Source of the DNA: a virus | Lineage: Duplodnaviria > Heunggongvirae > Uroviricota > Caudoviricetes | DNA: 64,000 bases | Reading direction: 5' to 3' (one strand) | Virus record (IMG/VR): IMGVR_UViG_3300042445_002023 | Part shown: in pieces, positions 1 to 64,000 of the stretch | How positions within the stretch are numbered: the first letter of the stretch is position 1 | How the letters are laid out: every line of letters starts with the position of its first letter | Notes under the pieces: model-generated | The model's input: the letters and a program-made list of their open reading frames with translations, nothing else | What the model was told of the DNA's origin: nothing | The model's database searches: none | Made by a program: the position numbers and the translations under genes

Positions 1-1
1 A

Positions 2-247
2 AAAGAATTTCCAGAATATATTGGTCAATTTGGTGAATATTTTTTAGCAAGTTCTCGTTATGGTAATTGGACAAACAACCCATGTCTTTATAAAAAACAA
101 TTTTATTTAGATACAGTCAAACCATTTGCAGGTGAAGGAATTTCATTAGAAGGAAATATTAGTAAATGGTGGGCACAACAAAATTATAGTGTTGCACACG
201 GTGAAGGATTATTTAAACATAACGATTGGCAAAAATACGGAAAATAA
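2..247 (+). CDS. C-terminal part of a glycosyltransferase-like protein (5' truncated by window edge)
   Basis: Open frame from base 2: KEFPEYIGQFGEYFLASSRYGNWTNNPCLYKK...HNDWQKYGK*. The WTNNP and terminal H motifs resemble GT-A C-termini; sits next to sugar-modifying genes. Confidence 0.45.
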   Translation, partial: KEFPEYIGQFGEYFLASSRYGNWTNNPCLYKKQFYLDTVKPFAGEGISLEGNISKWWAQQNYSVAHGEGLFKHNDWQKYGK

Positions 248-260
248 AAATTATAATAAT

Positions 261-947
261 ATGGCAAACGGAATTTATAAAATAACAGAAGACTTTGAAA
301 AGGCATTAGGTGATTACACTGGTGCACCCTATGTAGTAACACTTGATAATATGAGTAATGCTTTATTTTTGGCATTATACTACGAACACCATGTCAAAAA
401 AACTATACCAAATGGAATAGTTTCTATACCTTGTAGAACATATCCATCGGTTCCGTGTGAAATTATTCATGCAGGATTGAAAGTTGATTTTGAACCCGTA
501 AAGGGTAAAACTATAAAAGGTGCATACAATTTAAAAGGTAGTAATGTATGGGATAGTGCATTAAGTTTTACGGCAGATATGTACAAAGAAGGAACTCATA
601 TGTGTGTTTCATTTACTGGTCCTTATAAACATTTTAAATTAAGTAAAGGTGGTGCTATTTTAACTGATAGTGAGGAAGCATATTTCTGGTTCAGAAGAGC
701 GAGATATAGTGGTAGAAGAGAATGTTCATACCACGAAGACCACTTTGATATGTTAGGATGGAATTTTTATATGATGCCTGAATTAGCTGCAAGAGGATTA
801 TTGTTGATGAATCAATTTTACACATCAAAAGGTGAAAAAAAATCGAATATAGATTTAGAATTATCGTATCCTGATTTATCTAAATTTGAGATTTATACGA
901 AATCAAACGATGATTCCGATAACTCACTATTAAATTGTCATATGTAA
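261..947 (+). CDS. DegT/DnrJ/EryC1/StrS-family PLP aminotransferase (short, ~228 aa)
   Basis: DNMSNALFLAL, IPCRTYPSV and SFTGPYKHFKLSKGGAILTD motifs. Start moved to ATG 261 (MANGIYK). Confidence 0.8.
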   Translation: MANGIYKITEDFEKALGDYTGAPYVVTLDNMSNALFLALYYEHHVKKTIPNGIVSIPCRTYPSVPCEIIHAGLKVDFEPVKGKTIKGAYNLKGSNVWDSALSFTADMYKEGTHMCVSFTGPYKHFKLSKGGAILTDSEEAYFWFRRARYSGRRECSYHEDHFDMLGWNFYMMPELAARGLLLMNQFYTSKGEKKSNIDLELSYPDLSKFEIYTKSNDDSDNSLLNCHM

Positions 948-1612
948 TGGTAGGAATAATGCAACCATATTTTTTCCCTTATATTGGATATTTTCAACTT
1001 ATACATTGTGTTGATACATATGTAAATTTAGACCACGTATCTTTTATGAAAAGAAGTTATATGATTAGAAATACATTAAAAAATAACACTACAATAAATG
1101 TAAATGTTTGGAAAGCAAGTCAAAATAAAAAATGTAACGAAATATATGTTAATTTTGAAAATAATTATATTCCTAAATTTTTAAAAACATTAGAAAATTT
1201 ATACTCAAAAGAATCACATTATGAAACAATTTTAAATGAAATAATTTTACCTGAATTTATTAATAGAGAAGTAACAATATCCGAATTCAATTTAAATTTA
1301 ATAAAAAGAATATGTAATTATTTGGATATACAAACTAAAATAATAAACACTTCGGTTGGATTAACAACTTTAAAAAAAGGAGAAGGATTAAAATCAATAA
1401 CAAAACAAATGGGTTCAAATGTATATGTAAATGCAATTGGTGGTCAATCGTTGTATAACAAAGGAGATTTTAAAAATGATAACATTGAATTGTATTTTAT
1501 ACAAATGGGTAATGTTGATTTTGATAACAAGTATGCATCCATATTAGATTTGTTATTTAGATATGAGAAATCACATATTCAAAAACAAATTAAAAATTAT
1601 AAATTAATATGA
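947..1612 (+). CDS. WbqC-like protein
   Basis: N-terminal IMQPYFFPYIGYFQLI and YVNAIGG motifs. ATG 947 overlaps the upstream stop. Confidence 0.85.
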   Translation: MVGIMQPYFFPYIGYFQLIHCVDTYVNLDHVSFMKRSYMIRNTLKNNTTINVNVWKASQNKKCNEIYVNFENNYIPKFLKTLENLYSKESHYETILNEIILPEFINREVTISEFNLNLIKRICNYLDIQTKIINTSVGLTTLKKGEGLKSITKQMGSNVYVNAIGGQSLYNKGDFKNDNIELYFIQMGNVDFDNKYASILDLLFRYEKSHIQKQIKNYKLI

Positions 1613-2220
1613 GTTATTTAAAATTGGCAGAACATTACGATAAATGTTTTAAAGAACATGGTGATACTCATTTAGGAGTGGATTGGCCAAAATTGGAAGA
1701 TACTTTTAAAAGGTATGATGTGATGCTTGGATTAATAAAAGAAGAAACATCAATATCACTATTAGATTTTGGATGCGGAACAGCATCGTTAAATCAGTAT
1801 ATTGAATTTTTGAAAATAAAAAATATAAAATATTCCGGATTAGACATAAATGATGGATTTTATAATACTTCGAAATTAAAATTTCCTAATAATGATTTTT
1901 ATTGTTTGGATATTTTAAAAAATGAAAGTATACCAAATTTTGATTATATCGTATGTAACGGCCCATTTACCGAAAAAAGAGATTTATCACAAGAAGAAAT
2001 GATGGATTTTTTTACAAGTGTAATTAAAAAATTATGGAATAAGTGTGATAAAGGAATTGCTTTCAATTTAATGTCAAAACATGTTGATTGGGAACGTGAT
2101 GATTTATTTCATGTTTCATTGGATGAGTTGGGTTGGTTTTTAAAAAATAATTTAAGTAGAAATTTTATAATAAGAAATGATTATGGATTATATGAATACA
2201 CAACGTATGTTTACAAATAA
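1609..2220 (+). CDS. Class I SAM-dependent methyltransferase
   Basis: LLDFGCGTA motif I, YSGLDI, FDYIVCNG. Confidence 0.85.
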   Translation: MSYLKLAEHYDKCFKEHGDTHLGVDWPKLEDTFKRYDVMLGLIKEETSISLLDFGCGTASLNQYIEFLKIKNIKYSGLDINDGFYNTSKLKFPNNDFYCLDILKNESIPNFDYIVCNGPFTEKRDLSQEEMMDFFTSVIKKLWNKCDKGIAFNLMSKHVDWERDDLFHVSLDELGWFLKNNLSRNFIIRNDYGLYEYTTYVYK

Positions 2221-2866
2221 AGTAGTAGTTTTTGGTATAAACGATACTGCGGAACTAACTCATTGGTATTTGACAAATGATAGTAACTATGAAATAGTTG
2301 CATTTACAGTAAATGCAGAATATATGTCAATTACCGAATTTAAAGGATTACCGGTAGTTCCTTTTGAAGAATTAGAAAAACTATATCCACCAACTGAATA
2401 TTTATTTTTTGCACCTATGACAGGTACAAAGATGAATAACAATAGAAAAAGAATTTATGAAGAAGGTAAGAAAAAAGGATATACTTATATTTCTTATATT
2501 TCTTCAAAGGCAACAATATGTGGAAATAAAATAGGTGAAAATTGTTTTATTTTGGAAGATAATACAATACAACCATTTACTGAAATTGGAAACAATATTG
2601 TTATGTGGAGTGGTAATCACATTGGACATCATGGTAAAATAGAAGACCATGCATTTTTCACATCACATGTAGTTTTATCGGGACATTGTCATGTTAAAGA
2701 AAGGGCTTGGTTTGGTGTAAATTCAACAATAAGAGATGGTTTGACAATTGGTGAAGGTAGTTTGATAGCAATGGGTGCGGTTATAACAAAATCAACTGAA
2801 CAAGATGGGTTGTATATGGGTGCACCTGCAAAAAAACAAGAAGCCCCGGCGAGTAAAGTTTATTAA
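2207..2866 (+). CDS. Sugar acetyltransferase, PglD/NeuD-like (left-handed beta-helix)
   Basis: N-terminal VVVFG Rossmann-like domain followed by hexapeptide repeats (IGENCFI, IGNNIVM, IGEGSLIAMGAVIT, YMGAPAK). Confidence 0.85.
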   Translation: MFTNKVVVFGINDTAELTHWYLTNDSNYEIVAFTVNAEYMSITEFKGLPVVPFEELEKLYPPTEYLFFAPMTGTKMNNNRKRIYEEGKKKGYTYISYISSKATICGNKIGENCFILEDNTIQPFTEIGNNIVMWSGNHIGHHGKIEDHAFFTSHVVLSGHCHVKERAWFGVNSTIRDGLTIGEGSLIAMGAVITKSTEQDGLYMGAPAKKQEAPASKVY

Positions 2867-2867
2867 T

Positions 2868-3767
2868 ATGTGGGAAAGGGGAGGAAATATTTTTAATAAA
2901 CATCATTCACAGGTACCGGTAATTGATATAAATAATAACGGATACTGGAGAATATATTATTCAAAAAGAATTGATAATAAAAGTCATCCATTTTATATAG
3001 ATGTTGAAGTTGGAAATCCATCGAATATTTTATTTGAATCGGAAAGACCTATTTTAGAATTGGGTAATTTGGGCAAATTCGATGTTGCTGGTATAATGCC
3101 AACTGAAATAATTACAATCGGTAATGTGAAGTATTTGTATTATATAGGTTGGACAAACAGATTGGATGTACCATATCACAATACATTGGGACTTGCAGTA
3201 AGTACGAATGGTGGAATTACTTGGAATAAATTTTCTGATGGTCCAATATTCGGAACATCATATAAAGAACCAGGATATACAGGCACCATATCTATTATAA
3301 AAAAAGATAAATTGTTTTATGGATATTATTTGGCTTGTAGAGAATGGAAAGTATTTGATGGCAAACCTGAACCCATATACGATATAAAATATGCAACATC
3401 AAAAAATGCAATAGATTGGTTTCCGATAGGAACTTCTATAAAATTGGAAGATGGTGAAGGTGGAATATCAAAGGCATCTGTTATAAAACATAATGATAAA
3501 TATTTAATGTGGTATTCGGTTAGAATGGAAACCGATTATAGGACAAACCCAACAAATAGTTACAGAATAAAATGTGCAGAAAGTTTTGATTTGGTAAATT
3601 GGAAAAAAATTAGTATATTAGGACTTGATGTGGATAACGATAGTAACTGGGATAATCAGATGGTAGAATATCCACATATTATAAATTATAAAAACAAACT
3701 CTATATGTTTTATAACGGAAATGGGTTTGGTAAAACTGGTATAGGATATGCAACAATTGAAAGATAA
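2868..3767 (+). CDS. Five-bladed beta-propeller glycoside hydrolase/phosphorylase-like protein (GH32/43/130-like fold)
   Basis: Repeated YLYYIG/YLMWYS/LYMFYNG blades, LAVSTNGGITW, WDNQMVEYP, IGYA at the C-terminus. Confidence 0.7.
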   Translation: MWERGGNIFNKHHSQVPVIDINNNGYWRIYYSKRIDNKSHPFYIDVEVGNPSNILFESERPILELGNLGKFDVAGIMPTEIITIGNVKYLYYIGWTNRLDVPYHNTLGLAVSTNGGITWNKFSDGPIFGTSYKEPGYTGTISIIKKDKLFYGYYLACREWKVFDGKPEPIYDIKYATSKNAIDWFPIGTSIKLEDGEGGISKASVIKHNDKYLMWYSVRMETDYRTNPTNSYRIKCAESFDLVNWKKISILGLDVDNDSNWDNQMVEYPHIINYKNKLYMFYNGNGFGKTGIGYATIER

Positions 3768-4497
3768 TGGTATAATTGTTTTAAAACAATTTTTTACAAA
3801 AGAAAGAATTGAAAAATTAAGAGAATCTGCAAAAGATGTTTTTAAAATTCAATTCAAACATTTTGGTTATACCGATTTTGATAGTGAAGATGGATTTAAA
3901 AATTCAATGATTAGATTATTTGAAGAACATTTTGAAATATTTCAAAGTACTGGTAAATTAATCCAATCTGGTTTAGTCGAATTATACAAAATAGTATATG
4001 ATGATATTCTGTTAGATAAGTTAAAAGAGTTGGGAATATCAAATCCATTGGTTTGTACAAGACCCGCTTTATTTTTTAATCATCCTAAATTAGCGAAAGA
4101 ATCACAATATTATAAAACACCAACACATCAAGATTACCCATCAATGTTATCATCATCGGACTCGGTTGTTGTTTGGATTCCATTAATTGATGTTACTCCT
4201 GAAAATGGAGCAGTTGTATTTTATCCAGAAAGTCATAAATTAGGCCCTCTTACTACATCATTGGGAACATCTGGATTTGCAGAAGTTAATATTGATACCG
4301 AAATATATAAACCAATTCAACCATCTTTACAAATTGGTGACATTGCAATATTTTCAACATTACTGGCCCACAATTCAGGTGATATACTAAATGATGATAT
4401 TCGTTGGTCTTGTCATTTTAGATATACAAATTTAAACGATAAAGACTTTATTGAAAGAGGATTTCCTTCACCATACATATATAAATCAATTGCATGA
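3748..4497 (+). CDS. Phytanoyl-CoA dioxygenase (PhyH)-family 2OG-Fe(II) oxygenase
   Basis: TPTHQD, VWIPLIDVTPENGA, GDIAIFSTLLAHNSG...R motifs. Confidence 0.85.
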   Translation: MQQLKDNGIIVLKQFFTKERIEKLRESAKDVFKIQFKHFGYTDFDSEDGFKNSMIRLFEEHFEIFQSTGKLIQSGLVELYKIVYDDILLDKLKELGISNPLVCTRPALFFNHPKLAKESQYYKTPTHQDYPSMLSSSDSVVVWIPLIDVTPENGAVVFYPESHKLGPLTTSLGTSGFAEVNIDTEIYKPIQPSLQIGDIAIFSTLLAHNSGDILNDDIRWSCHFRYTNLNDKDFIERGFPSPYIYKSIA

Positions 4498-5126
4498 TAA
4501 GTTTTAATTTTCAAGATTCAAATTATTTACATTCATTTGAGAATTGTATATCTAATGTTAGAAAGTTTTATCCAAATGAACTAATAGATTTTTATATAGA
4601 TTCAAATTCACCCAAAATAGATGAATATAAAAAAATATGTGATTCATTCAATGTAGAAATGACAATTAGACAAAGAAATCAGGGATATATAAAGAGAACC
4701 GATTCGATGGAAACGAACATCCCAAAAATGTTAGAATCACATTATAGAATATATAATACTTGTAAAAAATCAAATTCGGAATGGGTGATGTTATTGGAAG
4801 ATGATGTTCTAATAAAAAGAAAAATCAAACACTGGCCTTCAAAAGATGTTGGAACTAATAGAGAATATTTTAGAGCAGGTGGTGGAGCAATATTTAAAAG
4901 AGAAACTTTTTTAAAAATTTATGAAAACTTAGGAGAACATGGATTGGAAACAATAATAAGACAAAAACATATTTACTCTTGGGCAGGAGATGCTTTGAAA
5001 GAAAGAATATTCAAAGATGCAGATGTATCAAACGAAAAGTGGATTGAATTGGCTGAACCTGGATACTACGATAATACAGACCATGCAATTTATCACGGAT
5101 ATAAAGATTTACACAAATTAGGATAA
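4494..5126 (+). CDS. Glycosyltransferase (GT-A fold)
   Basis: WVMLLEDDVL DxD-type motif, GGGAIF, terminal HGYK. Confidence 0.65.
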   Translation: MISFNFQDSNYLHSFENCISNVRKFYPNELIDFYIDSNSPKIDEYKKICDSFNVEMTIRQRNQGYIKRTDSMETNIPKMLESHYRIYNTCKKSNSEWVMLLEDDVLIKRKIKHWPSKDVGTNREYFRAGGGAIFKRETFLKIYENLGEHGLETIIRQKHIYSWAGDALKERIFKDADVSNEKWIELAEPGYYDNTDHAIYHGYKDLHKLG

Positions 5127-5127
5127 T

Positions 5128-5991
5128 ATGAAAAAAATGAAAGATGTAGTAATAGGATGTATCACAAATTATACATTTGAAAATATTAAACTATTTGTAA
5201 ACTCAATTGATAGAAGTGGATTCACTGGTCATAAAGTTATGATAGTTTATAATGTTCCATTTTCAACGGTCGATGAATTGAAAAAAAGAGGATGGGATGT
5301 TATTGGATTCAATAGAGATGAAGTAAATCAACGATACACTTATAGAGATAATTTTATAGTAACAGTTGATAGACATTTACATTATTATCTTGCTCTAAAT
5401 CAATTGGCAGAAGAAACATCTGAAGGTTTAAGATATGTATTAGCATTAGACCCAAAAGATGTTGTGTTCCAATATAACCCATCAGAGTGGTTAGAAAAAA
5501 ACTTAGGTGATTATAAAATTAATGCAGGTAGAGAAAGTGTTAAGTATAAGGATGAGGTATGGGGTAGAGGTAATATGATTGAAAGTTTTGGTGAAGTGGT
5601 TTATGATAGATGTAAAGAAAATATAACAGTAAACGCAGGAACAATATCAGGTGATTGGAAAACAATGTCTGAATTATTTTTAAATGTGTATTTAATGTGT
5701 CAAGGAAGTCCATCGGCAACACCTGACCAAGCAGCAGTAAATGTAGCATTATCATTTTCACCATATAAAGAATTGACTAAGTTTACAAATTCCGAAGAGG
5801 GTTGGGCTGCACAATGTGGAACGACGGTTGACCAACGAATGGTTAGTCAGTATGGTGATAACCTATTAGAACCATCACCTATTATGGATGGTGATATTGT
5901 AAAAACAAGTACAGGTATTCCATTTGCAATGGTACATCAATACGATAGAATTCCAGAATGGAATCGAATCATAACAAAAAAATACGAATAA
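5128..5991 (+). CDS. Glycosyltransferase-like protein (GT-A)
   Basis: YVLALDPKDVVFQYNP, VNAGTI, DQAAVN, VHQYDR motifs. Confidence 0.7.
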   Translation: MKKMKDVVIGCITNYTFENIKLFVNSIDRSGFTGHKVMIVYNVPFSTVDELKKRGWDVIGFNRDEVNQRYTYRDNFIVTVDRHLHYYLALNQLAEETSEGLRYVLALDPKDVVFQYNPSEWLEKNLGDYKINAGRESVKYKDEVWGRGNMIESFGEVVYDRCKENITVNAGTISGDWKTMSELFLNVYLMCQGSPSATPDQAAVNVALSFSPYKELTKFTNSEEGWAAQCGTTVDQRMVSQYGDNLLEPSPIMDGDIVKTSTGIPFAMVHQYDRIPEWNRIITKKYE

Positions 5992-6482
5992 TGATTATAG
6001 GTAGGGGGGATATAGCATCTGTCTTAAATGATAGAGAAGGGGCAACATTCTTTGTATCTGGTGTTTCTAATAGTAATGAAACAAGAGAATCTGAATTTAT
6101 GCGTGAAATAGAATTGTTAGATACACAAGATAAAACAAAGTGTTTATTCTATTTTAGTTCCATTTCAGTTGATGATATTGAAAAGGTAGGGAGTAACAAA
6201 TACTTACAACACAAACTAAGAATGGAAACCCTTATCAAATCTAATTTTAAAAATTATAATATTATTAGAATTGGCAATATCACATGGGGAAGTAACCCCA
6301 ATACCTTTATCAATTATATTAAAAATAAAAAGAGTAAAGGTGAATCTGTTCAGATAAAAGATGAATACAAATATATAATAGATAAAGACCAATTGGTTAT
6401 GTTAACTGATAACTTACCATTGGTTGGACAAAATACATTATGTGTATTTGGTCGAATGGCAAAAGTTGCAGAATTAGTATGA
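5991..6482 (+). CDS. Short NAD-dependent epimerase/dehydratase-like protein
   Basis: IIGRGDIA, SGVSNS, YFSS, Y-x3-K (YLQHK), IRIGNI. Lacks the usual C-terminal domain. Confidence 0.65.
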   Translation: MIIGRGDIASVLNDREGATFFVSGVSNSNETRESEFMREIELLDTQDKTKCLFYFSSISVDDIEKVGSNKYLQHKLRMETLIKSNFKNYNIIRIGNITWGSNPNTFINYIKNKKSKGESVQIKDEYKYIIDKDQLVMLTDNLPLVGQNTLCVFGRMAKVAELV

Positions 6483-7372
6483 TAGAAATTGTAATTTGGA
6501 TATCACCAACGGACATTGAAGATTTAGAAAAATCATTAAATCGATTACATATTGGAAAAGATTATCTAACAAAAGAACAATGTGATAATATTAAATTTAA
6601 TGTTGTTATGTGTGTATCTGATGAGATAATTGATTGGGGTAAAAGTGGTGTTACCAAAGAAGAATGCACAGAAAAGTTTTTAGGATTGAAACCATTAACG
6701 GATTGGGCAGGAAAGGTAATATTTGAAACTACAACTACTATAAACGGATGTACCTCAATGCGAAGATTAGCATCGTATTCTGATTCAAACTATTATTTGT
6801 GGTTAGATACTGATATAATCTTTGACCCACAAACCCTAGCACATTCAATCAATTCAATAGATGTAATTGAATATGCAGGATTTACTAAATTTGTATCTAT
6901 CCCAGAAATCGTAAGACAATGGGATTCTACATGGGATTGTTTAGTAAATGAAAGATTTATAAATAAACCAATAGGATATCAGGCAACTAATAATCCACAT
7001 ATTGATGCCACTATTTATGGAGACCCACACTTAGAGGAGGTACATAATAATGTTCATCACCAACCATATATGAAATTTGGTGGTGGGTGGTTCGCATTGA
7101 TATCAAAAGAATTAATGAAGGTTATACCATTTCCAGAAAACTACGGACACTATGGGTTGGATGATACTTACTTAATGTGGGGTGCAAATATATTACAAGA
7201 CCCTACCATAAAACAATTCAAATTAAAAAATACAGTTGTGTGTGAAAATTATTACGATAGAATTACCACTTATAAAGACCAAATACAATTTATAGATAAA
7301 CGTGAGGAGTATAAAAAGTATAACGAAGAATTATTTTATATCGGTTTACAAAATATATTAAATAACAAATGA
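6479..7372 (+). CDS. Glycosyltransferase family 2-like
   Basis: LWLDTDIIF DxD motif, GGGWFALIS, YGHYGLDD. Paralog of the next gene. Confidence 0.75.
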   Translation: MIEIVIWISPTDIEDLEKSLNRLHIGKDYLTKEQCDNIKFNVVMCVSDEIIDWGKSGVTKEECTEKFLGLKPLTDWAGKVIFETTTTINGCTSMRRLASYSDSNYYLWLDTDIIFDPQTLAHSINSIDVIEYAGFTKFVSIPEIVRQWDSTWDCLVNERFINKPIGYQATNNPHIDATIYGDPHLEEVHNNVHHQPYMKFGGGWFALISKELMKVIPFPENYGHYGLDDTYLMWGANILQDPTIKQFKLKNTVVCENYYDRITTYKDQIQFIDKREEYKKYNEELFYIGLQNILNNK

Positions 7373-8262
7373 GGATAGTAATATCAATATTTACTTTACC
7401 ACATGAAATTGATGATTTAGAAACTCTATTAACTCAATTAAGACGTGCATCAAAACACCTAAGTGGAACACATGAATGGGTGTTAGATGTGAGTATGTGT
7501 ATAGCAAATGATATGGTAGATTGGAAACGTTCTGCGTTACCAAAAAGTTATTTTATTGATAAACTACTAAAACTATCAGCACATAGTGATTGGTGTGCAA
7601 AATACTTCACCGCATCTGAAGATATAAAAGGATGTGTATCTCATAGAAAACATACATTAGAAACTCAAGAAACTGCAGATTATTATATTTGGTTAGATAC
7701 TGATATCGTATTTGATGAAAAGACTTTATCTTATATGGAAGAAACCCTAATAGCAATTAATGATATATATCCATATACTATTATAACACCAGAGATTGTT
7801 AGAGTTGGTGATTCCACTTGGGATTGTTTAGTTAATGAAAAGTATTTAACTAAACCATTAAATTATCATCTTACAAATAATCCATATATAGATTGCGGAG
7901 TTAAAGGGGAGGTTACATTAGAATTGGTTAATAATGTAATAGAAAATCAACCAAGATATAAATTTAATGGAGGTTGGTTTACTTGTTTATCCGGTCAATT
8001 ATTACGAAGAATTGGTATACCTGAAACATTTAGTCATTATGGATTTGAAGATACATTTATAATGTGGGCTGCAGAAAAACTGATGACAACTACTGATATG
8101 GAAATCTATCAATTTAAAATAAAAAATTTAGTAATTTGTGAAAATTATAAATACCGAAACAATTCTCATTTATTAAATCATCTTAGTGCTTTTGATAAAC
8201 GAGATGAATTTAAAAAGATATCAGAAGAAAATTTTAATCAAGAATTACAAGACCTCATTTAA
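7369..8262 (+). CDS. Glycosyltransferase family 2-like (tandem paralog)
   Basis: IWLDTDIVF, NGGWFTCLS, FSHYGFED. Shares PEIVRxxDSTWDCLVNE with the upstream gene. Confidence 0.75.
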   Translation: MRIVISIFTLPHEIDDLETLLTQLRRASKHLSGTHEWVLDVSMCIANDMVDWKRSALPKSYFIDKLLKLSAHSDWCAKYFTASEDIKGCVSHRKHTLETQETADYYIWLDTDIVFDEKTLSYMEETLIAINDIYPYTIITPEIVRVGDSTWDCLVNEKYLTKPLNYHLTNNPYIDCGVKGEVTLELVNNVIENQPRYKFNGGWFTCLSGQLLRRIGIPETFSHYGFEDTFIMWAAEKLMTTTDMEIYQFKIKNLVICENYKYRNNSHLLNHLSAFDKRDEFKKISEENFNQELQDLI

Positions 8263-8364
8263 CAATGAGGTTTTTTGTTTTTGAATAATACTTATTAGCA
8301 ACAACATGTTTCATAAATAGGTTATTTTTTTTAGTTTTAGTTTTCAATTAAAAAAAGGTATTAT

Positions 8365-9030
8365 ATGAAACAGGTAATTAAAAGTTTACACATTAATGTA
8401 GATTCGTTAAAAGAAAAAGCATTCACAGCTTTTCTTTCGTTAGTAGGGTTATGGATTATATTCGCCATATCTTTCCAAATGTTCTTTGTTTATTTAGAGT
8501 TATCTGGTAAACATGAACTACAAAGAAACATTGTAAATTGGATTGAATGGAGAATCGATGGTACATTTAAAAATAATCCAGAAAATATATGGTATGATGC
8601 CGAAGACCATATCTTTGTTGAATCCGTAGAAAATCAGGTTAAAATTGGTAAGTTAGCAGGAAATCGTAATCTTGCTTTTGGTGTAAAAAATATCTTAGAA
8701 GAGTTTTTACAAGAAAAGGGATATGGATTATCCGAAGATGCCAAATATAGATTAAAAGTTGAAATCGTTTATTTAGATGTCCTATCAACTAAAACAAACA
8801 TTTCAGTATTTCATAAAAATGAAGATGAAGTTGTCGTTCGCTTAAAAGCAAATCTTTTCAAAGAAGGCAAAAAAGGAAAAGATATTGTAGTAGAAGCGGG
8901 TTCATCTGAAGTCTCAATGTCTACACTAATAGTTGATGAGGGTGGTAAATTCAATCAACAGAGTTTAAGTAATGCTATTAAAAAAGCATGTGAATCATTA
9001 GTAAAACAAATTGAGAAACAACAACAATGA
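8365..9030 (+). CDS. Membrane-anchored protein with CsgG/LptE-like alpha/beta domain
   Basis: N-terminal TM helix. NLAFGVKNILEEFL resembles KVGLGVANITMEYL in the CsgG-like ORF at 18522. C-terminal beta-hairpin and helix. Confidence 0.45.
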   Translation: MKQVIKSLHINVDSLKEKAFTAFLSLVGLWIIFAISFQMFFVYLELSGKHELQRNIVNWIEWRIDGTFKNNPENIWYDAEDHIFVESVENQVKIGKLAGNRNLAFGVKNILEEFLQEKGYGLSEDAKYRLKVEIVYLDVLSTKTNISVFHKNEDEVVVRLKANLFKEGKKGKDIVVEAGSSEVSMSTLIVDEGGKFNQQSLSNAIKKACESLVKQIEKQQQ

Positions 9031-10688
9031 AAAAACTATTAACATTTTTAGGGATATTAATACTATCCACTATCGCATTTACGTCTAATGCACAATTAAA
9101 AATCGGTCAATCAATGACACCAGAAACGGGGTTAAAAGTTGGCGATACTCTGACAGTTAAGTACACTTTAACAAAAGGACAGACCATTGTTAATCCTCGT
9201 TATCTTTGGTTTAGATACCAATTTAACAATAAAGCATTAACATATGTTTCAACTGCATTTAATCAAGGTACATCTGCACAAACATTTTATACCGGTTGGA
9301 CTAACTATAAGTTTACTCCAAATGCAGGAGCAAATGATAATGATATAAATCTTCAGTATGGATTAACCCCGTGGGGATATGCAGTAAATGCAGATTGGAA
9401 TGTAGGACAATTAACAGTTCAAAGAGCAGACCAATCTATTAGTGGATTAATAGCTACTCAAAAATATATTTTAAAAGACCAAAATACTTATTCAAACATA
9501 TTCAAAATAGATTTGGCAACTGGTACTGATACTGCCGGTGGAAACGTTGGAACTATTACTGGTGGTGGATTCTCATCTATAACAGGTGTAACAGGTAATA
9601 CATCTCAATTTAAAGTAAAAGTTTTATATCCACAAGGATATACTATTACTGACCATAGTGTTCAATTGATGAAATTAAAAACAGATGGTAGTGGAGATAT
9701 TGATTGGTCACAACAACCTATTGCACAATTACCATTAGATGCAAGTGGTGAAGCTCTTTTCACAACACAAGTTAAAGTGGGCGATTCAGTAGGTGTATTT
9801 GTTGGAGGTGCCTTTCAAAAGACGTGGATGAATAATATCGTAACTGTATCAGATGCCTACAAAGCATTTTTAGGACATTCACAAACTGATATTAGTGGAA
9901 CTACAAATTATTTTACATTACCTGCATTAGAAAAGAAAGTTGGTAAAGTAACTAATACTCAAACTGCGTTTGGTGAAGCAGATTCTTACGCTTTATTTGC
10001 ACATGTGATGGGACAGAATATGTCAACAACTGCGATGATTCCAACTTCAACTTCAACTTCAATAAAATGGTATAGTGGATTATTAAATCAAAGTTGGTTA
10101 GATGGTGTTGTTAAGAATAAAGTAACCATTGATACTCCTATAAAAGAAGTGTATGCAGTATTCGCATGGGGTGGTGATTTAAACTGGTCACATTCATCAG
10201 ACCCAGCAGTAATTGCATCTAAAATAACTGCAGGACAATTTACTAATTCAGTAAATAATAAAAGTACAAACTCAATTAAATCTATGAGTACTGCACCAAT
10301 GGCTTATCAAACTTTAGCGGTAGAAACAGCAAAATTAGGTATTACATCTACATTAGAAGGTGGAAAAGTGGTATTAACTACAACTTTAACAAAAGCAGAA
10401 TTAGCAGGTTTACAAGTAGTAATGAATTATGATGAATCTAAATTAACTTTGGATAACGTAATATTCGATGCAGGAAGTACAATTACTAACTTCTCAACAC
10501 ATGATAATGGTAGATTAACATTTGGTTCTATTGACCAATTAAAAACTGCAAGAATTAAAGTGGGTACTCCATATAAATTAATATTCACACCAAAAGAAAC
10601 TTTAAGTAATACTGCAGGATTATTCTACTTTGTATTATCGGATGCAGTAGATGCTAAAGGTAATAAAATCAACTTAATAGTTGAATAA
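9027..10688 (+). CDS. Secreted protein with N- and C-terminal cohesin-like domains and a degenerate dockerin-like segment
   Basis: Sec signal ending SNA-Q; KVGDTLTV...YQFNNKALTYVS; IVTVSDAYKAF...EADSYALFAHVMG; GGDLNWSHS; LAGLQVVMNYDESKL. Confidence 0.6.
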   Translation: MKKLLTFLGILILSTIAFTSNAQLKIGQSMTPETGLKVGDTLTVKYTLTKGQTIVNPRYLWFRYQFNNKALTYVSTAFNQGTSAQTFYTGWTNYKFTPNAGANDNDINLQYGLTPWGYAVNADWNVGQLTVQRADQSISGLIATQKYILKDQNTYSNIFKIDLATGTDTAGGNVGTITGGGFSSITGVTGNTSQFKVKVLYPQGYTITDHSVQLMKLKTDGSGDIDWSQQPIAQLPLDASGEALFTTQVKVGDSVGVFVGGAFQKTWMNNIVTVSDAYKAFLGHSQTDISGTTNYFTLPALEKKVGKVTNTQTAFGEADSYALFAHVMGQNMSTTAMIPTSTSTSIKWYSGLLNQSWLDGVVKNKVTIDTPIKEVYAVFAWGGDLNWSHSSDPAVIASKITAGQFTNSVNNKSTNSIKSMSTAPMAYQTLAVETAKLGITSTLEGGKVVLTTTLTKAELAGLQVVMNYDESKLTLDNVIFDAGSTITNFSTHDNGRLTFGSIDQLKTARIKVGTPYKLIFTPKETLSNTAGLFYFVLSDAVDAKGNKINLIVE

Positions 10689-10689
10689 T

Positions 10690-12972
10690 ATGAAACATTT
10701 ATTAGTTACATTATTCTTATTAATATCATTTTTAGGGTTCGGACAGAGTGTATCTGCTCCGGACTCTAAATCGTTTATACCATCCACTGCCGGACAAGAT
10801 GCAAGTGGATTTGTATTGAGTGGGTTTAGTGCTACATCAACTTTGTTAGCATCAATCAGTTTAGTTAATCCACCAACAGGTACAACATTTAACCTAACTA
10901 CAACAACAGGTCTGACCGCAGCAAGTGGATTTACATTAGCAGGTAATAAGACTCGTTTAGTGGTAACGGGAACAATGGCCAATATCAATACTGCATTAGC
11001 ATCCTTAAAAGTAAACACAGGTTCAGTAAGAGGTAATGTTTTATTATCAGTAGCGGCAACAGTCAATCCGGTTGGATATTATTACAATGGTGTAAACGGA
11101 CACTTTTACAGACCAATAACAACCGGAGCAACTTATACGAACGCAAGAGCGGCATCTCTATTAACCACATTCAAAGGACAAACGGGATATTTGGTAACAA
11201 TTACTTCTGCCGATGAAGATGCATTTATTTTCAATAATGTACCACAAGGTAATATTTGGTTTGCATTAACCGATGAAGCAAGTGAAGCTAGATGGACGAT
11301 AGATGCGGGACCTGAAAAAGGAACTCTAATTAAAATAAATAACGGACAACTAAACGGAAATATTCCCGGTCAATACAACAACTGGGCATCTGGTGAACCA
11401 AACGATAGTGGTAATGAAGATTATGCAGTAACTAAATGGGGTGGCGGTTCTCAATGGAACGATTTACCTAATCATTTTAATAATCCTTATGTAATTGAAT
11501 ATGGAACTTGGACTAATCCTGATGATGCAACCTTTACGGAGTTTTATACCAATAGTGTATCACACTCAAATGGTGAAGTTCTATCTGCAAAATTCAATGT
11601 TGATTTTGGTGGTAATGTAGATGAAACTAAATTCACAGCAAAAGGATATACATATACTAACAATACATGGAATGTAGTAAACGGAACTGCTAAACAATTA
11701 AGTGGGTTGGGTAAAGTTGATTTGACAAGTTTGTTAGATACTACTAAAACTGCAAATGGAATTAGAGCACTAACATCTGCTGGACAAACTGAATGGGCAA
11801 TAATAAATCCATATAATGCAACTTTGGGTGGACATCAATTGTTAATAGACGAAAGAGAATTTGATGGAACGGGCGTTTCTCCAAACAATGTAACATCAAT
11901 TAAATTATTTGATATATACGATGGACCAGTTACCATTAGTAGTGTAAGTGGTTTTTGGAAAACATATATAATGCCAGGTGATTTGACATCAAAAATAACA
12001 TCATCAACATTTCAAGCCCAATTAAGATTACAAGATGGTTGGTATGGAACGAAAGCCGAATTTGCATTTTCACCTGCAATGGTATACAAATCACATGGAA
12101 TGGAATTAACTCATTCAAGCCAAACGGAACTAAATACATTATATAGTAATATAGTAGGGGTATCTGATGTATATTTGGCATTTAAAGAATTGGCAGATAA
12201 AGGTATATTGGGAAACCAAAGTGGATTAGGATTAACAAATGGTATTCAGTATTTAAATGCAGATGTGGATGGTAATGGGATATTTAACGAATCGGATACA
12301 TATAAATTATTACAACATTTAACAGGAGTTCAATCACTTTCACAATCTACGGCATTAACTTATTTGATGAAATTATATAACAAATCAGATTACGATGTAA
12401 TAACAACATCAAATTGGGGAACTCAATTTAATTCAACTCGCAACTTAATTCCATTCACATTGAGTAGTTTAAATAATACATACAATATAAATGTAACTTG
12501 GTTAGGTGATGTGAATCTTTCACATTCGGCACAACAAAGTGTAAGTAGTGTTACAACCAATTCGATACGAAGTATGAGTTTAGCAACTAATTCAGTTTCT
12601 AATCAAATAAACGCATATCTGATGGGTGAAAATATTGGCGGTAAGTTAGTAGTAACAATATCAGTTGACCCATTACAACAAGAATTAGTCGGTACTCAAT
12701 TCAATTTAAACTATGATAATACCGCTTTAAAGTTTGAAAAGATAGAATTCACCACAAAGGGGACACCTACCAATTTTGGAACTAATAGAGGTACATATGT
12801 AACATTGGGTTCATTAATAACAGATGGTTCAACTATATTAGATAAAACAACTGAATATAAAATAACATTCACACCATTAATAGGATTAAATGGTACATTG
12901 GGATTAACATCAATATCAAATACTGATGCAGTTAATAAGAATGGAACACAATTAAAAATAAAAATAAATTAA
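10690..12972 (+). CDS. Secreted protein with C-type lectin-like, dockerin/EF-hand-like and C-terminal cohesin-like domains
   Basis: Sec signal; NGHFY...GYLVTITS...WFALTDEASEARW...NWASGEPND...WNDL (CTL); ADVDGNGIFNESDTYKLLQHLTG (dockerin-like); LGDVNLSHS; GTQFNLNYDNTAL. Confidence 0.7.
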   Translation: MKHLLVTLFLLISFLGFGQSVSAPDSKSFIPSTAGQDASGFVLSGFSATSTLLASISLVNPPTGTTFNLTTTTGLTAASGFTLAGNKTRLVVTGTMANINTALASLKVNTGSVRGNVLLSVAATVNPVGYYYNGVNGHFYRPITTGATYTNARAASLLTTFKGQTGYLVTITSADEDAFIFNNVPQGNIWFALTDEASEARWTIDAGPEKGTLIKINNGQLNGNIPGQYNNWASGEPNDSGNEDYAVTKWGGGSQWNDLPNHFNNPYVIEYGTWTNPDDATFTEFYTNSVSHSNGEVLSAKFNVDFGGNVDETKFTAKGYTYTNNTWNVVNGTAKQLSGLGKVDLTSLLDTTKTANGIRALTSAGQTEWAIINPYNATLGGHQLLIDEREFDGTGVSPNNVTSIKLFDIYDGPVTISSVSGFWKTYIMPGDLTSKITSSTFQAQLRLQDGWYGTKAEFAFSPAMVYKSHGMELTHSSQTELNTLYSNIVGVSDVYLAFKELADKGILGNQSGLGLTNGIQYLNADVDGNGIFNESDTYKLLQHLTGVQSLSQSTALTYLMKLYNKSDYDVITTSNWGTQFNSTRNLIPFTLSSLNNTYNINVTWLGDVNLSHSAQQSVSSVTTNSIRSMSLATNSVSNQINAYLMGENIGGKLVVTISVDPLQQELVGTQFNLNYDNTALKFEKIEFTTKGTPTNFGTNRGTYVTLGSLITDGSTILDKTTEYKITFTPLIGLNGTLGLTSISNTDAVNKNGTQLKIKIN

Positions 12973-12977
12973 AAATT

Positions 12978-13325
12978 ATGTTAGATACACCATTTAAGGT
13001 AATTGGAGTTGCTAATTGGCCAGAATATATTAAAACTTTACCAATCGAACAAAGAGATTGGAAAGAAATAGTTCACGATGTAATACGAGAAATGAGAAAC
13101 GATTATCCTGTTGTTACAGATGCATGGCTAAAGGAATTACATCAGAGGGTACTAGATGTAACTACTATTATTATAGACCAAGATAATAATTTCACTCGTA
13201 AGGGTGGGATTTGGATTGGACCAACTTATGATAGAAATAAAAATATTTTAGTTGGGTGGGTATCATTTGTGGGTGATGGAGCGTTTAGATATGAATTTGA
13301 AACCGACACTTTCATAATGGACTGA
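12978..13325 (+). CDS. Hypothetical protein
   Basis: 115 aa ORF abutting its neighbours; no recognised motif. Confidence 0.6.
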   Translation: MLDTPFKVIGVANWPEYIKTLPIEQRDWKEIVHDVIREMRNDYPVVTDAWLKELHQRVLDVTTIIIDQDNNFTRKGGIWIGPTYDRNKNILVGWVSFVGDGAFRYEFETDTFIMD

Positions 13326-14218
13326 TGAAAAAACTAATAACCATATTATTTTTACTTTGTGTAAGTTTTGTTACAAACGCACAAATACAAACACCTGATA
13401 CATTACAACTATCACCAAAAGAATTATTTGGAGAAAGTGATGATTGGAACGATGTGGGTATATTACAATCCTATGTTAATTTTTCAAAAGATGTACTTTC
13501 ATCATCAAACCTTTCGGTAGGTGTAATCGGAAAGCAAGTATCTACTACTCTTAATTTAGGATATCATAAATCATCTATGAATGGGCAATGGGGACATTCA
13601 TTTGCAGCATCGATAAACCCTATATGGAACTATTATGGTGTGGGATATGGTTTAAGTAAAAATACTGAAAAAAGAACTACTACAATACAAACATTCTATT
13701 CTACGGATTTTGATTTCCAAAAAGATATTACATTATCATTCATCGATGTATTCAGAACTAAAAAATGGGGAACATTTGGATATAGTGTAATTGCATCAAA
13801 ATCATTTTGGGGAACATACGAAGGCGAGTGGGAAGGAAAATATACAATTGATGAGAATGGTAATTTTAAAGATTTAATATATCCACAAATGCCGGCATCA
13901 AATGAATTGAGTTATAGGGGTATGGTGATGTACACATATACATTGAAAACAAAAAGAGTAAACATCTCCCCACAAATATTCGCAATGAGTGATGTATATA
14001 AAGTATTCAAAGATGGTACTGAATCGGATTTAGCATATGTTGATGATTTCAATTTGGATTTATATTATGGTACATCTATTGATTGGAAAATAACTAAAAA
14101 ATTCATATTGAATACTAATATTAGATATAACACAACTTGGGATAAATTAAGTGAATCAGTTGGATATAAAAAGAGTAACCCAATCCTATTTATGATAGGA
14201 ACAAACTTTCAATTCTAA
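13325..14218 (+). CDS. Secreted putative outer-membrane beta-barrel protein
   Basis: Sec signal ending TNA-Q, alternating aromatic/hydrophobic strands, C-terminal IGTNFQF typical of a BAM beta-signal. Confidence 0.6.
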   Translation: MKKLITILFLLCVSFVTNAQIQTPDTLQLSPKELFGESDDWNDVGILQSYVNFSKDVLSSSNLSVGVIGKQVSTTLNLGYHKSSMNGQWGHSFAASINPIWNYYGVGYGLSKNTEKRTTTIQTFYSTDFDFQKDITLSFIDVFRTKKWGTFGYSVIASKSFWGTYEGEWEGKYTIDENGNFKDLIYPQMPASNELSYRGMVMYTYTLKTKRVNISPQIFAMSDVYKVFKDGTESDLAYVDDFNLDLYYGTSIDWKITKKFILNTNIRYNTTWDKLSESVGYKKSNPILFMIGTNFQF

Positions 14219-14559
14219 TGAAAAAGATAATATTGATATCATTGATTTTATTGGTAGGGTGTACTAAACCAGAACTACCAACCCCAACTCCAACTGTTGA
14301 AAAAATATTTAGTGTCGGTGAAAGTAAAGTAGTAAACGGACAATCTATTTATTTTGATTTACCATCAGCTGGAACATATACACTAACTTTAATTGATAAA
14401 GAAAGTGGACAAGTAGTTAGTAGAGAAAGGTTTATTGGACAGAATGGAGAAAATGTAAAGAAGATTTATACGAATTCAATACAATCTCAATATTTATATT
14501 TGTTATTAGAAGATGTTACTAAAAAAGAAATAAGTAAAACAACAATAATAACCAAATAA
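14218..14559 (+). CDS. Lipoprotein with T9SS C-terminal-domain-like Ig fold
   Basis: Lipobox LVGC; YFDLPSAGTYTLTLID...GQVV. Confidence 0.55.
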   Translation: MKKIILISLILLVGCTKPELPTPTPTVEKIFSVGESKVVNGQSIYFDLPSAGTYTLTLIDKESGQVVSRERFIGQNGENVKKIYTNSIQSQYLYLLLEDVTKKEISKTTIITK

Positions 14560-14570
14560 GGGAAACCCAC

Positions 14571-14942
14571 ATGAAAAAATTAATTTCAATAATTGCATTA
14601 TCAGTACTATTAACAGGTTGTTATAAAGATGATATTATAGAACCAATAAGACCTCAGGCTACTGATGATTTAAAAATAGCTAATGCGGTTGGTATCAAAT
14701 TACAAACACCATTTGTAACATCGGAAGTTGCTATGAATGTAAAAAGTGATGTAGCACAAACTGTAACTATTAAAATTTTTGATATTGCTAATAGAGTAGT
14801 ATCTAAATCTACAAGTGAAGTAAAGGTAGGTGATAATATTTTAAAAGTATACACAAACGCATTACCATCATCTGGATATAGAATAGGATTATTCGATGCA
14901 AGTGGTAAACAATTAGGAATAACGGATTTTAACAAACTATAA
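14571..14942 (+). CDS. Lipoprotein with T9SS C-terminal-domain-like Ig fold
   Basis: Lipobox LTGC; VTIKIFDIANRVV...LPSSGYRIGL...TDFNKL resembles the type-A CTD pattern. Confidence 0.6.
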   Translation: MKKLISIIALSVLLTGCYKDDIIEPIRPQATDDLKIANAVGIKLQTPFVTSEVAMNVKSDVAQTVTIKIFDIANRVVSKSTSEVKVGDNILKVYTNALPSSGYRIGLFDASGKQLGITDFNKL

Positions 14943-14957
14943 ATAGGAGAATTAACA

Positions 14958-15266
14958 ATGGCAGAAGAACAAGAGGAATCAACAGGAAAATCTTTTAAAG
15001 GTATCCTAATTACAGTTGTGAGTACAATATCATTAGGTATTGCAGCATATGTAACAAAAATTATTACGGGTGAAAAAGATGAAACACCGGTACAACAAGC
15101 AGCACCAGTAATCAACATCAATCAAGCAGCACCTCAACAAGTATCAGGCGGTACTAAAACTATAATCATCAATAAGGGTGGAGATGGTAGTGCTAAACCA
15201 GCACCGGCACCAAAACCAAAGAAAAAAGAAGGTGATGAATTTAAAGAAGAGGCACCTAAATGGTAA
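14958..15266 (+). CDS. Single-TM, Pro/Gln-rich hypothetical protein
   Basis: Hydrophobic ILITVVSTISLGIAAYV followed by QQAAP/PAPAPKPK low-complexity sequence. Confidence 0.6.
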   Translation: MAEEQEESTGKSFKGILITVVSTISLGIAAYVTKIITGEKDETPVQQAAPVININQAAPQQVSGGTKTIIINKGGDGSAKPAPAPKPKKKEGDEFKEEAPKW

Positions 15267-15275
15267 CCATTTAAA

Positions 15276-15437
15276 ATGGAACAAGGATTGGGTTTTATAG
15301 TGGTAATTGTATTGTGTACGATAGCTATGTTTGTATTTAATTCTCCATTGATGTTTTTAACATCTTTTATTGGAGGTAGCAGTTATTTAGTAATAAGAAG
15401 TAGAAAAAAAGGTTGGAAATGGCCACATAGGCCGTAA
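15276..15437 (+). CDS. Small membrane protein (53 aa, not in ORF track)
   Basis: MEQGLGFIVVIVLCTIAMFVFNSPLMFLTSFIGGSSYLVIRSRKKGWKWPHRP*; fills the gap between ORFs. Confidence 0.55.
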   Translation: MEQGLGFIVVIVLCTIAMFVFNSPLMFLTSFIGGSSYLVIRSRKKGWKWPHRP

Positions 15438-15460
15438 CTTAAAAAAAGAGAATAAGTAAA

Positions 15461-16084
15461 ATGTCAGAAAATAATCAACCCCCAAGTGGTTTTAAAGATT
15501 TATTAAGTAATATGATGGCCAGAAGATGGTACATCACCGCATTGGTATTGGGTGGATTTATGTTTATTATAGGAGGAATGTTCTTCGCTATATTAAATAA
15601 ATCAGCAATAGAAGGTGAATGGAAAGAACTTCTATTATTGTTATTAGGAGCGTTCATTGGTTCTTATGGTAAAATCATTGACTATTGGTTTAGTGATACT
15701 GATAAAGATAAAATGTTGGTTCAGAAAATGGATGAGGAAGATGGTACGGCAATGAGTAACACTGCTGATATGCCGGTAACTCCGCCAAACAACACACCAA
15801 TCATACCAGAGGCGTTTCAAACCGCTATTGAAAACTCAAAAATAGAAAAGGTAAACGATACGTTTGAACAAGTACCAACTACACAACCAAGAACAGGTAT
15901 TGAAGTGGATGAAGATGGCGATGGTGTAATGGATGGTATAGATTTTGATGGAGATGGTAAAATCGATATGTACTTTGCACATAGACAATGTGAGCACGTA
16001 TGGGGAGATTTAGATGGTGATGGTGAAGAAGAATGTTTAAAATGTGGCAAAATCAGAGATGAAGATGCCGAACAAGTAGGATAA
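15461..16084 (+). CDS. Two-TM holin-like protein with C-terminal DxDxDG Ca-binding loops and possible Zn site
   Basis: Two TM helices ending GKIIDYWFS; DEDGDG, DFDGDG, DLDGDG; CEH...CLKCG. Confidence 0.5.
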   Translation: MSENNQPPSGFKDLLSNMMARRWYITALVLGGFMFIIGGMFFAILNKSAIEGEWKELLLLLLGAFIGSYGKIIDYWFSDTDKDKMLVQKMDEEDGTAMSNTADMPVTPPNNTPIIPEAFQTAIENSKIEKVNDTFEQVPTTQPRTGIEVDEDGDGVMDGIDFDGDGKIDMYFAHRQCEHVWGDLDGDGEEECLKCGKIRDEDAEQVG

Positions 16085-16131
16085 AATAAAGGTTACATAG
16101 TTTCATAATTAAAAAAAAAGGAAAAAAGACT

Positions 16132-16386
16132 ATGGCTAAATTTACTGATATTTTCAAAGATTCAAATGATTTGAATGAGAAAACAATCGTAGGGTTTGCA
16201 TCATTTATTGTAATGACAGCATTTGCAGTTACTGATTTGGTAACTGGGTATTTAGGAAAAGAATTACTTGTAAATGAATTTATTTACAATTCATTTATGT
16301 ACATAACATTAGGTGCTTTTGGTATCGCTGAAGTGGGTAAAATCTTTAATAAAAAAGAAGAACCAAAAGAAGAAGAATTGGGATAA
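16132..16386 (+). CDS. Two-TM small membrane protein (holin-like)
   Basis: Two hydrophobic segments and a charged C-terminus KKEEPKEEELG. Confidence 0.55.
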   Translation: MAKFTDIFKDSNDLNEKTIVGFASFIVMTAFAVTDLVTGYLGKELLVNEFIYNSFMYITLGAFGIAEVGKIFNKKEEPKEEELG

Positions 16387-16390
16387 TTTA

Positions 16391-16418
16391 AAAAGGGAGA
16401 TGATTTCTCCCTTTTTTT
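16391..16418 (+). terminator. Intrinsic terminator
   Basis: AAAAGGGAGA-TGATT-TCTCCCTTTT followed by a T-run. Confidence 0.8.
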
Positions 16419-16444
16419 ATATTTATATAAAAATAAAATACAAT

Positions 16445-17518
16445 ATGGCAAAAGAACAAATCCCTGCAGGTTGGCAAGGTGGGTTTCCATCTGAAAATCA
16501 AAAGCAAATGTTATATCCTACTACGGATTTATCTTCATTACCTATGTTGGGTAATATGGATAACATTAATTTACTACAAAGACAATGGGGTGTTAAATGG
16601 CCAATGTTTAGTTGGAATACCCTAAATGGGGAAAAAGACCCAAAACGTTGTTATGTACAATTTGCTCCTTATATTTCTAGAATAGGATATACTAATGAAG
16701 GTAGAATTTATTCAATAATCTGTCCTCAGCAGGGGATGTGGGTTGGTGATGAAATTTGTATCAATGTTGAAGTAACAGTTACTGGACAAAAAGGGTGGGT
16801 AAATGAAACTACAAAAGAAATAGCCGCAGATATGATGGTTGAGGGAAAAATTTGGCTAACACCAAGTGAACATCAAGGTAGTCATTTAAAAGCAATTTGG
16901 CCATTATTAAAATATAGTGCTCATAAATACCCTATTGACAAAGAAAACGCAATTCGTGTTTCAACCCATTTACCAGGAAATCCTAAACAACCTGTATTTC
17001 AACTTGGAAAAGGTTTATCTTCAAGATTTAAAAATCCACAATTTGCTATAAAAGAAGAAGCATTTACAACAGGACATATCAATGTAGAAATAGGAGGAAT
17101 AGTTCCTACAAACGATGCCAAACTAGATAAGTTCAATCAATATTTTTTAGATATTTTTAACTTAGCTACTGGTAATATGCTACAAAAGGGTAATGTATTA
17201 TCGTGGAACTTATTTTTTGATTCACCTGAATTAGTTTCAGTTTCTGAATGGCAAAATCACGCTGATTATTGGCGTACTTCTATAAACGCTCATCATGGTT
17301 CTCCAGATGGTGAGGGAACAAGTCCAAGATATTTTGATGGAACATATTTTGACACTAAAAATTTCGCTATTAAAGAGGTTATTAAAGAAATTTTAAATCA
17401 CGTAGTAAAAAACCCCACATTGAGAAAGGGTTTAATATTATTTGTAGAATATTGTCCTAAAACAATTTTGGATATATTTTTAAAAAAAAGTAAACAACCT
17501 AAAACAAATACACAATAA
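16445..17518 (+). CDS. Hypothetical protein (357 aa)
   Basis: Long ORF; start moved to ATG 16445, after the terminator and TATTTATA motif. Confidence 0.7.
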   Translation: MAKEQIPAGWQGGFPSENQKQMLYPTTDLSSLPMLGNMDNINLLQRQWGVKWPMFSWNTLNGEKDPKRCYVQFAPYISRIGYTNEGRIYSIICPQQGMWVGDEICINVEVTVTGQKGWVNETTKEIAADMMVEGKIWLTPSEHQGSHLKAIWPLLKYSAHKYPIDKENAIRVSTHLPGNPKQPVFQLGKGLSSRFKNPQFAIKEEAFTTGHINVEIGGIVPTNDAKLDKFNQYFLDIFNLATGNMLQKGNVLSWNLFFDSPELVSVSEWQNHADYWRTSINAHHGSPDGEGTSPRYFDGTYFDTKNFAIKEVIKEILNHVVKNPTLRKGLILFVEYCPKTILDIFLKKSKQPKTNTQ

Positions 17519-17521
17519 ACT

Positions 17522-17764
17522 ATGGAAGACGAATTAATAGGAATCATTAAATTATTCGGTGGAAACTTTATTCCACGAGGATATATGGAATGTAATGGAC
17601 AATTACTACCAATAAATCAATATCAAGCGGTGTATTCAATACTTGGTAATACATATGGTGGTAATTATCAATCAATGACATTTGCTCTACCTAAATTAAC
17701 CCCTCCCAATGAGAATATGAAATATATTATGTGTGTGGAAGGTGTATACCCATCAAGACAATAA
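17522..17764 (+). CDS. Phage tail collar domain protein
   Basis: IGIIKLFGGNFIPRGYMECNGQLLPINQYQAVYSILGNTYGG...FALPKL. Confidence 0.85.
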   Translation: MEDELIGIIKLFGGNFIPRGYMECNGQLLPINQYQAVYSILGNTYGGNYQSMTFALPKLTPPNENMKYIMCVEGVYPSRQ

Positions 17765-17768
17765 TACT

Positions 17769-18512
17769 ATGACAAAAGAAGAAATATTATACAATGTTGG
17801 TTTAACTGAAAAAGTTTATTCCGAACAAAAAGACATCGATTTTAAATCATTGGGTTTAAAATTAGTTAAGTGGATTGAGGATAAAAAATCCGATACTCAG
17901 GGATTCGTTGCAACAAAAGATAAATCAATTTATATTGTTTGGAGAGGCAGTTCATCTAAAAAGGATTTCCAAAATGATGCATCAATTGATAAAGTTCCTT
18001 TCATTGAAGAAGGTGAAAAAGTTCATATTGGATTCAAATCATCGTGGGAAGCAGTTAAAGATAAAACATATCAGGCGTTAGATGTTGCACTTAAAAACTT
18101 AGGTCAAGAACATTCAATAGATAATATTATTGTGTGTGGTCATAGTTTGGGTGCTGCAGTTTCAACCTTATCTGCATATGAGATTTATTCGATTTACAAA
18201 TCAAATAAAATTATATGCTGTACCATTGGTAGTCCAAGAGTTGGAAATAAAATATTTAAACAAAACTTTGATAAATCACCGATAGAATCCCTAAGAATAG
18301 TTCATAATTTAGATGTTGTTACTCGTGCACCAAATATTGGATATCATCATGTTAATACCGAATTAAGGATTGATGATGAGGGTAATGTTAAAAAATGGAT
18401 GGTTGATTGGAAAAGAGTAGGTGATTACCTTAAAGCAGTTTTCACTGGTCAGACAGTTAAAGACCATATGACAAGTAATTATATAAGTGCATTAAATAAA
18501 TGGAATCCATAA
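17769..18512 (+). CDS. Lipase class 3 (alpha/beta hydrolase)
   Basis: WRGSSS, VHIGF, GHSLGAA, GSPRVGN, VHNLDVV, DH. Confidence 0.9.
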   Translation: MTKEEILYNVGLTEKVYSEQKDIDFKSLGLKLVKWIEDKKSDTQGFVATKDKSIYIVWRGSSSKKDFQNDASIDKVPFIEEGEKVHIGFKSSWEAVKDKTYQALDVALKNLGQEHSIDNIIVCGHSLGAAVSTLSAYEIYSIYKSNKIICCTIGSPRVGNKIFKQNFDKSPIESLRIVHNLDVVTRAPNIGYHHVNTELRIDDEGNVKKWMVDWKRVGDYLKAVFTGQTVKDHMTSNYISALNKWNP

Positions 18513-18521
18513 AAAAAATAT

Positions 18522-19241
18522 ATGAAACAATTATTAGTATTTTTGCTTGGTGTTTTACTAAGCAATGTTGCCATTGCCCAAACTGTGGGAACAACGAAGA
18601 CCGAAAATTACAAAGCAAGTTTCGAAACAAAAGTAGACATTAGTCAATTCTTAGATTATGAAGGTAAACAAATCCCAATACAGATTCTCAAATGTGGTAT
18701 TGGTGATGAAGTTTATGAGCAGTATCCTGAACTCAAAGAAAAGAAAGTGGGTTTGGGTGTGGCTAATATCACGATGGAATATTTGGAGAATCTTAACAGG
18801 TTTACGTTTACGGAGGATAAGACAGAAATTAAGAACCGCATGGTAAAGCAGTTTCAAGCTTCTCAATCTGGTATTTCGCAAGATAAGTTAGATGGCAGAG
18901 GAAAAATTAGATTAGCACATTATTTTGTAGAAATTGAAGTGTATGATTTTTCAGTATCCGAAGATGAGACAGTAAATTTAAGTAATGGTGTTAAGAATAA
19001 AGTAGTAACTCGTTTGGGTTTACAAGTTCGTTTCACAAATGCAGAGACAGGAGAAATTATAGCAGCAAGTGGATTGGGTGAAGCGGTTACAACAAGAGAA
19101 TTATCACTCCTTTCAGATGCAACTGTGGATGAGGTTAAATTCAACCAATCAACCATTGGAACATCTACAAAGAAAGCATTGGATATAGCATGTGCAAGAA
19201 TATTAGGTAGAATGATTAAAAAGGGTGTGTTCGAAAAATAA
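18522..19241 (+). CDS. CsgG/HfaB-family secreted protein
   Basis: Sec signal; RFTFTED...; LQVRFTNAETGEIIAASG pattern of CsgG-like proteins. Confidence 0.7.
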   Translation: MKQLLVFLLGVLLSNVAIAQTVGTTKTENYKASFETKVDISQFLDYEGKQIPIQILKCGIGDEVYEQYPELKEKKVGLGVANITMEYLENLNRFTFTEDKTEIKNRMVKQFQASQSGISQDKLDGRGKIRLAHYFVEIEVYDFSVSEDETVNLSNGVKNKVVTRLGLQVRFTNAETGEIIAASGLGEAVTTRELSLLSDATVDEVKFNQSTIGTSTKKALDIACARILGRMIKKGVFEK

Positions 19242-19261
19242 AATCGATAATATTTAATAGT

Positions 19262-19963
19262 ATGATAAAGTTAAAGAAAATATTAAACGAAGCAACTGCA
19301 TCTGATATTATAAAAGATTTAGATAAGGTAAGACATGAGTTAATTAAAAAAGTAGATGTCTTAATTGCTAAAAAGAAAAAACTTTATTCTAATATGGATA
19401 TAGAATCCCCAATGAGTGCGGATGAAAAACAATTAGATAAAGATATACAAAGTATATTCTCACAAATACAACAAATAATTCAACAAAAAAGAAGTATTAA
19501 AGAAGGTGTAGAAACTGATACAATAGAGTGTGCAGAATGTGGTTGGGATTGGGATTTAGAAGATGGCGGTGAAGAACCATATGTTTGTCATAAATGTGGA
19601 TACGATAATTCAGATGAGTACGATGAATTGGATGTAGAGGATGATGATGAGGAGGATTTCTTAAATTACTTAAAAGGATATAAAACCGAACTAAAAGAAG
19701 CAAATTGTAATTGTGTTTATGAAGCAGAATACAAAGGTAGAGAAGTTAAGTTAGGCAAACCAATGCAAGGTGATGTTAAGAAGTTTAAAGTATATGTAAA
19801 GAATCCTAAGACAGGTAAAGTTATTAAAGTAAACTTTGGTCAAAAGGGAATGGTAATTAAGAAAGATAATCCTGCTGCTAGAAAATCATTTAGAGCAAGA
19901 ATGAATTGTGATTCACCGGGGCCAAGAACAAAAGCAAATTATTGGTCTTGTAGAAAGTGGTAA
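19262..19963 (+). CDS. Phage protein with Zn-ribbon and DUF6321-like C-terminal domain
   Basis: CAECGW...CHKCG; KKFKVYVKNPKTGKVIKVNFG...RKSFRARMNC...ANYWSC. Confidence 0.7.
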   Translation: MIKLKKILNEATASDIIKDLDKVRHELIKKVDVLIAKKKKLYSNMDIESPMSADEKQLDKDIQSIFSQIQQIIQQKRSIKEGVETDTIECAECGWDWDLEDGGEEPYVCHKCGYDNSDEYDELDVEDDDEEDFLNYLKGYKTELKEANCNCVYEAEYKGREVKLGKPMQGDVKKFKVYVKNPKTGKVIKVNFGQKGMVIKKDNPAARKSFRARMNCDSPGPRTKANYWSCRKW

Positions 19964-20045
19964 TATGATAATAATTTGTTAATATTGAATTAACCTATTA
20001 AAAGAAGCGAGAGCATAATTATTGAGGAACTAACTTAAATAATTT

Positions 20046-22526
20046 ATGGCCCGTTTCTTTTTTATTTTGTTACTATTTCCATTTGTAGCGTTTTCTCAAA
20101 CCTCCCAATTAAGTGGAGAAACAAAATCCAAAACCGAAAAAATATATTTTTCACATATTACATTTGAAGATGTGAATGGTAATAAGTTTTCTACAATTTC
20201 TAATGAAAACGCTGAATACAAAATCAATCTAAAATTAGGTGTATATAAAATCAAAGCATCTTATGTTGGTTATACTACCTATACAACACAAATAAACTTA
20301 ATATCAGATACTACATTTGATATTATATTGTTGGATGATACAAAGCAATTATCAGAAGTCGTTGTTAGAGCAGCAAATCAAAAAGTAACTGATGTAGCAG
20401 TAGTTAGAACAATCCGAAATAGTAATGTAGTATCCGATGGAGTATCCATAGAATTCATTAAAAAAACACCTGATAGAAATGTTGGTGATGCTCTTAAAAG
20501 AGTAAGTGGTGTAACAATCCAAAACGATAAGTTTGTATTAGTAAGAGGATTGGCGGATAGATACAATTCAGCTATCTTAAACAAAACCCTACTACCATCA
20601 ACCGAACCTGATAGGAGAGCATTTTCATTTGATATAATTCCAACAGCATTAATTGATAATATTATAGTTGCTAAATCAGCATCGGCAAATCAGCCAGGTG
20701 ATTGGAGTGGTGGATTGGTTCAGATTACAACAAAAGAAGTTTCTGATAACTTTTTTAATATCTCATTGGGAAGTGGTTGGGGTTTAGTTTCAACTTTAAA
20801 GGATTTTAAGTTAGTTCAAGCTACTGAATTCCCTTCCACATTCCCATCTACATACGGATACCGTGTTAGTAGTAATGGTGATAAAAGATTATACACAAAG
20901 CAATTCAGTAATCCAATAGTAGATGGGTTTACTTCATCCCCAAACTTAAATGGTGGATTATCATTTGGTGTAAAGAAAAACAAATTCAACGCTCTATTCA
21001 GTTCAACCCTTAGAAACACATATGGAATAAATTACATAGATAGAATCGATTACCAATCCTCAACCGAATTAGCATACGATTATAGAGATACATTGTATAC
21101 AAAAAGATTTTCCGCAAATGGTTTATTGAATTTAACTTATTTAGGTGAGAACCGATATAGTTGGAAAACATTAGTGAACTATCAAACGGATGATTCTTAT
21201 ATGAATAGAAATGGTGAGAACTATGATAATGTTCAGAATGTTCATAGTAATTCATCTAACCACATAAATAATATTGTAGTTAATTCTCAATTCGATGGTA
21301 AACTTAAAACATGGGATTTTAATTTAGGGTATAATTTAATTTTAAGAGAACAACCTGATTATAGAGTTAATCCAATTACAAAATCATTAGGAGTAAACGA
21401 ACCATATACTACGGCGTGGAGAGATACATATCGTTTTTGGAGTGTGATGGATGAAAACTCTTTTAGTGGTAACATTAACAAATCATTTGGTGATATTAAG
21501 ATTGGTGGTGGCTACTTAAAAAAGATTAGAGGATTTAATGCAAGAATATTCCGTTATCTTTCAACTGATATGTTAGATGAGATAACAAACAATACAGACA
21601 AATACACTGCTGATTTTGATTTAGGTAGTGGGTATGTAATGTGGGATAAAGAATTTGGTTTATGGAAATTAAATACAGGTGTTAGAACCGAATATAATTT
21701 ATTTGGTGTATCTACTGCAGATTTTAGTGGAAGTAAAGTTAAAGTTAATAGAGAGTATTTAGATGTATTACCATCTCTAAATCTTTCATACAATTTAGAA
21801 AAAATAAAGTATAGATTTTCATTAAGTAAAACATTAGCAAGACCGGAGTTTAGAGAAGTTGCTAATTTTGCTTATTATGATTTTGTAAGAAATGCACAAT
21901 TATTGGGTAATCCTAAATTAGAAAAATCTGACATATATAATTTAGATTTGAAATGGGAATTATATCCAAAAGCAGGAGAGAATATTTCAGTATCCCTATT
22001 TGGTAAGAACTTCATAAAACCAATTGAACAAGTAGTAGCAGATGGGTCAGTTCCATCTAACTTATTATTAACTTACGCAAACCCTGATAACGCGTATCTT
22101 TATGGTGTTGAATTAGAATTTCGTAAAAAGGTAACTGAATGGTTTGATTTTTATACAAACGCTTCGGTAATGAATTCGGAAGTAAACGTGAAAGGAGTTA
22201 AAAGACAATTACAAGGACAATCAAATTATGTATTAAATGGTGGGGTTAATATCCACAAAAACAAAAACACACTTAACGTAACTTACAATAGAGTAGGCGA
22301 TAGAATATCAGCAATAGGATTTCAAGGTTATCCAGACATTTTTGAAAATAGTAGAGATGTATTGGATGTGACCCTTTTACATAAATTAAATAAAGGTGAA
22401 ATAAAATTGGCAATAGGTGATTTGTTTGGCCAACAATCAATCTATTATCAAAAATTACAAAACCGAAATTTGATAAAAACAAACAATGAACAAACAATTT
22501 CTTTAACATTAAATTTAACATTATGA
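20046..22526 (+). CDS. TonB-dependent receptor (Bacteroidota type)
   Basis: Sec signal, N-terminal CarboxypepD-like domain, LSEVVV TonB-box region, plug motif DALKRVSGVT...VRGLADRYN, barrel motifs LARPEF and GNPKL. Confidence 0.9.
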   Translation: MARFFFILLLFPFVAFSQTSQLSGETKSKTEKIYFSHITFEDVNGNKFSTISNENAEYKINLKLGVYKIKASYVGYTTYTTQINLISDTTFDIILLDDTKQLSEVVVRAANQKVTDVAVVRTIRNSNVVSDGVSIEFIKKTPDRNVGDALKRVSGVTIQNDKFVLVRGLADRYNSAILNKTLLPSTEPDRRAFSFDIIPTALIDNIIVAKSASANQPGDWSGGLVQITTKEVSDNFFNISLGSGWGLVSTLKDFKLVQATEFPSTFPSTYGYRVSSNGDKRLYTKQFSNPIVDGFTSSPNLNGGLSFGVKKNKFNALFSSTLRNTYGINYIDRIDYQSSTELAYDYRDTLYTKRFSANGLLNLTYLGENRYSWKTLVNYQTDDSYMNRNGENYDNVQNVHSNSSNHINNIVVNSQFDGKLKTWDFNLGYNLILREQPDYRVNPITKSLGVNEPYTTAWRDTYRFWSVMDENSFSGNINKSFGDIKIGGGYLKKIRGFNARIFRYLSTDMLDEITNNTDKYTADFDLGSGYVMWDKEFGLWKLNTGVRTEYNLFGVSTADFSGSKVKVNREYLDVLPSLNLSYNLEKIKYRFSLSKTLARPEFREVANFAYYDFVRNAQLLGNPKLEKSDIYNLDLKWELYPKAGENISVSLFGKNFIKPIEQVVADGSVPSNLLLTYANPDNAYLYGVELEFRKKVTEWFDFYTNASVMNSEVNVKGVKRQLQGQSNYVLNGGVNIHKNKNTLNVTYNRVGDRISAIGFQGYPDIFENSRDVLDVTLLHKLNKGEIKLAIGDLFGQQSIYYQKLQNRNLIKTNNEQTISLTLNLTL

Positions 22527-23725
22527 AAAAATTATTAGGTATTATTTTGGTATTAGGATTATTCAGTTGCCAAAAAGAATTAGGTGGTGATATAACTCCT
22601 ATCAATGTTCCAACTTCAACAACTTTGAGTGGTAACATTAACACAACAACAACTTTGACATCAGACAAAGTATGGACATTAAAAGGATATGTTTATGTAA
22701 CTGATGGTGCTAAACTTATTATCCAACCGGGTACAACAATTATTTCTGATATTGCAGAGAAAGGTGCATTAATTATTGAAAGAGGTGCACAACTTTTAGC
22801 AGAAGGAACTTCGGCAAAACCAATTGTATTTACATCAGGCAAAGCAGTAGGTGAAAGAACTCCTGGTGATTGGGGTGGTGTGGTATTATTAGGTAGGGCA
22901 ACTACTAATAGAACTTCCGAACCAACTATTGAAGGTGGTATTGGTAGACCATATGGTGGCACTAACGATATAGATAATAGTGGTATTCTAAAATATGTAA
23001 GAATTGAATACGCTGGTATCGCAGCAATGCCAAACTCTGAAATCAACGCCCTAACATTGGGTGGTGTTGGTAGTGGAACAATCATTGAGAATGTTCAAAC
23101 TATTTACGCTAACGATGATGCATTTGAATTCTTTGGTGGAACTGTAAATGCAAAGAACTTATACGCTTATGCAACTGCGGATGATGATTACGATTTTGAT
23201 TTTGGATATAGAGGTTCAGTATCTTATTCAGTATCAAAGAGAGACCCATTATTTGTAGATGCCGGTGATGCTGGAAATGGTGTAGAGTGTGATAATGATG
23301 GAACAGGTACATCTGCACAACCATTCACACATCCTAAATTAGATAATATGATTTTAGTTGGACCATTTGATGTAACCGCATTAGCAAACCACAATTTAGG
23401 TTTAAGATGGAGGAGAGCAACTCAATTCACAATTACTAACTCAAAGATTGTTGGATATCAAAAAGGTGGATTCTCAATGGAAAGTAATGAAACTGCACAG
23501 GCATATAAAGATGGTGTAAGTAAGTTCCAAAATAATGAGATTCAGGCGTATGAACCATTATTAAACTTCAAATCAACATCAACTATATTTACTGCAGCTG
23601 ATATGAAGGTAAAAGCTTTATCAGAGGGTAACAAACAAGTATCTTATACAAAAGCTGAAATGGAAATATTATCCAAACCAATATGGATTAGTGGTTGGAC
23701 TAGATTCCCAACAAAAGGTAATTAA
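22523..23725 (+). CDS. Lipoprotein with beta-helix-like repeats, partner of the TBDR
   Basis: Lipobox LFSC; LKGYVYV...GALIIERGAQLLAEGT...PIVFTS; WGGVVLLG; DDAFEFFGG; DDDYDFDFGY. Overlaps the TBDR stop (ATGA). Confidence 0.8.
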   Translation: MKKLLGIILVLGLFSCQKELGGDITPINVPTSTTLSGNINTTTTLTSDKVWTLKGYVYVTDGAKLIIQPGTTIISDIAEKGALIIERGAQLLAEGTSAKPIVFTSGKAVGERTPGDWGGVVLLGRATTNRTSEPTIEGGIGRPYGGTNDIDNSGILKYVRIEYAGIAAMPNSEINALTLGGVGSGTIIENVQTIYANDDAFEFFGGTVNAKNLYAYATADDDYDFDFGYRGSVSYSVSKRDPLFVDAGDAGNGVECDNDGTGTSAQPFTHPKLDNMILVGPFDVTALANHNLGLRWRRATQFTITNSKIVGYQKGGFSMESNETAQAYKDGVSKFQNNEIQAYEPLLNFKSTSTIFTAADMKVKALSEGNKQVSYTKAEMEILSKPIWISGWTRFPTKGN

Positions 23726-23729
23726 TATC

Positions 23730-23757
23730 AAAAGGGAGATTTATTCTCCCTTTTTTT
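23730..23757 (+). terminator. Intrinsic terminator
   Basis: AAAAGGGAGA-TTTAT-TCTCCCTTTT plus T-run; stem identical to the one at 16391. Confidence 0.8.
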
Positions 23758-23769
23758 ATATTTATACAT

Positions 23770-24003
23770 ATGATATATAAGGTTATAGATGTGCCGGTAA
23801 ACGACCCATGTGAAGAATGCATTTCATGTATGAGGCTTAAATTAATGGAAATTGGATTCGTGAGTGGACAGGACATTGAGATACAAAAAAAACAATGGGG
23901 GTTATATGTTATCAATCTGGTTTCAAAACAAGGACACGTTGAACAAACTATAGCATTAAGAGAAGAAGAATTTAATCGAATTTGTTTAAAAGAAAAAAAT
24001 TAA
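23770..24003 (+). CDS. FeoA-domain (SH3-like) protein
   Basis: RLKLMEIGFVSGQDIEI...IALREEEFNRI. Confidence 0.7.
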   Translation: MIYKVIDVPVNDPCEECISCMRLKLMEIGFVSGQDIEIQKKQWGLYVINLVSKQGHVEQTIALREEEFNRICLKEKN

Positions 24004-24066
24004 TATTAATAATTTAATAATACATAAGTCCCCCAATAAAAATGGGGATTTTTTATTTATACCTAT

Positions 24067-24786
24067 ATGCTAAAAGAAATACTTACTATCGTTATACCTT
24101 GTAAAAATGAAGGTATTAACATTTACGATTGTTTAGGTTTAATTTGTAAACAATCTGATATAGAAGGAACTAATGTAGTAATTGCAGATAGTTCCGATGA
24201 TGCGGATTCACTTTATTGGTTAAGCAGGGCAAGAATCGATTTTGGGTTCTCCATAGTAATTCATACCATCAATGGTGGATATCCTGCTAAAGCCCGTCTA
24301 AATGGTTCACAATTGGTAAAAACACCATACGTTCTATTCTTAGATGCGGATGTGATGTTAAGAAATAAAAATCTATTAAAAAATATATGGGAAACTTCAC
24401 TTGCATATTACGAAGTAGATTTAGTAACAACTCCATTTCAGACAGAAAAGGGATGGAATTGGGTTTTCCGTATTTTTGATAAATTTCAAAGATTGAGCAC
24501 ATTATTAGGTACACCATTTGCAGTAGGAGGATTTCAGATATTTAATACCAAAACCTATTGGGAGATTGGTGGATATAATCCCGAAGAATTATTTGCAGAA
24601 GATTACTCACTTTCATCTAAAATAAATCCAAAGAAATTTTGGATTCATAAAACAAAAGGAGTGTGGACATCTGCAAGGCGATTTAAAAATAAAGGAGTAT
24701 TATGGATGTTTAAGATAATGATACTAAGTTATATAAACCGAAATAATCCTAACTTCTTTAAACACCACCACAACTATTGGACATGA
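24067..24786 (+). CDS. Glycosyltransferase family 2
   Basis: TIVIPCKNE, VIADSS, ARLNG, LFLDAD, GGY...AEDY, TSARRF. Confidence 0.9.
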   Translation: MLKEILTIVIPCKNEGINIYDCLGLICKQSDIEGTNVVIADSSDDADSLYWLSRARIDFGFSIVIHTINGGYPAKARLNGSQLVKTPYVLFLDADVMLRNKNLLKNIWETSLAYYEVDLVTTPFQTEKGWNWVFRIFDKFQRLSTLLGTPFAVGGFQIFNTKTYWEIGGYNPEELFAEDYSLSSKINPKKFWIHKTKGVWTSARRFKNKGVLWMFKIMILSYINRNNPNFFKHHHNYWT

Positions 24787-25499
24787 AATATCAAGCAATC
24801 ATAGTATCAGATTTACACTTAGGTATAAAAGATTCTAAAACTGATGAATTCATAGAATTTATAGAATCACATCCTACGGAATTATTAATTCTTAATGGAG
24901 ATATAATTGATGGTTGGGCATTGAATAGAGGTTCTAAATGGAGAAAATCGCATACCAAAGTAATCAGTAAGTTATTAAAGATTTCTAATAAAACTCGTAT
25001 TATTTGGATTAGAGGAAACCACGATGAATTTATTCAAGAATTTATGAATAATCACATTGGGTCAATTGAAATAAGAGAGGATTATATCCTAAATGTGAAC
25101 GAAAAAAAATACTATTGTTTTCATGGAGATGTCATCGATGTATTCATTACAAAATATAAATGGTTATCAAAGATAGGTGCAGTGGGATATGATTTTGCAC
25201 TTTGGTTAAATAGAGTTTACAACACATATCGTAAGTGGAGAAAACTACCTTACATATCCATCTCACAAAAGATTAAAAATTCAGTTAAGGTTGCAACAAA
25301 TTATGTAAATGATTTTGAAACCACCGCATTATCAATGGCAACTAAAAAAGGATGTGATGGAGTTATATGTGGGCATATCCATCAACCAGAAGACAGAATG
25401 ATAAACGATAAGAGATATTTAAATAGTGGTGATTGGATTGAGAATATGAGTGCAATTTGTGTTGATGGAAATGGAATGTTATATTTATATAAAAGATAG
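24783..25499 (+). CDS. Calcineurin-like metallophosphoesterase of the PlcP/LpxH2 type (putative phospholipase C)
   Basis: SDLHLG, NGDIIDGW, GNHD, HGD, amphipathic lid region, CGHIH, NSGDWIE. Confidence 0.85.
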   Translation: MKYQAIIVSDLHLGIKDSKTDEFIEFIESHPTELLILNGDIIDGWALNRGSKWRKSHTKVISKLLKISNKTRIIWIRGNHDEFIQEFMNNHIGSIEIREDYILNVNEKKYYCFHGDVIDVFITKYKWLSKIGAVGYDFALWLNRVYNTYRKWRKLPYISISQKIKNSVKVATNYVNDFETTALSMATKKGCDGVICGHIHQPEDRMINDKRYLNSGDWIENMSAICVDGNGMLYLYKR

Positions 25500-25503
25500 T
25501 CCT

Positions 25504-26331
25504 ATGAAAAGTATAATAACCTTATTGGTATTATTACCAACGTTAGCATTTTCACAAGTATCAACTTGGAGACAAAGTGGTGGAAGTGTTCCGGCATCAT
25601 CACAAATATCACAATCAACTCAAACAAGAGTTCAACCATCTGTACCACAACAAAATAATGTGAGTAGCTGGAGAAACAATCCACCAGAAACATCTAAACC
25701 AAACTATAATATAATTGCACGACCAAACAATTGGCGATGGGGTGGTAATAATTGGGGTTGGCAATGGAATAATTGGGGATGGTATCAACCAATGCCTTAC
25801 ATTTGGTATGATGATTACGGATGGAGACAAAGAAGTGTAATTCATGTATACGAAAGTGGTAAAAGAGATACTATTAGAAAAGAAAGAGTTTATACCTCAT
25901 TTGGATTTGGGCATACTACTAATAAACAAGCAGCATTTTGGGGAATCGTTGGTGGTAAAAAATCATATTTCATTATGGATTATGTAATGACTTATGCAAT
26001 AGACCAAAACCAATACTATCCATATGGTCAAATTAATAATGTTGACTTTCCACTTAGTAAAGAAGATTGGAAAAAAGAATCAACTTTATATGTAGGTGGT
26101 GGTAAACGAATTGGTAAAATAGGTATACATGGTATGATAGGATTTGGTAATGAAGTTATCAGATGGCAAGGTAAAGATGACTTAGGTGGTATCTCATTTC
26201 CAAAATCAAATTCCTCATTCACTACATTTAAAGTTGGTGTTATAAAAGATTTCAAATTCGTTACATTAAAATTAGAAACTGACCCAATTAGAGGGTATTC
26301 TCAAATTTCAATCGGATTGAATAATAAGTAA
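25504..26331 (+). CDS. Secreted protein with Gln/Asn/Trp-rich N-terminus and beta-stranded C-terminal domain
   Basis: Sec signal ending AFS-Q; NNWRWGGNNWGWQWNNWGWY; alternating beta-strands to the C-terminus. Confidence 0.55.
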   Translation: MKSIITLLVLLPTLAFSQVSTWRQSGGSVPASSQISQSTQTRVQPSVPQQNNVSSWRNNPPETSKPNYNIIARPNNWRWGGNNWGWQWNNWGWYQPMPYIWYDDYGWRQRSVIHVYESGKRDTIRKERVYTSFGFGHTTNKQAAFWGIVGGKKSYFIMDYVMTYAIDQNQYYPYGQINNVDFPLSKEDWKKESTLYVGGGKRIGKIGIHGMIGFGNEVIRWQGKDDLGGISFPKSNSSFTTFKVGVIKDFKFVTLKLETDPIRGYSQISIGLNNK

Positions 26332-27854
26332 TGAAAAAATGGGTAGTAAACTTTATAATAATTTGTATTGTTCTATTTGCACAAAAAGTAAATGGTCAAG
26401 TATTCACGCAATCATTTGTAGATAAATGTACTGGTGAAATAAAAATTGCAACCACAACTTATGTAAGAGGTAATGCAGTGGTTTCATTTTATAATCAAGT
26501 TCGAACATTCACTCCCCTTGAAGTACAAAGTGGTATATTAAATGCATGGTTACAAACTACCTATTTGGCATATTCCACATTAGGGTGTCCAACTAATGTA
26601 GTAGTTCAACAAACTGTCCAACAAGCAGTAACTCAGGCTGCAGCACAAGCAGCAGCCGCAGCAGCATCCGCCGCCGCACAAGCAGCAGCAGATGCAGCAG
26701 CAAAAGCAGCATCGGATGCAGCAGCAAAAGCAGCAGCAGATGCAGCAGCAAAAGCAGCAAGTTCATCCGCGAGTGGTGCCGCATCATCATCCGCTTCTTC
26801 GGCAGCAACCTCATCTGCAACAGCAGCAACTTCATCAGTAGCAACTCCACCACCAACATCAACACCTCCACCTGCAAGTAGTAGTTCAACACCTCCACCT
26901 GCAAGTAGTTCTTCATCATCAAGTAGTGGTGGGTCTTCATCAAGTTCATCATCATCTGGCTCATCTACGGAGAGTAAGACCGAAACTAAAACTGAAGCTA
27001 AAACAGAATCGAAAACCGAAGAAAAGAAAACCGAAACTAAATCAGAGGAAAAGAAAGAGGAAACTAAGTCTGAAAGTAAAGAAGAGAAAAAAGAGGAAAG
27101 TAAATCGGAAGAAAAGAAAGAAGAAAAAAAGGAAGAAAAGAAAGAAGAAAAAAAGGAAGAGAAAAAAGAGGAAAAGAAAGAAAAGAAAAAAACTGCAGTT
27201 ACAAATCCAATGATGTTATCATCTGATTTAGCAGGAACTGAATCCGCAGATGGTGAATACGCAGTAATGATGTCAGTAGGTGTATCTAAATCATCTCTAA
27301 TGGGTGATAAATCATATTCCAGCTCTGCATTAATATGGTCTACATTTGACCAATTTGCACTATCATCAGGAGTTACTAAAATGGTAATAGCAGATGGTAA
27401 ATTAAAAGCACTTAATAGTTACTCATTAACATCTGCATATCTTAAAGGTACGTTGATGGGATTAATGGGATATACATGGATTAAACCACACCCAACATTG
27501 GGTACATTTGGATATAACTTAGGTGCAATTATGTTAATGATGAAAGGTACTGAAATGAAATACAATACATCATTCTCAACCTCAGTAGTGGTATTTTGGA
27601 CTAAACCATATCAATACTCAAGAAAACTTACGATTTCACCTCAGATATTTGTAATGTCAGCACCTATTGCTTATAATTCACTAACAGGTGGAACATCCGT
27701 AAGTAGAACACCTGGTGCTTTATTAGGAACTGCTATTGATTATAGAATTAGTAAAAGATTTGGATTTAACTTTGGATATAAAGCAAATATAGCGTTTGAA
27801 CCAGAATTCAGTTTGTTGCATAATTTCCAAATTGGTTCTAAAATGACATTCTAA
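26331..27854 (+). CDS. Secreted protein with Ala/Ser/Pro and Lys/Glu low-complexity stalk and C-terminal putative beta-barrel
   Basis: Sec signal; AAA/SSS/EEKK repeats; beta-strands ending FQIGSKMTF. Confidence 0.6.
   Translation: MKKWVVNFIIICIVLFAQKVNGQVFTQSFVDKCTGEIKIATTTYVRGNAVVSFYNQVRTFTPLEVQSGILNAWLQTTYLAYSTLGCPTNVVVQQTVQQAVTQAAAQAAAAAASAAAQAAADAAAKAASDAAAKAAADAAAKAASSSASGAASSSASSAATSSATAATSSVATPPPTSTPPPASSSSTPPPASSSSSSSSGGSSSSSSSSGSSTESKTETKTEAKTESKTEEKKTETKSEEKKEETKSESKEEKKEESKSEEKKEEKKEEKKEEKKEEKKEEKKEKKKTAVTNPMMLSSDLAGTESADGEYAVMMSVGVSKSSLMGDKSYSSSALIWSTFDQFALSSGVTKMVIADGKLKALNSYSLTSAYLKGTLMGLMGYTWIKPHPTLGTFGYNLGAIMLMMKGTEMKYNTSFSTSVVVFWTKPYQYSRKLTISPQIFVMSAPIAYNSLTGGTSVSRTPGALLGTAIDYRISKRFGFNFGYKANIAFEPEFSLLHNFQIGSKMTF
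26630..27190 (+). repeat. Coding low-complexity repeats (GCA-rich tract, 23-bp direct duplication, GAA/AAA tract)
   Basis: CAACACCTCCACCTGCAAGTAGT at 26860-26882 and 26887-26909; tandem gcagcagcaaaa and aaagaagaaaa units. Confidence 0.8.
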
Positions 27855-27884
27855 TACTTATAGTAATACAAACAACAAAATTTT

Positions 27885-28532
27885 ATGAAAAAATTATTAA
27901 ACATCAAAAACATTGCATTATTATTATTAATTGCAATTGTTGTATTCCAACAATGTGGTGGGAATAAAAACCAAACTGGTGAAATTGTAAAAGTAAATGG
28001 TAAAAAGTACGAACTTATTAAACATGAAATTGATACAATTGAAGTAGTTAAGACAAAAGTAGTAACTAAAAAAGGTGAAGATATTTACCACGAAACAATC
28101 GTTGAGAAAGAGGTTATAGTACCTGCAAATGTAGATACTAGTGCAATCCTAAAACAATACTATACAAAAGTATTATATAAAGATGTATTAGTATTACCTG
28201 ATTCATTAGGAACTGTTGCAGTAACTGATACTATCTCACAAAATAAAATATTTGGCAGAACTTTTAACGCAAATGTTAAACAAAGAACTATCAAAGAAAC
28301 TACAATAGTAAAAGAATTACCTAAGAATCAAGTCTATTTTGGATTTGGTGGTCAATTTAACAAAGCTGATTTTATTAATGGTCTTAGTACTGGAGTGATA
28401 TTAAAAACTAAAAAAGATAAAATATATCAAGTTAATGTAGGAGTTACTAACTCAACAATCGATGGAGTAAATGGTGAATTTAAACCATATGTTGGAGCAG
28501 GAGTTTATTGGAAAATCCGATTAAAAAAATAA
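27885..28532 (+). CDS. Membrane-anchored/lipoprotein, spanin-like or envelope protein
   Basis: N-terminal TM ending FQQC, DT-rich beta region (HEIDTIEV, VTDTISQN), C-terminal beta-strands. Confidence 0.45.
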   Translation: MKKLLNIKNIALLLLIAIVVFQQCGGNKNQTGEIVKVNGKKYELIKHEIDTIEVVKTKVVTKKGEDIYHETIVEKEVIVPANVDTSAILKQYYTKVLYKDVLVLPDSLGTVAVTDTISQNKIFGRTFNANVKQRTIKETTIVKELPKNQVYFGFGGQFNKADFINGLSTGVILKTKKDKIYQVNVGVTNSTIDGVNGEFKPYVGAGVYWKIRLKK

Positions 28533-28567
28533 TTCAATATTTATTGATATATTAAAATAATAGAAGT

Positions 28568-29920
28568 ATGAAAATGGATGATTTAAAAAAAGTAATTGCA
28601 AAATTGATTCGTGAAAATTTTCACCAATCAATATCAGAAGCAACATATGATTTCGGTAAAAAACAATATACCGATAAAAATATGACACCAACCGAAATTT
28701 TGGATTTAGCAATGGCTTATGTTAATGAACCCATAACAAAATTAGTAGGTAAAACATTAGGACATAGAATATATGTAGCAAATGATTTAGCTAAATTAAC
28801 TGGTACTACCCAATCAGATGTAAAGACTAGGGGTAAACAACCTGCACTTGTATTATTTTTATTAAAAAATAGTTTGGTTTCTAAAGAAGAATACGCTAAA
28901 ATATATAAAGATTTATTAGCAAAACAAATTCAAGTTATTAAATATCTTAAAAATGCCTCTCCTGATATGAGAAATAGCAGTAGTGCAATGAGAGCAGCAG
29001 AAAAAGATGGTAGAGGTGAGTTTGGTGAATCAGTAAATGAAATGAGTAGAAACGATGTACATTTTAAAGAAATAATGAAAATGTATGATAGAGGTGGTTC
29101 ATTCACAAAAAAGAAAGTTGCAGTAGTTGTATGTAGAAATTCAAAAGCATCAAGACGTGATATTGAAGAGGAACTATTAGATACAAATTATGAAGATATC
29201 GTACAATATCAAGATGAATTAAATATTAAAGAATCAGTAGAGGGTGATAGAATACAAAAACTTAATGATAGAATTAAAGCATTGAGAGATAAAATGAATT
29301 CAACCAAATCATCAACTCAAAAAAATCTAATCCAACAAAGATTAAAAAACGCTCTACAAACCCTTACTAAAATAAAGAGTGGGTTGGGAATCAAAAAAAT
29401 AAATAACGAATCAGTAAACGAAGCTGCAAGTGTGGAAGCAATGGGAATTGCAGCACTAACAGGTCTTAGAGGAGATGCGGTTCAAAAGTTTATTGATGAT
29501 AATAATATTCATGCTAGAAAATTACTTGCATACCTTAAAATGAAAGGTCCACATACATTAAGTAATAGAATGGATATTTCAACTGCTATTGTAGGTAAAG
29601 CTAACAATAAATTTGCACAAGGTATTATCAAAGCATTTAGTGAATCGGTAAACGAAGCAAAATCTGATTACGAAGTATATCATGATTCATACACTTCAGC
29701 AATTAATGCAGCTAAAGCATATGCGGAGAAAAAAGGATACACTATTAACGATGATGATTCATTTACTAAAATAGGAATGGGTCCGAAGAAACCATCGGAA
29801 GGAAAGACTAATAGATTCAGTATCGAATTAGTTAAAGATAATAGAGTACAAAAGAAAATGCTTCAAATCCAAGTATACGGAATGAAAAATAAATACGAAT
29901 TAAACTGCTATATAGGATAA
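28568..29920 (+). CDS. Multidomain phage protein with repeated ESVNE/ESVE linkers (possible internal head protein)
   Basis: Modules separated by GESVNE, KESVE, NESVNE, SESVNE; basic helical segments. Confidence 0.5.
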   Translation: MKMDDLKKVIAKLIRENFHQSISEATYDFGKKQYTDKNMTPTEILDLAMAYVNEPITKLVGKTLGHRIYVANDLAKLTGTTQSDVKTRGKQPALVLFLLKNSLVSKEEYAKIYKDLLAKQIQVIKYLKNASPDMRNSSSAMRAAEKDGRGEFGESVNEMSRNDVHFKEIMKMYDRGGSFTKKKVAVVVCRNSKASRRDIEEELLDTNYEDIVQYQDELNIKESVEGDRIQKLNDRIKALRDKMNSTKSSTQKNLIQQRLKNALQTLTKIKSGLGIKKINNESVNEAASVEAMGIAALTGLRGDAVQKFIDDNNIHARKLLAYLKMKGPHTLSNRMDISTAIVGKANNKFAQGIIKAFSESVNEAKSDYEVYHDSYTSAINAAKAYAEKKGYTINDDDSFTKIGMGPKKPSEGKTNRFSIELVKDNRVQKKMLQIQVYGMKNKYELNCYIG

Positions 29921-29924
29921 TCAT

Positions 29925-30224
29925 ATGATAAGTTTAAAAAATATAATGACTGGAATGGACTGGAACGGTCGTAAGGTGGAGTTGGGTAAGGTGTATAGTA
30001 ATCCTTACGCAAATGCATTCAAACCTCTTAAAGAGGGTGAGGATTCCGATTACGAAGTATCTATGGCACAAAAACAATTAGATGATATAATCAAGTCTGC
30101 AACAGAATTAAAACAAAAAATGGGTGATTCGGAATTTAATGTAGCCGCATGGATACAAGACCATATTTCAAAATCCCAAAATTACATCAACCAAGCCAAC
30201 TACGGGTTTGACAAGGAACAATAA
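29925..30224 (+). CDS. Phage hypothetical protein
   Basis: YEVSMAQKQL...AAWIQDHISKS motif, recognised from large-phage proteins. Confidence 0.6.
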   Translation: MISLKNIMTGMDWNGRKVELGKVYSNPYANAFKPLKEGEDSDYEVSMAQKQLDDIIKSATELKQKMGDSEFNVAAWIQDHISKSQNYINQANYGFDKEQ

Positions 30225-30245
30225 TAAATTAAAGGTTCAAAAGTA

Positions 30246-30866
30246 ATGTCACACCAAATGGAAATATTTGCTACAATTATAATTGCTTTGATAACAGCAG
30301 TAATCGGTCCAATCGTATTAGAGTGGGTTAAGGTTAAATTATCTAAGAAAGAAAAAGAAGACCCTATTAAAAAAGGATGTCAACAGGGACTTGTCATTGA
30401 AGAAGAAATCGAAAACATCAGAGAAGAACTTAATGGAGATAGAGTTTGGATATCAATGTTTCACAATGGAGGACATTTTCTACATACCAATAAATCTATT
30501 CAGAAATTTTCAGTAGTATACGAAGTAGAAAAAGCAGGAGTTGCCAAAATAGCACATACATTTACAAATATACCTCTTTCTCTATTTGCAAAATCAATCG
30601 ATGAAATGCTTAAAACTGGTTATATTTTTATTCCTAATTTTGAGGACCCAACCATAGCAACATTCGGATTAAAACCAGGTGCAGAAGCAGCAGGTACAAA
30701 GGCATCATATTGTATAGCACTTTTTGATATAAAAACTGAATCATGTATTGGTACAGTTGGAATTGATTATACCAAACCTAAAAAACTTACAAACGAAGAG
30801 AAGGGGTTCTTTATGGAAAGAGCTAATCGTTTATCTGGGTACTTATCTAATTTCTTAAATAGTTAA
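30246..30866 (+). CDS. N-terminal TM plus GAF-like domain protein (T4 T-holin-like architecture)
   Basis: TM IIIALITAVIGPIVLEWV; DRVWISMFHNG...FSVVYEV...IGTVGIDY. Confidence 0.5.
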   Translation: MSHQMEIFATIIIALITAVIGPIVLEWVKVKLSKKEKEDPIKKGCQQGLVIEEEIENIREELNGDRVWISMFHNGGHFLHTNKSIQKFSVVYEVEKAGVAKIAHTFTNIPLSLFAKSIDEMLKTGYIFIPNFEDPTIATFGLKPGAEAAGTKASYCIALFDIKTESCIGTVGIDYTKPKKLTNEEKGFFMERANRLSGYLSNFLNS

Positions 30867-30870
30867 TCAT

Positions 30871-31863
30871 ATGGATGATAAGGTTATAATAATTAATAAT
30901 ACATTTAATTTAGATACCCATCCATTATTTGAAAATCAACCAATCGATGTAATTGAATCAATTTTAATGAATTCATCATTAATAGTATTTGATTATCAAG
31001 AAGATTTACCACAACGTTTATGGGATATTATTTTATTTTGTGCTAAAAACAGTCTAAAAACATATATCAATGGATTTACACAGCCATTAAAAATGTATTT
31101 TGATAAAACATATCCAAATAATAAAATATATTTTCCATCTATTGAAGCATCAAATTGGTATCATATGCATATCAATTCATTTACATTATTTGAAAAATCG
31201 GTTATAAATGAAAGAAAATACTTATTAAAATACTTTTCTGCATGTAGAAAGCCGTGGCGAGATTATGTTATACTATTCTTGCGTGATAATGGTTTAATTA
31301 ATGAAAAAAATTTAATATGTTTTAGAAATAGAGGTAAAGACCATTTTAATTATTTACTATATAAAGACTATAATAGTGAAATAGAATACCCAAATTTAGA
31401 TTATTTTTGGTTAGATAATCTTAATTTATGTCATCCAAGTCAAGAAAATATTATCCCGTGGGAAGACCAAAATGCACAAGATGTAGGATTATTTGAAGCA
31501 CATTTTAATTCTTATTTTGATATAATATCAGAAGCAGTTGTTCCATATAAAACCCATCCAAATGAAATAGGTGAAAATATATCATCGGTCTCTAAAAGAA
31601 CAATTTTTCCATTATTATGTAGAAACGTGTTTCATATATACCCTGAGAATAAACCACTTGAAAATTATTTAAAAGAATTAGGTATAGAGTTTTTCTTCGA
31701 ATCGGATAATGAATTTTGTGATAATATTACATCTGAATTTTATATGTTACCAACAACTCAAGAAAAATTAAATAATAATTTTGATATTGCTATGACAATA
31801 ATAAGTCATCATTTAAGTATGCACCTTAATAGACATCATAATTCACATACCCCAACTAATTAA
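30871..31863 (+). CDS. Hypothetical glycan-related protein (GT-B/GT10-like C-terminus)
   Basis: RKPWRD; YFDIISE...SKRTIFPL. Similar in pattern to the ORFs at 37148 and 41955. Confidence 0.4.
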   Translation: MDDKVIIINNTFNLDTHPLFENQPIDVIESILMNSSLIVFDYQEDLPQRLWDIILFCAKNSLKTYINGFTQPLKMYFDKTYPNNKIYFPSIEASNWYHMHINSFTLFEKSVINERKYLLKYFSACRKPWRDYVILFLRDNGLINEKNLICFRNRGKDHFNYLLYKDYNSEIEYPNLDYFWLDNLNLCHPSQENIIPWEDQNAQDVGLFEAHFNSYFDIISEAVVPYKTHPNEIGENISSVSKRTIFPLLCRNVFHIYPENKPLENYLKELGIEFFFESDNEFCDNITSEFYMLPTTQEKLNNNFDIAMTIISHHLSMHLNRHHNSHTPTN

Positions 31864-31879
31864 AAAATTATTAAATAAA

Positions 31880-31911
31880 TTTGGAAATATAAGCTTTTTT
31901 TCGTATCTTTA
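31880..31911 (+). promoter_or_regulatory. Bacteroidota-type -33/-7 promoter
   Basis: TTTG (31880) N20 TATCTTTA (31904). Confidence 0.55.
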
Positions 31912-31946
31912 CTCATTAAAAAGGTTAGTAATATTTATATACATCT

Positions 31947-32474
31947 ATGATTTCAAGAAATTTATTTACTGAAAGTAAAAACCTACGAATATTTGATTTT
32001 GATGATACCCTTGTCAAAACAAACTCTTATATCTACGTCACCCATGCAAATGGAATGAAAAGTAAATTAACTCCTGGTCAATATGCGGTGTATACTGAAA
32101 AACCTGGTGATGTTTACGATTTTAAAGATTTTGAACAGGTAAAAGAACCACAAGAGATACAAAAGATAACTAAAATTCTTAGAGGTATCGTTCAAAAAAG
32201 TAAAGAGGTAGTGTATATCCTAACAGCACGAGCAGCTTATCAACCAATCAAAAAATATTTAAACGATATTGGTATAAATTCTAAAAAGATTTATGTAGTT
32301 GCACTTGCATCTAATAATCCAAAAGATAAAGCAGATTGGATTGAAAATATGATTGATAAGGAGGGGTATGATGATATTTATTTTGTGGATGATTCAGAGA
32401 AAAATGTATCAGCAGCAAAACAAATGTTGAAAACAAAGAACGTAAAGTGGAGAGTTCAGCATATAAAACATTAA
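31947..32474 (+). CDS. HAD-superfamily hydrolase
   Basis: IFDFDDTLVKT, YILTAR, YFVDDSEKN. Confidence 0.85.
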   Translation: MISRNLFTESKNLRIFDFDDTLVKTNSYIYVTHANGMKSKLTPGQYAVYTEKPGDVYDFKDFEQVKEPQEIQKITKILRGIVQKSKEVVYILTARAAYQPIKKYLNDIGINSKKIYVVALASNNPKDKADWIENMIDKEGYDDIYFVDDSEKNVSAAKQMLKTKNVKWRVQHIKH

Positions 32475-32536
32475 AAGTTTATATTTATATCAAATAGTTA
32501 TATTGACTATTATAAAACTAAAAAAGGAAAACACAA

Positions 32537-32725
32537 ATGGCAACAAATTACAAAATTACATTATCAGGAAGTACTGAATCAGTTGAAGGTACTCAAACAT
32601 TTACAACATTAGAAGAATGCCAAGCATGGTTAGATGTTCATCAAGTTTATTATGCAGATGATGATGCAGACAAACCAGCTACCGATTCTTGTAAATATAT
32701 ATTATTCACTACTGAATCTGAATAA
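32537..32725 (+). CDS. Hypothetical protein
   Basis: 62 aa ORF with AAGGA upstream. Confidence 0.55.
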   Translation: MATNYKITLSGSTESVEGTQTFTTLEECQAWLDVHQVYYADDDADKPATDSCKYILFTTESE

Positions 32726-32728
32726 TAA

Positions 32729-33244
32729 ATGCCAGCAGTATCAAAAGCACAACAACGATTTATGGGAATGGTTCATGCCGCTCAAAAAGGTGGTGAACCT
32801 GCAAGTCCAGAAGTTGCAAAGGTGGCAAAAGATATGACTGATAAAGATGCTAAGGATTTTGCATCAACCACACATAAAGGGTTACCTAATCATATTAAAA
32901 AAGAAATTCTTAATAGATTAAAAACCGAATATGGTTTAATGTTACCAAACCATCATGTACAACCTGCAGCTGTTGCTATGGGATTAGATGATGAAGATGA
33001 ACAATATGGAGAAAATCGAATTATGAAGTTGAAAAAAATTATGGAAGGTGCTGATGAAATAAACACAGCAGTAATTCCGGCGGCAATCAAAATAAAATTT
33101 GAAAAAGCATTAGAACTAATGAATGGTAAAGAATTATCATACAACCAAAAAATTAAATTATTAGCAAAAATAATTGATGGATTGGGTATTGATAAAATGG
33201 AGTTAGGTAGAATTAGTAGTAAATTAAAATCAAATTTAGATTAG
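32729..33244 (+). CDS. DUF3008-like phage protein
   Basis: MPAVSKAQQRFMG...DAKDFASTTHKGLP. Confidence 0.7.
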   Translation: MPAVSKAQQRFMGMVHAAQKGGEPASPEVAKVAKDMTDKDAKDFASTTHKGLPNHIKKEILNRLKTEYGLMLPNHHVQPAAVAMGLDDEDEQYGENRIMKLKKIMEGADEINTAVIPAAIKIKFEKALELMNGKELSYNQKIKLLAKIIDGLGIDKMELGRISSKLKSNLD

Positions 33245-33258
33245 AATAGGAGATTTAT

Positions 33259-34095
33259 ATGTTATTAAAAAAGGGTGATAATAACGAAAGTGTAAAGTTA
33301 ATGCAAGAAAAGTTGGGGATATCCCCAGCAGTTACTAATTTCGGTCCTAAAACCGAAGAGGCAGTAAAAGCATTTCAATTAAAAAATGGATTAACACCCG
33401 ATGGTATAGTTGGTGATAAAACATGGGGAATGATTATGGGTGAAAGTGTTGAAGTAACACCACAGCCGGTAGTATCAACTCCATCCGTAAGTGGATTGAA
33501 ATTAGATAAACTTAAAGGACATGTTCCTCAAGTTGTAATCGATTCAATCCCCGAAGTTGCAACTAAATTTGGAATCAATACTCCATTAAGAGTTGCACAC
33601 TTTCTTGCACAATGTGGACATGAGAGTGGTGGATTCCGTTTAACAAAAGAAAACCTAAACTATTCTGCAAAGGGATTGATGGGTATATTTAAAAAGTATT
33701 TCCCAACTGAAGCCCTGGCTAAAGCATACGAAAGACAACCTGCAAAGATTGCAAACAAAGTTTACTCAAATAGAATGGGTAATGGAACTGAAGCAAGTGG
33801 TGATGGTGCAAAGTTTTGTGGTAGAGGATATATTCAATTAACAGGAAAAGAAAACTATACCGCATTTGGTAAATCAATCGGAGTAGATGTATGTGCTAAT
33901 CCAGAGTTAGTAGCATCACAATATGCACTTGCATCAGCAGCATGGTTCTTTTCTAAAAATGGATTACATAAGATAGCAGATGAAGGAGCAAGTGATGCAG
34001 TAGTAACAAAAATTACTAAAAGAGTAAATGGTGGAACGATTGGATTACCGGATAGAATAAAACACTTTAAAGAATATTATTCTTTATTGGCATAA
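33259..34095 (+). CDS. Endolysin: peptidoglycan-binding domain plus GH19 lysozyme/chitinase-like domain
   Basis: FQLKNGLTPDGIVGDKTW; AHFLAQCGHESGG...ENLNYS; GRGYIQLTGKENY; VNGG..GL.DR. Confidence 0.92.
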   Translation: MLLKKGDNNESVKLMQEKLGISPAVTNFGPKTEEAVKAFQLKNGLTPDGIVGDKTWGMIMGESVEVTPQPVVSTPSVSGLKLDKLKGHVPQVVIDSIPEVATKFGINTPLRVAHFLAQCGHESGGFRLTKENLNYSAKGLMGIFKKYFPTEALAKAYERQPAKIANKVYSNRMGNGTEASGDGAKFCGRGYIQLTGKENYTAFGKSIGVDVCANPELVASQYALASAAWFFSKNGLHKIADEGASDAVVTKITKRVNGGTIGLPDRIKHFKEYYSLLA

Positions 34096-34111
34096 AAAAA
34101 AGAAATAAGTT

Positions 34112-34582
34112 ATGATATATTGGTTTACTGGTCAGCCTTGTGCTGGTAAGACTGTATTAGGAAGTAAGTTACATAAGTTTTTACAAACTGAAAAACGTAA
34201 TTGGAGAAAATCAGTTTTTCATGTTGATGGAGACCATTTACGAGATATCTATCAGAATAAAGATTATTCAGAACAAGGTAGACGTACTAACATTAAAAAT
34301 GCACAAGCATTAGTAGAATACTTACATACATGCGAATGTGATGTAGTAGTATCATTAGTAGCCCCATATTTAGATTTAAGAGAAGAATTCAAAGATAAAA
34401 TCGGTAACGATATTGTTGAAATATTTGTACATACTACCGAAGCAAGAGAAAGAGACCATTTTCACGTTTCTAACTACGAACAACCGCAAGTGAACTTTAT
34501 TGATATTAATACTACAAAGGATTCACCGGATACCTCATTTTCAAAATTAATAAATAATCTTAATAAAATCAACAAGTTATAA
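34112..34582 (+). CDS. cysC: Adenylyl-sulfate (APS) kinase
   Basis: WFTGQPCAGKT P-loop, DGDHLR, DYSEQGRRTN, VSLVAPY, YEQP. Confidence 0.8.
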   Translation: MIYWFTGQPCAGKTVLGSKLHKFLQTEKRNWRKSVFHVDGDHLRDIYQNKDYSEQGRRTNIKNAQALVEYLHTCECDVVVSLVAPYLDLREEFKDKIGNDIVEIFVHTTEARERDHFHVSNYEQPQVNFIDINTTKDSPDTSFSKLINNLNKINKL

Positions 34583-34980
34583 TGAAAAAGTATTTAGCAC
34601 AGGCTGCTTTTAAATCATCATCAAATGATGTAAAGTATTCAATGTATATTGGAAGATGGCAACCCTGGCATGAAGGTCATCGTTGGTTAATCGACCAACG
34701 ATTGAATGAGGGTAAAAAAGTTCTTATTTGTATTAGAGATGTAGAAGCAGATGAGAAAAACCCGTGGACTCCATTAGAAGTATTACAAAATCTTACACAT
34801 GAATTGTTGGATATCATCCAAGAAGGTAAAGTTAAAATTATTATCATACCCGATATTGAATCAATTAATATTGGCAGGGGTGTAGGATATGATGTGATAG
34901 AACATTGTCCTCCAGATGAGATAAAGGAAATATCTGCAACTGCTATCAGAGAACAACTGAAAACAGATGGTAAGTTATGA
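34582..34980 (+). CDS. HIGH-motif nucleotidyltransferase (cytidylyltransferase-like)
   Basis: IGRWQPWHEGH, GRGVGY, ISATAIR. Confidence 0.8.
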   Translation: MKKYLAQAAFKSSSNDVKYSMYIGRWQPWHEGHRWLIDQRLNEGKKVLICIRDVEADEKNPWTPLEVLQNLTHELLDIIQEGKVKIIIIPDIESINIGRGVGYDVIEHCPPDEIKEISATAIREQLKTDGKL

Positions 34981-35192
34981 CCGTAGATAAAAGGAGACAC
35001 ATTGCTAAAACCATCTCATATCGAATTTTAAGTACCTTAATCGGATTCTTATTGATGTGGTGGATAAGTGGTTCAATTAAAGTTGGAACTGCATTTGGAG
35101 TGGCAGAATTAGTTTATAAACCTATTCAGTATTACTTACACGAAAGAATATGGTATCGTTGGATTAAATACGGACTAAAAAAAAATAAATAA
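34977..35192 (+). CDS. DUF2061-like membrane protein
   Basis: RHIAKTISYR...YYLHERIW. Confidence 0.8.
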   Translation: MTVDKRRHIAKTISYRILSTLIGFLLMWWISGSIKVGTAFGVAELVYKPIQYYLHERIWYRWIKYGLKKNK

Positions 35193-35194
35193 CA

Positions 35195-36115
35195 ATGTTA
35201 AAAAACGTATATTGTTTTGGTACTTCATATACTGAAGGGGGTGGATTTGAATTTTCCGAAAAGGATTTAAAATTATCAAGATTATATGACCATTTGGGAA
35301 TTGAGTTAAATCAATTCAATTTCTCCTGGCCAGGTCAACTTCAATCATTATTAGGAAATGATATAAAAATACATAATTTAGCTAAATCTGGCTATGGTAA
35401 TGAACGAACTCATAGAGTTTTTTTTGATTTAATAGAACAAAAAGATAATATTTCTAAAGATAGTATTTTTTTATTTGAAATAGCTTCGTTGGGTAGGAAA
35501 GAATATTATTTAAATGATTTAAATGAGTATATAATATGTAATTATAGTATTAAGGATGGTAATGATACAGGTGTCATGCATGGAATTGCAAGTACTTATT
35601 TTTATGATACACCGGAAATAACTAAAACAATAATTGATAATGAAGAATTATTTAATCAAATTATAAAAAAAACCATAAATTTTAATATAGAACATAAATT
35701 ATATGAAAGGAATTTTATATTACTTTTATCATTTTTAGAATTACATAATTTTAAATATTTTATTTTAGGTAATATAAATTTTAATCCAAAATACAATAGA
35801 TATACTCCAGATTATATTAGTAAAACTATATGGTTTCCATCTAAAACTAATAAAACTAAAAAAGGTGATTTCGTACAATTTTTTAATGAATATAATTTAA
35901 CCCTAACTGAAGAAACTAAAGGTGTAATAAAAGATGGCCATTCTGGATATGTAGGAAACAAACTCACAGCTGAAATTATATATAATCATTTAATAGATGT
36001 AAATGTTATTGACTCAAATAAAGTAGAACTAACTGATTATACTAAAGATTATATATTTGAACCATCAGGTAAAACTCCAATGGATAACTTTCTTGAACCT
36101 ATAAATAAAAACTAA
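35195..36115 (+). CDS. SGNH/GDSL-like hydrolase or acyltransferase
   Basis: FGTSY block I, NLAKSGYGNE, C-terminal DGH. Confidence 0.65.
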   Translation: MLKNVYCFGTSYTEGGGFEFSEKDLKLSRLYDHLGIELNQFNFSWPGQLQSLLGNDIKIHNLAKSGYGNERTHRVFFDLIEQKDNISKDSIFLFEIASLGRKEYYLNDLNEYIICNYSIKDGNDTGVMHGIASTYFYDTPEITKTIIDNEELFNQIIKKTINFNIEHKLYERNFILLLSFLELHNFKYFILGNINFNPKYNRYTPDYISKTIWFPSKTNKTKKGDFVQFFNEYNLTLTEETKGVIKDGHSGYVGNKLTAEIIYNHLIDVNVIDSNKVELTDYTKDYIFEPSGKTPMDNFLEPINKN

Positions 36116-36119
36116 ATAT

Positions 36120-37148
36120 ATGATAATACCTAATGTAAAAAGTGAATACGGCAAATTAAAAGAAATAATAGTTGGAGTTGCTAAAAATGCACAAATACCA
36201 ACAGTTAAAGATAAATCCTTACATTGTATAGATTACGCACATTTATCAGATGCCGAATTTGAAAAAATTCCAACAGGTAATTATCCACAACAATTAATAG
36301 ATGAAACCGAAGAAGATTTAAATAATCTAGCAGATACTCTTAAAGATATGGGTGTTGTAGTACATAGACCAGTTGATAGAGATTTTTCTGAAAAGAAAGG
36401 TAATGATTTATGGCAAGTAGATGGGTACTATAATTATTGTCCTAGAGATTCGATGTTAGTGATTGAAGATAAAGTATTAGCAACACCTATGACATTACGT
36501 CAAAGACAATTTGAAGCAGAAACATGTAAACCATTAATACATCCAGACCATTGGATTGATTTACCTAAACCAAAATTAGGGGATGAAATGTATAATCGAA
36601 ATGATTTGAGTAGACCAACGTTAATGGACGGACCAGAACCAATATTCGATGCAGCTAACATAATTAAAAGTGGATATGATATCCTATATTTAGTTAGTAA
36701 TACAGGTAACAAAGCCGGTGCAACATTTTTAGGTGATTATTTAAGACAAAACTTTGACCCAAAATATAAAGTTCACACTGCAGAAAATGTTTATGCATAT
36801 ATTCACATAGATACTACATTTGTATTTCTAAGAGAAGGATTGGTATTATTAAATCCATCGCGAGTTAATGATAAAAATATGCCTAATTTTTTAAGAGATT
36901 GGGATAAAGTTTGGGCGCCAGAACCATACCCAACTCAAGTATTAGAAGATTGGTGTCCGGCATCACCTTGGCTTGGTATGAATATACTTTCCATTGATGA
37001 AAAGACTGTGATGGTTGAAGAACATCAAACACTCCTTATGAAAACATTAAAGAAGTATGGAATTGATTCTATACCTATAAAGATGAGACATAGTAGGACA
37101 TTTAGTGGAGGACCGCATTGTGTTACACTTGATTTAATTCGTGAGTAA
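36120..37148 (+). CDS. Amidinotransferase (glycine/inosamine-phosphate amidinotransferase family)
   Basis: EYGKLKEIIVG, CPRD, FDAAN, HIDT, GGPHCVTLD with the catalytic Cys. Confidence 0.88.
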   Translation: MIIPNVKSEYGKLKEIIVGVAKNAQIPTVKDKSLHCIDYAHLSDAEFEKIPTGNYPQQLIDETEEDLNNLADTLKDMGVVVHRPVDRDFSEKKGNDLWQVDGYYNYCPRDSMLVIEDKVLATPMTLRQRQFEAETCKPLIHPDHWIDLPKPKLGDEMYNRNDLSRPTLMDGPEPIFDAANIIKSGYDILYLVSNTGNKAGATFLGDYLRQNFDPKYKVHTAENVYAYIHIDTTFVFLREGLVLLNPSRVNDKNMPNFLRDWDKVWAPEPYPTQVLEDWCPASPWLGMNILSIDEKTVMVEEHQTLLMKTLKKYGIDSIPIKMRHSRTFSGGPHCVTLDLIRE

Positions 37149-38296
37149 TGAAATCCATTTTAGAATATACATCGAGGGCAACTAGATTAATAGATTTTTT
37201 TTATAATTCTTTTATCACAAGAATCAATAATGTGATAAAAGATGAAAAGTTCGATATTATTTTTATTGGTTCTAACGATTTAAATAATTGTGATTCTATA
37301 TTAGAATATGCAAATTTAGATACTACTTATTACATTGATTCTGTAACTGAATCTTCGGGATTTTATGGTGTCTATGAAAACGTATTACAATTTAAAAAAA
37401 AATACAAAATAGCATCTGATAAAATCGTAATGATTTGTGATGTTATAAGTGATAATGATTTTGATAAGTTAACGGAGTTTAAGATATTCAATTCAAAATA
37501 CTTTCCATTCTACGCGTATCTAACATTTACTCATGATTCCTTTTCAGTATTCAATGGGCATCAATTACAAGTATTAGAAAATCTATCATTTACTATTGAT
37601 AGAAAAAAATTATTTACTTCAAGAAATGGTAGACATAATGAATTTCGTGCATATACCTTGTACAAACTATTCAAAGATAATTTAATAAATGATGGTTTAG
37701 TTTCTGCATTTTTTTATGGTAGTAATAATACGATTCATAACGAACATAAAGATATTACATACTTTCACCAATATATCGATAAACCTTATTGGGATACTAA
37801 TGTAGCATCAAAGTTACCAATTAAAATAGATAATTTCTTTTTAGGTTGGGATGAAAACCAAAACGCTAACATATCAGGTGATTTACATCATAATGACATT
37901 TTTAAAGATGCGTATGTAGATTTAGTAACTGAAAATATACATTATAGTCCAACCATATTTGAATATAATACTCTTACTGAAAAATCATTAAAACCATTTT
38001 TATTTTATCAACTACCACTATTCGTTACATATCCATATAATTTAAAATGTTTAAGAGATATGGGATTTGATTTGTTTGATGATATACTTGATAACTCGTA
38101 TGATTTAGAATTAGACCCTAAAGTTAGAATCGATAAAATAATTACCAATTTGATTAATTTAAAATCAGTTGATTTAAATGATTATTTTAAAAATAATAAA
38201 ATTAGATTTATAAACAATAGGAATTTAATATTAAAGTTAGCTTTTTCAAATGGTCTTAATGACACATTCAAATTAATTAATTTTCTTAATATTTAA
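37148..38296 (+). CDS. Hypothetical glycan-related protein (GT-B/GT10-like C-terminus)
   Basis: LVTEN...LTEKSLKPF...GFDLFDDILDNSYD. Confidence 0.5.
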   Translation: MKSILEYTSRATRLIDFFYNSFITRINNVIKDEKFDIIFIGSNDLNNCDSILEYANLDTTYYIDSVTESSGFYGVYENVLQFKKKYKIASDKIVMICDVISDNDFDKLTEFKIFNSKYFPFYAYLTFTHDSFSVFNGHQLQVLENLSFTIDRKKLFTSRNGRHNEFRAYTLYKLFKDNLINDGLVSAFFYGSNNTIHNEHKDITYFHQYIDKPYWDTNVASKLPIKIDNFFLGWDENQNANISGDLHHNDIFKDAYVDLVTENIHYSPTIFEYNTLTEKSLKPFLFYQLPLFVTYPYNLKCLRDMGFDLFDDILDNSYDLELDPKVRIDKIITNLINLKSVDLNDYFKNNKIRFINNRNLILKLAFSNGLNDTFKLINFLNI

Positions 38297-38328
38297 ATAT
38301 AGTATACTTATATAAAATGTAGATTACT

Positions 38329-38898
38329 ATGGAAAATATGAATAATGAGGAAAAAGTATTTCCTAACTTTGACCCAACTAAGAATCTTTCTTTGGCTGGT
38401 AATAGTAGGAGGATGAAAAGAGGATTAGGTGCTAAACCTATAATGGAATCCGAAATCAAAGATGCACAATCAAAGGCTCGTTCCGCAATGGAAGCCGCAA
38501 GAGTGTTAGGTATATCATACAACACCTATAAAAAATACGCAAGACAATATGGTATTTTTGAAAATTTAAAGAATCCGGATGGTAAAGGAATTCGTAAAGG
38601 ATTTAATATCAAAAGAGGTAAATTTTCATTAGATGATATTGTTGCAGGCAAATACCCAGATTATCCAATTTGGAAATTAAAACAAAGATTACTACTAAAT
38701 GGTTATATGTTAGAAAAGTGTAATAGTTGTGGGTTTGAGGAAAAAAGAATTACTGATGGTAAAGTTCCGTTAGTGTTAGATTTTGCTGATGGTAATAGAT
38801 GTAATCACAAATATGATAATTTAAGAATGTTATGTTTTAATTGTTCATTTCTATTAAACGGAAATTTAACAGGCCCCAAAAAAGAATACGAATATTAA
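38329..38898 (+). CDS. HTH plus degenerate HNH/Zn-finger protein
   Basis: AMEAARVLGISYNTYKKYA; CNSCG...LVLDFADGNRCN...NLRMLCFNC. Confidence 0.65.
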   Translation: MENMNNEEKVFPNFDPTKNLSLAGNSRRMKRGLGAKPIMESEIKDAQSKARSAMEAARVLGISYNTYKKYARQYGIFENLKNPDGKGIRKGFNIKRGKFSLDDIVAGKYPDYPIWKLKQRLLLNGYMLEKCNSCGFEEKRITDGKVPLVLDFADGNRCNHKYDNLRMLCFNCSFLLNGNLTGPKKEYEY

Positions 38899-39206
38899 TG
38901 AGTTTTATCATTGGAAAAAGCTGTGATGGATGCATAGATACTAGCTGTGTTACTGTATGCCCGGTAGATTGTATTAACGGCCCAATTATAATAGATGGGT
39001 TGGGTAGAGAAGTATTTGGGATGAGTGATGCGGAAAAGGTTGGTAAACAAATGTATATAAACCCAATCGAATGTATCAAATGTGGAGCATGTATACCTGA
39101 ATGTCCTGTTGATGCAATATATAGAGATGAAGATGAGGCCATTGTATTTAAAGATACTGAGTCTATTCACAAAAATTATGAATTTTACGGATTAAAATAT
39201 GAATAA
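38898..39206 (+). CDS. Dicluster ferredoxin (4Fe-4S/3Fe-4S type)
   Basis: CDGCIDTSCVTVCPVDCI and INPIECIKCGACIPECPVDAI. ATG overlaps the upstream stop. Confidence 0.9.
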   Translation: MSFIIGKSCDGCIDTSCVTVCPVDCINGPIIIDGLGREVFGMSDAEKVGKQMYINPIECIKCGACIPECPVDAIYRDEDEAIVFKDTESIHKNYEFYGLKYE

Positions 39207-40083
39207 ATATTTAGTTGCAGGTGGATGTTCTTATACAGGTGGAGGTGGGTTTAATAATCCACAAATATTTAATTTAGAGTTTCCTAATATAGATGTAACT
39301 CAATTTGAAATATATCATACTGAAATAGATTGGTTATGTCCTAAATTTAGAGAATTTATCAAACCATATCTTTGGCCATCGTTATTGAGTGATATGTTAA
39401 ATTATAAAGAATCTTATAATTTAGCAGGAGGTGGTAAGGGTATCTATACCTCAATAAATTCCATATACCATTTCATATACAAATGGCAATCAGATAGTAA
39501 AGACGTAACCGAATTAGAAATATGGTTTCAAATTCCAAATCATAATAGAGTAGAAACTTATATAAACAACATAGATAAACATCGATGTGTTCTTACCGAA
39601 TTTGATGATTCTAGTGATATTAAGAAAACTTTTATTAATAATTTTTTTGATGAAGATTTTAATTTATTAATTTCATTACATGAAGTATACAAATTAAAAA
39701 AGTATTGTGATTCATTAGGAATTGTTTTATATATTATTCCGTGGAGTAATGATAGTATGTTTAAAAATGGTTTGGATTATATTAAATTAAGACAACGTAT
39801 TGATAAATATTCTAATGATACAAACAAACAACATTTTTATAAATTACACACAAATATATATGATGTAACTTATTACGATATTGATTTAATATTGGATGAA
39901 TTAAATATAATATCAGTTGAAAATAACGATGCGTTATCCAATTATTTGGAAAGAAACTTTGATTCCTATTATTTTGAAAGCAAATATCCAAATATTAGCA
40001 GTGATAGACATATGACAAGTGAAGGGCATATTGAATACGCTAAATTATTAAAAAAAATAGTTAAAATAAATTTGGAAAATTGA
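39199..40083 (+). CDS. SGNH/GDSL-like protein
   Basis: AGGCSY, WPSLL, NLAGGGKG, DRH. Confidence 0.6.
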   Translation: MNKYLVAGGCSYTGGGGFNNPQIFNLEFPNIDVTQFEIYHTEIDWLCPKFREFIKPYLWPSLLSDMLNYKESYNLAGGGKGIYTSINSIYHFIYKWQSDSKDVTELEIWFQIPNHNRVETYINNIDKHRCVLTEFDDSSDIKKTFINNFFDEDFNLLISLHEVYKLKKYCDSLGIVLYIIPWSNDSMFKNGLDYIKLRQRIDKYSNDTNKQHFYKLHTNIYDVTYYDIDLILDELNIISVENNDALSNYLERNFDSYYFESKYPNISSDRHMTSEGHIEYAKLLKKIVKINLEN

Positions 40084-40102
40084 GAAAGATTTCGTATCTT
40101 TG
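40071..40102 (+). promoter_or_regulatory. Bacteroidota-type -33/-7 promoter
   Basis: TTTG (40071) N20 TATCTTTG (40095): exact TAnnTTTG consensus, 33 nt before the DUF4494 ATG. Confidence 0.7.
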
Positions 40103-40135
40103 GACTTATAATTAATAATTTAAACAAAAAAACGT

Positions 40136-40348
40136 ATGAACAAGTATTTTGAAGTTGCAGTTGAAGTGGTGGTTGCCACACTTAAAAATGGTAAAGAAAA
40201 GAAAAATAAAGAAATTTATTTAGTAGATGCACAATCAGTAACCGAAGCGGAAGCAAGAGTTGTTAAGGATTTTGAAAAAGCAGGTGTTCAAATTGATTAC
40301 AAAGTAAGTGGTGCTAAAGAAAGTAGAGTACTAAGAGTAATTGAATAG
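40136..40348 (+). CDS. DUF4494-like protein
   Basis: GKEKKNKEIYLVDAQSVTEAEAR; a family typical of Bacteroidota and their phages. Confidence 0.75.
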   Translation: MNKYFEVAVEVVVATLKNGKEKKNKEIYLVDAQSVTEAEARVVKDFEKAGVQIDYKVSGAKESRVLRVIE

Positions 40349-40349
40349 T

Positions 40350-40616
40350 ATGGGAAAACAATTAGAAATCATACAAGAAGAGGTTAAAACAAAAATTGCT
40401 AAGAGAGTTCCACCTGGAGATAGGTGGCAACCTCTTGACAACCCTCAAGTCACACTACAATCCCTAACTGAAGTATTGGAGTATGTTTACCAAAAGACCG
40501 GTAACACGCAGTTCTATATGGATGCTAGAGAGGGATTCACTTACATTATAGATACCGAAGAGAGAGTTATACAACCAGAACCAGAGAAAAAATGGTCATT
40601 ATATGGTGAAGAATAA
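40350..40616 (+). CDS. Phage hypothetical protein
   Basis: RVPPGDRW motif; ORF fills the gap. Confidence 0.6.
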   Translation: MGKQLEIIQEEVKTKIAKRVPPGDRWQPLDNPQVTLQSLTEVLEYVYQKTGNTQFYMDAREGFTYIIDTEERVIQPEPEKKWSLYGEE

Positions 40617-40666
40617 CTTTTAAAATTTTATATTTATATTTATTAACAAACCAAAAACCAAAAATT

Positions 40667-40927
40667 ATGGGATTATTCGCATTCATTAAGAATCTTTTCT
40701 CTAAAGCAGAACAGATTGAAAATTCAGTTGAAAAATTTGTAAACGAAGTGGAAGTAATTGCACCGGAAGCAAAGAAAGTAACTGATAAAGTTAAAACTGG
40801 AATTGCTAAAGCAAAAAAAGTAACTAAACAAGGACAAGAAATTGCTACTCAAAACGAAACTGCAATTAATGTAGTAGAGACAGTTGCTAAATCAGTAAAG
40901 GCTAAAAAAACTGCTACTAAGAAATAA
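40667..40927 (+). CDS. Hypothetical Lys/Ala/Val-rich protein with amphipathic N-terminus
   Basis: MGLFAFIKNLFSK...; basic C-terminus. Confidence 0.6.
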   Translation: MGLFAFIKNLFSKAEQIENSVEKFVNEVEVIAPEAKKVTDKVKTGIAKAKKVTKQGQEIATQNETAINVVETVAKSVKAKKTATKK

Positions 40928-40936
40928 GGAGAACTT

Positions 40937-41818
40937 ATGAGTATTAAGAAATTAATTGCAGAAGCAATTATAGTTGATAATATGTTTGATATGGAATCTG
41001 AAATGATATCCATAAAGGAATCTATCATTGAACATTTAATACTTGAAGGTGTAGATGACCCCGGCATCCTAAAATGTGTATTTATGGCAGGTGGACCAGG
41101 AAGTGGTAAATCTTTCATTGCAAATGAGATTTTTGGGGTATCACATAAAACAATGTCAGCAGTATCTGCTGGTGGGTTAAAATTAATTAACTCTGATAGT
41201 CTATTTGAAAAAGGATTAAAGGATAACGGAATCAATTCAAAAGATTTAGGTACGATTGAAAAAGAAAATCCGGAACTTTGGGATATGATTGCAGGAGAAG
41301 ATAATAAAAATTCAATTAGAAACCATGCAAAAGACTTAACCAATAAACAAAGAGCTTTTTATGAAGCAGGTAGGTTGGGTATGATTATCGATGGTACTGG
41401 TGATGAGGTTACTAAAATAAAGAAAAAGAAAGAACATGCAGAAAGTTTAGGATACGATTGTTATATGGTATTCGTAAATACTTCGCTGGAGGTTGCGTTA
41501 AAGAGAAATGCAGAAAGGGATAGGACATTATCCGATGATTTAGTAAATAAAATCTGGAAGGATTGTCAAAATAACTTAGGTGCATTTCAAGGTATGTTTG
41601 GTGGAAATTTTATAATTGTTGACAACACTAGTTATAGTAAAAACATTTATAATTTTAAGGATAAAAAAGCCGGAAAGGTTGTAACATCTGATAAACCCAT
41701 CGCACGAAATATTCAAACATCTATTGACCAATTTCTACGCAAACCTATTTACAACCCAATAGGAAAACAGTGGGTATTAAATGCTAGGGCATTGAAATCC
41801 GCAGGGTTTATCAAATAA
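40937..41818 (+). CDS. Zeta-toxin/AAA_33-like P-loop kinase
   Basis: FMAGGPGSGKS, INSD, IIDGTG, VFVNTSLEVALKRNAERDR. Confidence 0.8.
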   Translation: MSIKKLIAEAIIVDNMFDMESEMISIKESIIEHLILEGVDDPGILKCVFMAGGPGSGKSFIANEIFGVSHKTMSAVSAGGLKLINSDSLFEKGLKDNGINSKDLGTIEKENPELWDMIAGEDNKNSIRNHAKDLTNKQRAFYEAGRLGMIIDGTGDEVTKIKKKKEHAESLGYDCYMVFVNTSLEVALKRNAERDRTLSDDLVNKIWKDCQNNLGAFQGMFGGNFIIVDNTSYSKNIYNFKDKKAGKVVTSDKPIARNIQTSIDQFLRKPIYNPIGKQWVLNARALKSAGFIK

Positions 41819-41943
41819 TGGCAAAAGGAAAATCCTTAACTACATCAAAAGTAACATTCGGAAAAAGAAAATCCGGTAAGGCATCTAAAACTACTAATAG
41901 ACACGATAGAAAAGAAAAGAATTATCGTGGTCAAGGTAGATAA
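41818..41943 (+). CDS. Small basic peptide ending YRGQGR (41 aa, not in ORF track)
   Basis: MAKGKSLTTSKVTFGKRKSGKASKTTNRHDRKEKNYRGQGR*; ATG overlaps the upstream stop. Confidence 0.7.
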   Translation: MAKGKSLTTSKVTFGKRKSGKASKTTNRHDRKEKNYRGQGR

Positions 41944-41954
41944 ATTTAATTAAA

Positions 41955-43160
41955 TTGGTTACACACATCATAACTGAAAATAGAACAGATTTTTTATTTG
42001 TATATCGTTTATTAAAACCATATGTGAATAAAATATATGTAGATAGTTTACAGCATTCAGAACCATATAGATTTTTAGCTGAAGTTGATTCTCATAAATT
42101 TGATGTATATATTACAAATGAAATAAATCATTTTGTTGAAACTAATCCATTAAAATTACCTTCTTTTCAAAATTCAATAATTATCACCTACATTGATGGT
42201 AGCATTGATGGGTATGATAAATTCAATCGATTAAAGACTCAGGGCTTTGGTAAAATCATTTCATTAGAAAATGATGGTGAAATATATCACCATTCCAAAC
42301 TCAAAGTAAAATGCTTAGAGATGGGATTATTATTATTGAGTTCAAATTTAGATTCAATTACACATTCTGATGAATTTATTAAAAAAGAATTTGGGTTTAA
42401 TATTGATGTTGAGACTCGTTCTCATAAAAATTTCATACAAAATGCTTATTCTGGATTTCTTAGATACCAATCATTAATTCACTTAGAGGAACGATGGTAT
42501 TCTAAAAAAGAAAACATAGCACATAATTTCGATATAGCTTTATATCATAGAGATGGATACAAAGGTTGGAGAGATGAAATTTCTAAATACTTACTTTCTA
42601 ATTCAGAACATCTTAACGTAAAAAAAATAAGTGATTTAAGACACCTAAATGTGCTTGAATACGATGTGAACTCAGAGGATACATTACAATCAGTAGATAG
42701 GATTTTTTTAAATCTTAATAAAGTAAACTTACATAATACATATTTCAACGATATGTATGATGCTAAAATGCATATTACATTTGAAACTTGTTTAGAAGAG
42801 CCGGAAGTATTCATAACTGAAAAAACTTTTAAAGAATATTACTACGGATTTCCATTTTATAATTGTTGTTCGTACACAATGACAAAAGAGTTGGAACGTT
42901 TGGGGTTCTTTTCATATGATATGTTGCAACAAAGTAATTTACATAACTTCGTACAAAATCATAGTTTAATTTATAGTTTACAACAAGATTGTATTACTAG
43001 ATTTAAACAATTTGTAGATACATATGTTACTACATCTAAAGTAAATGAACTATGGGATACTCATAGAGATAAATTTCAAAACAATATTTCAAATCTATAT
43101 CACTTAATAAGTGAGAAGAACGAACATAGAACTGATTTAATAAATAAACTATTTTTATGA
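41955..43160 (+). CDS. Hypothetical glycan-related protein (GT-B/GT10-like C-terminus)
   Basis: ITFET...ITEKTFKEY...PF...LERLGF. Confidence 0.45.
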   Translation: MVTHIITENRTDFLFVYRLLKPYVNKIYVDSLQHSEPYRFLAEVDSHKFDVYITNEINHFVETNPLKLPSFQNSIIITYIDGSIDGYDKFNRLKTQGFGKIISLENDGEIYHHSKLKVKCLEMGLLLLSSNLDSITHSDEFIKKEFGFNIDVETRSHKNFIQNAYSGFLRYQSLIHLEERWYSKKENIAHNFDIALYHRDGYKGWRDEISKYLLSNSEHLNVKKISDLRHLNVLEYDVNSEDTLQSVDRIFLNLNKVNLHNTYFNDMYDAKMHITFETCLEEPEVFITEKTFKEYYYGFPFYNCCSYTMTKELERLGFFSYDMLQQSNLHNFVQNHSLIYSLQQDCITRFKQFVDTYVTTSKVNELWDTHRDKFQNNISNLYHLISEKNEHRTDLINKLFL

Positions 43161-44020
43161 AAGGTATAATATTCGCAGGATGTTCGTTCACATGGGGTGA
43201 AGCATTAGAATTATATTCCGAATACCCAACGATTCGGTACGATTATTATAAACAAGAGCATAAGGGATATTACTTTCCAGAAGCAGTTATGTATCAGAAA
43301 CCTGGTCATATCAAGTTTATAGAATCAAATCGGTTTGCTAGAAAAGTAGCACAACACTTTAATACATTTGATTTAGTATATCCAAAGAATGGTGGAAGTT
43401 TGACTACTATGCGTAAGTTTATATCATCATCATTATTAGAGTATGAGGGTGATATTGAATATATAGTATTACAATTTACTGAAATTTTAAGAGATGTCTA
43501 TATTCACGATAAATGTACAAATGATTGTTGCAGTATTTCGGTAAGAGAAATTCTAAATGACAGAATTAGTTACGAATGTAATGAACTTAGTTTGGATGAA
43601 TATAAAAAGTATAAATCATATGAATTATACAATCGTTATTTTAATGGTAAGACTCCAATAGATATCGACAATGAATACTCAATTACCGAATTAATAAAGA
43701 CATTAAAATTCCTATTAGATATTCAGAAAACTGGTATAAAAATAAAATTATTAGGAACTTGGACAAATGATATTCAAAAATATGAGAACTTAAAAAATAT
43801 AGATTTAGAATTATATAATTTTTACAAAGAAAATCTGGTATCTATTGAGTCGGATGGTAAAGAATATGAAACTATTTTTTCAGTATACAATTCTAAATCG
43901 GAATATAGAATAGCAACTGATTTACCCTGGTCTAATAATGACCATCCAAGCTTAAAATTTCATAATTTAATTTCAAATTCTATAATTAAAAATATAGAAA
44001 ATGATATATATATAAAATAA
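43157..44020 (+). CDS. SGNH/GDSL-like protein
   Basis: FAGCSFTWG, PKNGGS, NDHPS. Confidence 0.65.
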   Translation: MKGIIFAGCSFTWGEALELYSEYPTIRYDYYKQEHKGYYFPEAVMYQKPGHIKFIESNRFARKVAQHFNTFDLVYPKNGGSLTTMRKFISSSLLEYEGDIEYIVLQFTEILRDVYIHDKCTNDCCSISVREILNDRISYECNELSLDEYKKYKSYELYNRYFNGKTPIDIDNEYSITELIKTLKFLLDIQKTGIKIKLLGTWTNDIQKYENLKNIDLELYNFYKENLVSIESDGKEYETIFSVYNSKSEYRIATDLPWSNNDHPSLKFHNLISNSIIKNIENDIYIK

Positions 44021-44033
44021 ATTAAAAAGATAT

Positions 44034-44195
44034 ATGGATGATTTAACAACGCTTATTGGAAAATATTGTAATATTTTAGAAGATGCAATAGATGAGCAAG
44101 ATTGGAGACAGGTAAAACTTGTCTTAAAGGAGATGGATGCCCTATATGAAGATTTGGAAAGAAAATCTAATGGGTTTACTTCGGATGAATATTAA
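44034..44195 (+). CDS. Small hypothetical protein (53 aa)
   Basis: MDDLTTLIGKYCNILEDAIDEQDWRQVK...SDEY*; read manually. Confidence 0.55.
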   Translation: MDDLTTLIGKYCNILEDAIDEQDWRQVKLVLKEMDALYEDLERKSNGFTSDEY

Positions 44196-44209
44196 AAAAT
44201 AAATAAGTT

Positions 44210-44389
44210 ATGACCTATATTACTGCACATCTACCGGAGTTAAAAAAATTAAAATCGGAATTAGAAGAAAATCCTAATGCGATTAAACGGTATTTAAAGT
44301 ATGAAGGGTTTTCTAGTACACATAGTGGTTCTATTGATTATCTTGATATGAAGATAGAAGAATATTACAAATCAAAACAAAATGATTAA
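44210..44389 (+). CDS. Small hypothetical protein (59 aa)
   Basis: MTYITAHLPELKKLKSELE...KQND*; overlaps the start of the methyltransferase. Confidence 0.55.
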   Translation: MTYITAHLPELKKLKSELEENPNAIKRYLKYEGFSSTHSGSIDYLDMKIEEYYKSKQND

Positions 44390-45710
44390 ACCTTTCTCTA
44401 TTTTAGACACTCGTACAAAAGAGTGGCAAGATAGAAAGAGATGGTGGATTAATACCTATAAAATTCAATCCGAATTAGGTAGAGAACAAACTATTTCCAA
44501 AACAAATTTTTGGGATACTGAAGAACCTTCCGTATCAATATTTGATGCTACATTATGTGAATTGATGTATGATTGGTTTTGTCCCAAAGGTGGAACTATA
44601 TTAGACCCATTTGCAGGAGGTAGTGTTAGAGGAATAGTTGCATCAGAAATGGGATACCATTACACAGGTATTGATATATCAGAAACTCAAATCCTTGCAA
44701 ATCAAAAACAATCTGAAAAACCAAATTGGATAGTAGGTGATAGTGCAACGATATTGGAAACACTTGATGATGAAACCTATGATTTTGTATTTACATGTCC
44801 ACCTTACTACGATTTAGAAATATATTCTGATAATGAAAACGATTTATCAAATATGGATGATGAGGATTTTGATGATGCATATGCACACATTTTAACTGAG
44901 TCCTATTCTAAACTAAAAGATAATAGATTCTTTTGTATAGTTCTATCAGAAACCCGTGAGGTATCTAAGACAGGGAATTATAAAATTGGTAAGTATCGAA
45001 ACTTAGTTGCTAAAACAATAATGGGATGTGAGGAAATTGGTTTTAGTTTTTATAACGATATGGTGTTATTTAACTCACAACATCAGGCATCTAAAATATC
45101 CAAAACATATTTTGATAGAAATCGAAAAATAGCATCGGTTCATCAAAACGTATTAGTATTTGTAAAGGGTAATCCTGATTTAGCAACTGAAGATATTAAT
45201 TGGGATGGTTCGTATAAATGTATTGTAGATGGGATTAGATATAAATCATTCAGAGAAGCAGCAATATCAATAGACCCAAATGAATTAGTTGCAACGGAGA
45301 TAGAACGTAGATGCAAATCTACTAAATCAAAATACAAAGATTGGCAAATAGTAGGAGCAGAAACCAAACCCACAATTCGATATGAGGTGGATGGTATTCC
45401 ATTTGAAACTCCTAAACAAATAGCAGAACTAATTGGTGGAGATTTTAGTGAACAACGAGCTCGTAATTTTATAGATTCCGGTAACTTAAAATACCGTCAT
45501 TGGAAAAAAACTGATGAATGGGATATTACATATGATGAAATGGAAAAACTATGGAACGGCACAATTCGTATAGAAGTGCCGATAATTAGTTGTGAAGGTA
45601 TGGAGTTTTATTCCTTATTAGAAGCAGCAAATCACTTTAAATGTTCAGATGAAAGAATACGTCAGAAATTAAAATCTGATAAATATTTGGATTTCCTTTA
45701 TATTGATTAG
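44382..45710 (+). CDS. N6-A/N4-C DNA methyltransferase with C-terminal NUMOD1-like repeats
   Basis: LDPFAGGSVRG, GIDI, FTCPPYYDLE; then YKSFREAA, FETPKQIA, FYSLLEAANHF. Confidence 0.8.
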   Translation: MIKPFSILDTRTKEWQDRKRWWINTYKIQSELGREQTISKTNFWDTEEPSVSIFDATLCELMYDWFCPKGGTILDPFAGGSVRGIVASEMGYHYTGIDISETQILANQKQSEKPNWIVGDSATILETLDDETYDFVFTCPPYYDLEIYSDNENDLSNMDDEDFDDAYAHILTESYSKLKDNRFFCIVLSETREVSKTGNYKIGKYRNLVAKTIMGCEEIGFSFYNDMVLFNSQHQASKISKTYFDRNRKIASVHQNVLVFVKGNPDLATEDINWDGSYKCIVDGIRYKSFREAAISIDPNELVATEIERRCKSTKSKYKDWQIVGAETKPTIRYEVDGIPFETPKQIAELIGGDFSEQRARNFIDSGNLKYRHWKKTDEWDITYDEMEKLWNGTIRIEVPIISCEGMEFYSLLEAANHFKCSDERIRQKLKSDKYLDFLYID

Positions 45711-45770
45711 GATGATACTTATATAAAAGGTTACGCATTATTCACGAAACTAACTTATAAATGAACGACG

Positions 45771-46004
45771 GTGATAGTAAAAAAACTAAACAAATTAAAG
45801 GAAAAGGAGCATCGCTTGATGCTTTACAAAGATACATCACTAATGTTAGCGATGTTCTTTCTACCACTTGGTTACGATGCACTATTCAAACTAATGATGG
45901 AACTGACAGGTTCGTATTGGGGAGCAGACGTTATCTTTTACTCAATTTCAGGCTCTTTTTGGTTGGTGTATATATTTCTTACGAGATACTTAAATAAAAA
46001 ATAA
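45771..46004 (+). CDS. Small two-TM membrane protein
   Basis: LAMFFLPLGYD and IFYSISGSFWLVYIFL. Confidence 0.6.
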   Translation: MIVKKLNKLKEKEHRLMLYKDTSLMLAMFFLPLGYDALFKLMMELTGSYWGADVIFYSISGSFWLVYIFLTRYLNKK

Positions 46005-46007
46005 ATT

Positions 46008-46412
46008 ATGGCATACGGAGATAAAGTAATAGACCATTTCAATAACCCACGTAACGTAGGTACTTTGGATAAAAGTAAATCCAACGTAGGTACGGGATTA
46101 GTGGGTGCACCTGAATGTGGTGATGTAATGAGACTACAAATAGAAGTTAATGATAATATCATAACTGATGCCAAATTCAAAACCTTTGGATGTGGTTCTG
46201 CAATAGCAGCATCATCCCTAGCAACGGAATGGTTGAAAGGAATGTCAATAGATGATGCAATCAAAATGGATAATATGGAATTGGTAGAGGAACTATCCCT
46301 ACCACCAGTTAAGATACATTGTTCAGTATTGGCAGAAGATGCGATAAAAGAAGCAATAAAAGATTATAGACAAAAGCAAGGATTACAGGAATTAATCCTT
46401 GAAGGAATCTAA
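46008..46412 (+). CDS. iscU: Fe-S cluster assembly scaffold
   Basis: DHFNNPRNVG, GAPECGDVMRLQI, FKTFGCGSAIA, LPPVKIHCSVLAEDAI. Confidence 0.95.
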   Translation: MAYGDKVIDHFNNPRNVGTLDKSKSNVGTGLVGAPECGDVMRLQIEVNDNIITDAKFKTFGCGSAIAASSLATEWLKGMSIDDAIKMDNMELVEELSLPPVKIHCSVLAEDAIKEAIKDYRQKQGLQELILEGI

Positions 46413-46431
46413 AAATAAAAAAATATAAATT

Positions 46432-46740
46432 ATGAGTTTTATCATTGGTAGGGCTTGTGTTGATTGTATGGATACTGCATGTGCAAGTGCATGTCCAGTT
46501 GATTGTATTCATGGACCTATTGATATGGAAGGTTCAGGCGGTGAAATTGAAAGAGATGGTAGAGCAGCATTTCCCGGTGGGCAAATGTATATCAACCCAG
46601 ATACTTGTATAAATTGTGGAGCGTGTGTGCCGGAGTGTCCCGTTTCTGCTATCTATGAAGATGAAGATATCGCAATTGGGGCAGGAGATGAAGACTCCGT
46701 ACATAAGAACTATGGTTTCTTTGGATTAAAATACAACTAA
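46432..46740 (+). CDS. Dicluster ferredoxin (paralog of 38898)
   Basis: CVDCMDTACASACPVDCI and INPDTCINCGACVPECPVSAI. Confidence 0.9.
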   Translation: MSFIIGRACVDCMDTACASACPVDCIHGPIDMEGSGGEIERDGRAAFPGGQMYINPDTCINCGACVPECPVSAIYEDEDIAIGAGDEDSVHKNYGFFGLKYN

Positions 46741-46767
46741 TTTAATCTTATCTTAAAAAAATTATAT

Positions 46768-46802
46768 ATAACCTATTGATAACCAATAGGTTATTTTTTT
46801 TT
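46768..46802 (+). terminator. Hairpin plus T-run terminator
   Basis: ATAACCTATTG-ATAAC-CAATAGGTTAT followed by TTTTTT. Confidence 0.75.
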
Positions 46803-46820
46803 TAAAATAATTGGTAAAAT

Positions 46821-46866
46821 ATTTGGAAATGTGGTAAATAATGTGTAGTTTAGCTTTATAACAATG
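46821..46866 (+). promoter_or_regulatory. Repeated promoter-like element, copy 1
   Basis: ATTTGGAAAT-N14-GTAGTTTAGCTTTATAACAATG. Confidence 0.6.
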
Positions 46867-46922
46867 AGAGATAACACCCCTAATAGTAAGACCCAAAATA
46901 ATTTAAAAATAAATGGGTAAAA

Positions 46923-46993
46923 ATTTGGAAATACCGATTTTTATTAGTAGTTTAGCTTTGTAATAATTGATAACACTAAAACATAAACATATG
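46923..46993 (+). promoter_or_regulatory. Repeated promoter-like element, copy 2, with leader
   Basis: ATTTGGAAAT-N14-GTAGTTTAGCTTTGTAATAATTGATAACACTAAAACATAAACATATG. Confidence 0.7.
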
Positions 46994-49084
46994 AGTAAAT
47001 ATTCTTATAAACCCCACGCCTCTTACTGGTTACGCGATTGGGAAGATGATGACATCTTAGTTACCAACATGAATGATGTTGAGCGTAAATCACATGACCT
47101 TTATAAATTAGCCACTGCAAAGAGGGCGATTTCAAACTTCGTAAACATTGTTACTAACAAATCAATTCCTGTGAAATTCTCCGGTAAGGGTAATTCCTAT
47201 ACTGATGGTAAAGCAGTGGTAATTGGTTCTAATGTAGTTGAACCAAAGGATTTTGACGTGGCAGTTGGATTGGCGTTACACGAGGGTTCTCACATTAAAT
47301 TATCTAACTTTGAATTATTGAGAGATATTCATTCAATGATTCCCGCTTCGGTTTCTGATTCCGCAATTAAAAAAGGGATTATGAATCCGATATCAATCGT
47401 AAAAGATATTTGGAACTATGTTGAAGATAGACGAATTGACTGGTATGTATTTAATCAGGCACCTGGTTATAGAGAGTATTATCGTTCAATGTATGATAAG
47501 TACTTTAATGACCCTTTAATTGATAAGGCATTGAAAAGTGATGAATATAATGAGGAAACTATTGAATCATATATGTTCAGAATTATCAACCTCCATAATA
47601 AAAACGCTGACCTTAATAAGTTGAACGGTCTTAAAGCCATTTACAAATTGGTTGGGTTGGGTAATATCAGCCGTTTACAATCTACAAAAGATGCGTTTGA
47701 TGTTGCATTGAGTATCTTTGAAGAGATTTTAACTAACTTACCTATCGCAACTAAAGCACAAGACCAATCTAACTCTACACAAGGTGAAACCGGTGAGGGA
47801 GAAAATGGAGACGAAGAAGGTGAAGGTGGTGGTGGTTCTGGTCAATCAAATGATGAATCGGATGAATCTGATTCTGATTCTGAAAATGGTAAAACTGAAA
47901 TGGTGGGTGATGAAGATGAAAATTCAATGGGAGGTTCATCAATGTCTGCATCATCTCCGATGGAAGGTGGTAAGCCATCTACCTCTGATTCAGATGGTAG
48001 TTCAAAATCGGCTACCGAATTATCAGAAACTCAAAAAAAGTTATTAAAAAAGAAAATAGATAAACAAAAAGATTTCTTACGTGGTAATATCCATAAGAAG
48101 GGTATTAGTAATAGAGAATTGACAGACCTTAACTCAATTGAAGAATCTGGTTCTGAAATTAAATCGGTGGGTGTGGATATGCCAAATGGTTGGGGTAACC
48201 CACAACGAGGTGTTGAATGTATTGTGGTTAATAAATTAACTACGGCATTGATGAATACCGACACGTTCCCTCTTAGTTATGTAAATTGGGAAACTAAGGA
48301 ATTTCACAAATATAATCAGGCTGCAATTGACAACGGAATTCGTATCGGAACTTTGTTAGGTAAGAGATTACAGGTACGAGGTGAAGATAGAACGACGGTC
48401 TTTAATAGACAAAAAGTTGGTCGTATTGATAAGAGAATGATTTCATCATTAGGATTCGGAAACGAAAACGTTTTCCAATTTACTGAGATTGATTCATACA
48501 AAAAGGCTAACTTGCACGTTTCGATTGATGCATCTGGTTCAATGAGTGGTAGAAAATGGGTGGAAACTCTTACCAACGTAACCGCGTTATGTAAGGCAGT
48601 TGATATGATTCAAAATCTATCAATTCAGATTTCAATCAGAACCACAACCGATTCAAAACCTTATGTGGTTATTGCTTATGATTCACGAGTTGATAAGATT
48701 TCAAAAGTGAAAGCTTTATTCCCTGGCTTAAATGCAGGGGGTACTACACCGGAAGGATTATGTTACGAAGCAATTATGAAATTGTTAGTTCCATCTAATA
48801 ACGATATGGATTCGTATTTCTTAAACATATCCGATGGTGAACCTTACTTTAATGGAAGTAAGTTTGATTATCATGGTGGACCTGCTTACAAACATACTCA
48901 AAAGATGGTTAGACAAATTGAAGGGATGGGTATTAAAACACTTTCTTACTTCGTAGAGGAAGGTAGTTCAGGTAGAATTTCATCGGCATTTAAAACGATG
49001 TATGGTAAGGGTGCTGAATGTATTGATGTGACAAACGTTTCACAAATCACCAAAACAATGAATTCACTCTTTCTTTCTAAATAA
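46991..49084 (+). CDS. VWA-domain protein with N-terminal HExxH metallopeptidase-like domain (CobT-like MoxR partner)
   Basis: LALHEGSHI, VEDRRID, acidic Ser/Gly/Glu linker, HVSIDASGSM MIDAS, GGTTPEG, ISDGEP. Confidence 0.88.
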   Translation: MSKYSYKPHASYWLRDWEDDDILVTNMNDVERKSHDLYKLATAKRAISNFVNIVTNKSIPVKFSGKGNSYTDGKAVVIGSNVVEPKDFDVAVGLALHEGSHIKLSNFELLRDIHSMIPASVSDSAIKKGIMNPISIVKDIWNYVEDRRIDWYVFNQAPGYREYYRSMYDKYFNDPLIDKALKSDEYNEETIESYMFRIINLHNKNADLNKLNGLKAIYKLVGLGNISRLQSTKDAFDVALSIFEEILTNLPIATKAQDQSNSTQGETGEGENGDEEGEGGGGSGQSNDESDESDSDSENGKTEMVGDEDENSMGGSSMSASSPMEGGKPSTSDSDGSSKSATELSETQKKLLKKKIDKQKDFLRGNIHKKGISNRELTDLNSIEESGSEIKSVGVDMPNGWGNPQRGVECIVVNKLTTALMNTDTFPLSYVNWETKEFHKYNQAAIDNGIRIGTLLGKRLQVRGEDRTTVFNRQKVGRIDKRMISSLGFGNENVFQFTEIDSYKKANLHVSIDASGSMSGRKWVETLTNVTALCKAVDMIQNLSIQISIRTTTDSKPYVVIAYDSRVDKISKVKALFPGLNAGGTTPEGLCYEAIMKLLVPSNNDMDSYFLNISDGEPYFNGSKFDYHGGPAYKHTQKMVRQIEGMGIKTLSYFVEEGSSGRISSAFKTMYGKGAECIDVTNVSQITKTMNSLFLSK

Positions 49085-49089
49085 TATAT

Positions 49090-49118
49090 AAGTCATTGGT
49101 TTTCAATGGCTTGTTTTT
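49090..49118 (+). terminator. Hairpin plus T-run
   Basis: AAGTCATTG-GTTTT-CAATGGCTT followed by GTTTTT. Confidence 0.6.
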
Positions 49119-49153
49119 ATTCATAAAAAAACTTTAAAAATAAATGGCAATAT

Positions 49154-49224
49154 ATTTGGAAATCTCAATAAAAGGTCGTATATTAGCTTTGTAATAATTG
49201 ATAACATTAAAACTTAAAACAATG
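49154..49224 (+). promoter_or_regulatory. Repeated promoter-like element, copy 3, with leader
   Basis: ATTTGGAAAT-N14-GTATATTAGCTTTGTAATAATTGATAACATTAAAACTTAAAACAATG. Confidence 0.7.
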
Positions 49225-50439
49225 AAAAAAAATCTCGATTTAAATGTGGTAGGGTTCGTTGCTAACGAAATCTACAAAGTAGAAAAATTTGGTAGTACTT
49301 TCAAAATGATTGACACTGCCGGTAACAAGGTTGGTACATTAGGTACATCCTTAACCCGTAAACAAGCCTTCAACGAAGGTAAAGCGGTTCAAGCCTATGT
49401 AGATAAGACAGGTAAAAAAACCTATCGTAAAGTAGATATGGGTGTATATAACGCGATGATTATCCCAATGAATACCGCAGATGGTGGTATCCAAATTGAG
49501 GAATCCGCAGACCACAATGCAGTTAAGGATTTCATCCACAAGGGTTCGGTATCGTTAAAACCACGTGAGTTGGTGATGACAGACCTTAAGTGGAAATATT
49601 TAATACGTTCAGCAGTTCGTGCTAAGAATATTATGATGACCGGCCCTGCTGGTTGTGGTAAAACATTAGCCGCAAAGGCGTTGGTTAAATCATTAGAGAG
49701 ACCTGATTTCTATTTCAACTTAGGTGCCACTCAAGACCCGAGAGCAACCTTAATTGGTAATACTCACTTTGACCAAGGCAAGGGAACGTTCTTCTCTGAA
49801 TCTGCTTTCGTTAAAGCGATTAAGACACCAAACGCAGTTATCTTATTGGATGAGTTAAGTAGAGCTCACCCAGATGCTTGGAATATCTTAATGAGTGTTT
49901 TAGACCAAGGTCAAAGATACTTACGATTGGACGAGGCAGAAGGTTCACCAATTGTAAATGTTGCAGACGGAGTTACCTTTATCGCAACTGCCAATATTGG
50001 TTCTGAATATACCTCTACTCGTGTTATTGACCGAGCAATGTTAGACCGTTTCGTAACAATTGAAATGGATGTGTTGAATGATGTACAGGAATTTGAATTA
50101 CTTAAATATATGTTCCCAGAAGTTGCTGAAGATGATTTGAAAGCAATCTCTGAGATTTCTCACCACACAAGAACTCAATCAATGAGTGATAGTGGAAAGT
50201 TATCCTCAATGGTTTCTACCAGAGCATCGGTTGAAATGGCGAGTTTGGTTTATGATGGATTCAATTTGTTTGAAGCTGCAGAGATTTCAATCTTCCCTTT
50301 CTTCTCTAACGATGGTGGGGTTGATTCTGAAAGAACTTATGTTAAGCAATTAGTTCAAAAGTACGAAAAGGATGAAAATGGTTCTCCGCTTTTCGAAGCG
50401 AAGACTGAAGATAATGTGGATGAGATTCCACAGTTTTAG
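49222..50439 (+). CDS. MoxR-type AAA+ ATPase (CbbQ/NorQ/CobS-like)
   Basis: GPAGCGKT Walker A, ILLDELSRA Walker B, IATANIG, DRAMLDRF, STR. Confidence 0.92.
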   Translation: MKKNLDLNVVGFVANEIYKVEKFGSTFKMIDTAGNKVGTLGTSLTRKQAFNEGKAVQAYVDKTGKKTYRKVDMGVYNAMIIPMNTADGGIQIEESADHNAVKDFIHKGSVSLKPRELVMTDLKWKYLIRSAVRAKNIMMTGPAGCGKTLAAKALVKSLERPDFYFNLGATQDPRATLIGNTHFDQGKGTFFSESAFVKAIKTPNAVILLDELSRAHPDAWNILMSVLDQGQRYLRLDEAEGSPIVNVADGVTFIATANIGSEYTSTRVIDRAMLDRFVTIEMDVLNDVQEFELLKYMFPEVAEDDLKAISEISHHTRTQSMSDSGKLSSMVSTRASVEMASLVYDGFNLFEAAEISIFPFFSNDGGVDSERTYVKQLVQKYEKDENGSPLFEAKTEDNVDEIPQF

Positions 50440-50465
50440 GGTTAATCATTATTACAACTGAATGG

Positions 50466-50490
50466 GGGGAGTTTCTCCCCTCCTTCTTTT
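50466..50490 (+). terminator. Putative intrinsic terminator
   Basis: GGGGAG-TTT-CTCCCC followed by a pyrimidine/T-run. Confidence 0.6.
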
Positions 50491-50514
50491 ATTTAACCTT
50501 AAAATAACTAGATT

Positions 50515-50724
50515 ATGGTGAAGAATGAAATGACCGAAGAACGAAAACAAGCATTACAAACATTAATAGCTTGGTATTGGGTAGATGGACTAAATCATAT
50601 TAGTAAAGCGGATTATCAATTTTTATATGATTTATATGACCACTCACTTGGATTTTATGGCGATGATGTTCAACTTAGATTAAATGCAATTAGAGACGTT
50701 TATTTAAATTATAAATCAATATGA
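50515..50724 (+). CDS. Hypothetical protein
   Basis: 69 aa ORF in a run of short overlapping genes. Confidence 0.55.
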   Translation: MVKNEMTEERKQALQTLIAWYWVDGLNHISKADYQFLYDLYDHSLGFYGDDVQLRLNAIRDVYLNYKSI

Positions 50725-51056
50725 AAACATTAGGAACTAAATACGGAATTAATATTACAAAGCCCTGGAATCAGGATATGTATACTCATAACGAAAAGAT
50801 TGGTGAGATAATGAAAACCAATATTAAAAAGGCTTTGATAAAAGCATATAGTGAAGATGATGAGAAATCATTAAGAGAAATTTCTAAGGCAGTAGTTGCA
50901 CATGGATATGGTAGCGGATATGAGATTGATGATATATATGATGAAACTATATTAGGAATTGAGAATTCTGAAAACTATTGGTTGAATCAAGAGTATCCAG
51001 ATTTAGTAAGAGATGGATATGTACCAGAACTATCAGAGGATATGGTTGGCTATTAA
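50721..51056 (+). CDS. Hypothetical protein
   Basis: 111 aa ORF; ATGA overlap. Confidence 0.6.
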   Translation: MKTLGTKYGINITKPWNQDMYTHNEKIGEIMKTNIKKALIKAYSEDDEKSLREISKAVVAHGYGSGYEIDDIYDETILGIENSENYWLNQEYPDLVRDGYVPELSEDMVGY

Positions 51057-51067
51057 AAAACAATTAT

Positions 51068-51271
51068 ATGAATACCCATTATTTAAAAGAAATCATTAAA
51101 CTTGCAAGAGAAGGCAAAGAATCTTTATTAGTTAGAAAAGAAATCATAATGGATGACGATACTACTGATGAAGAATTGGGTACGATTATTCGTATGATGT
51201 ATAGAGCAAAAGTAAATACTGCAGATGAAACAATCACCCAAACCCAAAATATCATTAACAATGCCTCTTAA
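51068..51271 (+). CDS. Hypothetical protein
   Basis: Start moved to MNTHYLK. Confidence 0.55.
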   Translation: MNTHYLKEIIKLAREGKESLLVRKEIIMDDDTTDEELGTIIRMMYRAKVNTADETITQTQNIINNAS

Positions 51272-51443
51272 AAAAGATTTAAAGAACTTACAATTAGCAT
51301 TACAGGAAGTAGAATCAACTAATCCAACTAATTGGTTTGGTAAACTATTTAAAAAATTTAAAATTACTAACCTTAATATGCTAATTTTAAAAACAAAATC
51401 GAAACTGCAAGATTTAAAAATTCAAAAACAATATAATAAATGA
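51261..51443 (+). CDS. Hypothetical protein
   Basis: Start moved to MPLKK. Confidence 0.5.
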   Translation: MPLKKDLKNLQLALQEVESTNPTNWFGKLFKKFKITNLNMLILKTKSKLQDLKIQKQYNK

Positions 51444-51598
51444 GTAAACCTATAAACGAAAACTGGCTAGAAAAGTTGGTAAAAAATTACCACGTACCAA
51501 AACAAGAAGAAATTAAATCAAACAAGATTCTAACCGAATCACAAATAAAAATTATCCAAAATGGGAAAGATAAAGGAAAACCTAGTAAACAATCTTAG
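51440..51598 (+). CDS. Small hypothetical protein (52 aa)
   Basis: MSKPINENWLEKLVKNY...; ATGA overlap with the upstream stop. Confidence 0.45.
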   Translation: MSKPINENWLEKLVKNYHVPKQEEIKSNKILTESQIKIIQNGKDKGKPSKQS

Positions 51599-51869
51599 TG
51601 AAGATGACTTCTACACACTACAAGAAATGAGTGATGAAGAACAACGATATCAAGAATGGATTAATTCAGATGAATATATCCAATTTGTAAACGAACAATT
51701 AGCAGAAAGTAAACCAGTGTTTTCAACTGAAGATATAAAAAATGCATTAGATTGGGCTAAATCTGCAATTAACGTAGAACCAACTGATATTGGTAAAGAT
51801 GTATACGATATTCTATTTATTGAAAAAGTAGAAGAACATTTAAATAAAATTCGTTATGATAAATTTTAA
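51561..51869 (+). CDS. Hypothetical acidic protein
   Basis: 102 aa ORF. Confidence 0.6.
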   Translation: MGKIKENLVNNLSEDDFYTLQEMSDEEQRYQEWINSDEYIQFVNEQLAESKPVFSTEDIKNALDWAKSAINVEPTDIGKDVYDILFIEKVEEHLNKIRYDKF

Positions 51870-52353
51870 GGATTACATACAAACAATTCCTGATTTTCCA
51901 AAGGAAGGAATTATGTATAGAGATATCCAACCATTACTTGCTAATCAAAATGTATTTAAAGAGGCAATTAAAAGAATGGGTACGTTGGTAGAGATACCTG
52001 ATTATTGGGTGGCAGTAGAAGCAAGAGGATTTCTTTTTGCATCTGCACTATCTTATAAGTTTGGTGGGGGTATCCGAATGATACGCAAGAAAGGGAAATT
52101 GCCAACTAAAGATAATTGGGGATTACCATACAATTTGGAATATGGCACTGATATGTTAGAAATGTCTAAGTTTGGTAATGATGGTTCAACCGCAGTTATA
52201 GTAGATGATGTCCTTGCAACAGGTGGTACAATTGATACTGCCGAATTATTATGTAAGGCAGAGGGGTTGAAAGTTATCGGTAAATTATGTTTGGTGGATA
52301 TTGGTATTGTAGATAGACCAGATGTTAAAAGTTTAATATACTATGAAGATTAA
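51856..52353 (+). CDS. apt: Adenine phosphoribosyltransferase
   Basis: IPDFPKEGIMYRDI, EARGFLF, RKKGKLP, YNLEYG, VDDVLATGGT. Confidence 0.92.
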   Translation: MINFKDYIQTIPDFPKEGIMYRDIQPLLANQNVFKEAIKRMGTLVEIPDYWVAVEARGFLFASALSYKFGGGIRMIRKKGKLPTKDNWGLPYNLEYGTDMLEMSKFGNDGSTAVIVDDVLATGGTIDTAELLCKAEGLKVIGKLCLVDIGIVDRPDVKSLIYYED

Positions 52354-52903
52354 GTTATTCGTTGCATTAGAAACCGAACTCCCAAAGGAACTTCTACCAG
52401 AAGGAGTGGAGGTATTTTATACCGGAGTGGGTAAGGTTAATGCTGCAATAAAAGCAACCGAAGTCCTCTCCCCTACATATGAAGTATACAATACTAATAC
52501 AATGGTGTTAAACTATGGTTCTGCCGGCTCAAAATCCACACCAACCCATTCTTTGGTAGAGTGTAAGGTATTTGTTCAAGAGGATATGGATGGTAGACCA
52601 TTTTCACCCCTAAAAACTACTCCCTTTGATAAGGAAATGTATCCACAAATAGGTGATGAACCGATTATATTTGGGGCAGGAGGGTATCTTTGTCATACAC
52701 AAGACCACTTTGAACAAAACCCTAAAAATGGGGTATTTGATATGGAAGCATATGCTTTGGCAAAGGTTTGTAAGATATATGGGTATGATTTTAAGGCTTA
52801 TAAATTCATATCAGATGATGGCAATCCAGATGATTGGGAAGAGAATCACCATTTAGGAGCTGAATTATTTCTAAAAGAATTGAATAAATATTTGGTAGAT
52901 TGA
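52343..52903 (+). CDS. MTA/SAH nucleosidase-like (PNP_UDP_1 family)
   Basis: TGVGKVNAA, NYGSAG, DMEAYALA, KFISD. Confidence 0.85.
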   Translation: MKIKLFVALETELPKELLPEGVEVFYTGVGKVNAAIKATEVLSPTYEVYNTNTMVLNYGSAGSKSTPTHSLVECKVFVQEDMDGRPFSPLKTTPFDKEMYPQIGDEPIIFGAGGYLCHTQDHFEQNPKNGVFDMEAYALAKVCKIYGYDFKAYKFISDDGNPDDWEENHHLGAELFLKELNKYLVD

Positions 52904-52922
52904 GAATAAATTCGTATATTTA
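52891..52922 (+). promoter_or_regulatory. Bacteroidota-type -33/-7 promoter
   Basis: TTTG (52891) N20 TATATTTA (52915). Confidence 0.55.
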
Positions 52923-53017
52923 CATATAAATAAAAACATCAAATGAGATTATGGTTCACGTCCCACCATAGTTAAGTTTGAATAATTGTTAATCAACGGG
53001 ACTAAAAAAACAACAAT

Positions 53018-53188
53018 ATGAAAAAAGTACTATTTGCACTTTTCATCGCAGCAGGTTTAACTGCATGTGGTGGTAACGCTTCGACTGAAGCTACAACTGA
53101 TTCAACGACCGTAGTAACCGATTCTTCTGCAGTAGCAGCTGATTCTACTTCTACACCAGTAGTTGATTCTACTTCAGCAGTGAAGTAA
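53018..53188 (+). CDS. Small Ser/Thr-rich lipoprotein (56 aa, not in ORF track)
   Basis: MKKVLFALFIAAGLTAC-GGNASTEATTDSTTVVTDSSAVAADSTSTPVVDSTSAVK*; lipobox LTAC. Confidence 0.8.
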   Translation: MKKVLFALFIAAGLTACGGNASTEATTDSTTVVTDSSAVAADSTSTPVVDSTSAVK

Positions 53189-53191
53189 TTA

Positions 53192-53234
53192 AGTGGAGCT
53201 TTAGGAGTGTAGGGTTCGAATCCCTACTCCACTC
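53192..53234 (+). ncRNA. tRNA-like minihelix (acceptor stem plus T-arm only)
   Basis: AGTGGAG/CTCCACT 7-bp stem; TAGGG-TTCGAAT-CCCTA T-arm; only 11 nt where the D and anticodon arms would be. Confidence 0.5.
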
Positions 53235-53262
53235 AAATTTTTAAAATTTATACTAAAAAGTT

Positions 53263-53526
53263 ATGAAAACATTTAAAGATATCCAATTCAAAATAAACCC
53301 AATGGGTTCTGATTTTGGAATTGTAAGCAGAACTCAATTCGATAATGGGTATGAAGTATCCGTAGTAAAAAGCCCACATTCATATGGTGGTGATAAGGGA
53401 TTATACGAATTGGCTATTTTCAAAGATGGTGAGATATGTTATGATACTCCAATTACGGATGATGTAATTGGTTATCTAAGACCAGAGGATGTAACCGATG
53501 TAATGGAACGCGTTGAAAAATTATAA
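53263..53526 (+). CDS. Phage hypothetical protein
   Basis: FDNGYEVSVV...YELAI...YDTPITDDVIGYL motif, recognised from phage proteins. Confidence 0.65.
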   Translation: MKTFKDIQFKINPMGSDFGIVSRTQFDNGYEVSVVKSPHSYGGDKGLYELAIFKDGEICYDTPITDDVIGYLRPEDVTDVMERVEKL

Positions 53527-53529
53527 TCC

Positions 53530-54051
53530 ATGTCAGGCAAAGTAATTTTTATAGATGTTGATGGCCCTTTGGCTTGGGGGACGTGGGATGAAGGTAAAGT
53601 AAAAATAATGAAGGGAACTTCGCATGAATTTACAATACCATACCCGTGGGTTAAAGAAGATTGTGATGCACTCGCTGAAATTATAAAACAAACCGATGCA
53701 CGATTAGTAGTATCATCAGATTGGAGAAAGCATTATACTCTTGCTGATTTGGCTATGATATTCGAATACTATGGTATTGGTAGATGGAATTTATTAGATA
53801 CCACCACCCACTTTAATCCTAAAAAGAAAATGAGTTCATCAGGCGAATGGGATAGAGCGTGTGAGATTGAGACATGGGTTAAATCATTCAAACCTACTAA
53901 TTGGATTTCTATTGATGATATGCAATTAAATTATGGTTACAAATCATTAGGTATCGCACAATTTCATCACGTACAAGTTAGTGGTGATTGGGGTAATGGT
54001 GGTAAATTGAGAGATAAGATTGATGAATGTGTTAAAAAATTAAATAGATGA
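53530..54051 (+). CDS. HAD-domain protein of the RNA-repair-associated (Swiss Army Knife) type
   Basis: IFIDVDGPL, VVSSDWR, R..EI..W, WISIDD. Confidence 0.75.
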   Translation: MSGKVIFIDVDGPLAWGTWDEGKVKIMKGTSHEFTIPYPWVKEDCDALAEIIKQTDARLVVSSDWRKHYTLADLAMIFEYYGIGRWNLLDTTTHFNPKKKMSSSGEWDRACEIETWVKSFKPTNWISIDDMQLNYGYKSLGIAQFHHVQVSGDWGNGGKLRDKIDECVKKLNR

Positions 54052-54539
54052 GTTACAATAAATTCAGATGGTATACGAAGGGAAGACCAAATAAACCACT
54101 TCATTCAGATGCCCCACTTTTATTAAAGATACGAAATGGTGACTTTGATTATTCTTATATGTTTAGTGAAGCTAGGGAAGTTAAAGAGAGTGCCAAGAAA
54201 GCTAGTGAGGATGCTTATAATAATTATGGGGGTACGGATATCAAAAATCGTAATGAGGCTTCTTTGGAGGCTGGAAGGATGAAGCGAATTAAGGCTATCA
54301 AATTAGAATTGGAAGCCTTTGCAGATGAAAATAGAATCCTTTGGAAATTACGAAAAGAATTAAAAGAAGAGTTTGGTAAAGACCTTTGGGAAAAATCATT
54401 AGAACGTCAGAGAGGTAAGGGTACATTAGAAAATTTATACTATTGGTATAAGAAACAGGTTAAAGAAGCAACCACTAAATCTGAAATAGATATCCAATTT
54501 AAAAGGGCTAACACACGAGGATTATCACACCTATTTTAG
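54048..54539 (+). CDS. Phage hypothetical protein
   Basis: KIRNGDFDYS; basic helical ORF. Confidence 0.6.
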   Translation: MSYNKFRWYTKGRPNKPLHSDAPLLLKIRNGDFDYSYMFSEAREVKESAKKASEDAYNNYGGTDIKNRNEASLEAGRMKRIKAIKLELEAFADENRILWKLRKELKEEFGKDLWEKSLERQRGKGTLENLYYWYKKQVKEATTKSEIDIQFKRANTRGLSHLF

Positions 54540-54594
54540 TGTAAAAATTAAATGTTGGATATATATTATAGGAATATGATATAATCAAACTGAT

Positions 54595-54753
54595 ATGAAA
54601 AAACTACTAAAGGTGATAAATTCAATGTCTAACATATTGCAAATAGATGCAACTAGAAAATATATAGATTTGTATTATAAACAATTTGGAGAAACTCGTA
54701 AGGATGTAATAGAATATTATTTTCGTAATAAAAAGAAAAATTTGAAGAACTAA
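54595..54753 (+). CDS. Small hypothetical protein (52 aa)
   Basis: MKKLLKVINSMSNILQIDATRKYIDLYY...; read manually. Confidence 0.5.
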   Translation: MKKLLKVINSMSNILQIDATRKYIDLYYKQFGETRKDVIEYYFRNKKKNLKN

Positions 54754-54759
54754 GGTCTA

Positions 54760-55092
54760 ATGGACGAACCAAGAGAGATATTAACAATTTACATAGGTAA
54801 TTCTGATATTTTTGAATGGGCAACTGATAGAGGTAAATCAGTATTGATGTCCGAATTATTGGTTGGTTGTGAAGAATTATTATATAATGAGTTAAATGAA
54901 GTTAAGTGTCTAAGAGTTGAATCATTTGTAAGAGGGAAACATATGGCATATGATTTTTCAATTTACAAGGATGGATATGATGAAACGTTAGAAAAAATAA
55001 TGGACTGGGCATTAGAACATGAGGAATATGAAATGTGTCAGAGAGTTACTGAACTAAAAAATTATACAAATAAACAAATAAATGAATTTTAA
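54760..55092 (+). CDS. Hypothetical protein with UVR-like C-terminal motif
   Basis: ALEHEEYEMCQRVTEL. Confidence 0.55.
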   Translation: MDEPREILTIYIGNSDIFEWATDRGKSVLMSELLVGCEELLYNELNEVKCLRVESFVRGKHMAYDFSIYKDGYDETLEKIMDWALEHEEYEMCQRVTELKNYTNKQINEF

Positions 55093-55160
55093 ATTCATAA
55101 TGTAGCAAAAAATATATTTTTAATATTTAAAGATATAAGATACATTTAATTTATATTGTT

Positions 55161-55901
55161 ATGAAGATTTTAGTTATAGGCGATAATTGCACGGATGTGT
55201 TTATTTATGGTCGTTGCGAACGATTAAGTCCAGAAGCACCAATACCCGTCTTTGAACCCTCAAAGACCATTACCAACGATGGAATGGCAGGAAACGTAGT
55301 TGCAAATCTACGCAAGTTGGGAGTGGAAAAAATTGAATTAATATCTAACCACGAACAAATTACAAAGACTCGATATGTAGAGGAAAAATCAAATCAAATG
55401 CTTTTAAGAGTGGATTCTAATGATAAAGTTAGAAACACCTTTGATGTAAAGAAAGTAGATTTTGATTCATATGATGCAGTAGTAGTTGCGGATTATGATA
55501 AGGGATTCCTAACCCTAAAAGATATTCAAGATATTTCAGAAAGAGCCAAGTTATCATTCATTGATACTAAAAAAGTAATAGAACATAATTACTTTGAAAA
55601 TTACACATTTGTTAAAATGAACGAAGTGGAGTGGGAAAACTGCTTGAAACATGGTGCAGTATATGATGAGTGGGAAAGTAAATTAATAGTTACCATGTCT
55701 GAAAGAGGATGTATGTATCAACGAAAGAGATACTCAGTTGATAATTCAATTGAAGTACGTGATTTAAGTGGAGCAGGTGATACCTGGATGGCATCATTTG
55801 TTTTTAGGTATATAGAAACATTGGATGTATCTGAATCAATAGAATTTGCAAATCAAAAAGCAACTCTTGTAGTACAAAAGAGAGGCGTATCAACTATATA
55901 A
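55161..55901 (+). CDS. PfkB-family sugar kinase, RfaE/HldE kinase-domain-like (heptose-7-P kinase)
   Basis: RLSPEAPIPV, GMAGNV, DYDKG, DLSGAGDT. Confidence 0.85.
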   Translation: MKILVIGDNCTDVFIYGRCERLSPEAPIPVFEPSKTITNDGMAGNVVANLRKLGVEKIELISNHEQITKTRYVEEKSNQMLLRVDSNDKVRNTFDVKKVDFDSYDAVVVADYDKGFLTLKDIQDISERAKLSFIDTKKVIEHNYFENYTFVKMNEVEWENCLKHGAVYDEWESKLIVTMSERGCMYQRKRYSVDNSIEVRDLSGAGDTWMASFVFRYIETLDVSESIEFANQKATLVVQKRGVSTI

Positions 55902-55904
55902 AAA

Positions 55905-56309
55905 ATGACAGAACGAAAGTATTTACCTACACTAGCAGAATTGATAGATAGATTATCAATCTCACAATTAAAAGAAGTATTCATTGCAGACCATAAATCG
56001 GAATATGCAAAAGAAATAGATGAAATTGTTCATGATATTGAATTAATTTTAAGCGAAACTGATGGTAGATTAACAGGTGAACAAGTGAGGGCAATTGTAG
56101 TTCTTGCACAAATGAATTTACATATTTGGCATAACGAATCCAATGTGAGAAATGGAGTATCTGGTGCAAACGCGTTGACCCTAACTCATGGATTGAATGG
56201 TATCAGAAACACTGCAAAGAATAAGATACAAGAAGTGGTAGGTGGTAGAAAGGATTATAAGATAGATTGTTTGGCATCTGATTTTAAAGACTGGGAAATT
56301 AGTTGGTAG
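55905..56309 (+). CDS. Hypothetical protein
   Basis: LPTLAELIDRLSI...NLHIWHNE...NGIRN. Helical; possibly MazG/DUF4254-like but uncertain. Confidence 0.6.
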   Translation: MTERKYLPTLAELIDRLSISQLKEVFIADHKSEYAKEIDEIVHDIELILSETDGRLTGEQVRAIVVLAQMNLHIWHNESNVRNGVSGANALTLTHGLNGIRNTAKNKIQEVVGGRKDYKIDCLASDFKDWEISW

Positions 56310-56310
56310 T

Positions 56311-57129
56311 ATGAATATATTAATTTCTGGATGTAGTTTTACTGCTCCTCAAAATGGATGGTCTTCAAATTTCTCAAAAAAAGACCCAAAATTTAATATA
56401 TCAAATATAGCACATCATGGTGCAGGGAATACCTATATACGGAGACAAATTCAAGCTGAAATATTTCGAAAAAGTAGAATAAATAATAATAAAAAATATG
56501 ATTTTGTGATAATTCAATGGTCTACAATTGATAGATGGGATTATCCAATTTCATTTATGTCTGAAGATGATGCCCCACTAATTAAATTAAATTTACATAA
56601 TGATGATTGGGTTGGTAAAGTTGGTTATACTAGAAATGGTACATCATTAGAAGGTAAATCTAAAATATTTTATGAAAATTTATATTCTAAATATGGTCAG
56701 TTATTAAATACATTAGATGATATCTATTATACTCAATTATTTTTAGAGAATTTGGGAATACCTTATTTAATGTTTTCAATTGCAAACTTTTTAACAACTG
56801 AAGCATCATTTGATATGATAAAAAGTATTGGAGATATTAAAGGTGATTTACAAAAACAAAAAATAAACAAACTGGAAATTGAAAAATTGATGAATTATTC
56901 TGAAGAATCAGATTCATTGGAAATTATAAAAAAGAAAATAAATTGGGATAAATTTATTTGGAGTAGTGATTTTAAAATTGATAATATAGGTGATGGCTTT
57001 ACTGAATATTTAATAAATAAAGGCGAACCTTTTAAACAAACTGGAAATCATCCTGATGAAACACAACATACCAATTTTTTTAACGATATAATATACCCAA
57101 AATTTATTTCTGAAATTAATAGTATTTAA
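56311..57129 (+). CDS. SGNH/GDSL-like protein
   Basis: ISGCSF, GAGNTYI, IQWSTIDR, GNHP. Confidence 0.65.
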   Translation: MNILISGCSFTAPQNGWSSNFSKKDPKFNISNIAHHGAGNTYIRRQIQAEIFRKSRINNNKKYDFVIIQWSTIDRWDYPISFMSEDDAPLIKLNLHNDDWVGKVGYTRNGTSLEGKSKIFYENLYSKYGQLLNTLDDIYYTQLFLENLGIPYLMFSIANFLTTEASFDMIKSIGDIKGDLQKQKINKLEIEKLMNYSEESDSLEIIKKKINWDKFIWSSDFKIDNIGDGFTEYLINKGEPFKQTGNHPDETQHTNFFNDIIYPKFISEINSI

Positions 57130-57130
57130 T

Positions 57131-57916
57131 ATGATTAACAAAAAAGTAGAATGGGATAGAAATAAAGAGGAAGGATTTCCTCGAGTTACAATTGATAACT
57201 TTTTAGACCAGGAAACCTGCATGAAACTTTATGAGGAATGCGTGAATGCTCCCAAAGGTGGATGGACAGTATTTACCAGAGCAGGTTCTCGTATGGAAGA
57301 GTTCAATGACCTAATTTCACTACCAACCGCACATAGAGTTACATACGATATAATGCATTCAGGCGAGTTCTTATATCAACTTGAAAATATGACAGGAATT
57401 GTAGGATTATTACCTGACCCACATTTAGTTGGTGCAGGATATTCTATTTTAAGAAAGGGAACGATATTATCTCCACACTTTGATTTCAATTGGAATGATA
57501 GATTACGATTACATAGAAAACTTACAGGGATATTATATATCACACCGAATTGGAAATCAGAATGGGGTGGACACAACGTAGAGTGGACATCAAACCCTGA
57601 ATTAGACCCAGATGCAAAAATAGTTGAATCCATTGCACCACTATTTAATCGTTTTATTATTTCTGAAAATGTAACAAAAGGGCCAGTTCACTCAGTAAGT
57701 AAAGTTGATTGTCCTGATGATGTATATGGTAGATGTGCGATACGTTTCTTTTATTACATTTCAACATCCGAACCAGATAAAGAAAATCCACCACATAGAA
57801 GTACCTATACTACAAATGATTACTCACACCATAAACTGCATGAAGATGCCGAATGGAGTGGGCATTTTGTTGGTAAAGGAGGCGAAGATTATGGGTATAC
57901 TCCTAAAAATACATAA
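57131..57916 (+). CDS. 2OG-Fe(II) oxygenase (prolyl-4-hydroxylase-like)
   Basis: DPHLVGAG, LSPHFDFN, ILYITPNWKSEWGG, PLFNR, HSV. Confidence 0.85.
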   Translation: MINKKVEWDRNKEEGFPRVTIDNFLDQETCMKLYEECVNAPKGGWTVFTRAGSRMEEFNDLISLPTAHRVTYDIMHSGEFLYQLENMTGIVGLLPDPHLVGAGYSILRKGTILSPHFDFNWNDRLRLHRKLTGILYITPNWKSEWGGHNVEWTSNPELDPDAKIVESIAPLFNRFIISENVTKGPVHSVSKVDCPDDVYGRCAIRFFYYISTSEPDKENPPHRSTYTTNDYSHHKLHEDAEWSGHFVGKGGEDYGYTPKNT

Positions 57917-57919
57917 TTG

Positions 57920-58732
57920 ATGAATAAAACAAATCTGATAGTAGGTGGATGTTCATTCTCCGAAGGACATAATTTAGGTAATAATGGAAGTTGGGCATAT
58001 TGGATATCCCAACAAACTGGTCAAACACTTCACAATTTAGCAAAAGGTGGGGTAGGGAATGAATTCATCACCCAAAAAGTATTATCATTTTTAATTAGTA
58101 ATCAAGAAATAGCAAAAGATTCAGTAGTAATGATTGGTTGGTCCGAACCAACTAGACAAATGGTATTTTTTGAACCACACGAAGGTTTGGGTTGTTTTCA
58201 TTCGATGCAACCGGAAGATTTCATTGATGAGAATAAAGAAAATGATATTTGGCAAGGTGATATACTTACACCACATGGATGGGTGAGAAAGAATAAAGAT
58301 TCACTCTGGCCATTTTTTTCTTCGTTGCGTTATTGTATATTTAAAACATATTATAATATGATTACGCTTAAAACTTATTTGGAAGCAAACAATATTCCTT
58401 ATATTTTTTTTGATGCAATTAATCCAACCAAAATATTAATAGATAATTCATTAAGACAGTTTAAAATAAGAAAATACCCAAATGATATAAAATATTCAGT
58501 AGAAAATATTGGAGATTTTTCAAGTATACTGAATGATGGGGTAGTTGATTACATTTACAATAAAAATTTTATATCATTTGATGGATTAAGTATTAATGAA
58601 TGGTTATGGAAAAATGGTAAGAATGAATATGAAACTCTTACTAATGGAAATAATGGTCATCCAAATGAATTAGCATCAAAGGAATTGGCAAGTTACATAT
58701 TAAACGAATATGCGAGATTATACAATAAATGA
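57920..58732 (+). CDS. SGNH/GDSL-like protein
   Basis: VGGCSFS, NLAKGGVGNE, GWSEPTR, NGHPN. Confidence 0.7.
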   Translation: MNKTNLIVGGCSFSEGHNLGNNGSWAYWISQQTGQTLHNLAKGGVGNEFITQKVLSFLISNQEIAKDSVVMIGWSEPTRQMVFFEPHEGLGCFHSMQPEDFIDENKENDIWQGDILTPHGWVRKNKDSLWPFFSSLRYCIFKTYYNMITLKTYLEANNIPYIFFDAINPTKILIDNSLRQFKIRKYPNDIKYSVENIGDFSSILNDGVVDYIYNKNFISFDGLSINEWLWKNGKNEYETLTNGNNGHPNELASKELASYILNEYARLYNK

Positions 58733-59333
58733 TAGTTGGGATTGGGTTACCCATTTTGAAAATGAAATAGCAGATTACTGTGGTTCAAAATATGGAATTG
58801 CATGCGATTCAAATTCTAATGCAATTCGCTTGGTATTACACTATTTGGGTATAGTTGGTCAAGAAATTGGAATACCGGCAAGAACGTATGTATCCGTCCC
58901 AAACCAAATTATCCTATCTGGTAACAAACCTATATTCGAAGATTACGAATGGGATGGGTTATATAAATTTGATGGTGTCCCAATAGTAGATGCAGCAACT
59001 GCGTTTCATCAAGGAATGTATGATGGTGAAAATTATATGATATTATCGTTTCATATTAAAAAAATCCTAAACATTGGACAAGGTGGTATGATACTTACCG
59101 ATGATGAGAAATTCAATGAGTGGGCAAGACCGATGATATACGATGGTCGGCATAAATACAAATTATATAAAGAGGATGAGTTTGATTGTATAGGTTGGCA
59201 TATGTATATGTCACCAGAACAAGCACAGAGAGGATTAGAAATATTTCATTCATCAAAGATACATTCAAATAATCCACATTGTGGTGGTAGTTGGTTGTAC
59301 AACGATTTGAGTACACAAAAAATATATCAGTAA
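58710..59333 (+). CDS. DegT/DnrJ-family aminotransferase (short, 207 aa)
   Basis: DSNSNAIRL, IPARTYVSV, DAA, SFHIKKILNIGQGGMILTDD. Confidence 0.8.
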   Translation: MRDYTINDSWDWVTHFENEIADYCGSKYGIACDSNSNAIRLVLHYLGIVGQEIGIPARTYVSVPNQIILSGNKPIFEDYEWDGLYKFDGVPIVDAATAFHQGMYDGENYMILSFHIKKILNIGQGGMILTDDEKFNEWARPMIYDGRHKYKLYKEDEFDCIGWHMYMSPEQAQRGLEIFHSSKIHSNNPHCGGSWLYNDLSTQKIYQ

Positions 59334-60052
59334 TGAGTAAAATACTATACACACATGGTGATTCCGTAGTATGGGGTGCTGAGTTAGAGAATAAAGAAAC
59401 CGAAAGGTTTTCGCATCACATAGCAAAACACTTTGATTGGATAGATTGCAACAATGCAACTGCCGGAGTTTCAAATGATTATATATATCGTCAAACAATT
59501 AGAGATGTATCTCGTTGGATATTTGATAGAAATATATGGAGTGAAGAAACTGGTTGGGTATATTCGGATGAACTTATTGTATCAATTGGATGGACATCCC
59601 CAACAAGATTTGAATGGTGGACAGGTGATTCATATCAACAAGAACGATTATGGGTGGGATATGATAAATGGGGTGAGAATGATAAAGATAGAACAACCGA
59701 AGACCAATTCGTATTACATCAGACAGAAGATATTCCATCATATATCAGAACATTTAATCAGATAATTAGTTTATCTGCTTTTTTAGATAAACACAATATA
59801 CCATACTATTTTTTTAATACATTTTACGATTATAGATTACCAGAAGAACCTGAAGATAAAATAGATAAATTTGGTAAACGTACTAATCAATTAGATTTGA
59901 AAGTATTGTGGAATATGTTACCTGATGAATTTACATTTGGTACTATGTATGATTATATTAAATTTATGGGTGAAGGATTCTTACCACGTAATCACCCAAC
60001 AGCAGAAGCACATTTAGAATGTGCAAAATTTATAATAAATGAATTGGAATAA
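59333..60052 (+). CDS. SGNH/GDSL-like protein
   Basis: HGDSVVWG, GVSNDYI, GWTSPTR, RNHP. Confidence 0.7.
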   Translation: MSKILYTHGDSVVWGAELENKETERFSHHIAKHFDWIDCNNATAGVSNDYIYRQTIRDVSRWIFDRNIWSEETGWVYSDELIVSIGWTSPTRFEWWTGDSYQQERLWVGYDKWGENDKDRTTEDQFVLHQTEDIPSYIRTFNQIISLSAFLDKHNIPYYFFNTFYDYRLPEEPEDKIDKFGKRTNQLDLKVLWNMLPDEFTFGTMYDYIKFMGEGFLPRNHPTAEAHLECAKFIINELE

Positions 60053-61277
60053 TTACAAATACATAATTACATCTGGTTGTAGTTATAGTGTTTTAATTGA
60101 AAACACAATACATACCCATACGCATTATGAAAAAATACATAGTGAATTCGGTGAATTAGAAAAAAGTGCATTAGACAATGGTTTAACAAACCCAAAAATT
60201 ATTCAAACAAATAGTGATGATAATATTATTAATATTGATGTAAGTTTACCATCACAAACATCAGAATGGATTTTACATTCTACTCAATATGCTATTCAAA
60301 AATTAATACAATTAGGAGTTAAATTGGAAAACATTTATTGTTTTGTGGAGTGGACTCAGTATAATAGATATTCCATACCACATGATAGTTATATAAAAAT
60401 ATCAGATGTAAAAGTAAATAGTTTTTTAAAAGTATATAGTAAAGATACTAAATTGAATATTAATTATATAAAAAATCAATTTAAATTTGGAAGACTTGAT
60501 GAATTAATAAACGTAGGAGTTATTGAAAATAGATTATATTTATCTGCCAATCAATTAATACCTACCAATTTTAAAAATTTACCAACTGAATGGGAACTTT
60601 GGTACGAAACACATAAAACTAGATATCATAAAACAAGTAATATAGAATTATTAACAAAATATTTAAGTAATATTATATCATTACAATCTTATTTAAAATC
60701 ATTAAATATTCAATATAATTTTTGTAATATGCAATGTGAGTTTGCTGGATGGGTTACAAATGGGTTTGAATATGAACAAAAAATAAAACTTGGCCGGAAA
60801 TATCATCCATATTATTTGAATGGAAAAGATGAAATAATATATAATAATCAATATATAGAAACCATTAAATTAGGAGAACCTGTTGAAATTGTATATCCAC
60901 AGATAACACACTTATATAACCTAATTGATTTTACTAATTGGTGGTTCTATGAATCAGATAATTCTTCTCGTGGTGGTATTGATGAATATATGTTTGATAC
61001 ATATGGAATTCACGCTTATACAAAAATAAAAAATGATACTCAATTACCTACTCAAGAATTTATAGGTGGACCAAATTGGCATCCAACTGAATTACTATAT
61101 ACTTTATTACATGATAAAATATGTTTTAATAATCCCTTTTTTAAAATAAATCCAAAATGGATTACTTTTATAAATGATAAATTAAATGAAGATATTAATT
61201 ATGATGGTATTAGTAAAAATAATTTAACATATTCTACTAAGTACATCAATAATTTTATAAAATATGAATCTAAATAA
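60039..61277 (+). CDS. SGNH-like protein (long form)
   Basis: TSGCSY, VEWTQYNR, GGIDEY, NWHP. Paralog of 61264. Confidence 0.55.
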   Translation: MNWNNYKYIITSGCSYSVLIENTIHTHTHYEKIHSEFGELEKSALDNGLTNPKIIQTNSDDNIINIDVSLPSQTSEWILHSTQYAIQKLIQLGVKLENIYCFVEWTQYNRYSIPHDSYIKISDVKVNSFLKVYSKDTKLNINYIKNQFKFGRLDELINVGVIENRLYLSANQLIPTNFKNLPTEWELWYETHKTRYHKTSNIELLTKYLSNIISLQSYLKSLNIQYNFCNMQCEFAGWVTNGFEYEQKIKLGRKYHPYYLNGKDEIIYNNQYIETIKLGEPVEIVYPQITHLYNLIDFTNWWFYESDNSSRGGIDEYMFDTYGIHAYTKIKNDTQLPTQEFIGGPNWHPTELLYTLLHDKICFNNPFFKINPKWITFINDKLNEDINYDGISKNNLTYSTKYINNFIKYESK

Positions 61278-62463
61278 CTACAAATATATCGTAGCAAGTG
61301 GTTGTAGTTATGCAACTACACTCAGTAGTTTAGAAGTTAAAAATTTAGATGTTAAATTAGATACATCAGATAATTTAATTTTTATTGAAGTTGGATGTGC
61401 AAGTCAGAGTTCTGATTGGGCTTACGATAGTGTAATACACACAATAGAAACCCTTTTTAAATTAGGAGTTAAGCCTGAGAATATTTATTGTTTTGTAGAA
61501 TGGACTCAAATTGAAAGAATTACTATTAATCAAGCTGCATATTCACATCAACTTTTAAATAATAATATTGCTAAAGAAAAATATAAAAATAGACATTTTT
61601 ATATTAAAGGTAATAATAATGAAATAATTCAACAATTATACGATTCAATCAATATTAAGTGTTTACAAGATGTGCATAATATAATGTCAATAGATGGGCT
61701 ATTTTATATAAACCCATTACATACCGACCCAACTGATATTTCGAAATTAAATGATATTGATTTTGAATTTTATTTTAATATAGGACTAGAATATGAATTA
61801 AGAATTCCATTTGAAGTGCGTGTTAAAAAATACTTAGATAACATATTAAATTTACAACGATATTTAAAATCTAATTTAATTGATTATAATTTTGCTATGA
61901 TGCAATCACAATTTAGTGCATGGGCTAGTGGTAATAATGATAATATAGTTCACAAATATGAATCATATTTAAATAAACCAATGATAATTAATGATGGAAT
62001 ACTTAAACAAAATATCAAATTTAAAAAGAATTTAGATATATCTGAAAAAGATGATTTGGTTAATATATTTCCACAATTTAATTCATTATTTAATAAAATT
62101 GATTTATCCAATTGGTGGTTTTATAACAAAGGTGGATATCGTTATGGTGGTATTGATGAATATGCATTAGAGGAATATGGTGTGTATGGATACTTATCCG
62201 CTTGTCAAGATGCAAGATTTGATATGGAGTTAAATCCAGAAAGATTTATAGCATCGTTTGGATACCACCCACATCCATTTGTTCATGTTTTATTAGTAAA
62301 CGAGATGTTATTTAATAATAAATTCTTTAAAGTATCTGATGAAACCATTACTAAAATTAAAGATATGGTAACTGAAGATATTAATTCTAAGAATAAAACA
62401 AAACATAATTTAGCAATTTCAAAAGTTGAGTATGACAAATGGATTAATAACACCATTATTTAA
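61264..62463 (+). CDS. SGNH-like protein (long form, tandem paralog)
   Basis: ASGCSY, VEWTQIER, GGIDEY, GYHP. Confidence 0.55.
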   Translation: MNLNNYKYIVASGCSYATTLSSLEVKNLDVKLDTSDNLIFIEVGCASQSSDWAYDSVIHTIETLFKLGVKPENIYCFVEWTQIERITINQAAYSHQLLNNNIAKEKYKNRHFYIKGNNNEIIQQLYDSINIKCLQDVHNIMSIDGLFYINPLHTDPTDISKLNDIDFEFYFNIGLEYELRIPFEVRVKKYLDNILNLQRYLKSNLIDYNFAMMQSQFSAWASGNNDNIVHKYESYLNKPMIINDGILKQNIKFKKNLDISEKDDLVNIFPQFNSLFNKIDLSNWWFYNKGGYRYGGIDEYALEEYGVYGYLSACQDARFDMELNPERFIASFGYHPHPFVHVLLVNEMLFNNKFFKVSDETITKIKDMVTEDINSKNKTKHNLAISKVEYDKWINNTII

Positions 62464-62480
62464 AAAGTATATATTTATAT

Positions 62481-63470
62481 ATGATGAATAGTAAATTACT
62501 AAATGTAGGTTGGTCAGCAATGATTTATAAAATCGGTACTGATTATTGGATAACAAATCCCAAAGTTGGTTCTAGGTTTTTAACAAATTTTAGTCAATTA
62601 AATGGTAACTCACAATATACTGCACTCAGTATAACGCCGGTTTTTTATCAATATGATAATTTTCGTATAGAAAATAAATTTGATGTTGTGGATTTCAAAC
62701 CCAATTCAGATTCTATCATTATAAAGGGTAATTATTTTAACTGGCAAATACTTGCTGTTAATGAATGGAATAAACCAGTTACTAAAGATGAATTAATTGA
62801 TATTTTAGGTAAAACAAATTTTGGATTGATACGCAATCCATTAGAACGTTTAAAATCAGGTGTATCTCAAATGTTAGTAGAATGGTTTTTTGAAAGTATA
62901 AAACTATACAAACAAAATAAATCTATCGAAGAGTGTAAATTATTAACTGGTAATTTAAATGAACATCTATTTGACATCAATTGGAATATATTTTATAATC
63001 CATTTTCAGACGATATCATAAATAATACTAAGATAAATTTGGATACGATTAATAGATACCCAAATAAAATAACGGCAGAATGGAAGTTAGAATGGCAAAA
63101 ATTTTGTAAATTAACATTTGATTCTATTCATCCAAATGACCTTTCTTATTTAATCGAAACGAATAACCATACTCAAACATTTTTATATTTGCAATACCAA
63201 TTTTTAATGGATATTGATGTATTTAAAAATATGAAAATAATAGATATAAATAAATTAAATGAATCTAAAGATTTAATTTTATCTAGTATAAGTGATATAC
63301 ACGTTAGAGAGAATCTAAATCATTTTTTTGGAAATCCGTATTATCAAGAATCAAATATTGTATTTAAAGATATAAACTGGCAACCAATATACGATTGGTT
63401 GGCTAACTACAAATTATACACATTAGAAATTCAAACATTTTATAACTTATTACATAATATAAATGAGTAG
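62481..63470 (+). CDS. Sulfotransferase-like protein
   Basis: ITNPKVGSR (5'-PSB-like), IRNPLERLKSG (3'-PB-like), HTQT. Confidence 0.6.
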   Translation: MMNSKLLNVGWSAMIYKIGTDYWITNPKVGSRFLTNFSQLNGNSQYTALSITPVFYQYDNFRIENKFDVVDFKPNSDSIIIKGNYFNWQILAVNEWNKPVTKDELIDILGKTNFGLIRNPLERLKSGVSQMLVEWFFESIKLYKQNKSIEECKLLTGNLNEHLFDINWNIFYNPFSDDIINNTKINLDTINRYPNKITAEWKLEWQKFCKLTFDSIHPNDLSYLIETNNHTQTFLYLQYQFLMDIDVFKNMKIIDINKLNESKDLILSSISDIHVRENLNHFFGNPYYQESNIVFKDINWQPIYDWLANYKLYTLEIQTFYNLLHNINE

Positions 63471-63786
63471 TATAACAATTAATATTATAGACAGAGTAAA
63501 TAATTTACACACATTAGAAGCTCCAACAAACATGAGTATGAATTTGATGGAATTCCTAAGAGCCAATGAGTTTGGAATAGAAGGAACTTGTTCAGGACTT
63601 GGAATGTGTTCTACTTGTCATGTTTATATAAACTCTGATAATGAGTTAGTAAAAATGGGTACGATTGAAGATATGATGTTAGATGATGTTGGTGATTTAA
63701 GAACGGCAAAATCAAGATTGTCATGTCAATTACATTTGACTGATAAATTAAATGGACTTGTATTAGAACTACCAAAACTAAATTAA
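63463..63786 (+). CDS. 2Fe-2S ferredoxin (adrenodoxin/ISC Fdx type)
   Basis: GTCSGLGMCSTCHVY and SRLSCQL. Confidence 0.9.
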   Translation: MSSITINIIDRVNNLHTLEAPTNMSMNLMEFLRANEFGIEGTCSGLGMCSTCHVYINSDNELVKMGTIEDMMLDDVGDLRTAKSRLSCQLHLTDKLNGLVLELPKLN

Positions 63787-63788
63787 AA

Positions 63789-64000
63789 ATGTCAATAGAT
63801 TTATCGGGTTATAATATAGAGTTTGATTACACCCTAATTCCTATGGGGAGTCGATACTGGATAACAAACGCCAAAGTTGGAAGTAGATATCTATCACAAT
63901 ATGTAAGTGATACAGATACTATAAAATATATAAAAATAACCCCAACAAGTGAGAATTCATTAGAGGATAAAAATAATATAGAATTATCAGGAGTTAAATT
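63789..64000 (+). CDS. N-terminal part of a second sulfotransferase-like protein (3' truncated)
   Basis: YWITNAKVGSRYL parallels YWITNPKVGSRFL at 62481; frame open to the window end. Confidence 0.55.
   Translation, partial: MSIDLSGYNIEFDYTLIPMGSRYWITNAKVGSRYLSQYVSDTDTIKYIKITPTSENSLEDKNNIELSGVK

Follow-up and report, generated by a model that had tools for sequence, protein, structure and literature searches.

The window, the whole 64,000-nucleotide stretch of phage DNA that was analysed, contains an operon whose products nearly all carry a Sec signal, a lipobox or a membrane anchor, as judged from sequence features conserved among the homologues. The carrier is a very large lake-water/freshwater phage lineage of Bacteroidota, and the module is core to this lineage. 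The reading that we favour is that the conserved operon loads the host envelope with phage-made proteins during infection and that a lectin head is shown at the surface; we consider the chances of this being correct to be about even.

Organization and conservation of the unit

All coordinates are positions in the whole window, and the gene letters A-K and O label ORFs, all of them on the + strand. The region 8365-15266 consists of eight + strand ORFs, overlapping or only a few bases apart, so the tight same-strand run described in the first-pass annotation was reproduced ORF by ORF. Upstream, a terminator-like hairpin at 8249..8274 (+), with an 11-pair stem followed by a T run, closes a glycosyltransferase operon. 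A second terminator-like hairpin, also with an 11-pair stem followed by a T run, is located at 16390..16416 (+). These hairpins are the probable 5' and 3' boundaries of the unit, and the unit itself probably extends past 15266, up to 16386.

The candidate extension contains three ORFs. ORF I (53 aa, 15276..15437) has two hydrophobic helices and is variable, being present in 9/57 loci. Protein J (207 aa, 15461..16084; 55/57 loci) combines two membrane helices with an acidic tail that contains three D-x-D-G-D-G loops and a Cys cluster. Protein K (84 aa, 16132..16386) is a small membrane protein encoded by the final gene ahead of the terminator; it was found in at least 25 of the 57 loci, a lower bound because the protein is small. 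The last gene of the original run encodes protein H (102 aa, 14958..15266; 47/57 loci), which has an acidic N-terminus, one membrane helix and a Pro/Ala/Gln-rich tail with a Trp end.

All related phage loci that are full-length or have enough flank (57/57) contain the core genes A, B, C, F, G and O, always in an identical order, which supports the co-conservation of the genes. The 760-aa protein C is encoded on 145 viral contigs, and the related contigs are up to 334 kb long. Given these 145 contigs and the collinearity of the core in all 57 loci, the gene run is not due to chance. The phage origin of the DNA was likewise upheld: a terminase is encoded by a 324-kb, 97%-complete relative, and the window itself contains an endolysin gene (33259-34095, 18 kb downstream of the block) and a tail-collar-domain gene near the block, at 17522. 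ORF D (115 aa, 12978..13325) is an insertion found in the window alone: it was seen in 0/80 related loci and had no family match in profile searches.

Export signals are retained among unique homologues. An N-terminal Lys/Arg followed by a hydrophobic core was observed in 65/65 homologues of B, 62/62 of C and 29/29 of E, and a lipobox in 50/59 homologues of F and 56/58 of G; the lipobox Cys is invariant across 48 aligned F/G sequences. Thus the proposal that nearly all genes of the run carry Sec or lipoprotein signals holds and extends to the homologues, with two corrections: ORF D has no signal, and A is anchored by a transmembrane helix rather than by a lipobox.

The large proteins B and C

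Protein C (760 aa, 10690..12972) has a Sec signal and a head of adhesin type that includes a C-type lectin; its other parts are a variable beta domain, a dockerin-like repeat and a cohesin. The head (residues 22-286, 10753..11547) shares 61% identity with residues 190-457 of a 1,952-aa T9SS (CHU_C) adhesin from a Bacteroidota MAG (BLASTP E 1e-102). In the host MAG, the gene of this adhesin is followed by a PorP/SprF gene. In the alignment of homologues, the head is the most conserved portion of C.

Within the head, residues 127-274 (11068..11511) form a C-type lectin domain with EPN ... WND calcium/sugar-site motifs. A family profile search against PDB sequences yielded CEL-I (E 3e-5), and E236 P237 N238, E243 and W256 N257 D258 are invariant in 25 sequences, the signature of a calcium-type head that would bind sugar. 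VIA-align recovers the CTLD fold at Z 9.7-9.0 (9.7-9.4 for langerin and DC-SIGNR), and the identity to these two proteins and to codakine is 22-25%, the pLDDT of the model being low in this part. The match to the Pfam lectin family PF00059 scores 20.8 bits, under the 22.6 cut-off. The domain contains zero cysteines and so lacks the conserved disulfide-forming Cys of canonical CTLDs.

A single dockerin-type repeat, a calcium loop plus a helix, is located at residues 519-546 (12244..12327). Its loop D-V-D-G-N-G-x-F-N-E-x-D, followed by the helix (residues 525-546 together), is kept with D/N swaps in 25/25 homologues, and the repeat matches each of the four tandem repeats in PDB 8x39 (sequence E-value 1.2e-5; the individual matches are weak). 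A second calcium repeat is absent from C: the upstream segment has the helix but not the loop. There is no match to Pfam Dockerin_1 (PF00404) at E<=1.

The C-terminal residues 635-760 (12592..12969) show the cohesin fold, in general a nine-stranded beta jelly-roll of ~130-150 residues. With the model as query, Foldseek identified 2jh2 (E 2.7e-7, prob 1.0), and VIA-align superposed 125 residues on 5nrk with Z 14.4 and rmsd 2.3 A, all of the top 15 rows being cohesins. Pfam Cohesin (PF00963) matches C at 20.6 bits, under the 24.1 cut-off.

In protein B (553 aa, 9027..10688), a Sec signal and a beta-rich head specific to phages are followed by a C-terminal module with a degenerate dockerin-like part and a cohesin-like part. 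Residues 262-547 of B align with 484-762 of C (hhalign probability 99.5%, E 4e-23), and by this comparison the C-terminal modules of the two proteins are paralogous, each with a dockerin-type part followed by a cohesin. In the segment of B equivalent to the repeat of C there is no canonical loop, and B has no match to Pfam Cohesin. More than 3,326 relatives of B exist, every one of them named 'hypothetical', and a search for bacterial homologues of its head found none. The initial assignment of two large paralogous proteins with cohesins, one of them bearing a C-type lectin, is therefore borne out by these comparisons. Its dockerin component survives at the level of a motif, with one canonical calcium loop in C and a degenerate counterpart in B.

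CsgG/LptE-like proteins

Protein A (221 aa, 8365..9030; 57/57 loci) has an N-terminal membrane helix and a candidate periplasmic alpha/beta domain of the CsgG/LptE/PelC/YajG type (residues ~79-221). Pfam PF03923 (YajG) matches 22/24 members of the A family at E<=0.01 (best 2.4e-6); A of the window itself scores 24.4 bits with a cut-off of 25. The AF2 model of A is of low confidence (pLDDT 64). With this model, Foldseek recovered LptE, PelC and DUF330 (prob 1.0, TM 0.4-0.57), and VIA-align recovered CsgG (6lqh, Z 11.1), LptE (Z 10.0-9.5), PelC and PqiC (Z 9.0) and TraT (Z 8.8). As modelled, A has the fold of ring-forming envelope accessory proteins (CsgG, LptE, PelC, PqiC), in line with its first description as CsgG/LptE-like. 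However, a lipobox was found in 0/43 homologues. Instead there is a long membrane helix, unlike in the outer-membrane lipoproteins of the CsgG/LptE/PelC/YajG superfamily.

Protein O (239 aa, 18522..19241; 57/57 loci) is separated from the unit by variable cassettes and has a Sec signal in 56/56 homologues. By language-model features, its nearest named Atlas clusters are all CsgG/HfaB/LpoB (0.93-0.94, 173-176 shared features), and it has no match to Pfam or to PDB sequences. O is probably CsgG/HfaB-like and probably has the same fold as A. Direct comparison of A and O by hhalign gives 29% probability over 27 residues.

Candidate outer-membrane components

Protein E (297 aa, 13325..14218) is a putative outer-membrane beta-barrel. 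Its C-terminal pattern G-T-N-F-x-F/L persists in relatives with as little as 25% identity, a Sec signal is present in 29/29 homologues, the beta-amphipathic moment has z 3.3, and the nearest named Atlas clusters are of autotransporter and porin types (0.93-0.94). A barrel is probable on these features. The family is rare (29 clusters among 1.84 billion representatives). E showed no Pfam match to PorP/SprF (PF11751) with 11 members at E<=1, and BLASTP against a true PorP gave E 0.13. The median identity of E between loci is 89%, compared to 68-76% for its neighbours. The barrel ending in F thus stands as a probable assignment; its place as a regular part of the module does not, as E is an optional cassette found in 30/57 loci.

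Lipoprotein F (113 aa, 14218..14559; 57/57 loci) has a predicted CTD/Ig-like beta-sandwich and an invariant Cys. Lipoprotein G (123 aa, 14571..14942) is a paralogue of F with 25-33% identity and contains the motif C-x-K-(D/E)2. In the joint family, DUF3244 was detected in 24/48 sequences and Por_Secre_tail in 20/48 at E<=0.1 (best 3.4e-4). With T9SS sorting-domain HMMs, G scores below the cut-offs: 13.5 bits against 27 for PF18962 (Pfam) and 15.4 against 23 for TIGR04183 (NCBIfam). Homologues of F and G are the sole Por_Secre_tail matches in the 324-kb relative. The identification of two lipoproteins with a CTD/Ig-like domain is consistent with these data, the sorting-domain matches being below threshold. 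The CTD-like domain, a beta-sandwich of ~95 residues, makes up approximately the whole mature lipoprotein, with no cargo part, unlike type A sorting domains of T9SS.

The motif C-x-K-(D/E)2 directly after the lipidated Cys corresponds to the export motif of surface-exposed lipoproteins of Bacteroidota (PMC5080379). It occurs in 33/58 homologues of G, the window protein with its CYKDD included, but F homologues have it in 3/58 cases only.

An equivalent block in a cultured phage

Two findings go beyond the first-pass annotation. One is the kinship of the head of C to giant T9SS adhesins. The other is an equivalent block, gp012-gp019, in the cultured phage vB_FspM_immuto (Immutovirus, 160 kb; host Flavobacterium sp. 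LMO8), hereafter immuto. It is also a same-strand block of signal-peptide proteins, and it includes a cohesin protein and a C-type lectin protein with a dockerin-like loop (37% identity to the lectin of C). The gp016 product is a Pro-rich membrane protein with the same layout as H, again with a Trp end; gp017 is 56% identical to O; a homologue of A has 29% identity; and one protein has a barrel-type Phe end. In contrast to the window, the cohesin of immuto stands alone as a 243-aa protein whose C-terminal domain is of the T9SS type, and it does not follow a dockerin-like part. Further, immuto has no stand-alone F/G lipoproteins, its gene order is different, a secreted nuclease is included and the phage is smaller.

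Replication-type genes flank the immuto block on one side, and the genes on its other side are small hypothetical, thioredoxin-domain and QueC-like ones; the stretch shown around it has no annotated virion gene. The record gives only domain names ('lectin', 'cohesin'), and no functional study of the block was found. The parts of immuto are laid out like a classical scaffold: the cohesin is joined to a T9SS sorting domain, and the lectins are proteins of their own that bear a dockerin-like repeat.

Possible role in the infected cell and alternative readings

It is plausible, judging by these domain assignments, that the surface of the infected cell is re-dressed by the products of the operon. 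A, H, J and K would enter the inner membrane, and F and G, together with E where present, would enter the outer membrane. B and C may be held in or on the outer membrane by cohesin/dockerin-type contacts, by the lipoproteins F and G, or by both, and this anchoring would present the sugar-binding head on the surface of the infected cell. The likeliest purpose would be to alter what the infected cell binds or exposes. Infected cells might stick to host cells or particles, or receptors might be masked, which would keep off other phages and spare progeny from being lost on debris. Several observations count against the surface reading. B and C have no T9SS sorting domain; the complete relative searched has no PorP/SprF (PF11751) or CHU_C match; and Cohesin, Lectin_C, Por_Secre_tail and PF03923 are matched only at scores below the curated Pfam cut-offs. 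Further points against are the single dockerin repeat in C and its degenerate state in B, the Cys-less lectin and the pLDDT of the A model.

One alternative is that B and C stay in the periplasm, in a periplasmic or trans-envelope complex that is never at the cell surface, and that the EPN-type lectin has peptidoglycan or lipid-linked glycans as its ligands. Such a complex would be tied to both membranes by A, O, H, J, K, F and G. In a cell infected by a huge phage, it could make the envelope more stable, re-wire it, or time lysis. Indeed, B and C have Sec signals only, with no T9SS tag, A appears to combine an inner-membrane anchor with a periplasmic domain, and most F homologues lack the surface-export motif. 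Moreover, GlcNAc-containing glycans can be ligands of EPN-type lectins, and RegIII lectins bind peptidoglycan. On the other hand, the lectin head is common to cell-surface T9SS adhesins, G mostly has the surface-export motif, and the T9SS-type C-terminal domain of the immuto cohesin points outward. We regard the periplasmic location as unlikely, although with an appreciable chance.

There is a slim chance that the block is partly lysis machinery, in which H (type II membrane topology, with an extended tail in the periplasm), F and G, and ORF I would be spanin- or holin-like and the large proteins would be otherwise employed. The layout of H and I fits, and there are PHROG matches to Rz-like spanin and Cor (E 0.003-0.08), but these cover the lipoprotein signal peptides only and stop there. 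The endolysin gene is not adjacent, being 18 kb downstream; F and G carry the ~95-residue beta-sandwich, whereas o-spanins are short and proline-rich; the tail of H is of low complexity (Pro/Ala/Gln) and does not correspond to the coiled-coil i-spanin of two-component systems; and ORF I is restricted to few loci. It is very improbable that B and C are virion fibres or decorations whose head recognises the host and whose N-terminal hydrophobic segments are not used for export. The canonical signals of all B and C homologues, as well as the lipoboxes and membrane anchors of the neighbours, argue against that, as does the conservation of the head, since receptor-binding tips are the most variable parts. 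Phage fibres often bear lectin and Ig-like heads, a tail-collar-domain gene is near, and in BFVD minor structural and tail-fibre proteins were aligned over the whole length at low probability. However, no PHROG tail or fibre family was matched, the phage protein that ranks highest among the viral structural matches takes its name from a T9SS sorting domain, and the stretch around the immuto block has no annotated virion gene.

Relation to known systems

The preferred surface reading has partial parallels. As in the T9SS giant adhesins (SprB-type, CHU_C with PorP/SprF), C has an N-domain and a lectin, 50-61% identical to the N-proximal region of two ~1,950-aa proteins; unlike them, it has no Ig, cadherin or CHU_C parts, and E has no similarity to PorP/SprF. 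The best Foldseek matches of the C cohesin are from non-cellulosomal systems, Clostridium perfringens (2jh2, 2o4e, 2vo8) and Archaeoglobus (2xdh). In the glycoside-hydrolase complexes of C. perfringens and in Archaeoglobus, the cohesin-dockerin pairing joins carbohydrate-active or carbohydrate-binding proteins outside cellulose degradation. However, the dockerins of those systems have two calcium repeats and proven binding. The viral proteins, whose setting is Gram-negative, instead have a lone repeat in C and a degenerate version in B, each in one polypeptide with the cohesin.

T5 Llp and Cor of phi80/T1 are phage-made outer-membrane lipoproteins that alter receptor availability in superinfection exclusion. 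Like these and TraT, F and G are small candidate outer-membrane lipoproteins; PHROG Cor matches the signal peptides of F and G, and TraT is among the fold matches of A. However, the similarity ends at the signal peptide, and Llp, Cor and TraT are single genes as opposed to a multi-gene module.

Pelagimyophages and the OM43 phage Melnitz have a curli-type CsgG/CsgF (type VIII secretion) cluster, for which aggregation ('sibling capture') and superinfection avoidance were proposed (PMC7029224, PMC9004378). There, too, a conserved operon of lytic aquatic myophages encodes a CsgG-type envelope protein together with unknown exported proteins. The differences are that those proteins are true CsgG/CsgF homologues in phages of Proteobacteria, whereas A and O match by fold or language-model features only; here there is no CsgF, and the candidate cargo is lectin and cohesin, not curlin-like.

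No paper describing this module was found, but the impression that it resembles no described phage system must be qualified. Related cases exist: the curli-type cluster (PMC7029224), the immuto block, the 'Cryophage', which encodes a T9SS cargo (PMC7468147), and huge phages, which encode outer-membrane proteins, often in variable cassettes (bioRxiv 10.64898/2026.10.24.761521). Neither of the last two reports names cohesin, dockerin, lectin, lipoproteins or LptE/CsgG-like proteins, and the module described here is core, not only flexible. Both provide a precedent for Bacteroidota phages and huge phages that encode host surface or outer-membrane proteins.

Gene block and phage lineage

Eight open reading frames, A-H, occupy positions 8365-15266 of the window and overlap or are separated by a few bases. 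They lie on the plus strand, which carries nearly all genes of this AT-rich DNA (G+C about 30%). Gene A (8365-9030) encodes a protein with a CsgG/LptE/PelC-like fold and an N-terminal membrane helix. The product of B (9027-10688) has a signal, a head of its own, a degenerate dockerin-like part and a cohesin module; that of C (10690-12972; 760 aa) has a lectin head, a dockerin-like repeat and a cohesin. They are followed by D (12978-13325), lacking an export signal, E (13325-14218), a probable outer-membrane barrel, the lipoprotein genes F (14218-14559) and G (14571-14942), and H (14958-15266), whose product has a membrane helix. The block is probably part of a longer plus-strand unit that includes I (15276-15437), J (15461-16084; membrane helices) and K (16132-16386; membrane helix). 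This unit is enclosed by terminator-like hairpins at 8249-8274 and 16390-16416, each with an 11-pair stem followed by a T run. The spacer at 8275-8364 contains no host-type promoter motif TAnnTTTG, whose enrichment across the whole window is marginal. Further downstream on the same strand lies gene O (18522-19241), encoding a protein with a Sec-type signal.

The DNA belongs to a phage in whose lineage the block is a core component. Products encoded in the window include an endolysin (33259-34095; PHROG E 5e-72), a DNA methylase, a CobS/MoxR-type ATPase, a tail-collar-domain protein and a class 3 lipase. Relatives of C were found on 145 contigs in IMG/VR, the longest of 334 kb. A 324-kb relative, 97% complete by CheckV, encodes a large terminase, which has no counterpart within the 64-kb window. 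Among the related phage loci, 57 have enough flanking DNA, and A, B, C, F, G and O are present in all of them, J in 55 and H in 47, with identical gene order and strand throughout. Of the genes grouped by the first-pass annotation, A, B, C, F and G are co-conserved and collinear in every one of these loci. ORF D is absent from all related loci.

The B family has more than 3,326 members, every one named "hypothetical protein". Near-identical DNA occurs in lake and freshwater metagenomes from at least 18 studies, and a blastn search of the block against 50,697 phage records gave no match. No RNA run is listed for the whole stretch. Two metatranscriptome libraries contain short contigs touching B, C, E and H-K, most of which derive from relatives (80-95% identity); one contig of 160 nt, inside C, differs by a single base. 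These matches are no proof of transcription, as they are contigs only and DNA can occur in such libraries. The Moraphages (PMC12619734) may belong to the same lineage. A contig of 3,368 bp (JBIPMA010000251.1), 73-74% identical to B and C, was binned into a lake Schleiferiaceae MAG. It is probably phage DNA of the block, mis-binned or co-binned with the host, and gives a weak hint of a Flavobacteriales host.

Cohesin and lectin proteins

Overall the AlphaFold2 model of C is moderate (pLDDT 70); the N-domain, the middle beta domain and the C-terminal domain are modelled well. In this model residues 635-760 are a cohesin. They match 2jh2 (Foldseek E 2.7e-7, probability 1.0) and dozens of further cohesins, and an aligner independent of Foldseek superimposes them on 5nrk with Z 14.4 (rmsd 2.3 A over 125 residues). 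The Pfam Cohesin score, 20.6 bits, is below the cut-off of 24.1. A C-type lectin domain occupies residues 127-274: searched against PDB, the family profile matches CEL-I (E 3e-5), and the fold aligns with langerin and DC-SIGNR with Z 9.7-9.0 at 22-25% identity. The calcium/sugar site motifs EPN and WND are unchanged in 25 homologues. Unlike canonical domains of this type, the lectin has no cysteines.

Between these modules, at 519-546, there is a single repeat of dockerin type, consisting of a 12-residue D-x-D-G-N-G calcium loop and a subsequent helix. The loop is kept, with D/N swaps, in 25 of 25 homologues. The repeat matches each of the four tandem repeats of 8x39 (sequence E-value 1.2e-5), the single repeats being weak. 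Since only one calcium loop is present and Pfam Dockerin_1 has no match in C, "dockerin-like" is the right wording. Conservation is highest in the head (1-320) and lowest in the middle domain (320-480). A diversity-generating retroelement acting on the lectin was considered and rejected, as no template-like repeat was found and no part of C is better conserved than the lectin. Compared with predicted viral structures, C matches best a phage protein whose name refers to a T9SS sorting domain (E 2e-13).

Residues 262-547 of B align with 484-762 of C (99.5% probability, E 4e-23, 31% identity). Thus the two proteins have the dockerin-like part, linker and cohesin module in common and differ in their heads. 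The head of B has neither a bacterial homologue nor a PDB match. A complex prediction for C 478-760 with B 262-553 scored 0.01, which gives no verdict either way. No longer protein with the dockerin-cohesin module scored, which is weak evidence of absence. The first-pass annotation had proposed two large paralogues with cohesins and dockerins, one of them carrying a C-type lectin. The paralogy, the cohesin fold and the lectin were all recovered, while the dockerin is reduced to a single conserved repeat in C, with no second loop and with a degenerate loop in B.

The head of C (22-286), comprising the N-domain and the lectin, has a counterpart in a 1,952-aa protein encoded on a 304-kb scaffold of a Bacteroidota MAG, whose residues 190-457 are 61% identical to it (E 1e-102); its identity to the corresponding region of a 1,921-aa protein of a Sphingobacteriaceae MAG is 50%. 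Both are adhesins that combine a CHU_C (type B) T9SS sorting domain with Ig, cadherin and lectin domains, and a PorP/SprF gene comes next after both. Thus the phage has its lectin head in common with giant cell-surface adhesins of the host phylum.

Export signals, lipoproteins and probable barrel

All unique homologues of B (65/65), C (62/62), E (29/29) and O (56/56) share an N-terminal Lys/Arg and, after it, a hydrophobic core. A lipobox was found in 50 of 59 homologues of F and 56 of 58 of G, and its cysteine is unchanged throughout 48 aligned F and G sequences. Protein A has a long N-terminal membrane helix in place of a lipobox, and H, J and K contain membrane helices. Searches of the block products against PHROGs gave signal-peptide matches only, and against NCBIfam nothing useful. 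The earlier statement that nearly all genes carry export signals is upheld by these conserved signals, lipoboxes and anchors, with the exception of D.

F and G are paralogues (25-33% identity). Among 48 members of their family, 24 match DUF3244, 20 the T9SS type A sorting domain (best E 3.4e-4) and nine FlgD_ig, all with scores below cut-offs; the PDB sequence-profile search was empty. In the complete 324-kb relative, the homologues of F and G are the sole two matches to sorting-domain models in the genome. The CTD-like lipoproteins suggested by the first-pass annotation are supported as lipoproteins; their likeness to sorting domains comes from sub-threshold matches. The lipidated cysteine of G begins the sequence C-Y-K-D-D. 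The motif C-x-K-(D/E)2 occurs in 33 of 58 G homologues as against only three of 58 F homologues. It is the optimal lipoprotein export signal of Bacteroidota, as defined in Capnocytophaga (PMC5080379), and by this motif G is likely to be surface-exposed.

E is probably an outer-membrane barrel, judging from its signal peptide, an amphipathic beta pattern (z 3.3 over shuffles) and a G-T-N-F-x-F end kept in relatives down to 25% identity. Its Atlas features are nearest to autotransporter and porin-type clusters. It has neither a Pfam family nor a PDB sequence-profile match, and its family comprises just 29 clusters among 1.84 billion representatives. The gene order of the host adhesins prompted a comparison with PorP/SprF, to which E has no detectable similarity. 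The gene is present in 30 of 57 loci, always exactly between C and F, and its median identity is 89% versus 68-76% for the flanking genes. E is therefore an optional cassette, and probably one that has spread recently between phage genomes. Distant relatives of E lie on contigs too short to show gene context. Some loci contain an extra 260-320 nt or about 750 nt between C and E, where the window has its unique ORF D.

CsgG-like protein A and putative CsgG-like protein O

Pfam PF03923 (YajG-type lipoprotein) is matched by 22 of 24 homologues of A, and the window protein itself, at 24.4 bits, stays below the cut-off of 25. Although confidence in the model of A is low (pLDDT 64), two aligners concur on the fold of residues ~79-221. 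Foldseek gives DUF330/PqiC, LptE and PelC at probability 1.0; the VIA-align scores are Z 11.1 for CsgG, 10.0 for LptE, 9.0 for PelC and PqiC and 8.8 for TraT. The proposal of a CsgG-like first protein is therefore retained as a superfamily fold, obtained by two aligners on a low-confidence model. Most of these matched proteins are ring-forming envelope accessory lipoproteins, whereas LptE plugs LptD; A alone is anchored by a membrane helix. In two divergent homologues of A (loci L040 and L051), the long helix is replaced by a shorter signal-peptide-like N-terminus, which fits a periplasmic domain with interchangeable anchors.

PDB sequence-profile searches with A and O were empty, and O has no Pfam match. 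The nearest named Atlas clusters of O are all CsgG/HfaB/LpoB (0.93-0.94, 173-176 shared features), which is a lead, not a proof, for a protein of this kind. A short C-terminal motif is the only part shared by A and O (hhalign 29%).

Equivalent block in a cultured phage

An equivalent block, gp012-gp019, was found in the 160-kb Flavobacterium phage vB_FspM_immuto, whose host is Flavobacterium sp. LMO8. It encodes a nuclease with a signal peptide (gp012), a lectin protein that has a dockerin-like D-V-N-N-D loop and shares 37% identity with the lectin of C (gp013), a protein with a signal peptide (gp014), a 243-aa cohesin protein (gp015), an H-like protein, Trp-terminated as H (gp016), a homologue of O (gp017; 56% identity, E 9e-84), a protein with a barrel-type Phe end (gp018) and a homologue of A (gp019; 29% identity, E 1.5e-9). 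The C-terminus of gp015 shows the pattern typical of sorting domains and gives a weak alignment with F and G. The layout resembles a classical scaffold, a T9SS-tagged cohesin with separate dockerin-like lectins. In the window lineage, in contrast, B and C each combine a dockerin-like part and a cohesin in one chain, and the sorting-domain-like fold forms stand-alone lipoproteins. One flank contains the replication-type genes for SSB, a RecA-like recombinase, DnaB and ribonucleotide reductase, the other small hypothetical genes as well as thioredoxin-domain and QueC-like ones; the annotation of this stretch includes no virion gene.

Possible role of the block

The block fits an envelope-targeted module. 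A virion role of its proteins is strongly argued against by the conserved export signals, the lack of tail or fibre family matches in PHROGs and the surroundings of the block in vB_FspM_immuto; moreover, the head of C is its most conserved part. The most economical reading of the sequences is that the lectin would be displayed at the surface of the infected cell, as the head is adhesin-like, G carries a surface-export motif and the cohesin of vB_FspM_immuto is T9SS-tagged. A purely periplasmic complex is a serious rival to surface display. A role of H, F and G in lysis is a minor alternative.

A more elaborate and rather unlikely version of surface display is a phage-made sugar-binding coat. 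Lectin-headed proteins would be coupled via cohesin/dockerin-type modules and tethered by the lipoproteins, free-standing copies of the T9SS sorting domain, while CsgG-fold rings would provide passage through the outer membrane. Infected cells so coated might trap particles or host cells nearby, or conceal the phage receptor, with more transmission in dilute lake water. This would be a virus-encoded surface-display system made from split parts of host secretion cargo.

The common view is that phages do not alter the host surface before lysis, barring single exclusion proteins. Here the core operon of an abundant lake-phage lineage, with adhesin-like parts in common with the host phylum, directs nearly all products to the envelope, including a calcium-type lectin. 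If the infected cell is indeed re-dressed, this bears on the spread of huge phages in dilute water, on competitor exclusion and on domain movement between host T9SS adhesins and viruses. The reading is testable in the cultured Flavobacterium phage-host pair.

The block belongs to a known kind, phage-encoded envelope or secretion-associated modules. The first-pass annotation knew of no comparable phage system, and the literature search found no paper on a phage cohesin/dockerin/lectin export module; however, related precedents are published. Pelagimyophages have a CsgG/CsgF "curli" cluster of unknown function, for which "sibling capture" was proposed (PMC7029224), and a cryoconite phage encodes T9SS-tagged cargo (PMC7468147). 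A 2026 preprint counted 1,603 outer-membrane barrels in huge phages, with no mention of cohesin, dockerin, lectin, lipoprotein, LptE or T9SS (bioRxiv 10.64898/2026.10.24.761521).

Neighbouring genes

Directly upstream of the block there is a sugar-modification/glycosyltransferase operon (2-8262). Its two genes nearest A (6440-8262) are present in only four of 80 related loci, and thus its 3' end is a swappable cassette. The glycan made by this operon is a candidate ligand of the lectin of C or a candidate decoration of the exported proteins. The Bacteroidota O-glycosylation motif D-(S/T)-(A/I/L/V/M/T) is not enriched in any product of the block.

Within the longer unit, J encodes a protein in which two membrane helices precede three consecutive D-x-D-G-D-G calcium-loop-like motifs and three cysteines. 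J and C are the sole ORFs of the window with such loops. The positive-inside rule would place the tail of J in the cytoplasm, which is a poor fit to calcium binding.

A DNA methyltransferase (N6_N4_Mtase) at 44382-45710 has a C-terminal I-TevI-type DNA-binding domain (PF20987, E 1e-5, slightly below cut-off). The gap between K and O (16445-18512) is a variable cassette. It comprises an ORF of 357 aa that matches no family, a phage tail-collar-domain protein of 80 aa (PF07484, E 2e-20) and a class 3 lipase (PF01764, E 7e-28), all of them rare, with any one found in just 1-6 of 80 related loci. Another variable cassette (20046-23725) encodes a full-length TonB-dependent-receptor-type outer-membrane protein of 826 aa (CarboxypepD_reg, Plug and OMP_b-brl_3 domains), followed by a 400-aa ORF. 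It occurs in five of 57 loci at 77-90% identity, and its position relative to O differs.

Follow-up and report, generated by a model that had tools for sequence, protein, structure and literature searches.

A putative Pho-regulon uptake pair and a separate glycosyltransferase-phosphoesterase unit in a T4-like freshwater phage

Five envelope genes in three transcription units

The stretch of viral DNA analysed here (64,000 nucleotides, referred to below as the window) carries five consecutive genes at positions 20046-25499, whose host-like, envelope-related appearance had been pointed out in a preliminary description. All five open reading frames were confirmed at these coordinates, intact and on the plus strand. 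They encode a TonB-dependent outer-membrane transporter of 826 amino acids (20046-22526), a surface lipoprotein of 400 amino acids (22523-23725), a FeoA-domain protein of 77 amino acids (23770-24003), a GT2-family glycosyltransferase of 239 amino acids (24067-24786) and an LpxH-fold metallophosphoesterase of 240 amino acids (24777-25499).

The virus is a T4-like freshwater phage. Related contigs that CheckV rates as complete (209 and 326 kb) carry a T4-type Gp23 capsid gene, and a GH19 endolysin is encoded within the window. Parts of the stretch were found in 22 DNA runs from lake water, 12 of which contained at least half of its sampled words, and in 2 RNA runs, with a small share in each. 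The phage infects Bacteroidota, probably Chitinophagales. The host-like appearance of the five genes, together with the presence of a phage-type transporter-lipoprotein pair on one contig of a "Spirosomataceae" MAG (L085), would fit host DNA misassembled onto phage DNA, or the edge of a prophage. We consider this extremely improbable, since identical junctions were observed on both sides in the independent assemblies L001, L018, L044 and L055, the transporter gene occurs on 147 viral contigs, the longest measuring 326 kb, with Gp23 on the complete relatives, G+C content is uniform (about 30%) across the five-gene region, the phage copies form a clade of their own with their own common deletions, and the stretch recurs in the lake DNA runs. 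The gene order of the whole region is repeated at 90-100% identity on L001, an independent IMG/VR contig of 237,724 bases. The five genes are genuinely phage-borne, and the assembly is not the chimera that had been raised as a concern.

Terminator-like hairpins on the plus strand divide the five genes into three transcription units. The first, which resembles an intrinsic terminator with a 10-pair stem and a T run (23730-23754), ends the transporter-lipoprotein unit, and the second (24031-24047) lies between the FeoA gene and the GT2 gene. The pair was near only 3 of 80 phosphoesterase loci, and among complete phage genomes some carried both the pair and the GT2-phosphoesterase unit, some carried either, and some carried both at a distance of 82 kb. 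In related phages, each of the three units (the pair, the FeoA gene, the GT2 and phosphoesterase genes) turns up independently of the others; here, they lie side by side in an "envelope" region of a T4-like phage genome that is variable, and the surrounding 20 kb is crowded with other exported proteins. Since the hairpins split the genes and the units are distributed independently, the five genes are not one cassette, and the earlier proposal that they had been taken up as a block does not hold.

The FeoA gene stands between the two hairpins. Its Pfam match was weak (19.7 bits, below the cut-off of 23; E 9e-4), and the 100 Atlas clusters nearest to the 77-residue protein were all FeoA, the nearest being viral FeoA-domain proteins. 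Among 80 transporter loci the gene was found in L001 only, and in 2 of 80 phosphoesterase loci it lay elsewhere. It is a stand-alone mobile gene that shows no connection to phosphate, and its earlier inclusion in a phosphate cassette is not supported.

The transporter-lipoprotein pair and its operator

The transporter was assigned from Pfam and NCBIfam matches and an AlphaFold2 model. It consists of a signal peptide, an N-terminal CarboxypepD_reg-like domain, a TonB-box-like LSEVVVR stretch, a plug and a beta-barrel. Matches were obtained to CarbopepD_reg_2, Plug (31.7 bits) and OMP_b-brl_3 (92.3 bits), the latter two above cut-off, and to TIGR01782 (184.6 bits, under cut-off). In the model (pLDDT 83) the plug spans approximately residues 115-230 and the barrel strands run from 236 to 825. 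The LSEVVVR-like stretch, recognised by eye only, is kept directly before the plug in phage and bacterial transporters.

The lipoprotein gene starts within an ATGA overlap with the transporter stop codon, suggesting that this putative lid is translationally coupled to its transporter. The protein carries the lipobox LFSC and a precomputed PF28492 (Beta_helix_4) annotation, and was modelled as a right-handed parallel beta-helix (pLDDT 87.3). VIA-align returned Z scores of about 23 to beta-helix carbohydrate-active proteins and no close solved relative. As a hint of function, the predicted fold goes no further than glycan-binding or glycan-cutting proteins in general. Prediction of the complex gave an ipSAE of 0.68, compared to 0.01 for the best control, with contacts on alternate barrel loops. 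For comparison, 58 of 80 solved complexes and 2 of 110 mismatched pairs attain this mark. The runs agreed in at least 86% of contacts and partner pLDDT was at least 85. The model thus supports binding of the lipoprotein to the outer face of its transporter.

We found the transporter at 147 viral loci, and the lipoprotein gene came after it in all 74 loci that had downstream DNA. The phage lipoproteins formed one clade (SH-aLRT 97) beside Chitinophagales sequences, which indicates that in the related phages the pair was taken up once from Chitinophagales-like Bacteroidota. The dN/dS values of 0.11-0.16 for the transporter and 0.10-0.15 for the lipoprotein indicate purifying selection on both genes. 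The phage transporter is 28-39% identical to bacterial transporters adjoining lipoprotein homologues, and phage transporters fall short of their bacterial counterparts by about 130 residues. Six deletions, all between strands, are common to all phage copies; one of them removes 32 residues from a loop that touches the lid in the predicted complex. The N-terminal domain is missing from many phage copies.

Such trimming could also reflect a remodelling of the cell surface for superinfection exclusion or receptor replacement, with any phosphorus gain incidental. The phage transporter and its lid would then replace or mask the host version, possibly a phage receptor, and the GT2 and the LpxH-fold enzyme would modify lipid A, LPS or a glycan of the cell surface as part of an exported-protein block (8-28 kb). 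That the genes are embedded in an extended series of secreted, lipoprotein and barrel proteins fits this explanation, as do the shortened transporters with their six common deletions and often absent N-terminal domain. However, the kept Pho-box-like operator (see below), the intact plug and the TonB-box-like motif point to regulated transport and not to a decoy, and we know of no phage of this group that uses this receptor. On the whole, we regard surface remodelling as unlikely.

Bacterial relatives were informative with regard to a link to phosphate. The transporter adjoined the lipoprotein in 68 of 80 Bacteroidota loci, nearly always directly upstream, and at 34 of the 80 at least one of phoB, phoR, PHO4, PhoU_div, a PlcP-like phosphoesterase and OlsF lay no more than 10 kb away. 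Such neighbours were present at nearly all of the closest, Chitinophagales loci, in agreement with the preliminary description, according to which such pairs often lie near pst/pho genes. Recurrent neighbours were PhoB (18 loci), a PhoR-like kinase (16), PhoU_div (9), PHO4 (8), the phosphoesterase (8) and an OlsF-like protein (7), as well as PAP2. The neighbouring PhoB matched NF053854 at 322.9 bits (cut-off 270).

These neighbourhoods bear on the question of whether the pair takes up some different nutrient instead of phosphorus, for instance iron or a glycan, with the GT2 and the phosphoesterase acting on nucleotide sugars for glycosylation unrelated to lipids. Iron complexes and glycans are the classical cargo of TonB-dependent transporters, the beta-helix fold is similar to that of lyases and epimerases, and the adjacent FeoA gene would hint at iron. 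In addition, the "SusC" TonB-dependent receptor of the megaphages Mar_Mega_1 / LR745206 has been read as serving carbohydrate uptake (Michniewski et al. 2021, PMC9723777). Nevertheless, we judge this explanation very unlikely, because the bacterial neighbours are phosphate genes rather than iron or glycan genes, FeoA is cut off by terminators and is missing from all but one other locus, and the LR745206 transporter itself adjoins a homologue of the present lipoprotein. LR745206 is likewise a large Bacteroidota phage with a transporter and an adjacent lipoprotein (40% and 27% identity); since it is an unrelated phage and its gene order is reversed, its pair was captured independently.

A Pho-box-like operator with three hexamers in an 11-base period was identified on the plus strand at 19966-19997, within the gap of 82 bases that precedes the transporter gene. 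The hexamers are ATAATA (19968-19973), TTAATA (19979-19984) and TTAACC (19990-19995). A weight matrix derived from 21 TTAACA-N5-TTAACA sites of bacteria gave scores of 12.5 and 14.2 bits here, the two best plus-strand matches in the window. In bacteria, TTAACA hexamer pairs had the 5-base spacing in 26 cases, compared to 1-2 cases for each other spacing, and the motif preceded 45 of 55 transporter genes, 7 of 11 phoB genes and 4 of 6 phosphoesterase genes, and none of 37 housekeeping neighbours. Upstream regions of phage transporters reached a median of 9.5 bits versus -0.7 for 1141 other phage upstream regions, and 80% of them exceeded the null 95th percentile. Homologous sites lie 56-86 bases before the transporter start codon in most related phages. 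Upstream of pstS, the motif was missing in 4 of the 5 Bacteroidota genomes searched, and the case for PhoB as its regulator is therefore built on the co-occurrence of the motif with phoB itself, the transporter and the phosphoesterase. Most likely, the phage transporter gene has retained a host-type operator that would place it under PhoB control.

Comparable pairs have been described in bacteria. Fjoh_0545/0546 of F. johnsoniae belong to the phoBR operon, and their expression rises strongly on phosphate depletion (Lidbury et al. 2021, PMC8115612). Like the phage pair, Fjoh_0545 and the lipoprotein "FII" Fjoh_0546 ("PUSIV") combine a transporter of PF07715, PF13715 and PF14905 architecture with a pectin-lyase-fold lipoprotein encoded directly downstream, and their adjacency to phoB/phoR matches that of the examined bacterial relatives; in contrast, the present pair is encoded by a lytic-type phage and its transporter is about 130 residues shorter. 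The BT4055/BT4056 transporter-lid pair of B. thetaiotaomicron is conserved in 621 genera (bioRxiv 10.1101/2023.03.17.533168), and Caulobacter ElpS is induced by phosphate starvation (PMC2996285). Both BT4055/BT4056 and ElpS with its receptor CCNA_00170 resemble the phage pair in joining a non-SusC TonB-dependent transporter to an outward-facing beta-helix lipoprotein, but their genes are chromosomal. The predicted position of these lipoproteins on the outer face agrees with our complex model. Judging from architecture, fold and context, and not from direct alignment, the phage pair appears to be of the same kind as these three.

The GT2-phosphoesterase unit

The GT2 gene overlaps the phosphoesterase gene by 10 bases and was directly upstream of it in 67 of 75 viral loci. 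The glycosyltransferase matched Glycos_transf_2 (50.4 bits), Glyco_transf_21 (21.5 bits; cut-off 21.7) and TIGR04283 (54.6 bits; cut-off 182), and gave no GT4 match; its Atlas neighbours, which serve as leads only, include GT21-bearing and CrtQ-like clusters. A search of 401 Bacteroidota genomes for a close bacterial relative returned at best 31% identity or less, with no phosphate context.

The phosphoesterase (Metallophos, 56.1 bits) retains all five metallophosphoesterase motifs, and its dN/dS was 0.04-0.15. It was 36-42% identical to a paralogue in bacterial Pho loci and 24-27% identical to the LpxH-like paralogue, and a clade with 100/100 support grouped it with the former, apart from the latter. 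In 3 loci, the bacterial Pho-linked phosphoesterase is followed by a Glyco_trans_1_3/GT28-like glycosyltransferase gene. A homologue in the Pelagibacter phage Mosig, 38% identical, adjoins a putative phosphate ABC transporter gene. The operator was present upstream of 5-6 of 9 bacterial relatives, whereas 6 of 7 distinct phage GT2-phosphoesterase sequences were without the motif, and none precedes the unit in the window.

The database name of the phage protein is that of LpxH (UDP-2,3-diacylglucosamine diphosphatase), with which it shares the fold and a helical insert of similar length. This identity was rejected: NF003743 scored 60.6 bits against a cut-off of 134 and TIGR01854 scored 42.8 against 190, and Bacteroidota genomes hold a separate, higher-scoring LpxH-like gene (98-108 bits) whose clade excludes the phage enzyme. 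The LpxH fold, and a weak GtrB-like PHROG match of the GT2 (E 2.5e-4), would suit the surface remodelling considered above, but the phosphoesterase clusters with the Pho-linked and not with the LpxH-like paralogue.

In bacteria, PlcP and Agt carry out lipid renovation (Sebastian et al. 2016, PMC4796936; for Methylosinus, PMC9239053), and LpxH serves as the outgroup of PlcP in PMC9239053. The phage unit likewise joins an LpxH-related but distinct metallophosphoesterase, with Pho-linked bacterial relatives, to a glycosyltransferase. It differs in that the partner is a small GT2 instead of a GT4 (Agt) or GT28-like enzyme and in that no Pho box precedes it. The phospholipase proposed at the outset is borne out to the extent that the enzyme can be read as PlcP-like from its Pho-linked, non-LpxH clade, whose bacterial members are followed by a glycosyltransferase, rather than from alignment to a characterised PlcP. 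As for the proposed glycosyltransferase partner, its coupling to the phosphoesterase was confirmed, but it belongs to another family than the bacterial PlcP partners and its bacterial relatives offer neither close identity nor a phosphate context.

A possible role in phosphorus supply

On balance, we favour the explanation that the locus combines a phage copy of a host Pho-regulon uptake pair with a separate GT2/PlcP-like unit and an unrelated mobile FeoA gene. The initial idea of a response to phosphate starvation would accordingly stand largely for the transporter-lipoprotein pair and be plausible for the GT2-phosphoesterase unit; capture as a block and a role of FeoA fall away. During phosphate starvation of the infected cell, the host machinery would most likely transcribe the pair, a phage copy of a host outer-membrane uptake pair, since the pair has kept a host-type PhoB operator, and the pair would add import capacity for a phosphorus-containing substrate. 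The PlcP-like phosphoesterase would most likely cut phosphate-bearing head groups from host phospholipids, and the GT2 would most likely glycosylate the resulting diacylglycerol, freeing membrane phosphorus. In this way, the phage probably helps the infected cell to find and free phosphorus for phage DNA.

Cyanophages reportedly carry pstS and phoA as auxiliary genes under host PhoBR control, as Zeng and Chisholm are said to have described in 2012. These are likewise T4-like phages with host phosphate-starvation genes preceded by host Pho boxes. The present cargo differs, comprising an outer-membrane transporter together with its lid and, as a unit of its own, a putatively lipid-directed enzyme pair, and the setting is a Bacteroidota host in lakes. 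Only tentatively do we propose that a lytic phage has placed a host-derived importer, whose loop trimming specific to phages might also make it blind to competing phages, under the host phosphate-starvation regulator and in addition carries enzymes that strip phosphorus from membrane lipids. If true, phages of freshwater Bacteroidota would run a phosphorus-mining programme that is both two-pronged and condition-sensing.

Phage setting and division of the five genes

The preliminary description had proposed one phosphate-starvation cassette of five genes, encoding a TonB-dependent transporter, a lipoprotein, a FeoA-domain protein, a GT2 glycosyltransferase and a PlcP-like phospholipase. All five ORFs were found as described, all on the + strand. 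The window has a G+C content of about 30% throughout, is coded almost entirely on one strand and encodes a GH19 endolysin, and the majority of its ORFs are without a family match. We found the transporter gene on 147 IMG/VR contigs, 80 of which were kept (63 to 99% identity), and 22 lake-water DNA runs contained at least part of the stretch. The T4-type capsid gene Gp23 is present on two related contigs, of 209 and 326 kb, that are both rated as complete. A DNA search of GenBank phages with the stretch gave no match, and PHROGs gave none for the transporter, lipoprotein or FeoA protein. The possibility of a chimera with host DNA, raised earlier, was not borne out: the same order of eleven genes was present on the independent 237,724-base IMG/VR contig L001 (90 to 100% identity), indicating that the locus belongs to a phage and not to its host. 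A misassembly of host and phage DNA is thus highly improbable.

The proposal of a single cassette captured as a block had to be abandoned, since terminators divide the genes, and the transporter-lipoprotein pair and the GT2-phosphoesterase unit occur apart in related phages. Strong hairpin terminators on the + strand follow both the lipoprotein gene (23730-23754) and the FeoA gene (24031-24047). Among the 74 transporter loci with downstream DNA, GT2 was next door in only 7, accompanied by the phosphoesterase wherever the locus reached that far, and FeoA in 1; the pair lay within 6 kb in 3 of 80 phosphoesterase loci. Of four complete genomes, one carries both units at a distance of 82 kb, another carries the pair alone and the remaining two carry the phosphoesterase alone. 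The FeoA gene (23770-24003, + strand; 77 aa, weak FeoA match) was found at other positions too, and the nearest Atlas clusters of its product are all viral FeoA-domain proteins. In two phages (L049 and L062), the GT2 gene begins right behind the lipoprotein gene; co-transcription of GT2 behind the operator-like repeat preceding the transporter is possible there, and is not the rule. On balance, we slightly favor two independent phosphorus-stress modules accompanied by an unrelated mobile gene.

Several other features of the window were observed. A class-3 lipase gene (PF01764, 97.6 bits) at 17733-18512, 1.5 kb 5' of the transporter, encodes a further lipid-directed enzyme within the same variable region; outside this phage, it was seen only in the nearest relatives (L001 and the loci L018, L044 and L055) and, at ~59% identity, in L059, L060 and L062. 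Directly 3' of each hairpin terminator (23755-23769 and 24048-24066), 4 to 6 bases before the FeoA or GT2 start, lies a ATTTATAC-like string; strings of this kind are also located before ORFs 31947, 32537 and 40667. These strings may be a phage promoter, a reading that is only an impression because the exact nonamer that follows the terminators, TTATTTATA, was not enriched in the window. Two almost identical ~60-base upstream regions (~46880-46966 and ~49110-49197) show a promoter pattern of the Bacteroidota type (TTTG ... TAgcTTTG) and lie before ORFs 46967 and 49198, both of which start with TTG; the two regions look like a repeated host-type promoter cassette, which fits a Bacteroidota host. 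Finally, a stretch resembling a tRNA T arm (GGTTCGAATCC with its flanks) at ~53200-53240, in the 359-base gap 5' of ORF 53263, may be a tRNA remnant; ARAGORN detected no tRNA in it and Rfam gave no match.

The transporter-lipoprotein pair and its bacterial relatives

In the transporter (20046-22526, + strand; 826 aa), a signal peptide is followed by a CarboxypepD_reg-like domain, the Plug domain and a barrel (OMP_b-brl_3). The gene of the 400-aa lipoprotein (22523-23725, + strand) starts within the transporter stop codon (ATGA), and its product carries a lipobox and a precomputed annotation as PF28492 Beta_helix_4, a new Pfam family. The lipoprotein was confidently modeled as a right-handed parallel beta-helix (pLDDT 87), whose likeness to carbohydrate-active beta-helix proteins is general only (Z ~23); Foldseek against the PDB returned no match at E <=0.001, and no PDB sequence was recovered in a profile search. 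The transporter model, also confident (pLDDT 83), shows a sandwich domain at the N terminus and then a disordered region with the TonB-box-like motif, a plug and a barrel. Prediction of a complex of the two proteins gave a score of 0.68, compared to 0.01 for the best control, a level that 58 of 80 solved complexes attained, as did 2 of 110 mismatched pairs. At least 86% of the contacts agreed between runs, the partner pLDDT was at least 85, and the contacts fell on alternate barrel loops, which form one face of the barrel. This prediction, which is not a measurement, supports binding of the lipoprotein to the transporter. We know of no solved complex of like kind.

The lipoprotein belongs to a large family, with 6674 representatives at 50% identity. 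The best 80 bacterial loci in one-genome-per-species data were nearly all from Bacteroidota, the nearest being Chitinophagales (50 to 59% identity), and a homologous transporter adjoined the lipoprotein in 68 of them, nearly always directly upstream. The flanking ORFs, about 1000 in all, were clustered, and those clusters that recurred were annotated. PhoB, identified by the Bacteroidota equivalog with a score over its cut-off, was encoded in 18 of the loci and a PhoR-like kinase in 16; PhoU_div was encoded in 9, the PHO4 phosphate transporter and an LpxH-fold phosphoesterase in 8 each, and an OlsF-like aminolipid synthase in 7; a PAP2 phosphatase was recurrent too. The link of the pair to pho genes, previously suggested, was confirmed, with at least one phosphate-linked gene in 34 of the 80 loci. 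In the closest relatives, the usual order is PHO4, PhoU_div, (phosphoesterase), transporter, lipoprotein, small unknown, PAP2, phoR and phoB. Conserved uncharacterized genes of ~164 aa and ~402 aa recur with the PAP2 phosphatase beside the bacterial pair (L090, L099, L100 and other loci); the window contains no homologue of any of the three.

The layout of the closest bacterial relatives matches that of the Flavobacterium johnsoniae phoBR operon, in which the transporter Fjoh_0545, with the same three Pfam domains, and the lipoprotein Fjoh_0546, with a pectin-lyase fold, show some of the strongest induction of any gene on phosphate depletion (PMC8115612). The bacterial loci likewise match the 'lid' pair BT4055/BT4056 (bioRxiv 10.1101/2023.03.17.533168) and ElpS of Caulobacter (PMC2996285).

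A Pho-box-like repeat and the history of the pair

TTAACA-type hexamers were strongly enriched 5' of the bacterial transporters and formed direct repeats with a spacing of exactly five bases in 26 cases, compared to 1 or 2 for other spacings. A weight matrix built from 21 bacterial sites detected the motif in bacteria upstream of the transporter in 45 of 55 cases, of phoB in 7 of 11 and of the phosphoesterase in 4 of 6, and upstream of none of 37 housekeeping neighbors. Phage transporter upstream regions reached a median of 9.5 bits, compared to -0.7 for a set of 1141 other upstream regions from the phages; among the transporter regions, 80% exceeded the 95th percentile of the null, with sites located 56 to 86 bases 5' of the start codon. 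The two best + strand matches in the 64 kb of the window (12.5 and 14.2 bits) overlap and fall at 19966-19997, inside the 82-base gap that precedes the transporter gene. Together they form three hexamers with an 11-base period, which is typical of PhoB/OmpR-type regulators. As the motif was not found upstream of pstS in four of five Bacteroidota genomes (the fifth has one moderate match), its reading as a PhoB site is putative and drawn from the company that the motif keeps. The repeat looks like a putative host-type Pho-box-like operator kept by the phage, and we consider it likely that the pair is a Pho-derived, PhoB-responsive importer.

The phage lipoproteins form a single clade (SH-aLRT 97) beside Chitinophagales sequences. 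Six deletions relative to the bacterial transporters are common to the phage transporters, many of which are missing the N-terminal domain, and dN/dS is 0.10 to 0.16 for the transporter and lipoprotein genes. Judged from these sequences, the single clade, the shared deletions and the dN/dS values point to one capture followed by trimming and long retention under selection. Two 'MAG' contigs fall inside the phage clade, L085 (binned as Spirosomataceae) and L110 (binned as Sediminibacterium); L085, which is without bacterial neighbor genes, is probably a phage contig mis-binned with a bacterial genome. The trimmed loops of the phage transporter and the surrounding block of exported proteins would also agree with surface remodeling or superinfection exclusion, the main rival explanation, which we regard as unlikely.

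The pair was captured at least twice, since an unrelated uncultured megaphage (LR745206.1, 635 kb; 72164-89045) has it in reverse order, with the lipoprotein (40% identity) directly followed by the transporter (27%). The latter was read as a SusC for carbohydrate uptake (PMC9723777). Uptake of a nutrient other than phosphorus is, for the pair studied here, less probable still than surface remodeling.

The GT2-phosphoesterase unit and phosphorus stress in phages

The GT2 gene (24067-24786, + strand) is followed by that of a calcineurin-type phosphoesterase (24777-25499, + strand), whose best named relative is LpxH, with a score far under the LpxH model cut-off. Each of five Bacteroidota genomes has two LpxH-like genes, scoring 98 to 108 versus 50 to 64 bits with this model, and it is the lower-scoring paralogue that occurs in Pho loci. 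The phage enzyme shares 36 to 42% identity with this second paralogue and 24 to 27% with the first, clusters with the second (support 100/100), and has its diagnostic residues, with all catalytic motifs intact. GNRD versus GNHD was dropped as an LpxH discriminator, since the Bacteroidota LpxH-like paralogue has GNHD too. The operator motif precedes the bacterial second paralogue in most cases, and a Glyco_trans_1_3/GT28-like glycosyltransferase follows it in three loci. As LpxH has been used as the outgroup of PlcP (PMC9239053), we tentatively read the Pho-locus paralogue, including the phage enzyme, as PlcP-like.

The phosphoesterase is widespread in phages (387 viral loci), and GT2 lies immediately 5' of it in 67 of 75 viral loci. 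Homologues were found in Synechococcus phage S-SRM01 (32% identity) and in the cultured SAR11 phage Pelagibacter phage Mosig (MT647606.1, 93031-94866; 38% identity), where the gene, annotated as an LpxH-type hydrolase, divergently adjoins a putative phosphate ABC transporter gene. The nearest clusters of GT2 are viral; a search of 5 and then 401 Bacteroidota genomes gave only distant relatives (<=31% identity), none beside a phosphoesterase. A borderline GT21 match and CrtQ-like neighbors of GT2 hint at a lipid acceptor and are only leads. A role of GT2 and the PlcP-like enzyme in lipid renovation is put forward tentatively.

Marine cyanophages are the textbook case of phage genes that relieve phosphorus stress (pstS, phoA and phoH), and their phosphate-stress genes are controlled by host PhoB. 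The same logic would apply here to abundant lake phages of Bacteroidota, with a different cargo, namely, a whole outer-membrane transporter with its lid and an enzyme pair of the lipid-renovation type. In the literature, we found no description of a phage PlcP or PlcP-like unit or of a phage-borne Pho-linked transporter with a lid, and the sole published phage 'SusC' was interpreted as serving carbohydrate uptake (PMC9723777). The retained operator, if functional, would clearly exemplify the integration of a phage gene into a host regulon and would provide a handle on the substrate of a transporter family known from hundreds of genera.

Follow-up and report, generated by a model that had tools for sequence, protein, structure and literature searches.

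Why would a phage carry a complete outer-membrane transporter together with a lipoprotein partner, and what would bring the two genes into play during infection? The question is raised by a two-gene locus in the window, i.e., the whole 64,000-nucleotide stretch of viral DNA analyzed here (IMG/VR record IMGVR_UViG_3300042445_002023), whose source is likely a jumbo phage of freshwater Bacteroidota with Aquirufa or its relatives as the host lineage. The answer that we consider probable, with appreciable room for others, is that the pair is a phosphorus-scavenging auxiliary cassette of a jumbo phage, switched on by the host regulator PhoB. The locus and its terminators comprise:

20046..22526, + strand: TonB-dependent transporter (TBDT), 826 aa (Pfam Plug and OMP_b-brl_3, fold matches, dN/dS)
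22523..23725, + strand: predicted surface lipoprotein, the "lid", 400 aa, right-handed beta-helix, PF28492 Beta_helix_4 (PF28492 on the listed homologues, model, lipobox)
23730..23754, + strand: intrinsic terminator ending the pair, AAAAGGGAGA-N5-TCTCCCTTTT (pattern search)
16390..16416, + strand: twin terminator, sharing the GGGAGA/TCTCCC stem and the TTTATATTTATA that follows it (pattern search)

Both open reading frames proved intact, as the original prediction had it, and they overlap as ATGA, the TGA stop of the transporter sharing its letters with the ATG of the lipoprotein, an arrangement retained in 12 of the 12 phages checked. The prediction had also pointed to a second terminator with an identical stem, and the pattern was indeed found at just these two sites, with 0.02 expected by chance.

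The transporter presents a signal peptide at aa 1-17 (MARFFFILLLFPFVAFS, cleaved before Q), a CarboxypepD_reg-like domain at about aa 19-98, a TonB-box-like LSEVVV at aa 102-107, the Plug and a beta-barrel that runs to aa 826. Pfam recognizes CarbopepD_reg_2, Plug (PF07715, 31.7 bits, above the 23.9-bit cut-off) and OMP_b-brl_3 (E 4.5e-26), while the best NCBIfam match is TIGR01782 (E 3e-54, under the model's own cut-off) and the NCBIfam SusC model gives no match. With the transporter model as query, Foldseek retrieved 163 TBDT chains at E <= 1e-3, FhuA and FecA at about 1e-13 among them, and all of the matches listed are TBDTs. About 22 barrel strands can be counted in the AF2 model, which is weak (pLDDT 56.6, about 23 in the plug; shallow alignment); the barrel reaches a pLDDT of 83 when modelled in complex with the lid. 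A sequence search against solved structures returned just a weak plug match to Cir (E 5e-5) for the transporter and no match for the lid.

The plug region is the best-conserved portion of the transporter and the N-terminal 100 or so residues are the most variable among phage copies, the TonB-box consensus xLxEVVV being retained in 58 phage and bacterial sequences in a motif-level comparison. No TonB_C domain exists in four related phage genomes, so that the phage transporter would depend on a host TonB accepting the phage TonB box. The C-terminal residue is Leu (..NLTL, ..NLNL) in 12 of 12 phage transporters checked and Phe in the Aquirufa copies; an aromatic residue at the end of the barrel-assembly signal is usual, though not strictly defining, in such barrels, and the Leu counts against the phosphorus-importer reading. 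Both genes evolve under purifying selection, with dN/dS of 0.03-0.25 at dS 0.1-1.2 (0.05-0.23 for the transporter).

The lipoprotein carries the lipobox LGLFS-C, with Cys16 invariant, followed by QKELGGD, and the pattern C-x-K-(D/E)-L-G-G is common to the phage lipoproteins. Charged residues after the lipobox Cys are typical of surface export in Bacteroidota, and surface exposure of the protein is accordingly predicted from its sequence. PF28492 is precomputed on 120 of the 120 lipoprotein homologues listed, the Atlas clusters of the protein are named Beta_helix_4 (score 0.98), and the AF2 model (pLDDT 74) is a beta-helix of the pectin-lyase type; Pfam finds no SusD domain. Since the Foldseek matches of the lid are weak (E >= 2e-3, TM 0.2-0.3), all of them to beta-helix proteins, no enzyme class can be assigned to it.

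The modelling of the two proteins together, which the original prediction had suggested as a check, yielded an interface with ipSAE values of 0.77, 0.71 and 0.72 over three runs (median 0.72), the best control giving 0.00; of the solved complexes, 58 of 80 attain the mark used, as against 2 of 110 mismatched pairs. At least 90% of the contacts agree across the three runs, and the partner has a pLDDT of at least 88. On the transporter side, the contacts of the model (residues 269-277, 336-341, 395-397, 443-462, 503-515, 559-563, 607-620, 665-676 and 760-762) sit on long loops that alternate with short turns, i.e., on the extracellular face. The lid is therefore predicted, by this model, to cap the extracellular loops of the phage's own barrel. 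Conserved lid residues are not enriched at the predicted interface when compared by hand (12 of 54 at the interface, 94 of 293 overall), which places the invariant acidic clusters DDAFEFFGG, ADDDxDFDFGY and ECDND elsewhere on the lid helix.

Far from being a rare stray gene, the pair forms a cassette that a large group of phages conserves. It occurs in the same order in at least 147 IMG/VR phage contigs from many samples, at 63-99% identity, and in 80 of 80 phage loci the transporter gene is succeeded by that of the lipoprotein whenever the contig extends that far, with flanks that vary. Related genomes of 171-326 kb encode terminase and tail sheath, and one complete genome of 171 kb has terminal repeats; the window itself encodes an endolysin and PHROG families, none of which corresponds to the transporter or the lipoprotein. 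The comparison of codon usage with phage genes, also proposed beforehand, gave a GC3 of 0.195 for the transporter and 0.182 for the lipoprotein against a phage mean of 0.187. Altogether, these data bear out the claim that the pair has been assimilated into a phage genome. Misassembly of host DNA into the viral contig, for which nothing speaks beyond the bacterial ancestry of the genes, is excluded and keeps practically no probability: the GC3 is that of the phage, the contigs carrying the pair are independent and include the terminally redundant one, and the closest cellular copies, those of Aquirufa, are 63% and 73% identical to the window proteins, far from the near-identity to a host locus named at the outset as the refuting case. 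As to the rarity of such receptors in phages, the claim stands for deposited phages, among whose 50,697 records 5 weak matches came up, megablast and blastn finding nothing, and fails for this phage group.

In turn, the bacterial relatives place the pair in a phosphate setting. They exist in at least 593 Bacteroidota species, and in nearly all of 80 bacterial loci the lid gene comes next after the TBDT gene, in the same orientation. In Aquirufa the order is pair, AP-superfamily enzyme, PHO4, PHO4 and OprP, and in Chitinophaga it is PHO4 and a PhoU-like gene, then an esterase, the pair and a histidine kinase with an OmpR/PhoB-type regulator. Of the 80 loci, 19 have PHO4, 18 the kinase and 16 a PhoU-like gene, the neighbours of the pair being PHO4, PhoU-like, phoBR-like, OprP and phosphatase genes; the bacterial loci examined yielded no glycoside hydrolases, PUL genes or iron genes.

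By domain architecture and gene context, the pair matches the Pi-starvation-induced Fjoh_0545/0546 (BT4055/4056, ElpS) type, the link to Fjoh_0546, BT4056 and ElpS being drawn through a shared Pfam family, architecture, context and the statements of the papers themselves. In Flavobacterium johnsoniae, Fjoh_0545 (TBDT) and Fjoh_0546 (lipoprotein "FII") belong to the phoBR operon, called "PUSIV", and Pi depletion raises both by 8-10 log2-fold (Lidbury et al., 2021, PMC8115612). The window transporter has the identical Pfam set (PF07715, PF13715, PF14905), a pectin-lyase-fold lipoprotein is likewise encoded directly downstream of it, and the phosphate setting is shared, with OprP, phoBR, a glycosyltransferase and a PlcP-type esterase in the same response. 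Compared by description, the window pair differs in residing on a lytic-type jumbo phage, in its ATGA overlap, in its phage codon usage and in a transporter ending in Leu. The BT4055/BT4056 lid family of Bacteroides thetaiotaomicron, related to Fjoh_0546 and ElpS, shows gene proximity in 621 genera (Price and Arkin, 2023, bioRxiv 10.1101/2023.03.17.533168) and likewise joins a non-SusC transporter to a pectin-lyase-superfamily lipoprotein predicted on the outer face; the study obtained few high-confidence contacts for BT4055-BT4056, whereas the phage pair reaches 0.72 against 0.00 in controls, and it reported no phage-borne copy. ElpS (CC0170) of Caulobacter crescentus is a Pi-starvation-induced surface lipoprotein encoded beside a TBDR (Le Blastier et al., 2010, PMC2996285); in the literature it is tied to the family by way of BT4056 and the FI-FIII lipoproteins of F. 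johnsoniae. The likeness, again by description, lies in a surface-anchored lipoprotein gene adjoining a TBDR gene and in phosphate starvation, but ElpS is released by a T2SS-dependent protease and linked to phosphatase activity, and the phage pair has no accompanying T2SS.

The original prediction had left unnoticed the region ahead of the transporter gene, an 82-nt spacer that holds:

19968..20000, + strand: Pho-box-like array of three 11-bp units, ATAATAATTTG, TTAATATTGAA and TTAACCTATTA (PWM score, conservation)
20016..20024, + strand: TAATTATTG, putatively assigned as a -7-like promoter element (column conservation, spacing)

With a PWM trained on bacterial loci from which Aquirufa was left out, the array is the top + strand site of the 64 kb window (15.7, the runner-up scoring 6.0), with an empirical p of 0.0008 per 120-nt segment; the score is not above the genome-wide maximum of shuffled sequence (mean 15.1), and what gives the site weight is where it lies, on which strand, and how well it is conserved. 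Indeed, two of the boxes have TAA cores that do not vary among 22 diverse phages, and these cores together with the -7-like element (TA..TAT invariant, the following T at least 90% conserved) are the only invariant or near-invariant columns of the upstream regions. Of 32 distinct phage upstream regions, 21 exceed the 99th percentile of the background, a count that does not represent 21 independent events since the regions are mutually homologous. Counted from where the last box begins, the -7-like element lies at 30 nt, which puts it in 11-bp phase with the bacterial loci, where the distance is 19 or 30 nt. As a recurrent phage promoter the -7-like motif was ruled out, with 5 matches against 4.35 expected.

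In bacteria, TAA(C/T) boxes at 11-bp spacing also precede the pair, in chains of at least three in 23 of 29 loci with a called start, and the same motif stands ahead of a PHO4 gene and of esterase genes, the Pho-box-like sites of the latter lying directly upstream in L097, L145 and L164. From its sequence and placement, the array would stand in the place of a -33 element as Pho boxes, with PhoB as the putative binding protein in Bacteroidota, for which we found no published demonstration of binding to such boxes; PMC10976474 cautions against relying on Pho boxes predicted in phages.

A precedent comes from cyanophages, whose pstS and phoA are under host PhoBR control (Zeng and Chisholm, 2012, as cited in PMC10976474), so that through the Pho boxes the host regulator reports phosphate stress to the phage. 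There too, host-derived phosphorus-acquisition genes stand on a phage behind Pho boxes, and the TTAAC core of the window, where regulation is predicted, is similar to the cyanobacterial box PyTTAAPyPy(T/A). The products differ: a periplasmic binding protein and a phosphatase in cyanophages, a TonB-dependent outer-membrane transporter and a surface lid in the Bacteroidota phage.

Since the phage pair lies behind the same promoter type as the bacterial Pho-regulon pair, it would most likely be activated by host PhoB, which would turn it on when the infected cell is phosphate-starved. Transporter and lid would then enter the host outer membrane via the host Sec, Lol and BAM machinery, the lid capping the extracellular face of the transporter and host TonB powering it, and the added capture of a phosphorus-containing substrate would help to replicate a genome larger than 200 kb. 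By keeping the apparent phosphate switch of the host, the phage copy probably keeps the infected cell scavenging phosphorus. The nutrient uptake proposed in the original prediction is thus the favoured reading, narrowed to phosphorus under a host-type Pho promoter; on the remodelling of the receptor landscape, which it had offered as the other option, the data speak neither for nor against.

Some readings of the locus turn on its downstream neighbours:

23770..24003, + strand: FeoA-like ORF, 77 aa (Pfam FeoA, E 9e-4, 19.7 bits, under the 23-bit cut-off)
24067..24786, + strand: family-2 glycosyltransferase (Pfam)
24777..25499, + strand: metallophosphoesterase, overlapping the glycosyltransferase (Pfam)

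The last two are Pho-type companions in a subset of phages: they come after the lipoprotein in L012, L030, L049, L062 and L064 (in L010 the glycosyltransferase alone is visible before the contig ends), and the phage esterase is 37-41% identical, with one partial match at 54%, to esterases of pair-containing bacterial Pho loci. The FeoA-like ORF, which adjoins the pair, could suggest iron or siderophore uptake, as could one automatic JGI name ("receptor protein involved in Fe transport") and the siderophore receptors among the best fold matches, though these would be found for any TBDT. It is a strain-specific insert outside the conserved pair, present in L001 only among 80 phage loci and followed by a terminator of its own (24031-24047); with the bacterial loci examined devoid of iron genes, an iron cargo is hardly credible. 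A SusC-like carbohydrate importer seems only slightly less far-fetched. TIGR01782 belongs to a subfamily that includes sugar transporters, and pectin-lyase folds such as that of the lid often bind glycans. Moreover, the TBDR of the megaphages Mar_Mega_1 and LR745206, also very large phages predicted to infect Bacteroidota, has been read in print as a "SusC" carbohydrate importer (Michniewski et al., 2021, PMC9723777); it was described with no lid, Pho context or promoter, and that of LR745206 is just 26.7% identical to the window transporter, which itself has neither a SusD-like partner nor a SusC-family match; the bacterial loci examined show no glycoside hydrolase or PUL genes.

More deserving of attention, and still improbable in our view, is superinfection exclusion or receptor replacement, in which transporter and lid would mask or replace a host transporter used as phage receptor, much as the Llp protein of phage T5 blocks FhuA. 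TBDTs are common phage receptors, the cassette stands among many other exported envelope genes, the variable N-terminal portion could be read in the same sense, and Aquirufa carries either a native-type or a phage-type pair at one and the same locus. Against this, strong purifying selection maintains both genes as an intact transporter, plug and TonB-box motif included; there is also a conserved Pho-type promoter, the predicted binding partner of the lid is the barrel of the phage itself, and no receptor is known for these phages. The least unlikely of the alternatives, which we nonetheless hold to be rather improbable, is non-phosphorus import or surface remodelling within a phage envelope module, the TAA repeats being an AT-rich promoter feature unrelated to PhoB. 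It draws on the lipase, CsgG-like and barrel-protein genes nearby, on the genome-wide significance that the array score lacks and on the literature, which has established no substrate for the bacterial family. Opposed to it are the bacterial orthologues, which lie amid phosphate genes and not those of other nutrients, the occurrence of the same motif ahead of PHO4 and esterase genes, and the Pi induction published for the same architecture (PMC8115612).

Phosphorus scavenging under host PhoB would carry beyond this locus. Phage phosphorus-acquisition genes have so far come mainly from marine cyanophages (pstS, phoA). With this cassette, the principle would reach heterotrophic freshwater Bacteroidota as well as the outer membrane, and it would take in an energy-coupled TonB-dependent transporter that has a lid of its own. 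Where phosphorus limits a lake, the extra importers of infected cells could shift who obtains it. Furthermore, the bacterial family (ElpS, BT4056, Fjoh_0546), which spans hundreds of genera, ranks with the most strongly phosphate-induced ones; the phage copies offer material for finding its substrate, with natural variants by the thousand, a compact operon and an interface predicted with confidence.

Regarding the direction of transfer, free trees put Aquirufa inside or beside one phage subgroup, and in AU tests the hypothesis of one phage clade is not rejected (lipoprotein p 0.36, transporter p 0.53); as the tests are compatible with such a clade, no direction is claimed. It is conceivable, on a distinctly tentative footing, that jumbo phages are not only users but also reservoir and vector of the cassette, the phage-type pair having replaced the native pair at the same site in Aquirufa esocilacus, spread to a second, more distant host lineage and stayed wired to host PhoB. 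If true, a working nutrient importer would have passed from phage to host, and a TonB-dependent outer-membrane transporter would for the first time be seen to act as a regulated auxiliary gene of a phage.

The cassette is embedded in a 20-kb stretch rich in other exported envelope proteins, with lipase, CsgG-like and barrel proteins among the products encoded near it, a setting that also fits a surface-remodelling role.

The transporter gene and the lipoprotein gene form a compact unit, in which the stop of the former and the start of the latter overlap as ATGA:

20046-22526, + strand, transporter ORF (ORF call), 826 aa
22523-23725, + strand, lipoprotein ORF (ORF call), 400 aa

The transporter starts with the signal peptide MARFFFILLLFPFVAFS, followed by Q, and carries the Pfam domains CarbopepD_reg_2, Plug and OMP_b-brl_3; it also hits the TonB-Xanth-Caul receptor model with an E of 3e-54, under that model's cut-off. 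The lipoprotein has the lipobox LGLFS preceding C, then QKELGGD, and gave no match in the copies of Pfam, NCBIfam and PHROGs searched. The window has two copies of a hairpin, AAAAGGGAGA-N5-TCTCCCTTTT with TTTATATTTATA behind it, one at 16390 and one at 23730 (expected, 0.02). Since the ORFs, the overlap, the signal peptide and lipobox, and the twin hairpin all check out, the original prediction described the locus correctly: a full-length TonB-dependent receptor coupled through ATGA to a lipoprotein partner, with the coordinates and lengths it gave and a terminator whose stem recurs at about 16390.

The window encodes an endolysin (phrog_181, E 5.5e-72) and holds several phage-only families. 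Relatives of the transporter, 63-99% identical, exist on at least 147 IMG/VR contigs of up to 326 kb; of four of these records that were searched, three, rated complete, encode a tail sheath and a large terminase, and one, of 171 kb, has direct terminal repeats. The lipoprotein gene lies 3′ of the transporter gene in all 80 phage loci kept, wherever the contig continues, and the ATGA overlap is retained in 12 of 12 phages checked; the flanking genes vary between the 80 loci. The assimilation to the phage genome that had been proposed is in line with codon usage, the GC3 of the transporter (0.195) and lipoprotein (0.182) genes matching that of 43 other window genes (0.187 +/- 0.047) and differing from that of the nearest bacterial copies (0.31-0.35). 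Furthermore, phage-phage comparisons yield a dN/dS of 0.03-0.25 at a dS of 0.1-1.2 for both genes. The pair is a conserved cassette under selection. Misassembly or recent capture is excluded by the conserved order in relatives, the phage-like GC3 and the purifying dN/dS. As for the presumed rarity of such receptors in phages, it holds for deposited genomes, where five weak matches include the 635-kb megaphage LR745206 (26.7% identity), and fails for this phage group, given the number of IMG/VR contigs with relatives.

In bacteria, the lipoprotein occurs in at least 593 species (species-representative genomes), almost all Bacteroidota among those listed, and the transporter gene is immediately 5′ of its gene in nearly all of the 80 bacterial loci kept. 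The pair is surrounded by phosphate genes. The Aquirufa esocilacus locus runs from the pair to an alkaline-phosphatase-superfamily enzyme, two PHO4 phosphate transporters in succession and an OprP-type phosphate porin. In that of Chitinophaga pinensis, the pair has a metallophosphoesterase before it, a histidine kinase and an OmpR/PhoB-type regulator after it, and a divergent PHO4-PhoU-like operon upstream. Over the 80 loci, many of them short contigs, tblastn found PHO4 in 19, the kinase in 18, the PhoU-like gene in 16 and the esterase in 8. This context matches published work. The phoBR operon of Flavobacterium johnsoniae holds Fjoh_0545, a transporter, and Fjoh_0546 ("FII"), a pectin-lyase-fold lipoprotein, both induced 8-10 log2-fold on phosphate depletion (PMC8115612); Fjoh_0545 has the same three Pfam domains as the phage transporter. 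BT4055/BT4056 has been described as a transporter-lid pair whose gene proximity is kept in 621 genera, the BT4056 lid being 40% identical to Fjoh_0546 and related to Caulobacter ElpS (Price and Arkin, bioRxiv 10.1101/2023.03.17.533168), which is in turn starvation-induced (PMC2996285). By family, architecture and context, the phage pair would belong with these systems. The bacterial transporter-lid family is thus already known; in the literature searched, phage TonB-dependent receptors are mentioned only as SusC-type sugar importers (PMC9723777), and no description of a phage-borne pair of the Fjoh_0545/0546 type was found.

In 23 of the 29 bacterial loci with a called start, the transporter gene is preceded by three to five NTAA(C/T) cores, chained with a spacing of exactly 11 bp; a TTTG -7 element follows the last box, in most cases at a distance of 19 or 30 nt. 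A weight matrix trained on the loci outside the Aquirufa clade gives high scores upstream of other genes too, namely Aquirufa's second PHO4 gene and the esterase genes of three other bacterial loci (L097, L145, L164). Because its sites precede PHO4 and esterase genes as well, this supports the array as the Pho box of these Bacteroidota, to which PhoB would bind; its core is similar to that of the cyanobacterial box PyTTAAPyPy(T/A) (PMC10976474). The same matrix points to one site before the phage pair:

19968-20000, + strand, Pho-box-like array, matrix score 15.7, within the 82-nt spacer before the transporter gene

It is the top coding-strand site of the 64 kb (runner-up 6.0). The empirical p is 0.0008 for a 120-nt segment, and against shuffled sequence the score has no genome-wide significance. 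Among distinct phage upstream regions, which share ancestry and are not independent, 21 of 32 score above the background 99th percentile. When 22 diverse phages are aligned, full or nearly full conservation is confined to the columns of two TAA box cores and of TAnnTATTG, which lies 30 or 41 nt past the point where the last scored box begins, a spacing that keeps the bacterial 11-bp phase. It must be considered that cyanophage Pho-box predictions have proved unreliable (PMC10976474). By motif count, TAnnTATTG is not a recurrent phage promoter; the -7-like word found before the transporter gene is present again, as ATATTTATTG, at 28537-28546, 22-31 nt 5′ of an ATG at 28568. The top Pho-box-like score of the window, 19.0, falls at 48756-48788 on the - strand, antisense within ORF 46967-49084, and is probably due to chance, because shuffles reach 19.6.

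Under phosphate starvation of the host, its PhoB~P would switch on the phage operon via the Pho boxes. The transporter and lid would be delivered by Sec, Lol and BAM of the host and powered by its TonB; four related phage genomes encode no TonB of their own. A phosphorus compound captured by the additional importer-lid complexes would then feed the synthesis of a genome exceeding 200 kb. In this model, regulation, membrane assembly and cargo are the proposed steps, whereas intact genes, phage residence, selection, fold, bacterial context and the promoter motif are what the analysis demonstrates. The idea of a phage phosphorus gene under host PhoB is already known from cyanophage pstS, which this model resembles.

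The transporter model is weak (pLDDT 56.6); the modelled barrel has 163 matches among solved chains at E<=1e-3, TonB-dependent transporters throughout among the matches listed, and a TonB-box-like LSEVVV upstream of the plug is conserved across phage and bacterial copies. The lipoprotein is a member of Pfam PF28492, Beta_helix_4 (pectate-lyase-like). It was modelled (pLDDT 74) as a right-handed beta-helix, with weak fold matches to beta-helix proteins only. The proposed partnership is supported by complex prediction: with transporter residues 120-826, lipoprotein residues 30-322 and 58-row alignments, an interface was predicted at ipSAE 0.77, 0.71 and 0.72 (median 0.72; best of three controls, 0.00), with at least 90% contact agreement between runs and a partner pLDDT of at least 88. 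In the benchmark, 58 of 80 solved complexes attained this ipSAE mark, as did 2 of 110 mismatched pairs; these counts are only roughly valid here, because the runs used our own alignments. The models support binding of the lipoprotein to the transporter. The contact residues of the latter lie in long barrel loops alternating with turns of 2-4 residues, which places them on the extracellular face, and the lipoprotein is therefore predicted to be a lid over the transporter. Three acidic clusters of the lid, DDAFEFFGG (198-206), ADDDxDFDFGY (220-228) and ECDND (255-259), are invariant in 58 phage and bacterial lids and fall outside the predicted barrel interface; they could form a metal-binding or catalytic groove. 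At the transporter C-terminus, all 12 phages checked have Leu (..NLTL, ..NLNL, ..NYNL), the Aquirufa copies (among bacterial loci L089-L091) have Phe (..NYNF), and the last residue of most other bacterial transporters checked is not Leu. A non-aromatic final residue is unusual for a barrel-assembly signal.

Around the pair, the window contains several further genes:

17733-18512, Lipase_3 gene
23770-24047, FeoA-like ORF of 77 aa with its own terminator (Pfam FeoA E 9e-4, below cut-off)
24067-25499, overlapping genes for a family-2 glycosyltransferase and a metallophosphoesterase

The FeoA-like ORF separates the lid gene from the glycosyltransferase and metallophosphoesterase genes and, since it is confined to L001 among the 80 phage loci, is a recent, strain-specific insert unrelated to the pair. 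The glycosyltransferase and metallophosphoesterase genes are also 3′ of the lid gene in five phage loci (L012, L030, L049, L062, L064), and the L010 contig breaks off with only the glycosyltransferase gene visible. The metallophosphoesterase is 37-41% identical (54% in one partial match) to esterases of Chitinophagaceae and other bacterial Pho loci, and Pho-box-like sites precede some of those esterase genes. Both genes recall the lipid-remodelling arm of the phosphate response (PMC8115612), and by analogy they may constitute that arm of the same response. Other exported or envelope-type genes lie within about 20 kb of the pair (8365-19963, 25450-27854), including, besides the lipase, lectin/cohesin-like, CsgG-like and barrel-like proteins, none of which accompanies the pair in most relatives.

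With regard to origin, phage and Aquirufa-type copies group in a single clade whose stem is long (SH-aLRT 100; 0.5 and 1.3 changes per site), and Aquirufa adjoins the same phage subgroup (L048, L049, L057, L065) in both gene trees; a single phage clade was not rejected by AU tests (p 0.36 and 0.53). On both sides of the pair, the Aquirufa-like MAG L158 and A. esocilacus are collinear, at 74-95% identity; at the same site, between an MFS gene and the AP-superfamily gene, their pairs (L158:4813-8909 vs L089:5462-9209) match only in fragments of 45-55% identity, and the L158 pair has just 31% and 47% identity with the phage pair. The phage-type pair is shared, at 88-91% identity, by a more distant MAG, L091, in which the next gene reaches only 67%. 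These allele patterns, independent of the trees, argue that the cassette moved horizontally among hosts, and it appears to have been replaced at one chromosomal site in Aquirufa-type genomes. Phages are an obvious candidate vehicle for this movement. Moreover, three phage loci (L060, L039, L072) are grouped differently in the two trees, L060 falling with L057 for the transporter and with L039 for the lid, which suggests recombination between phages inside the cassette.
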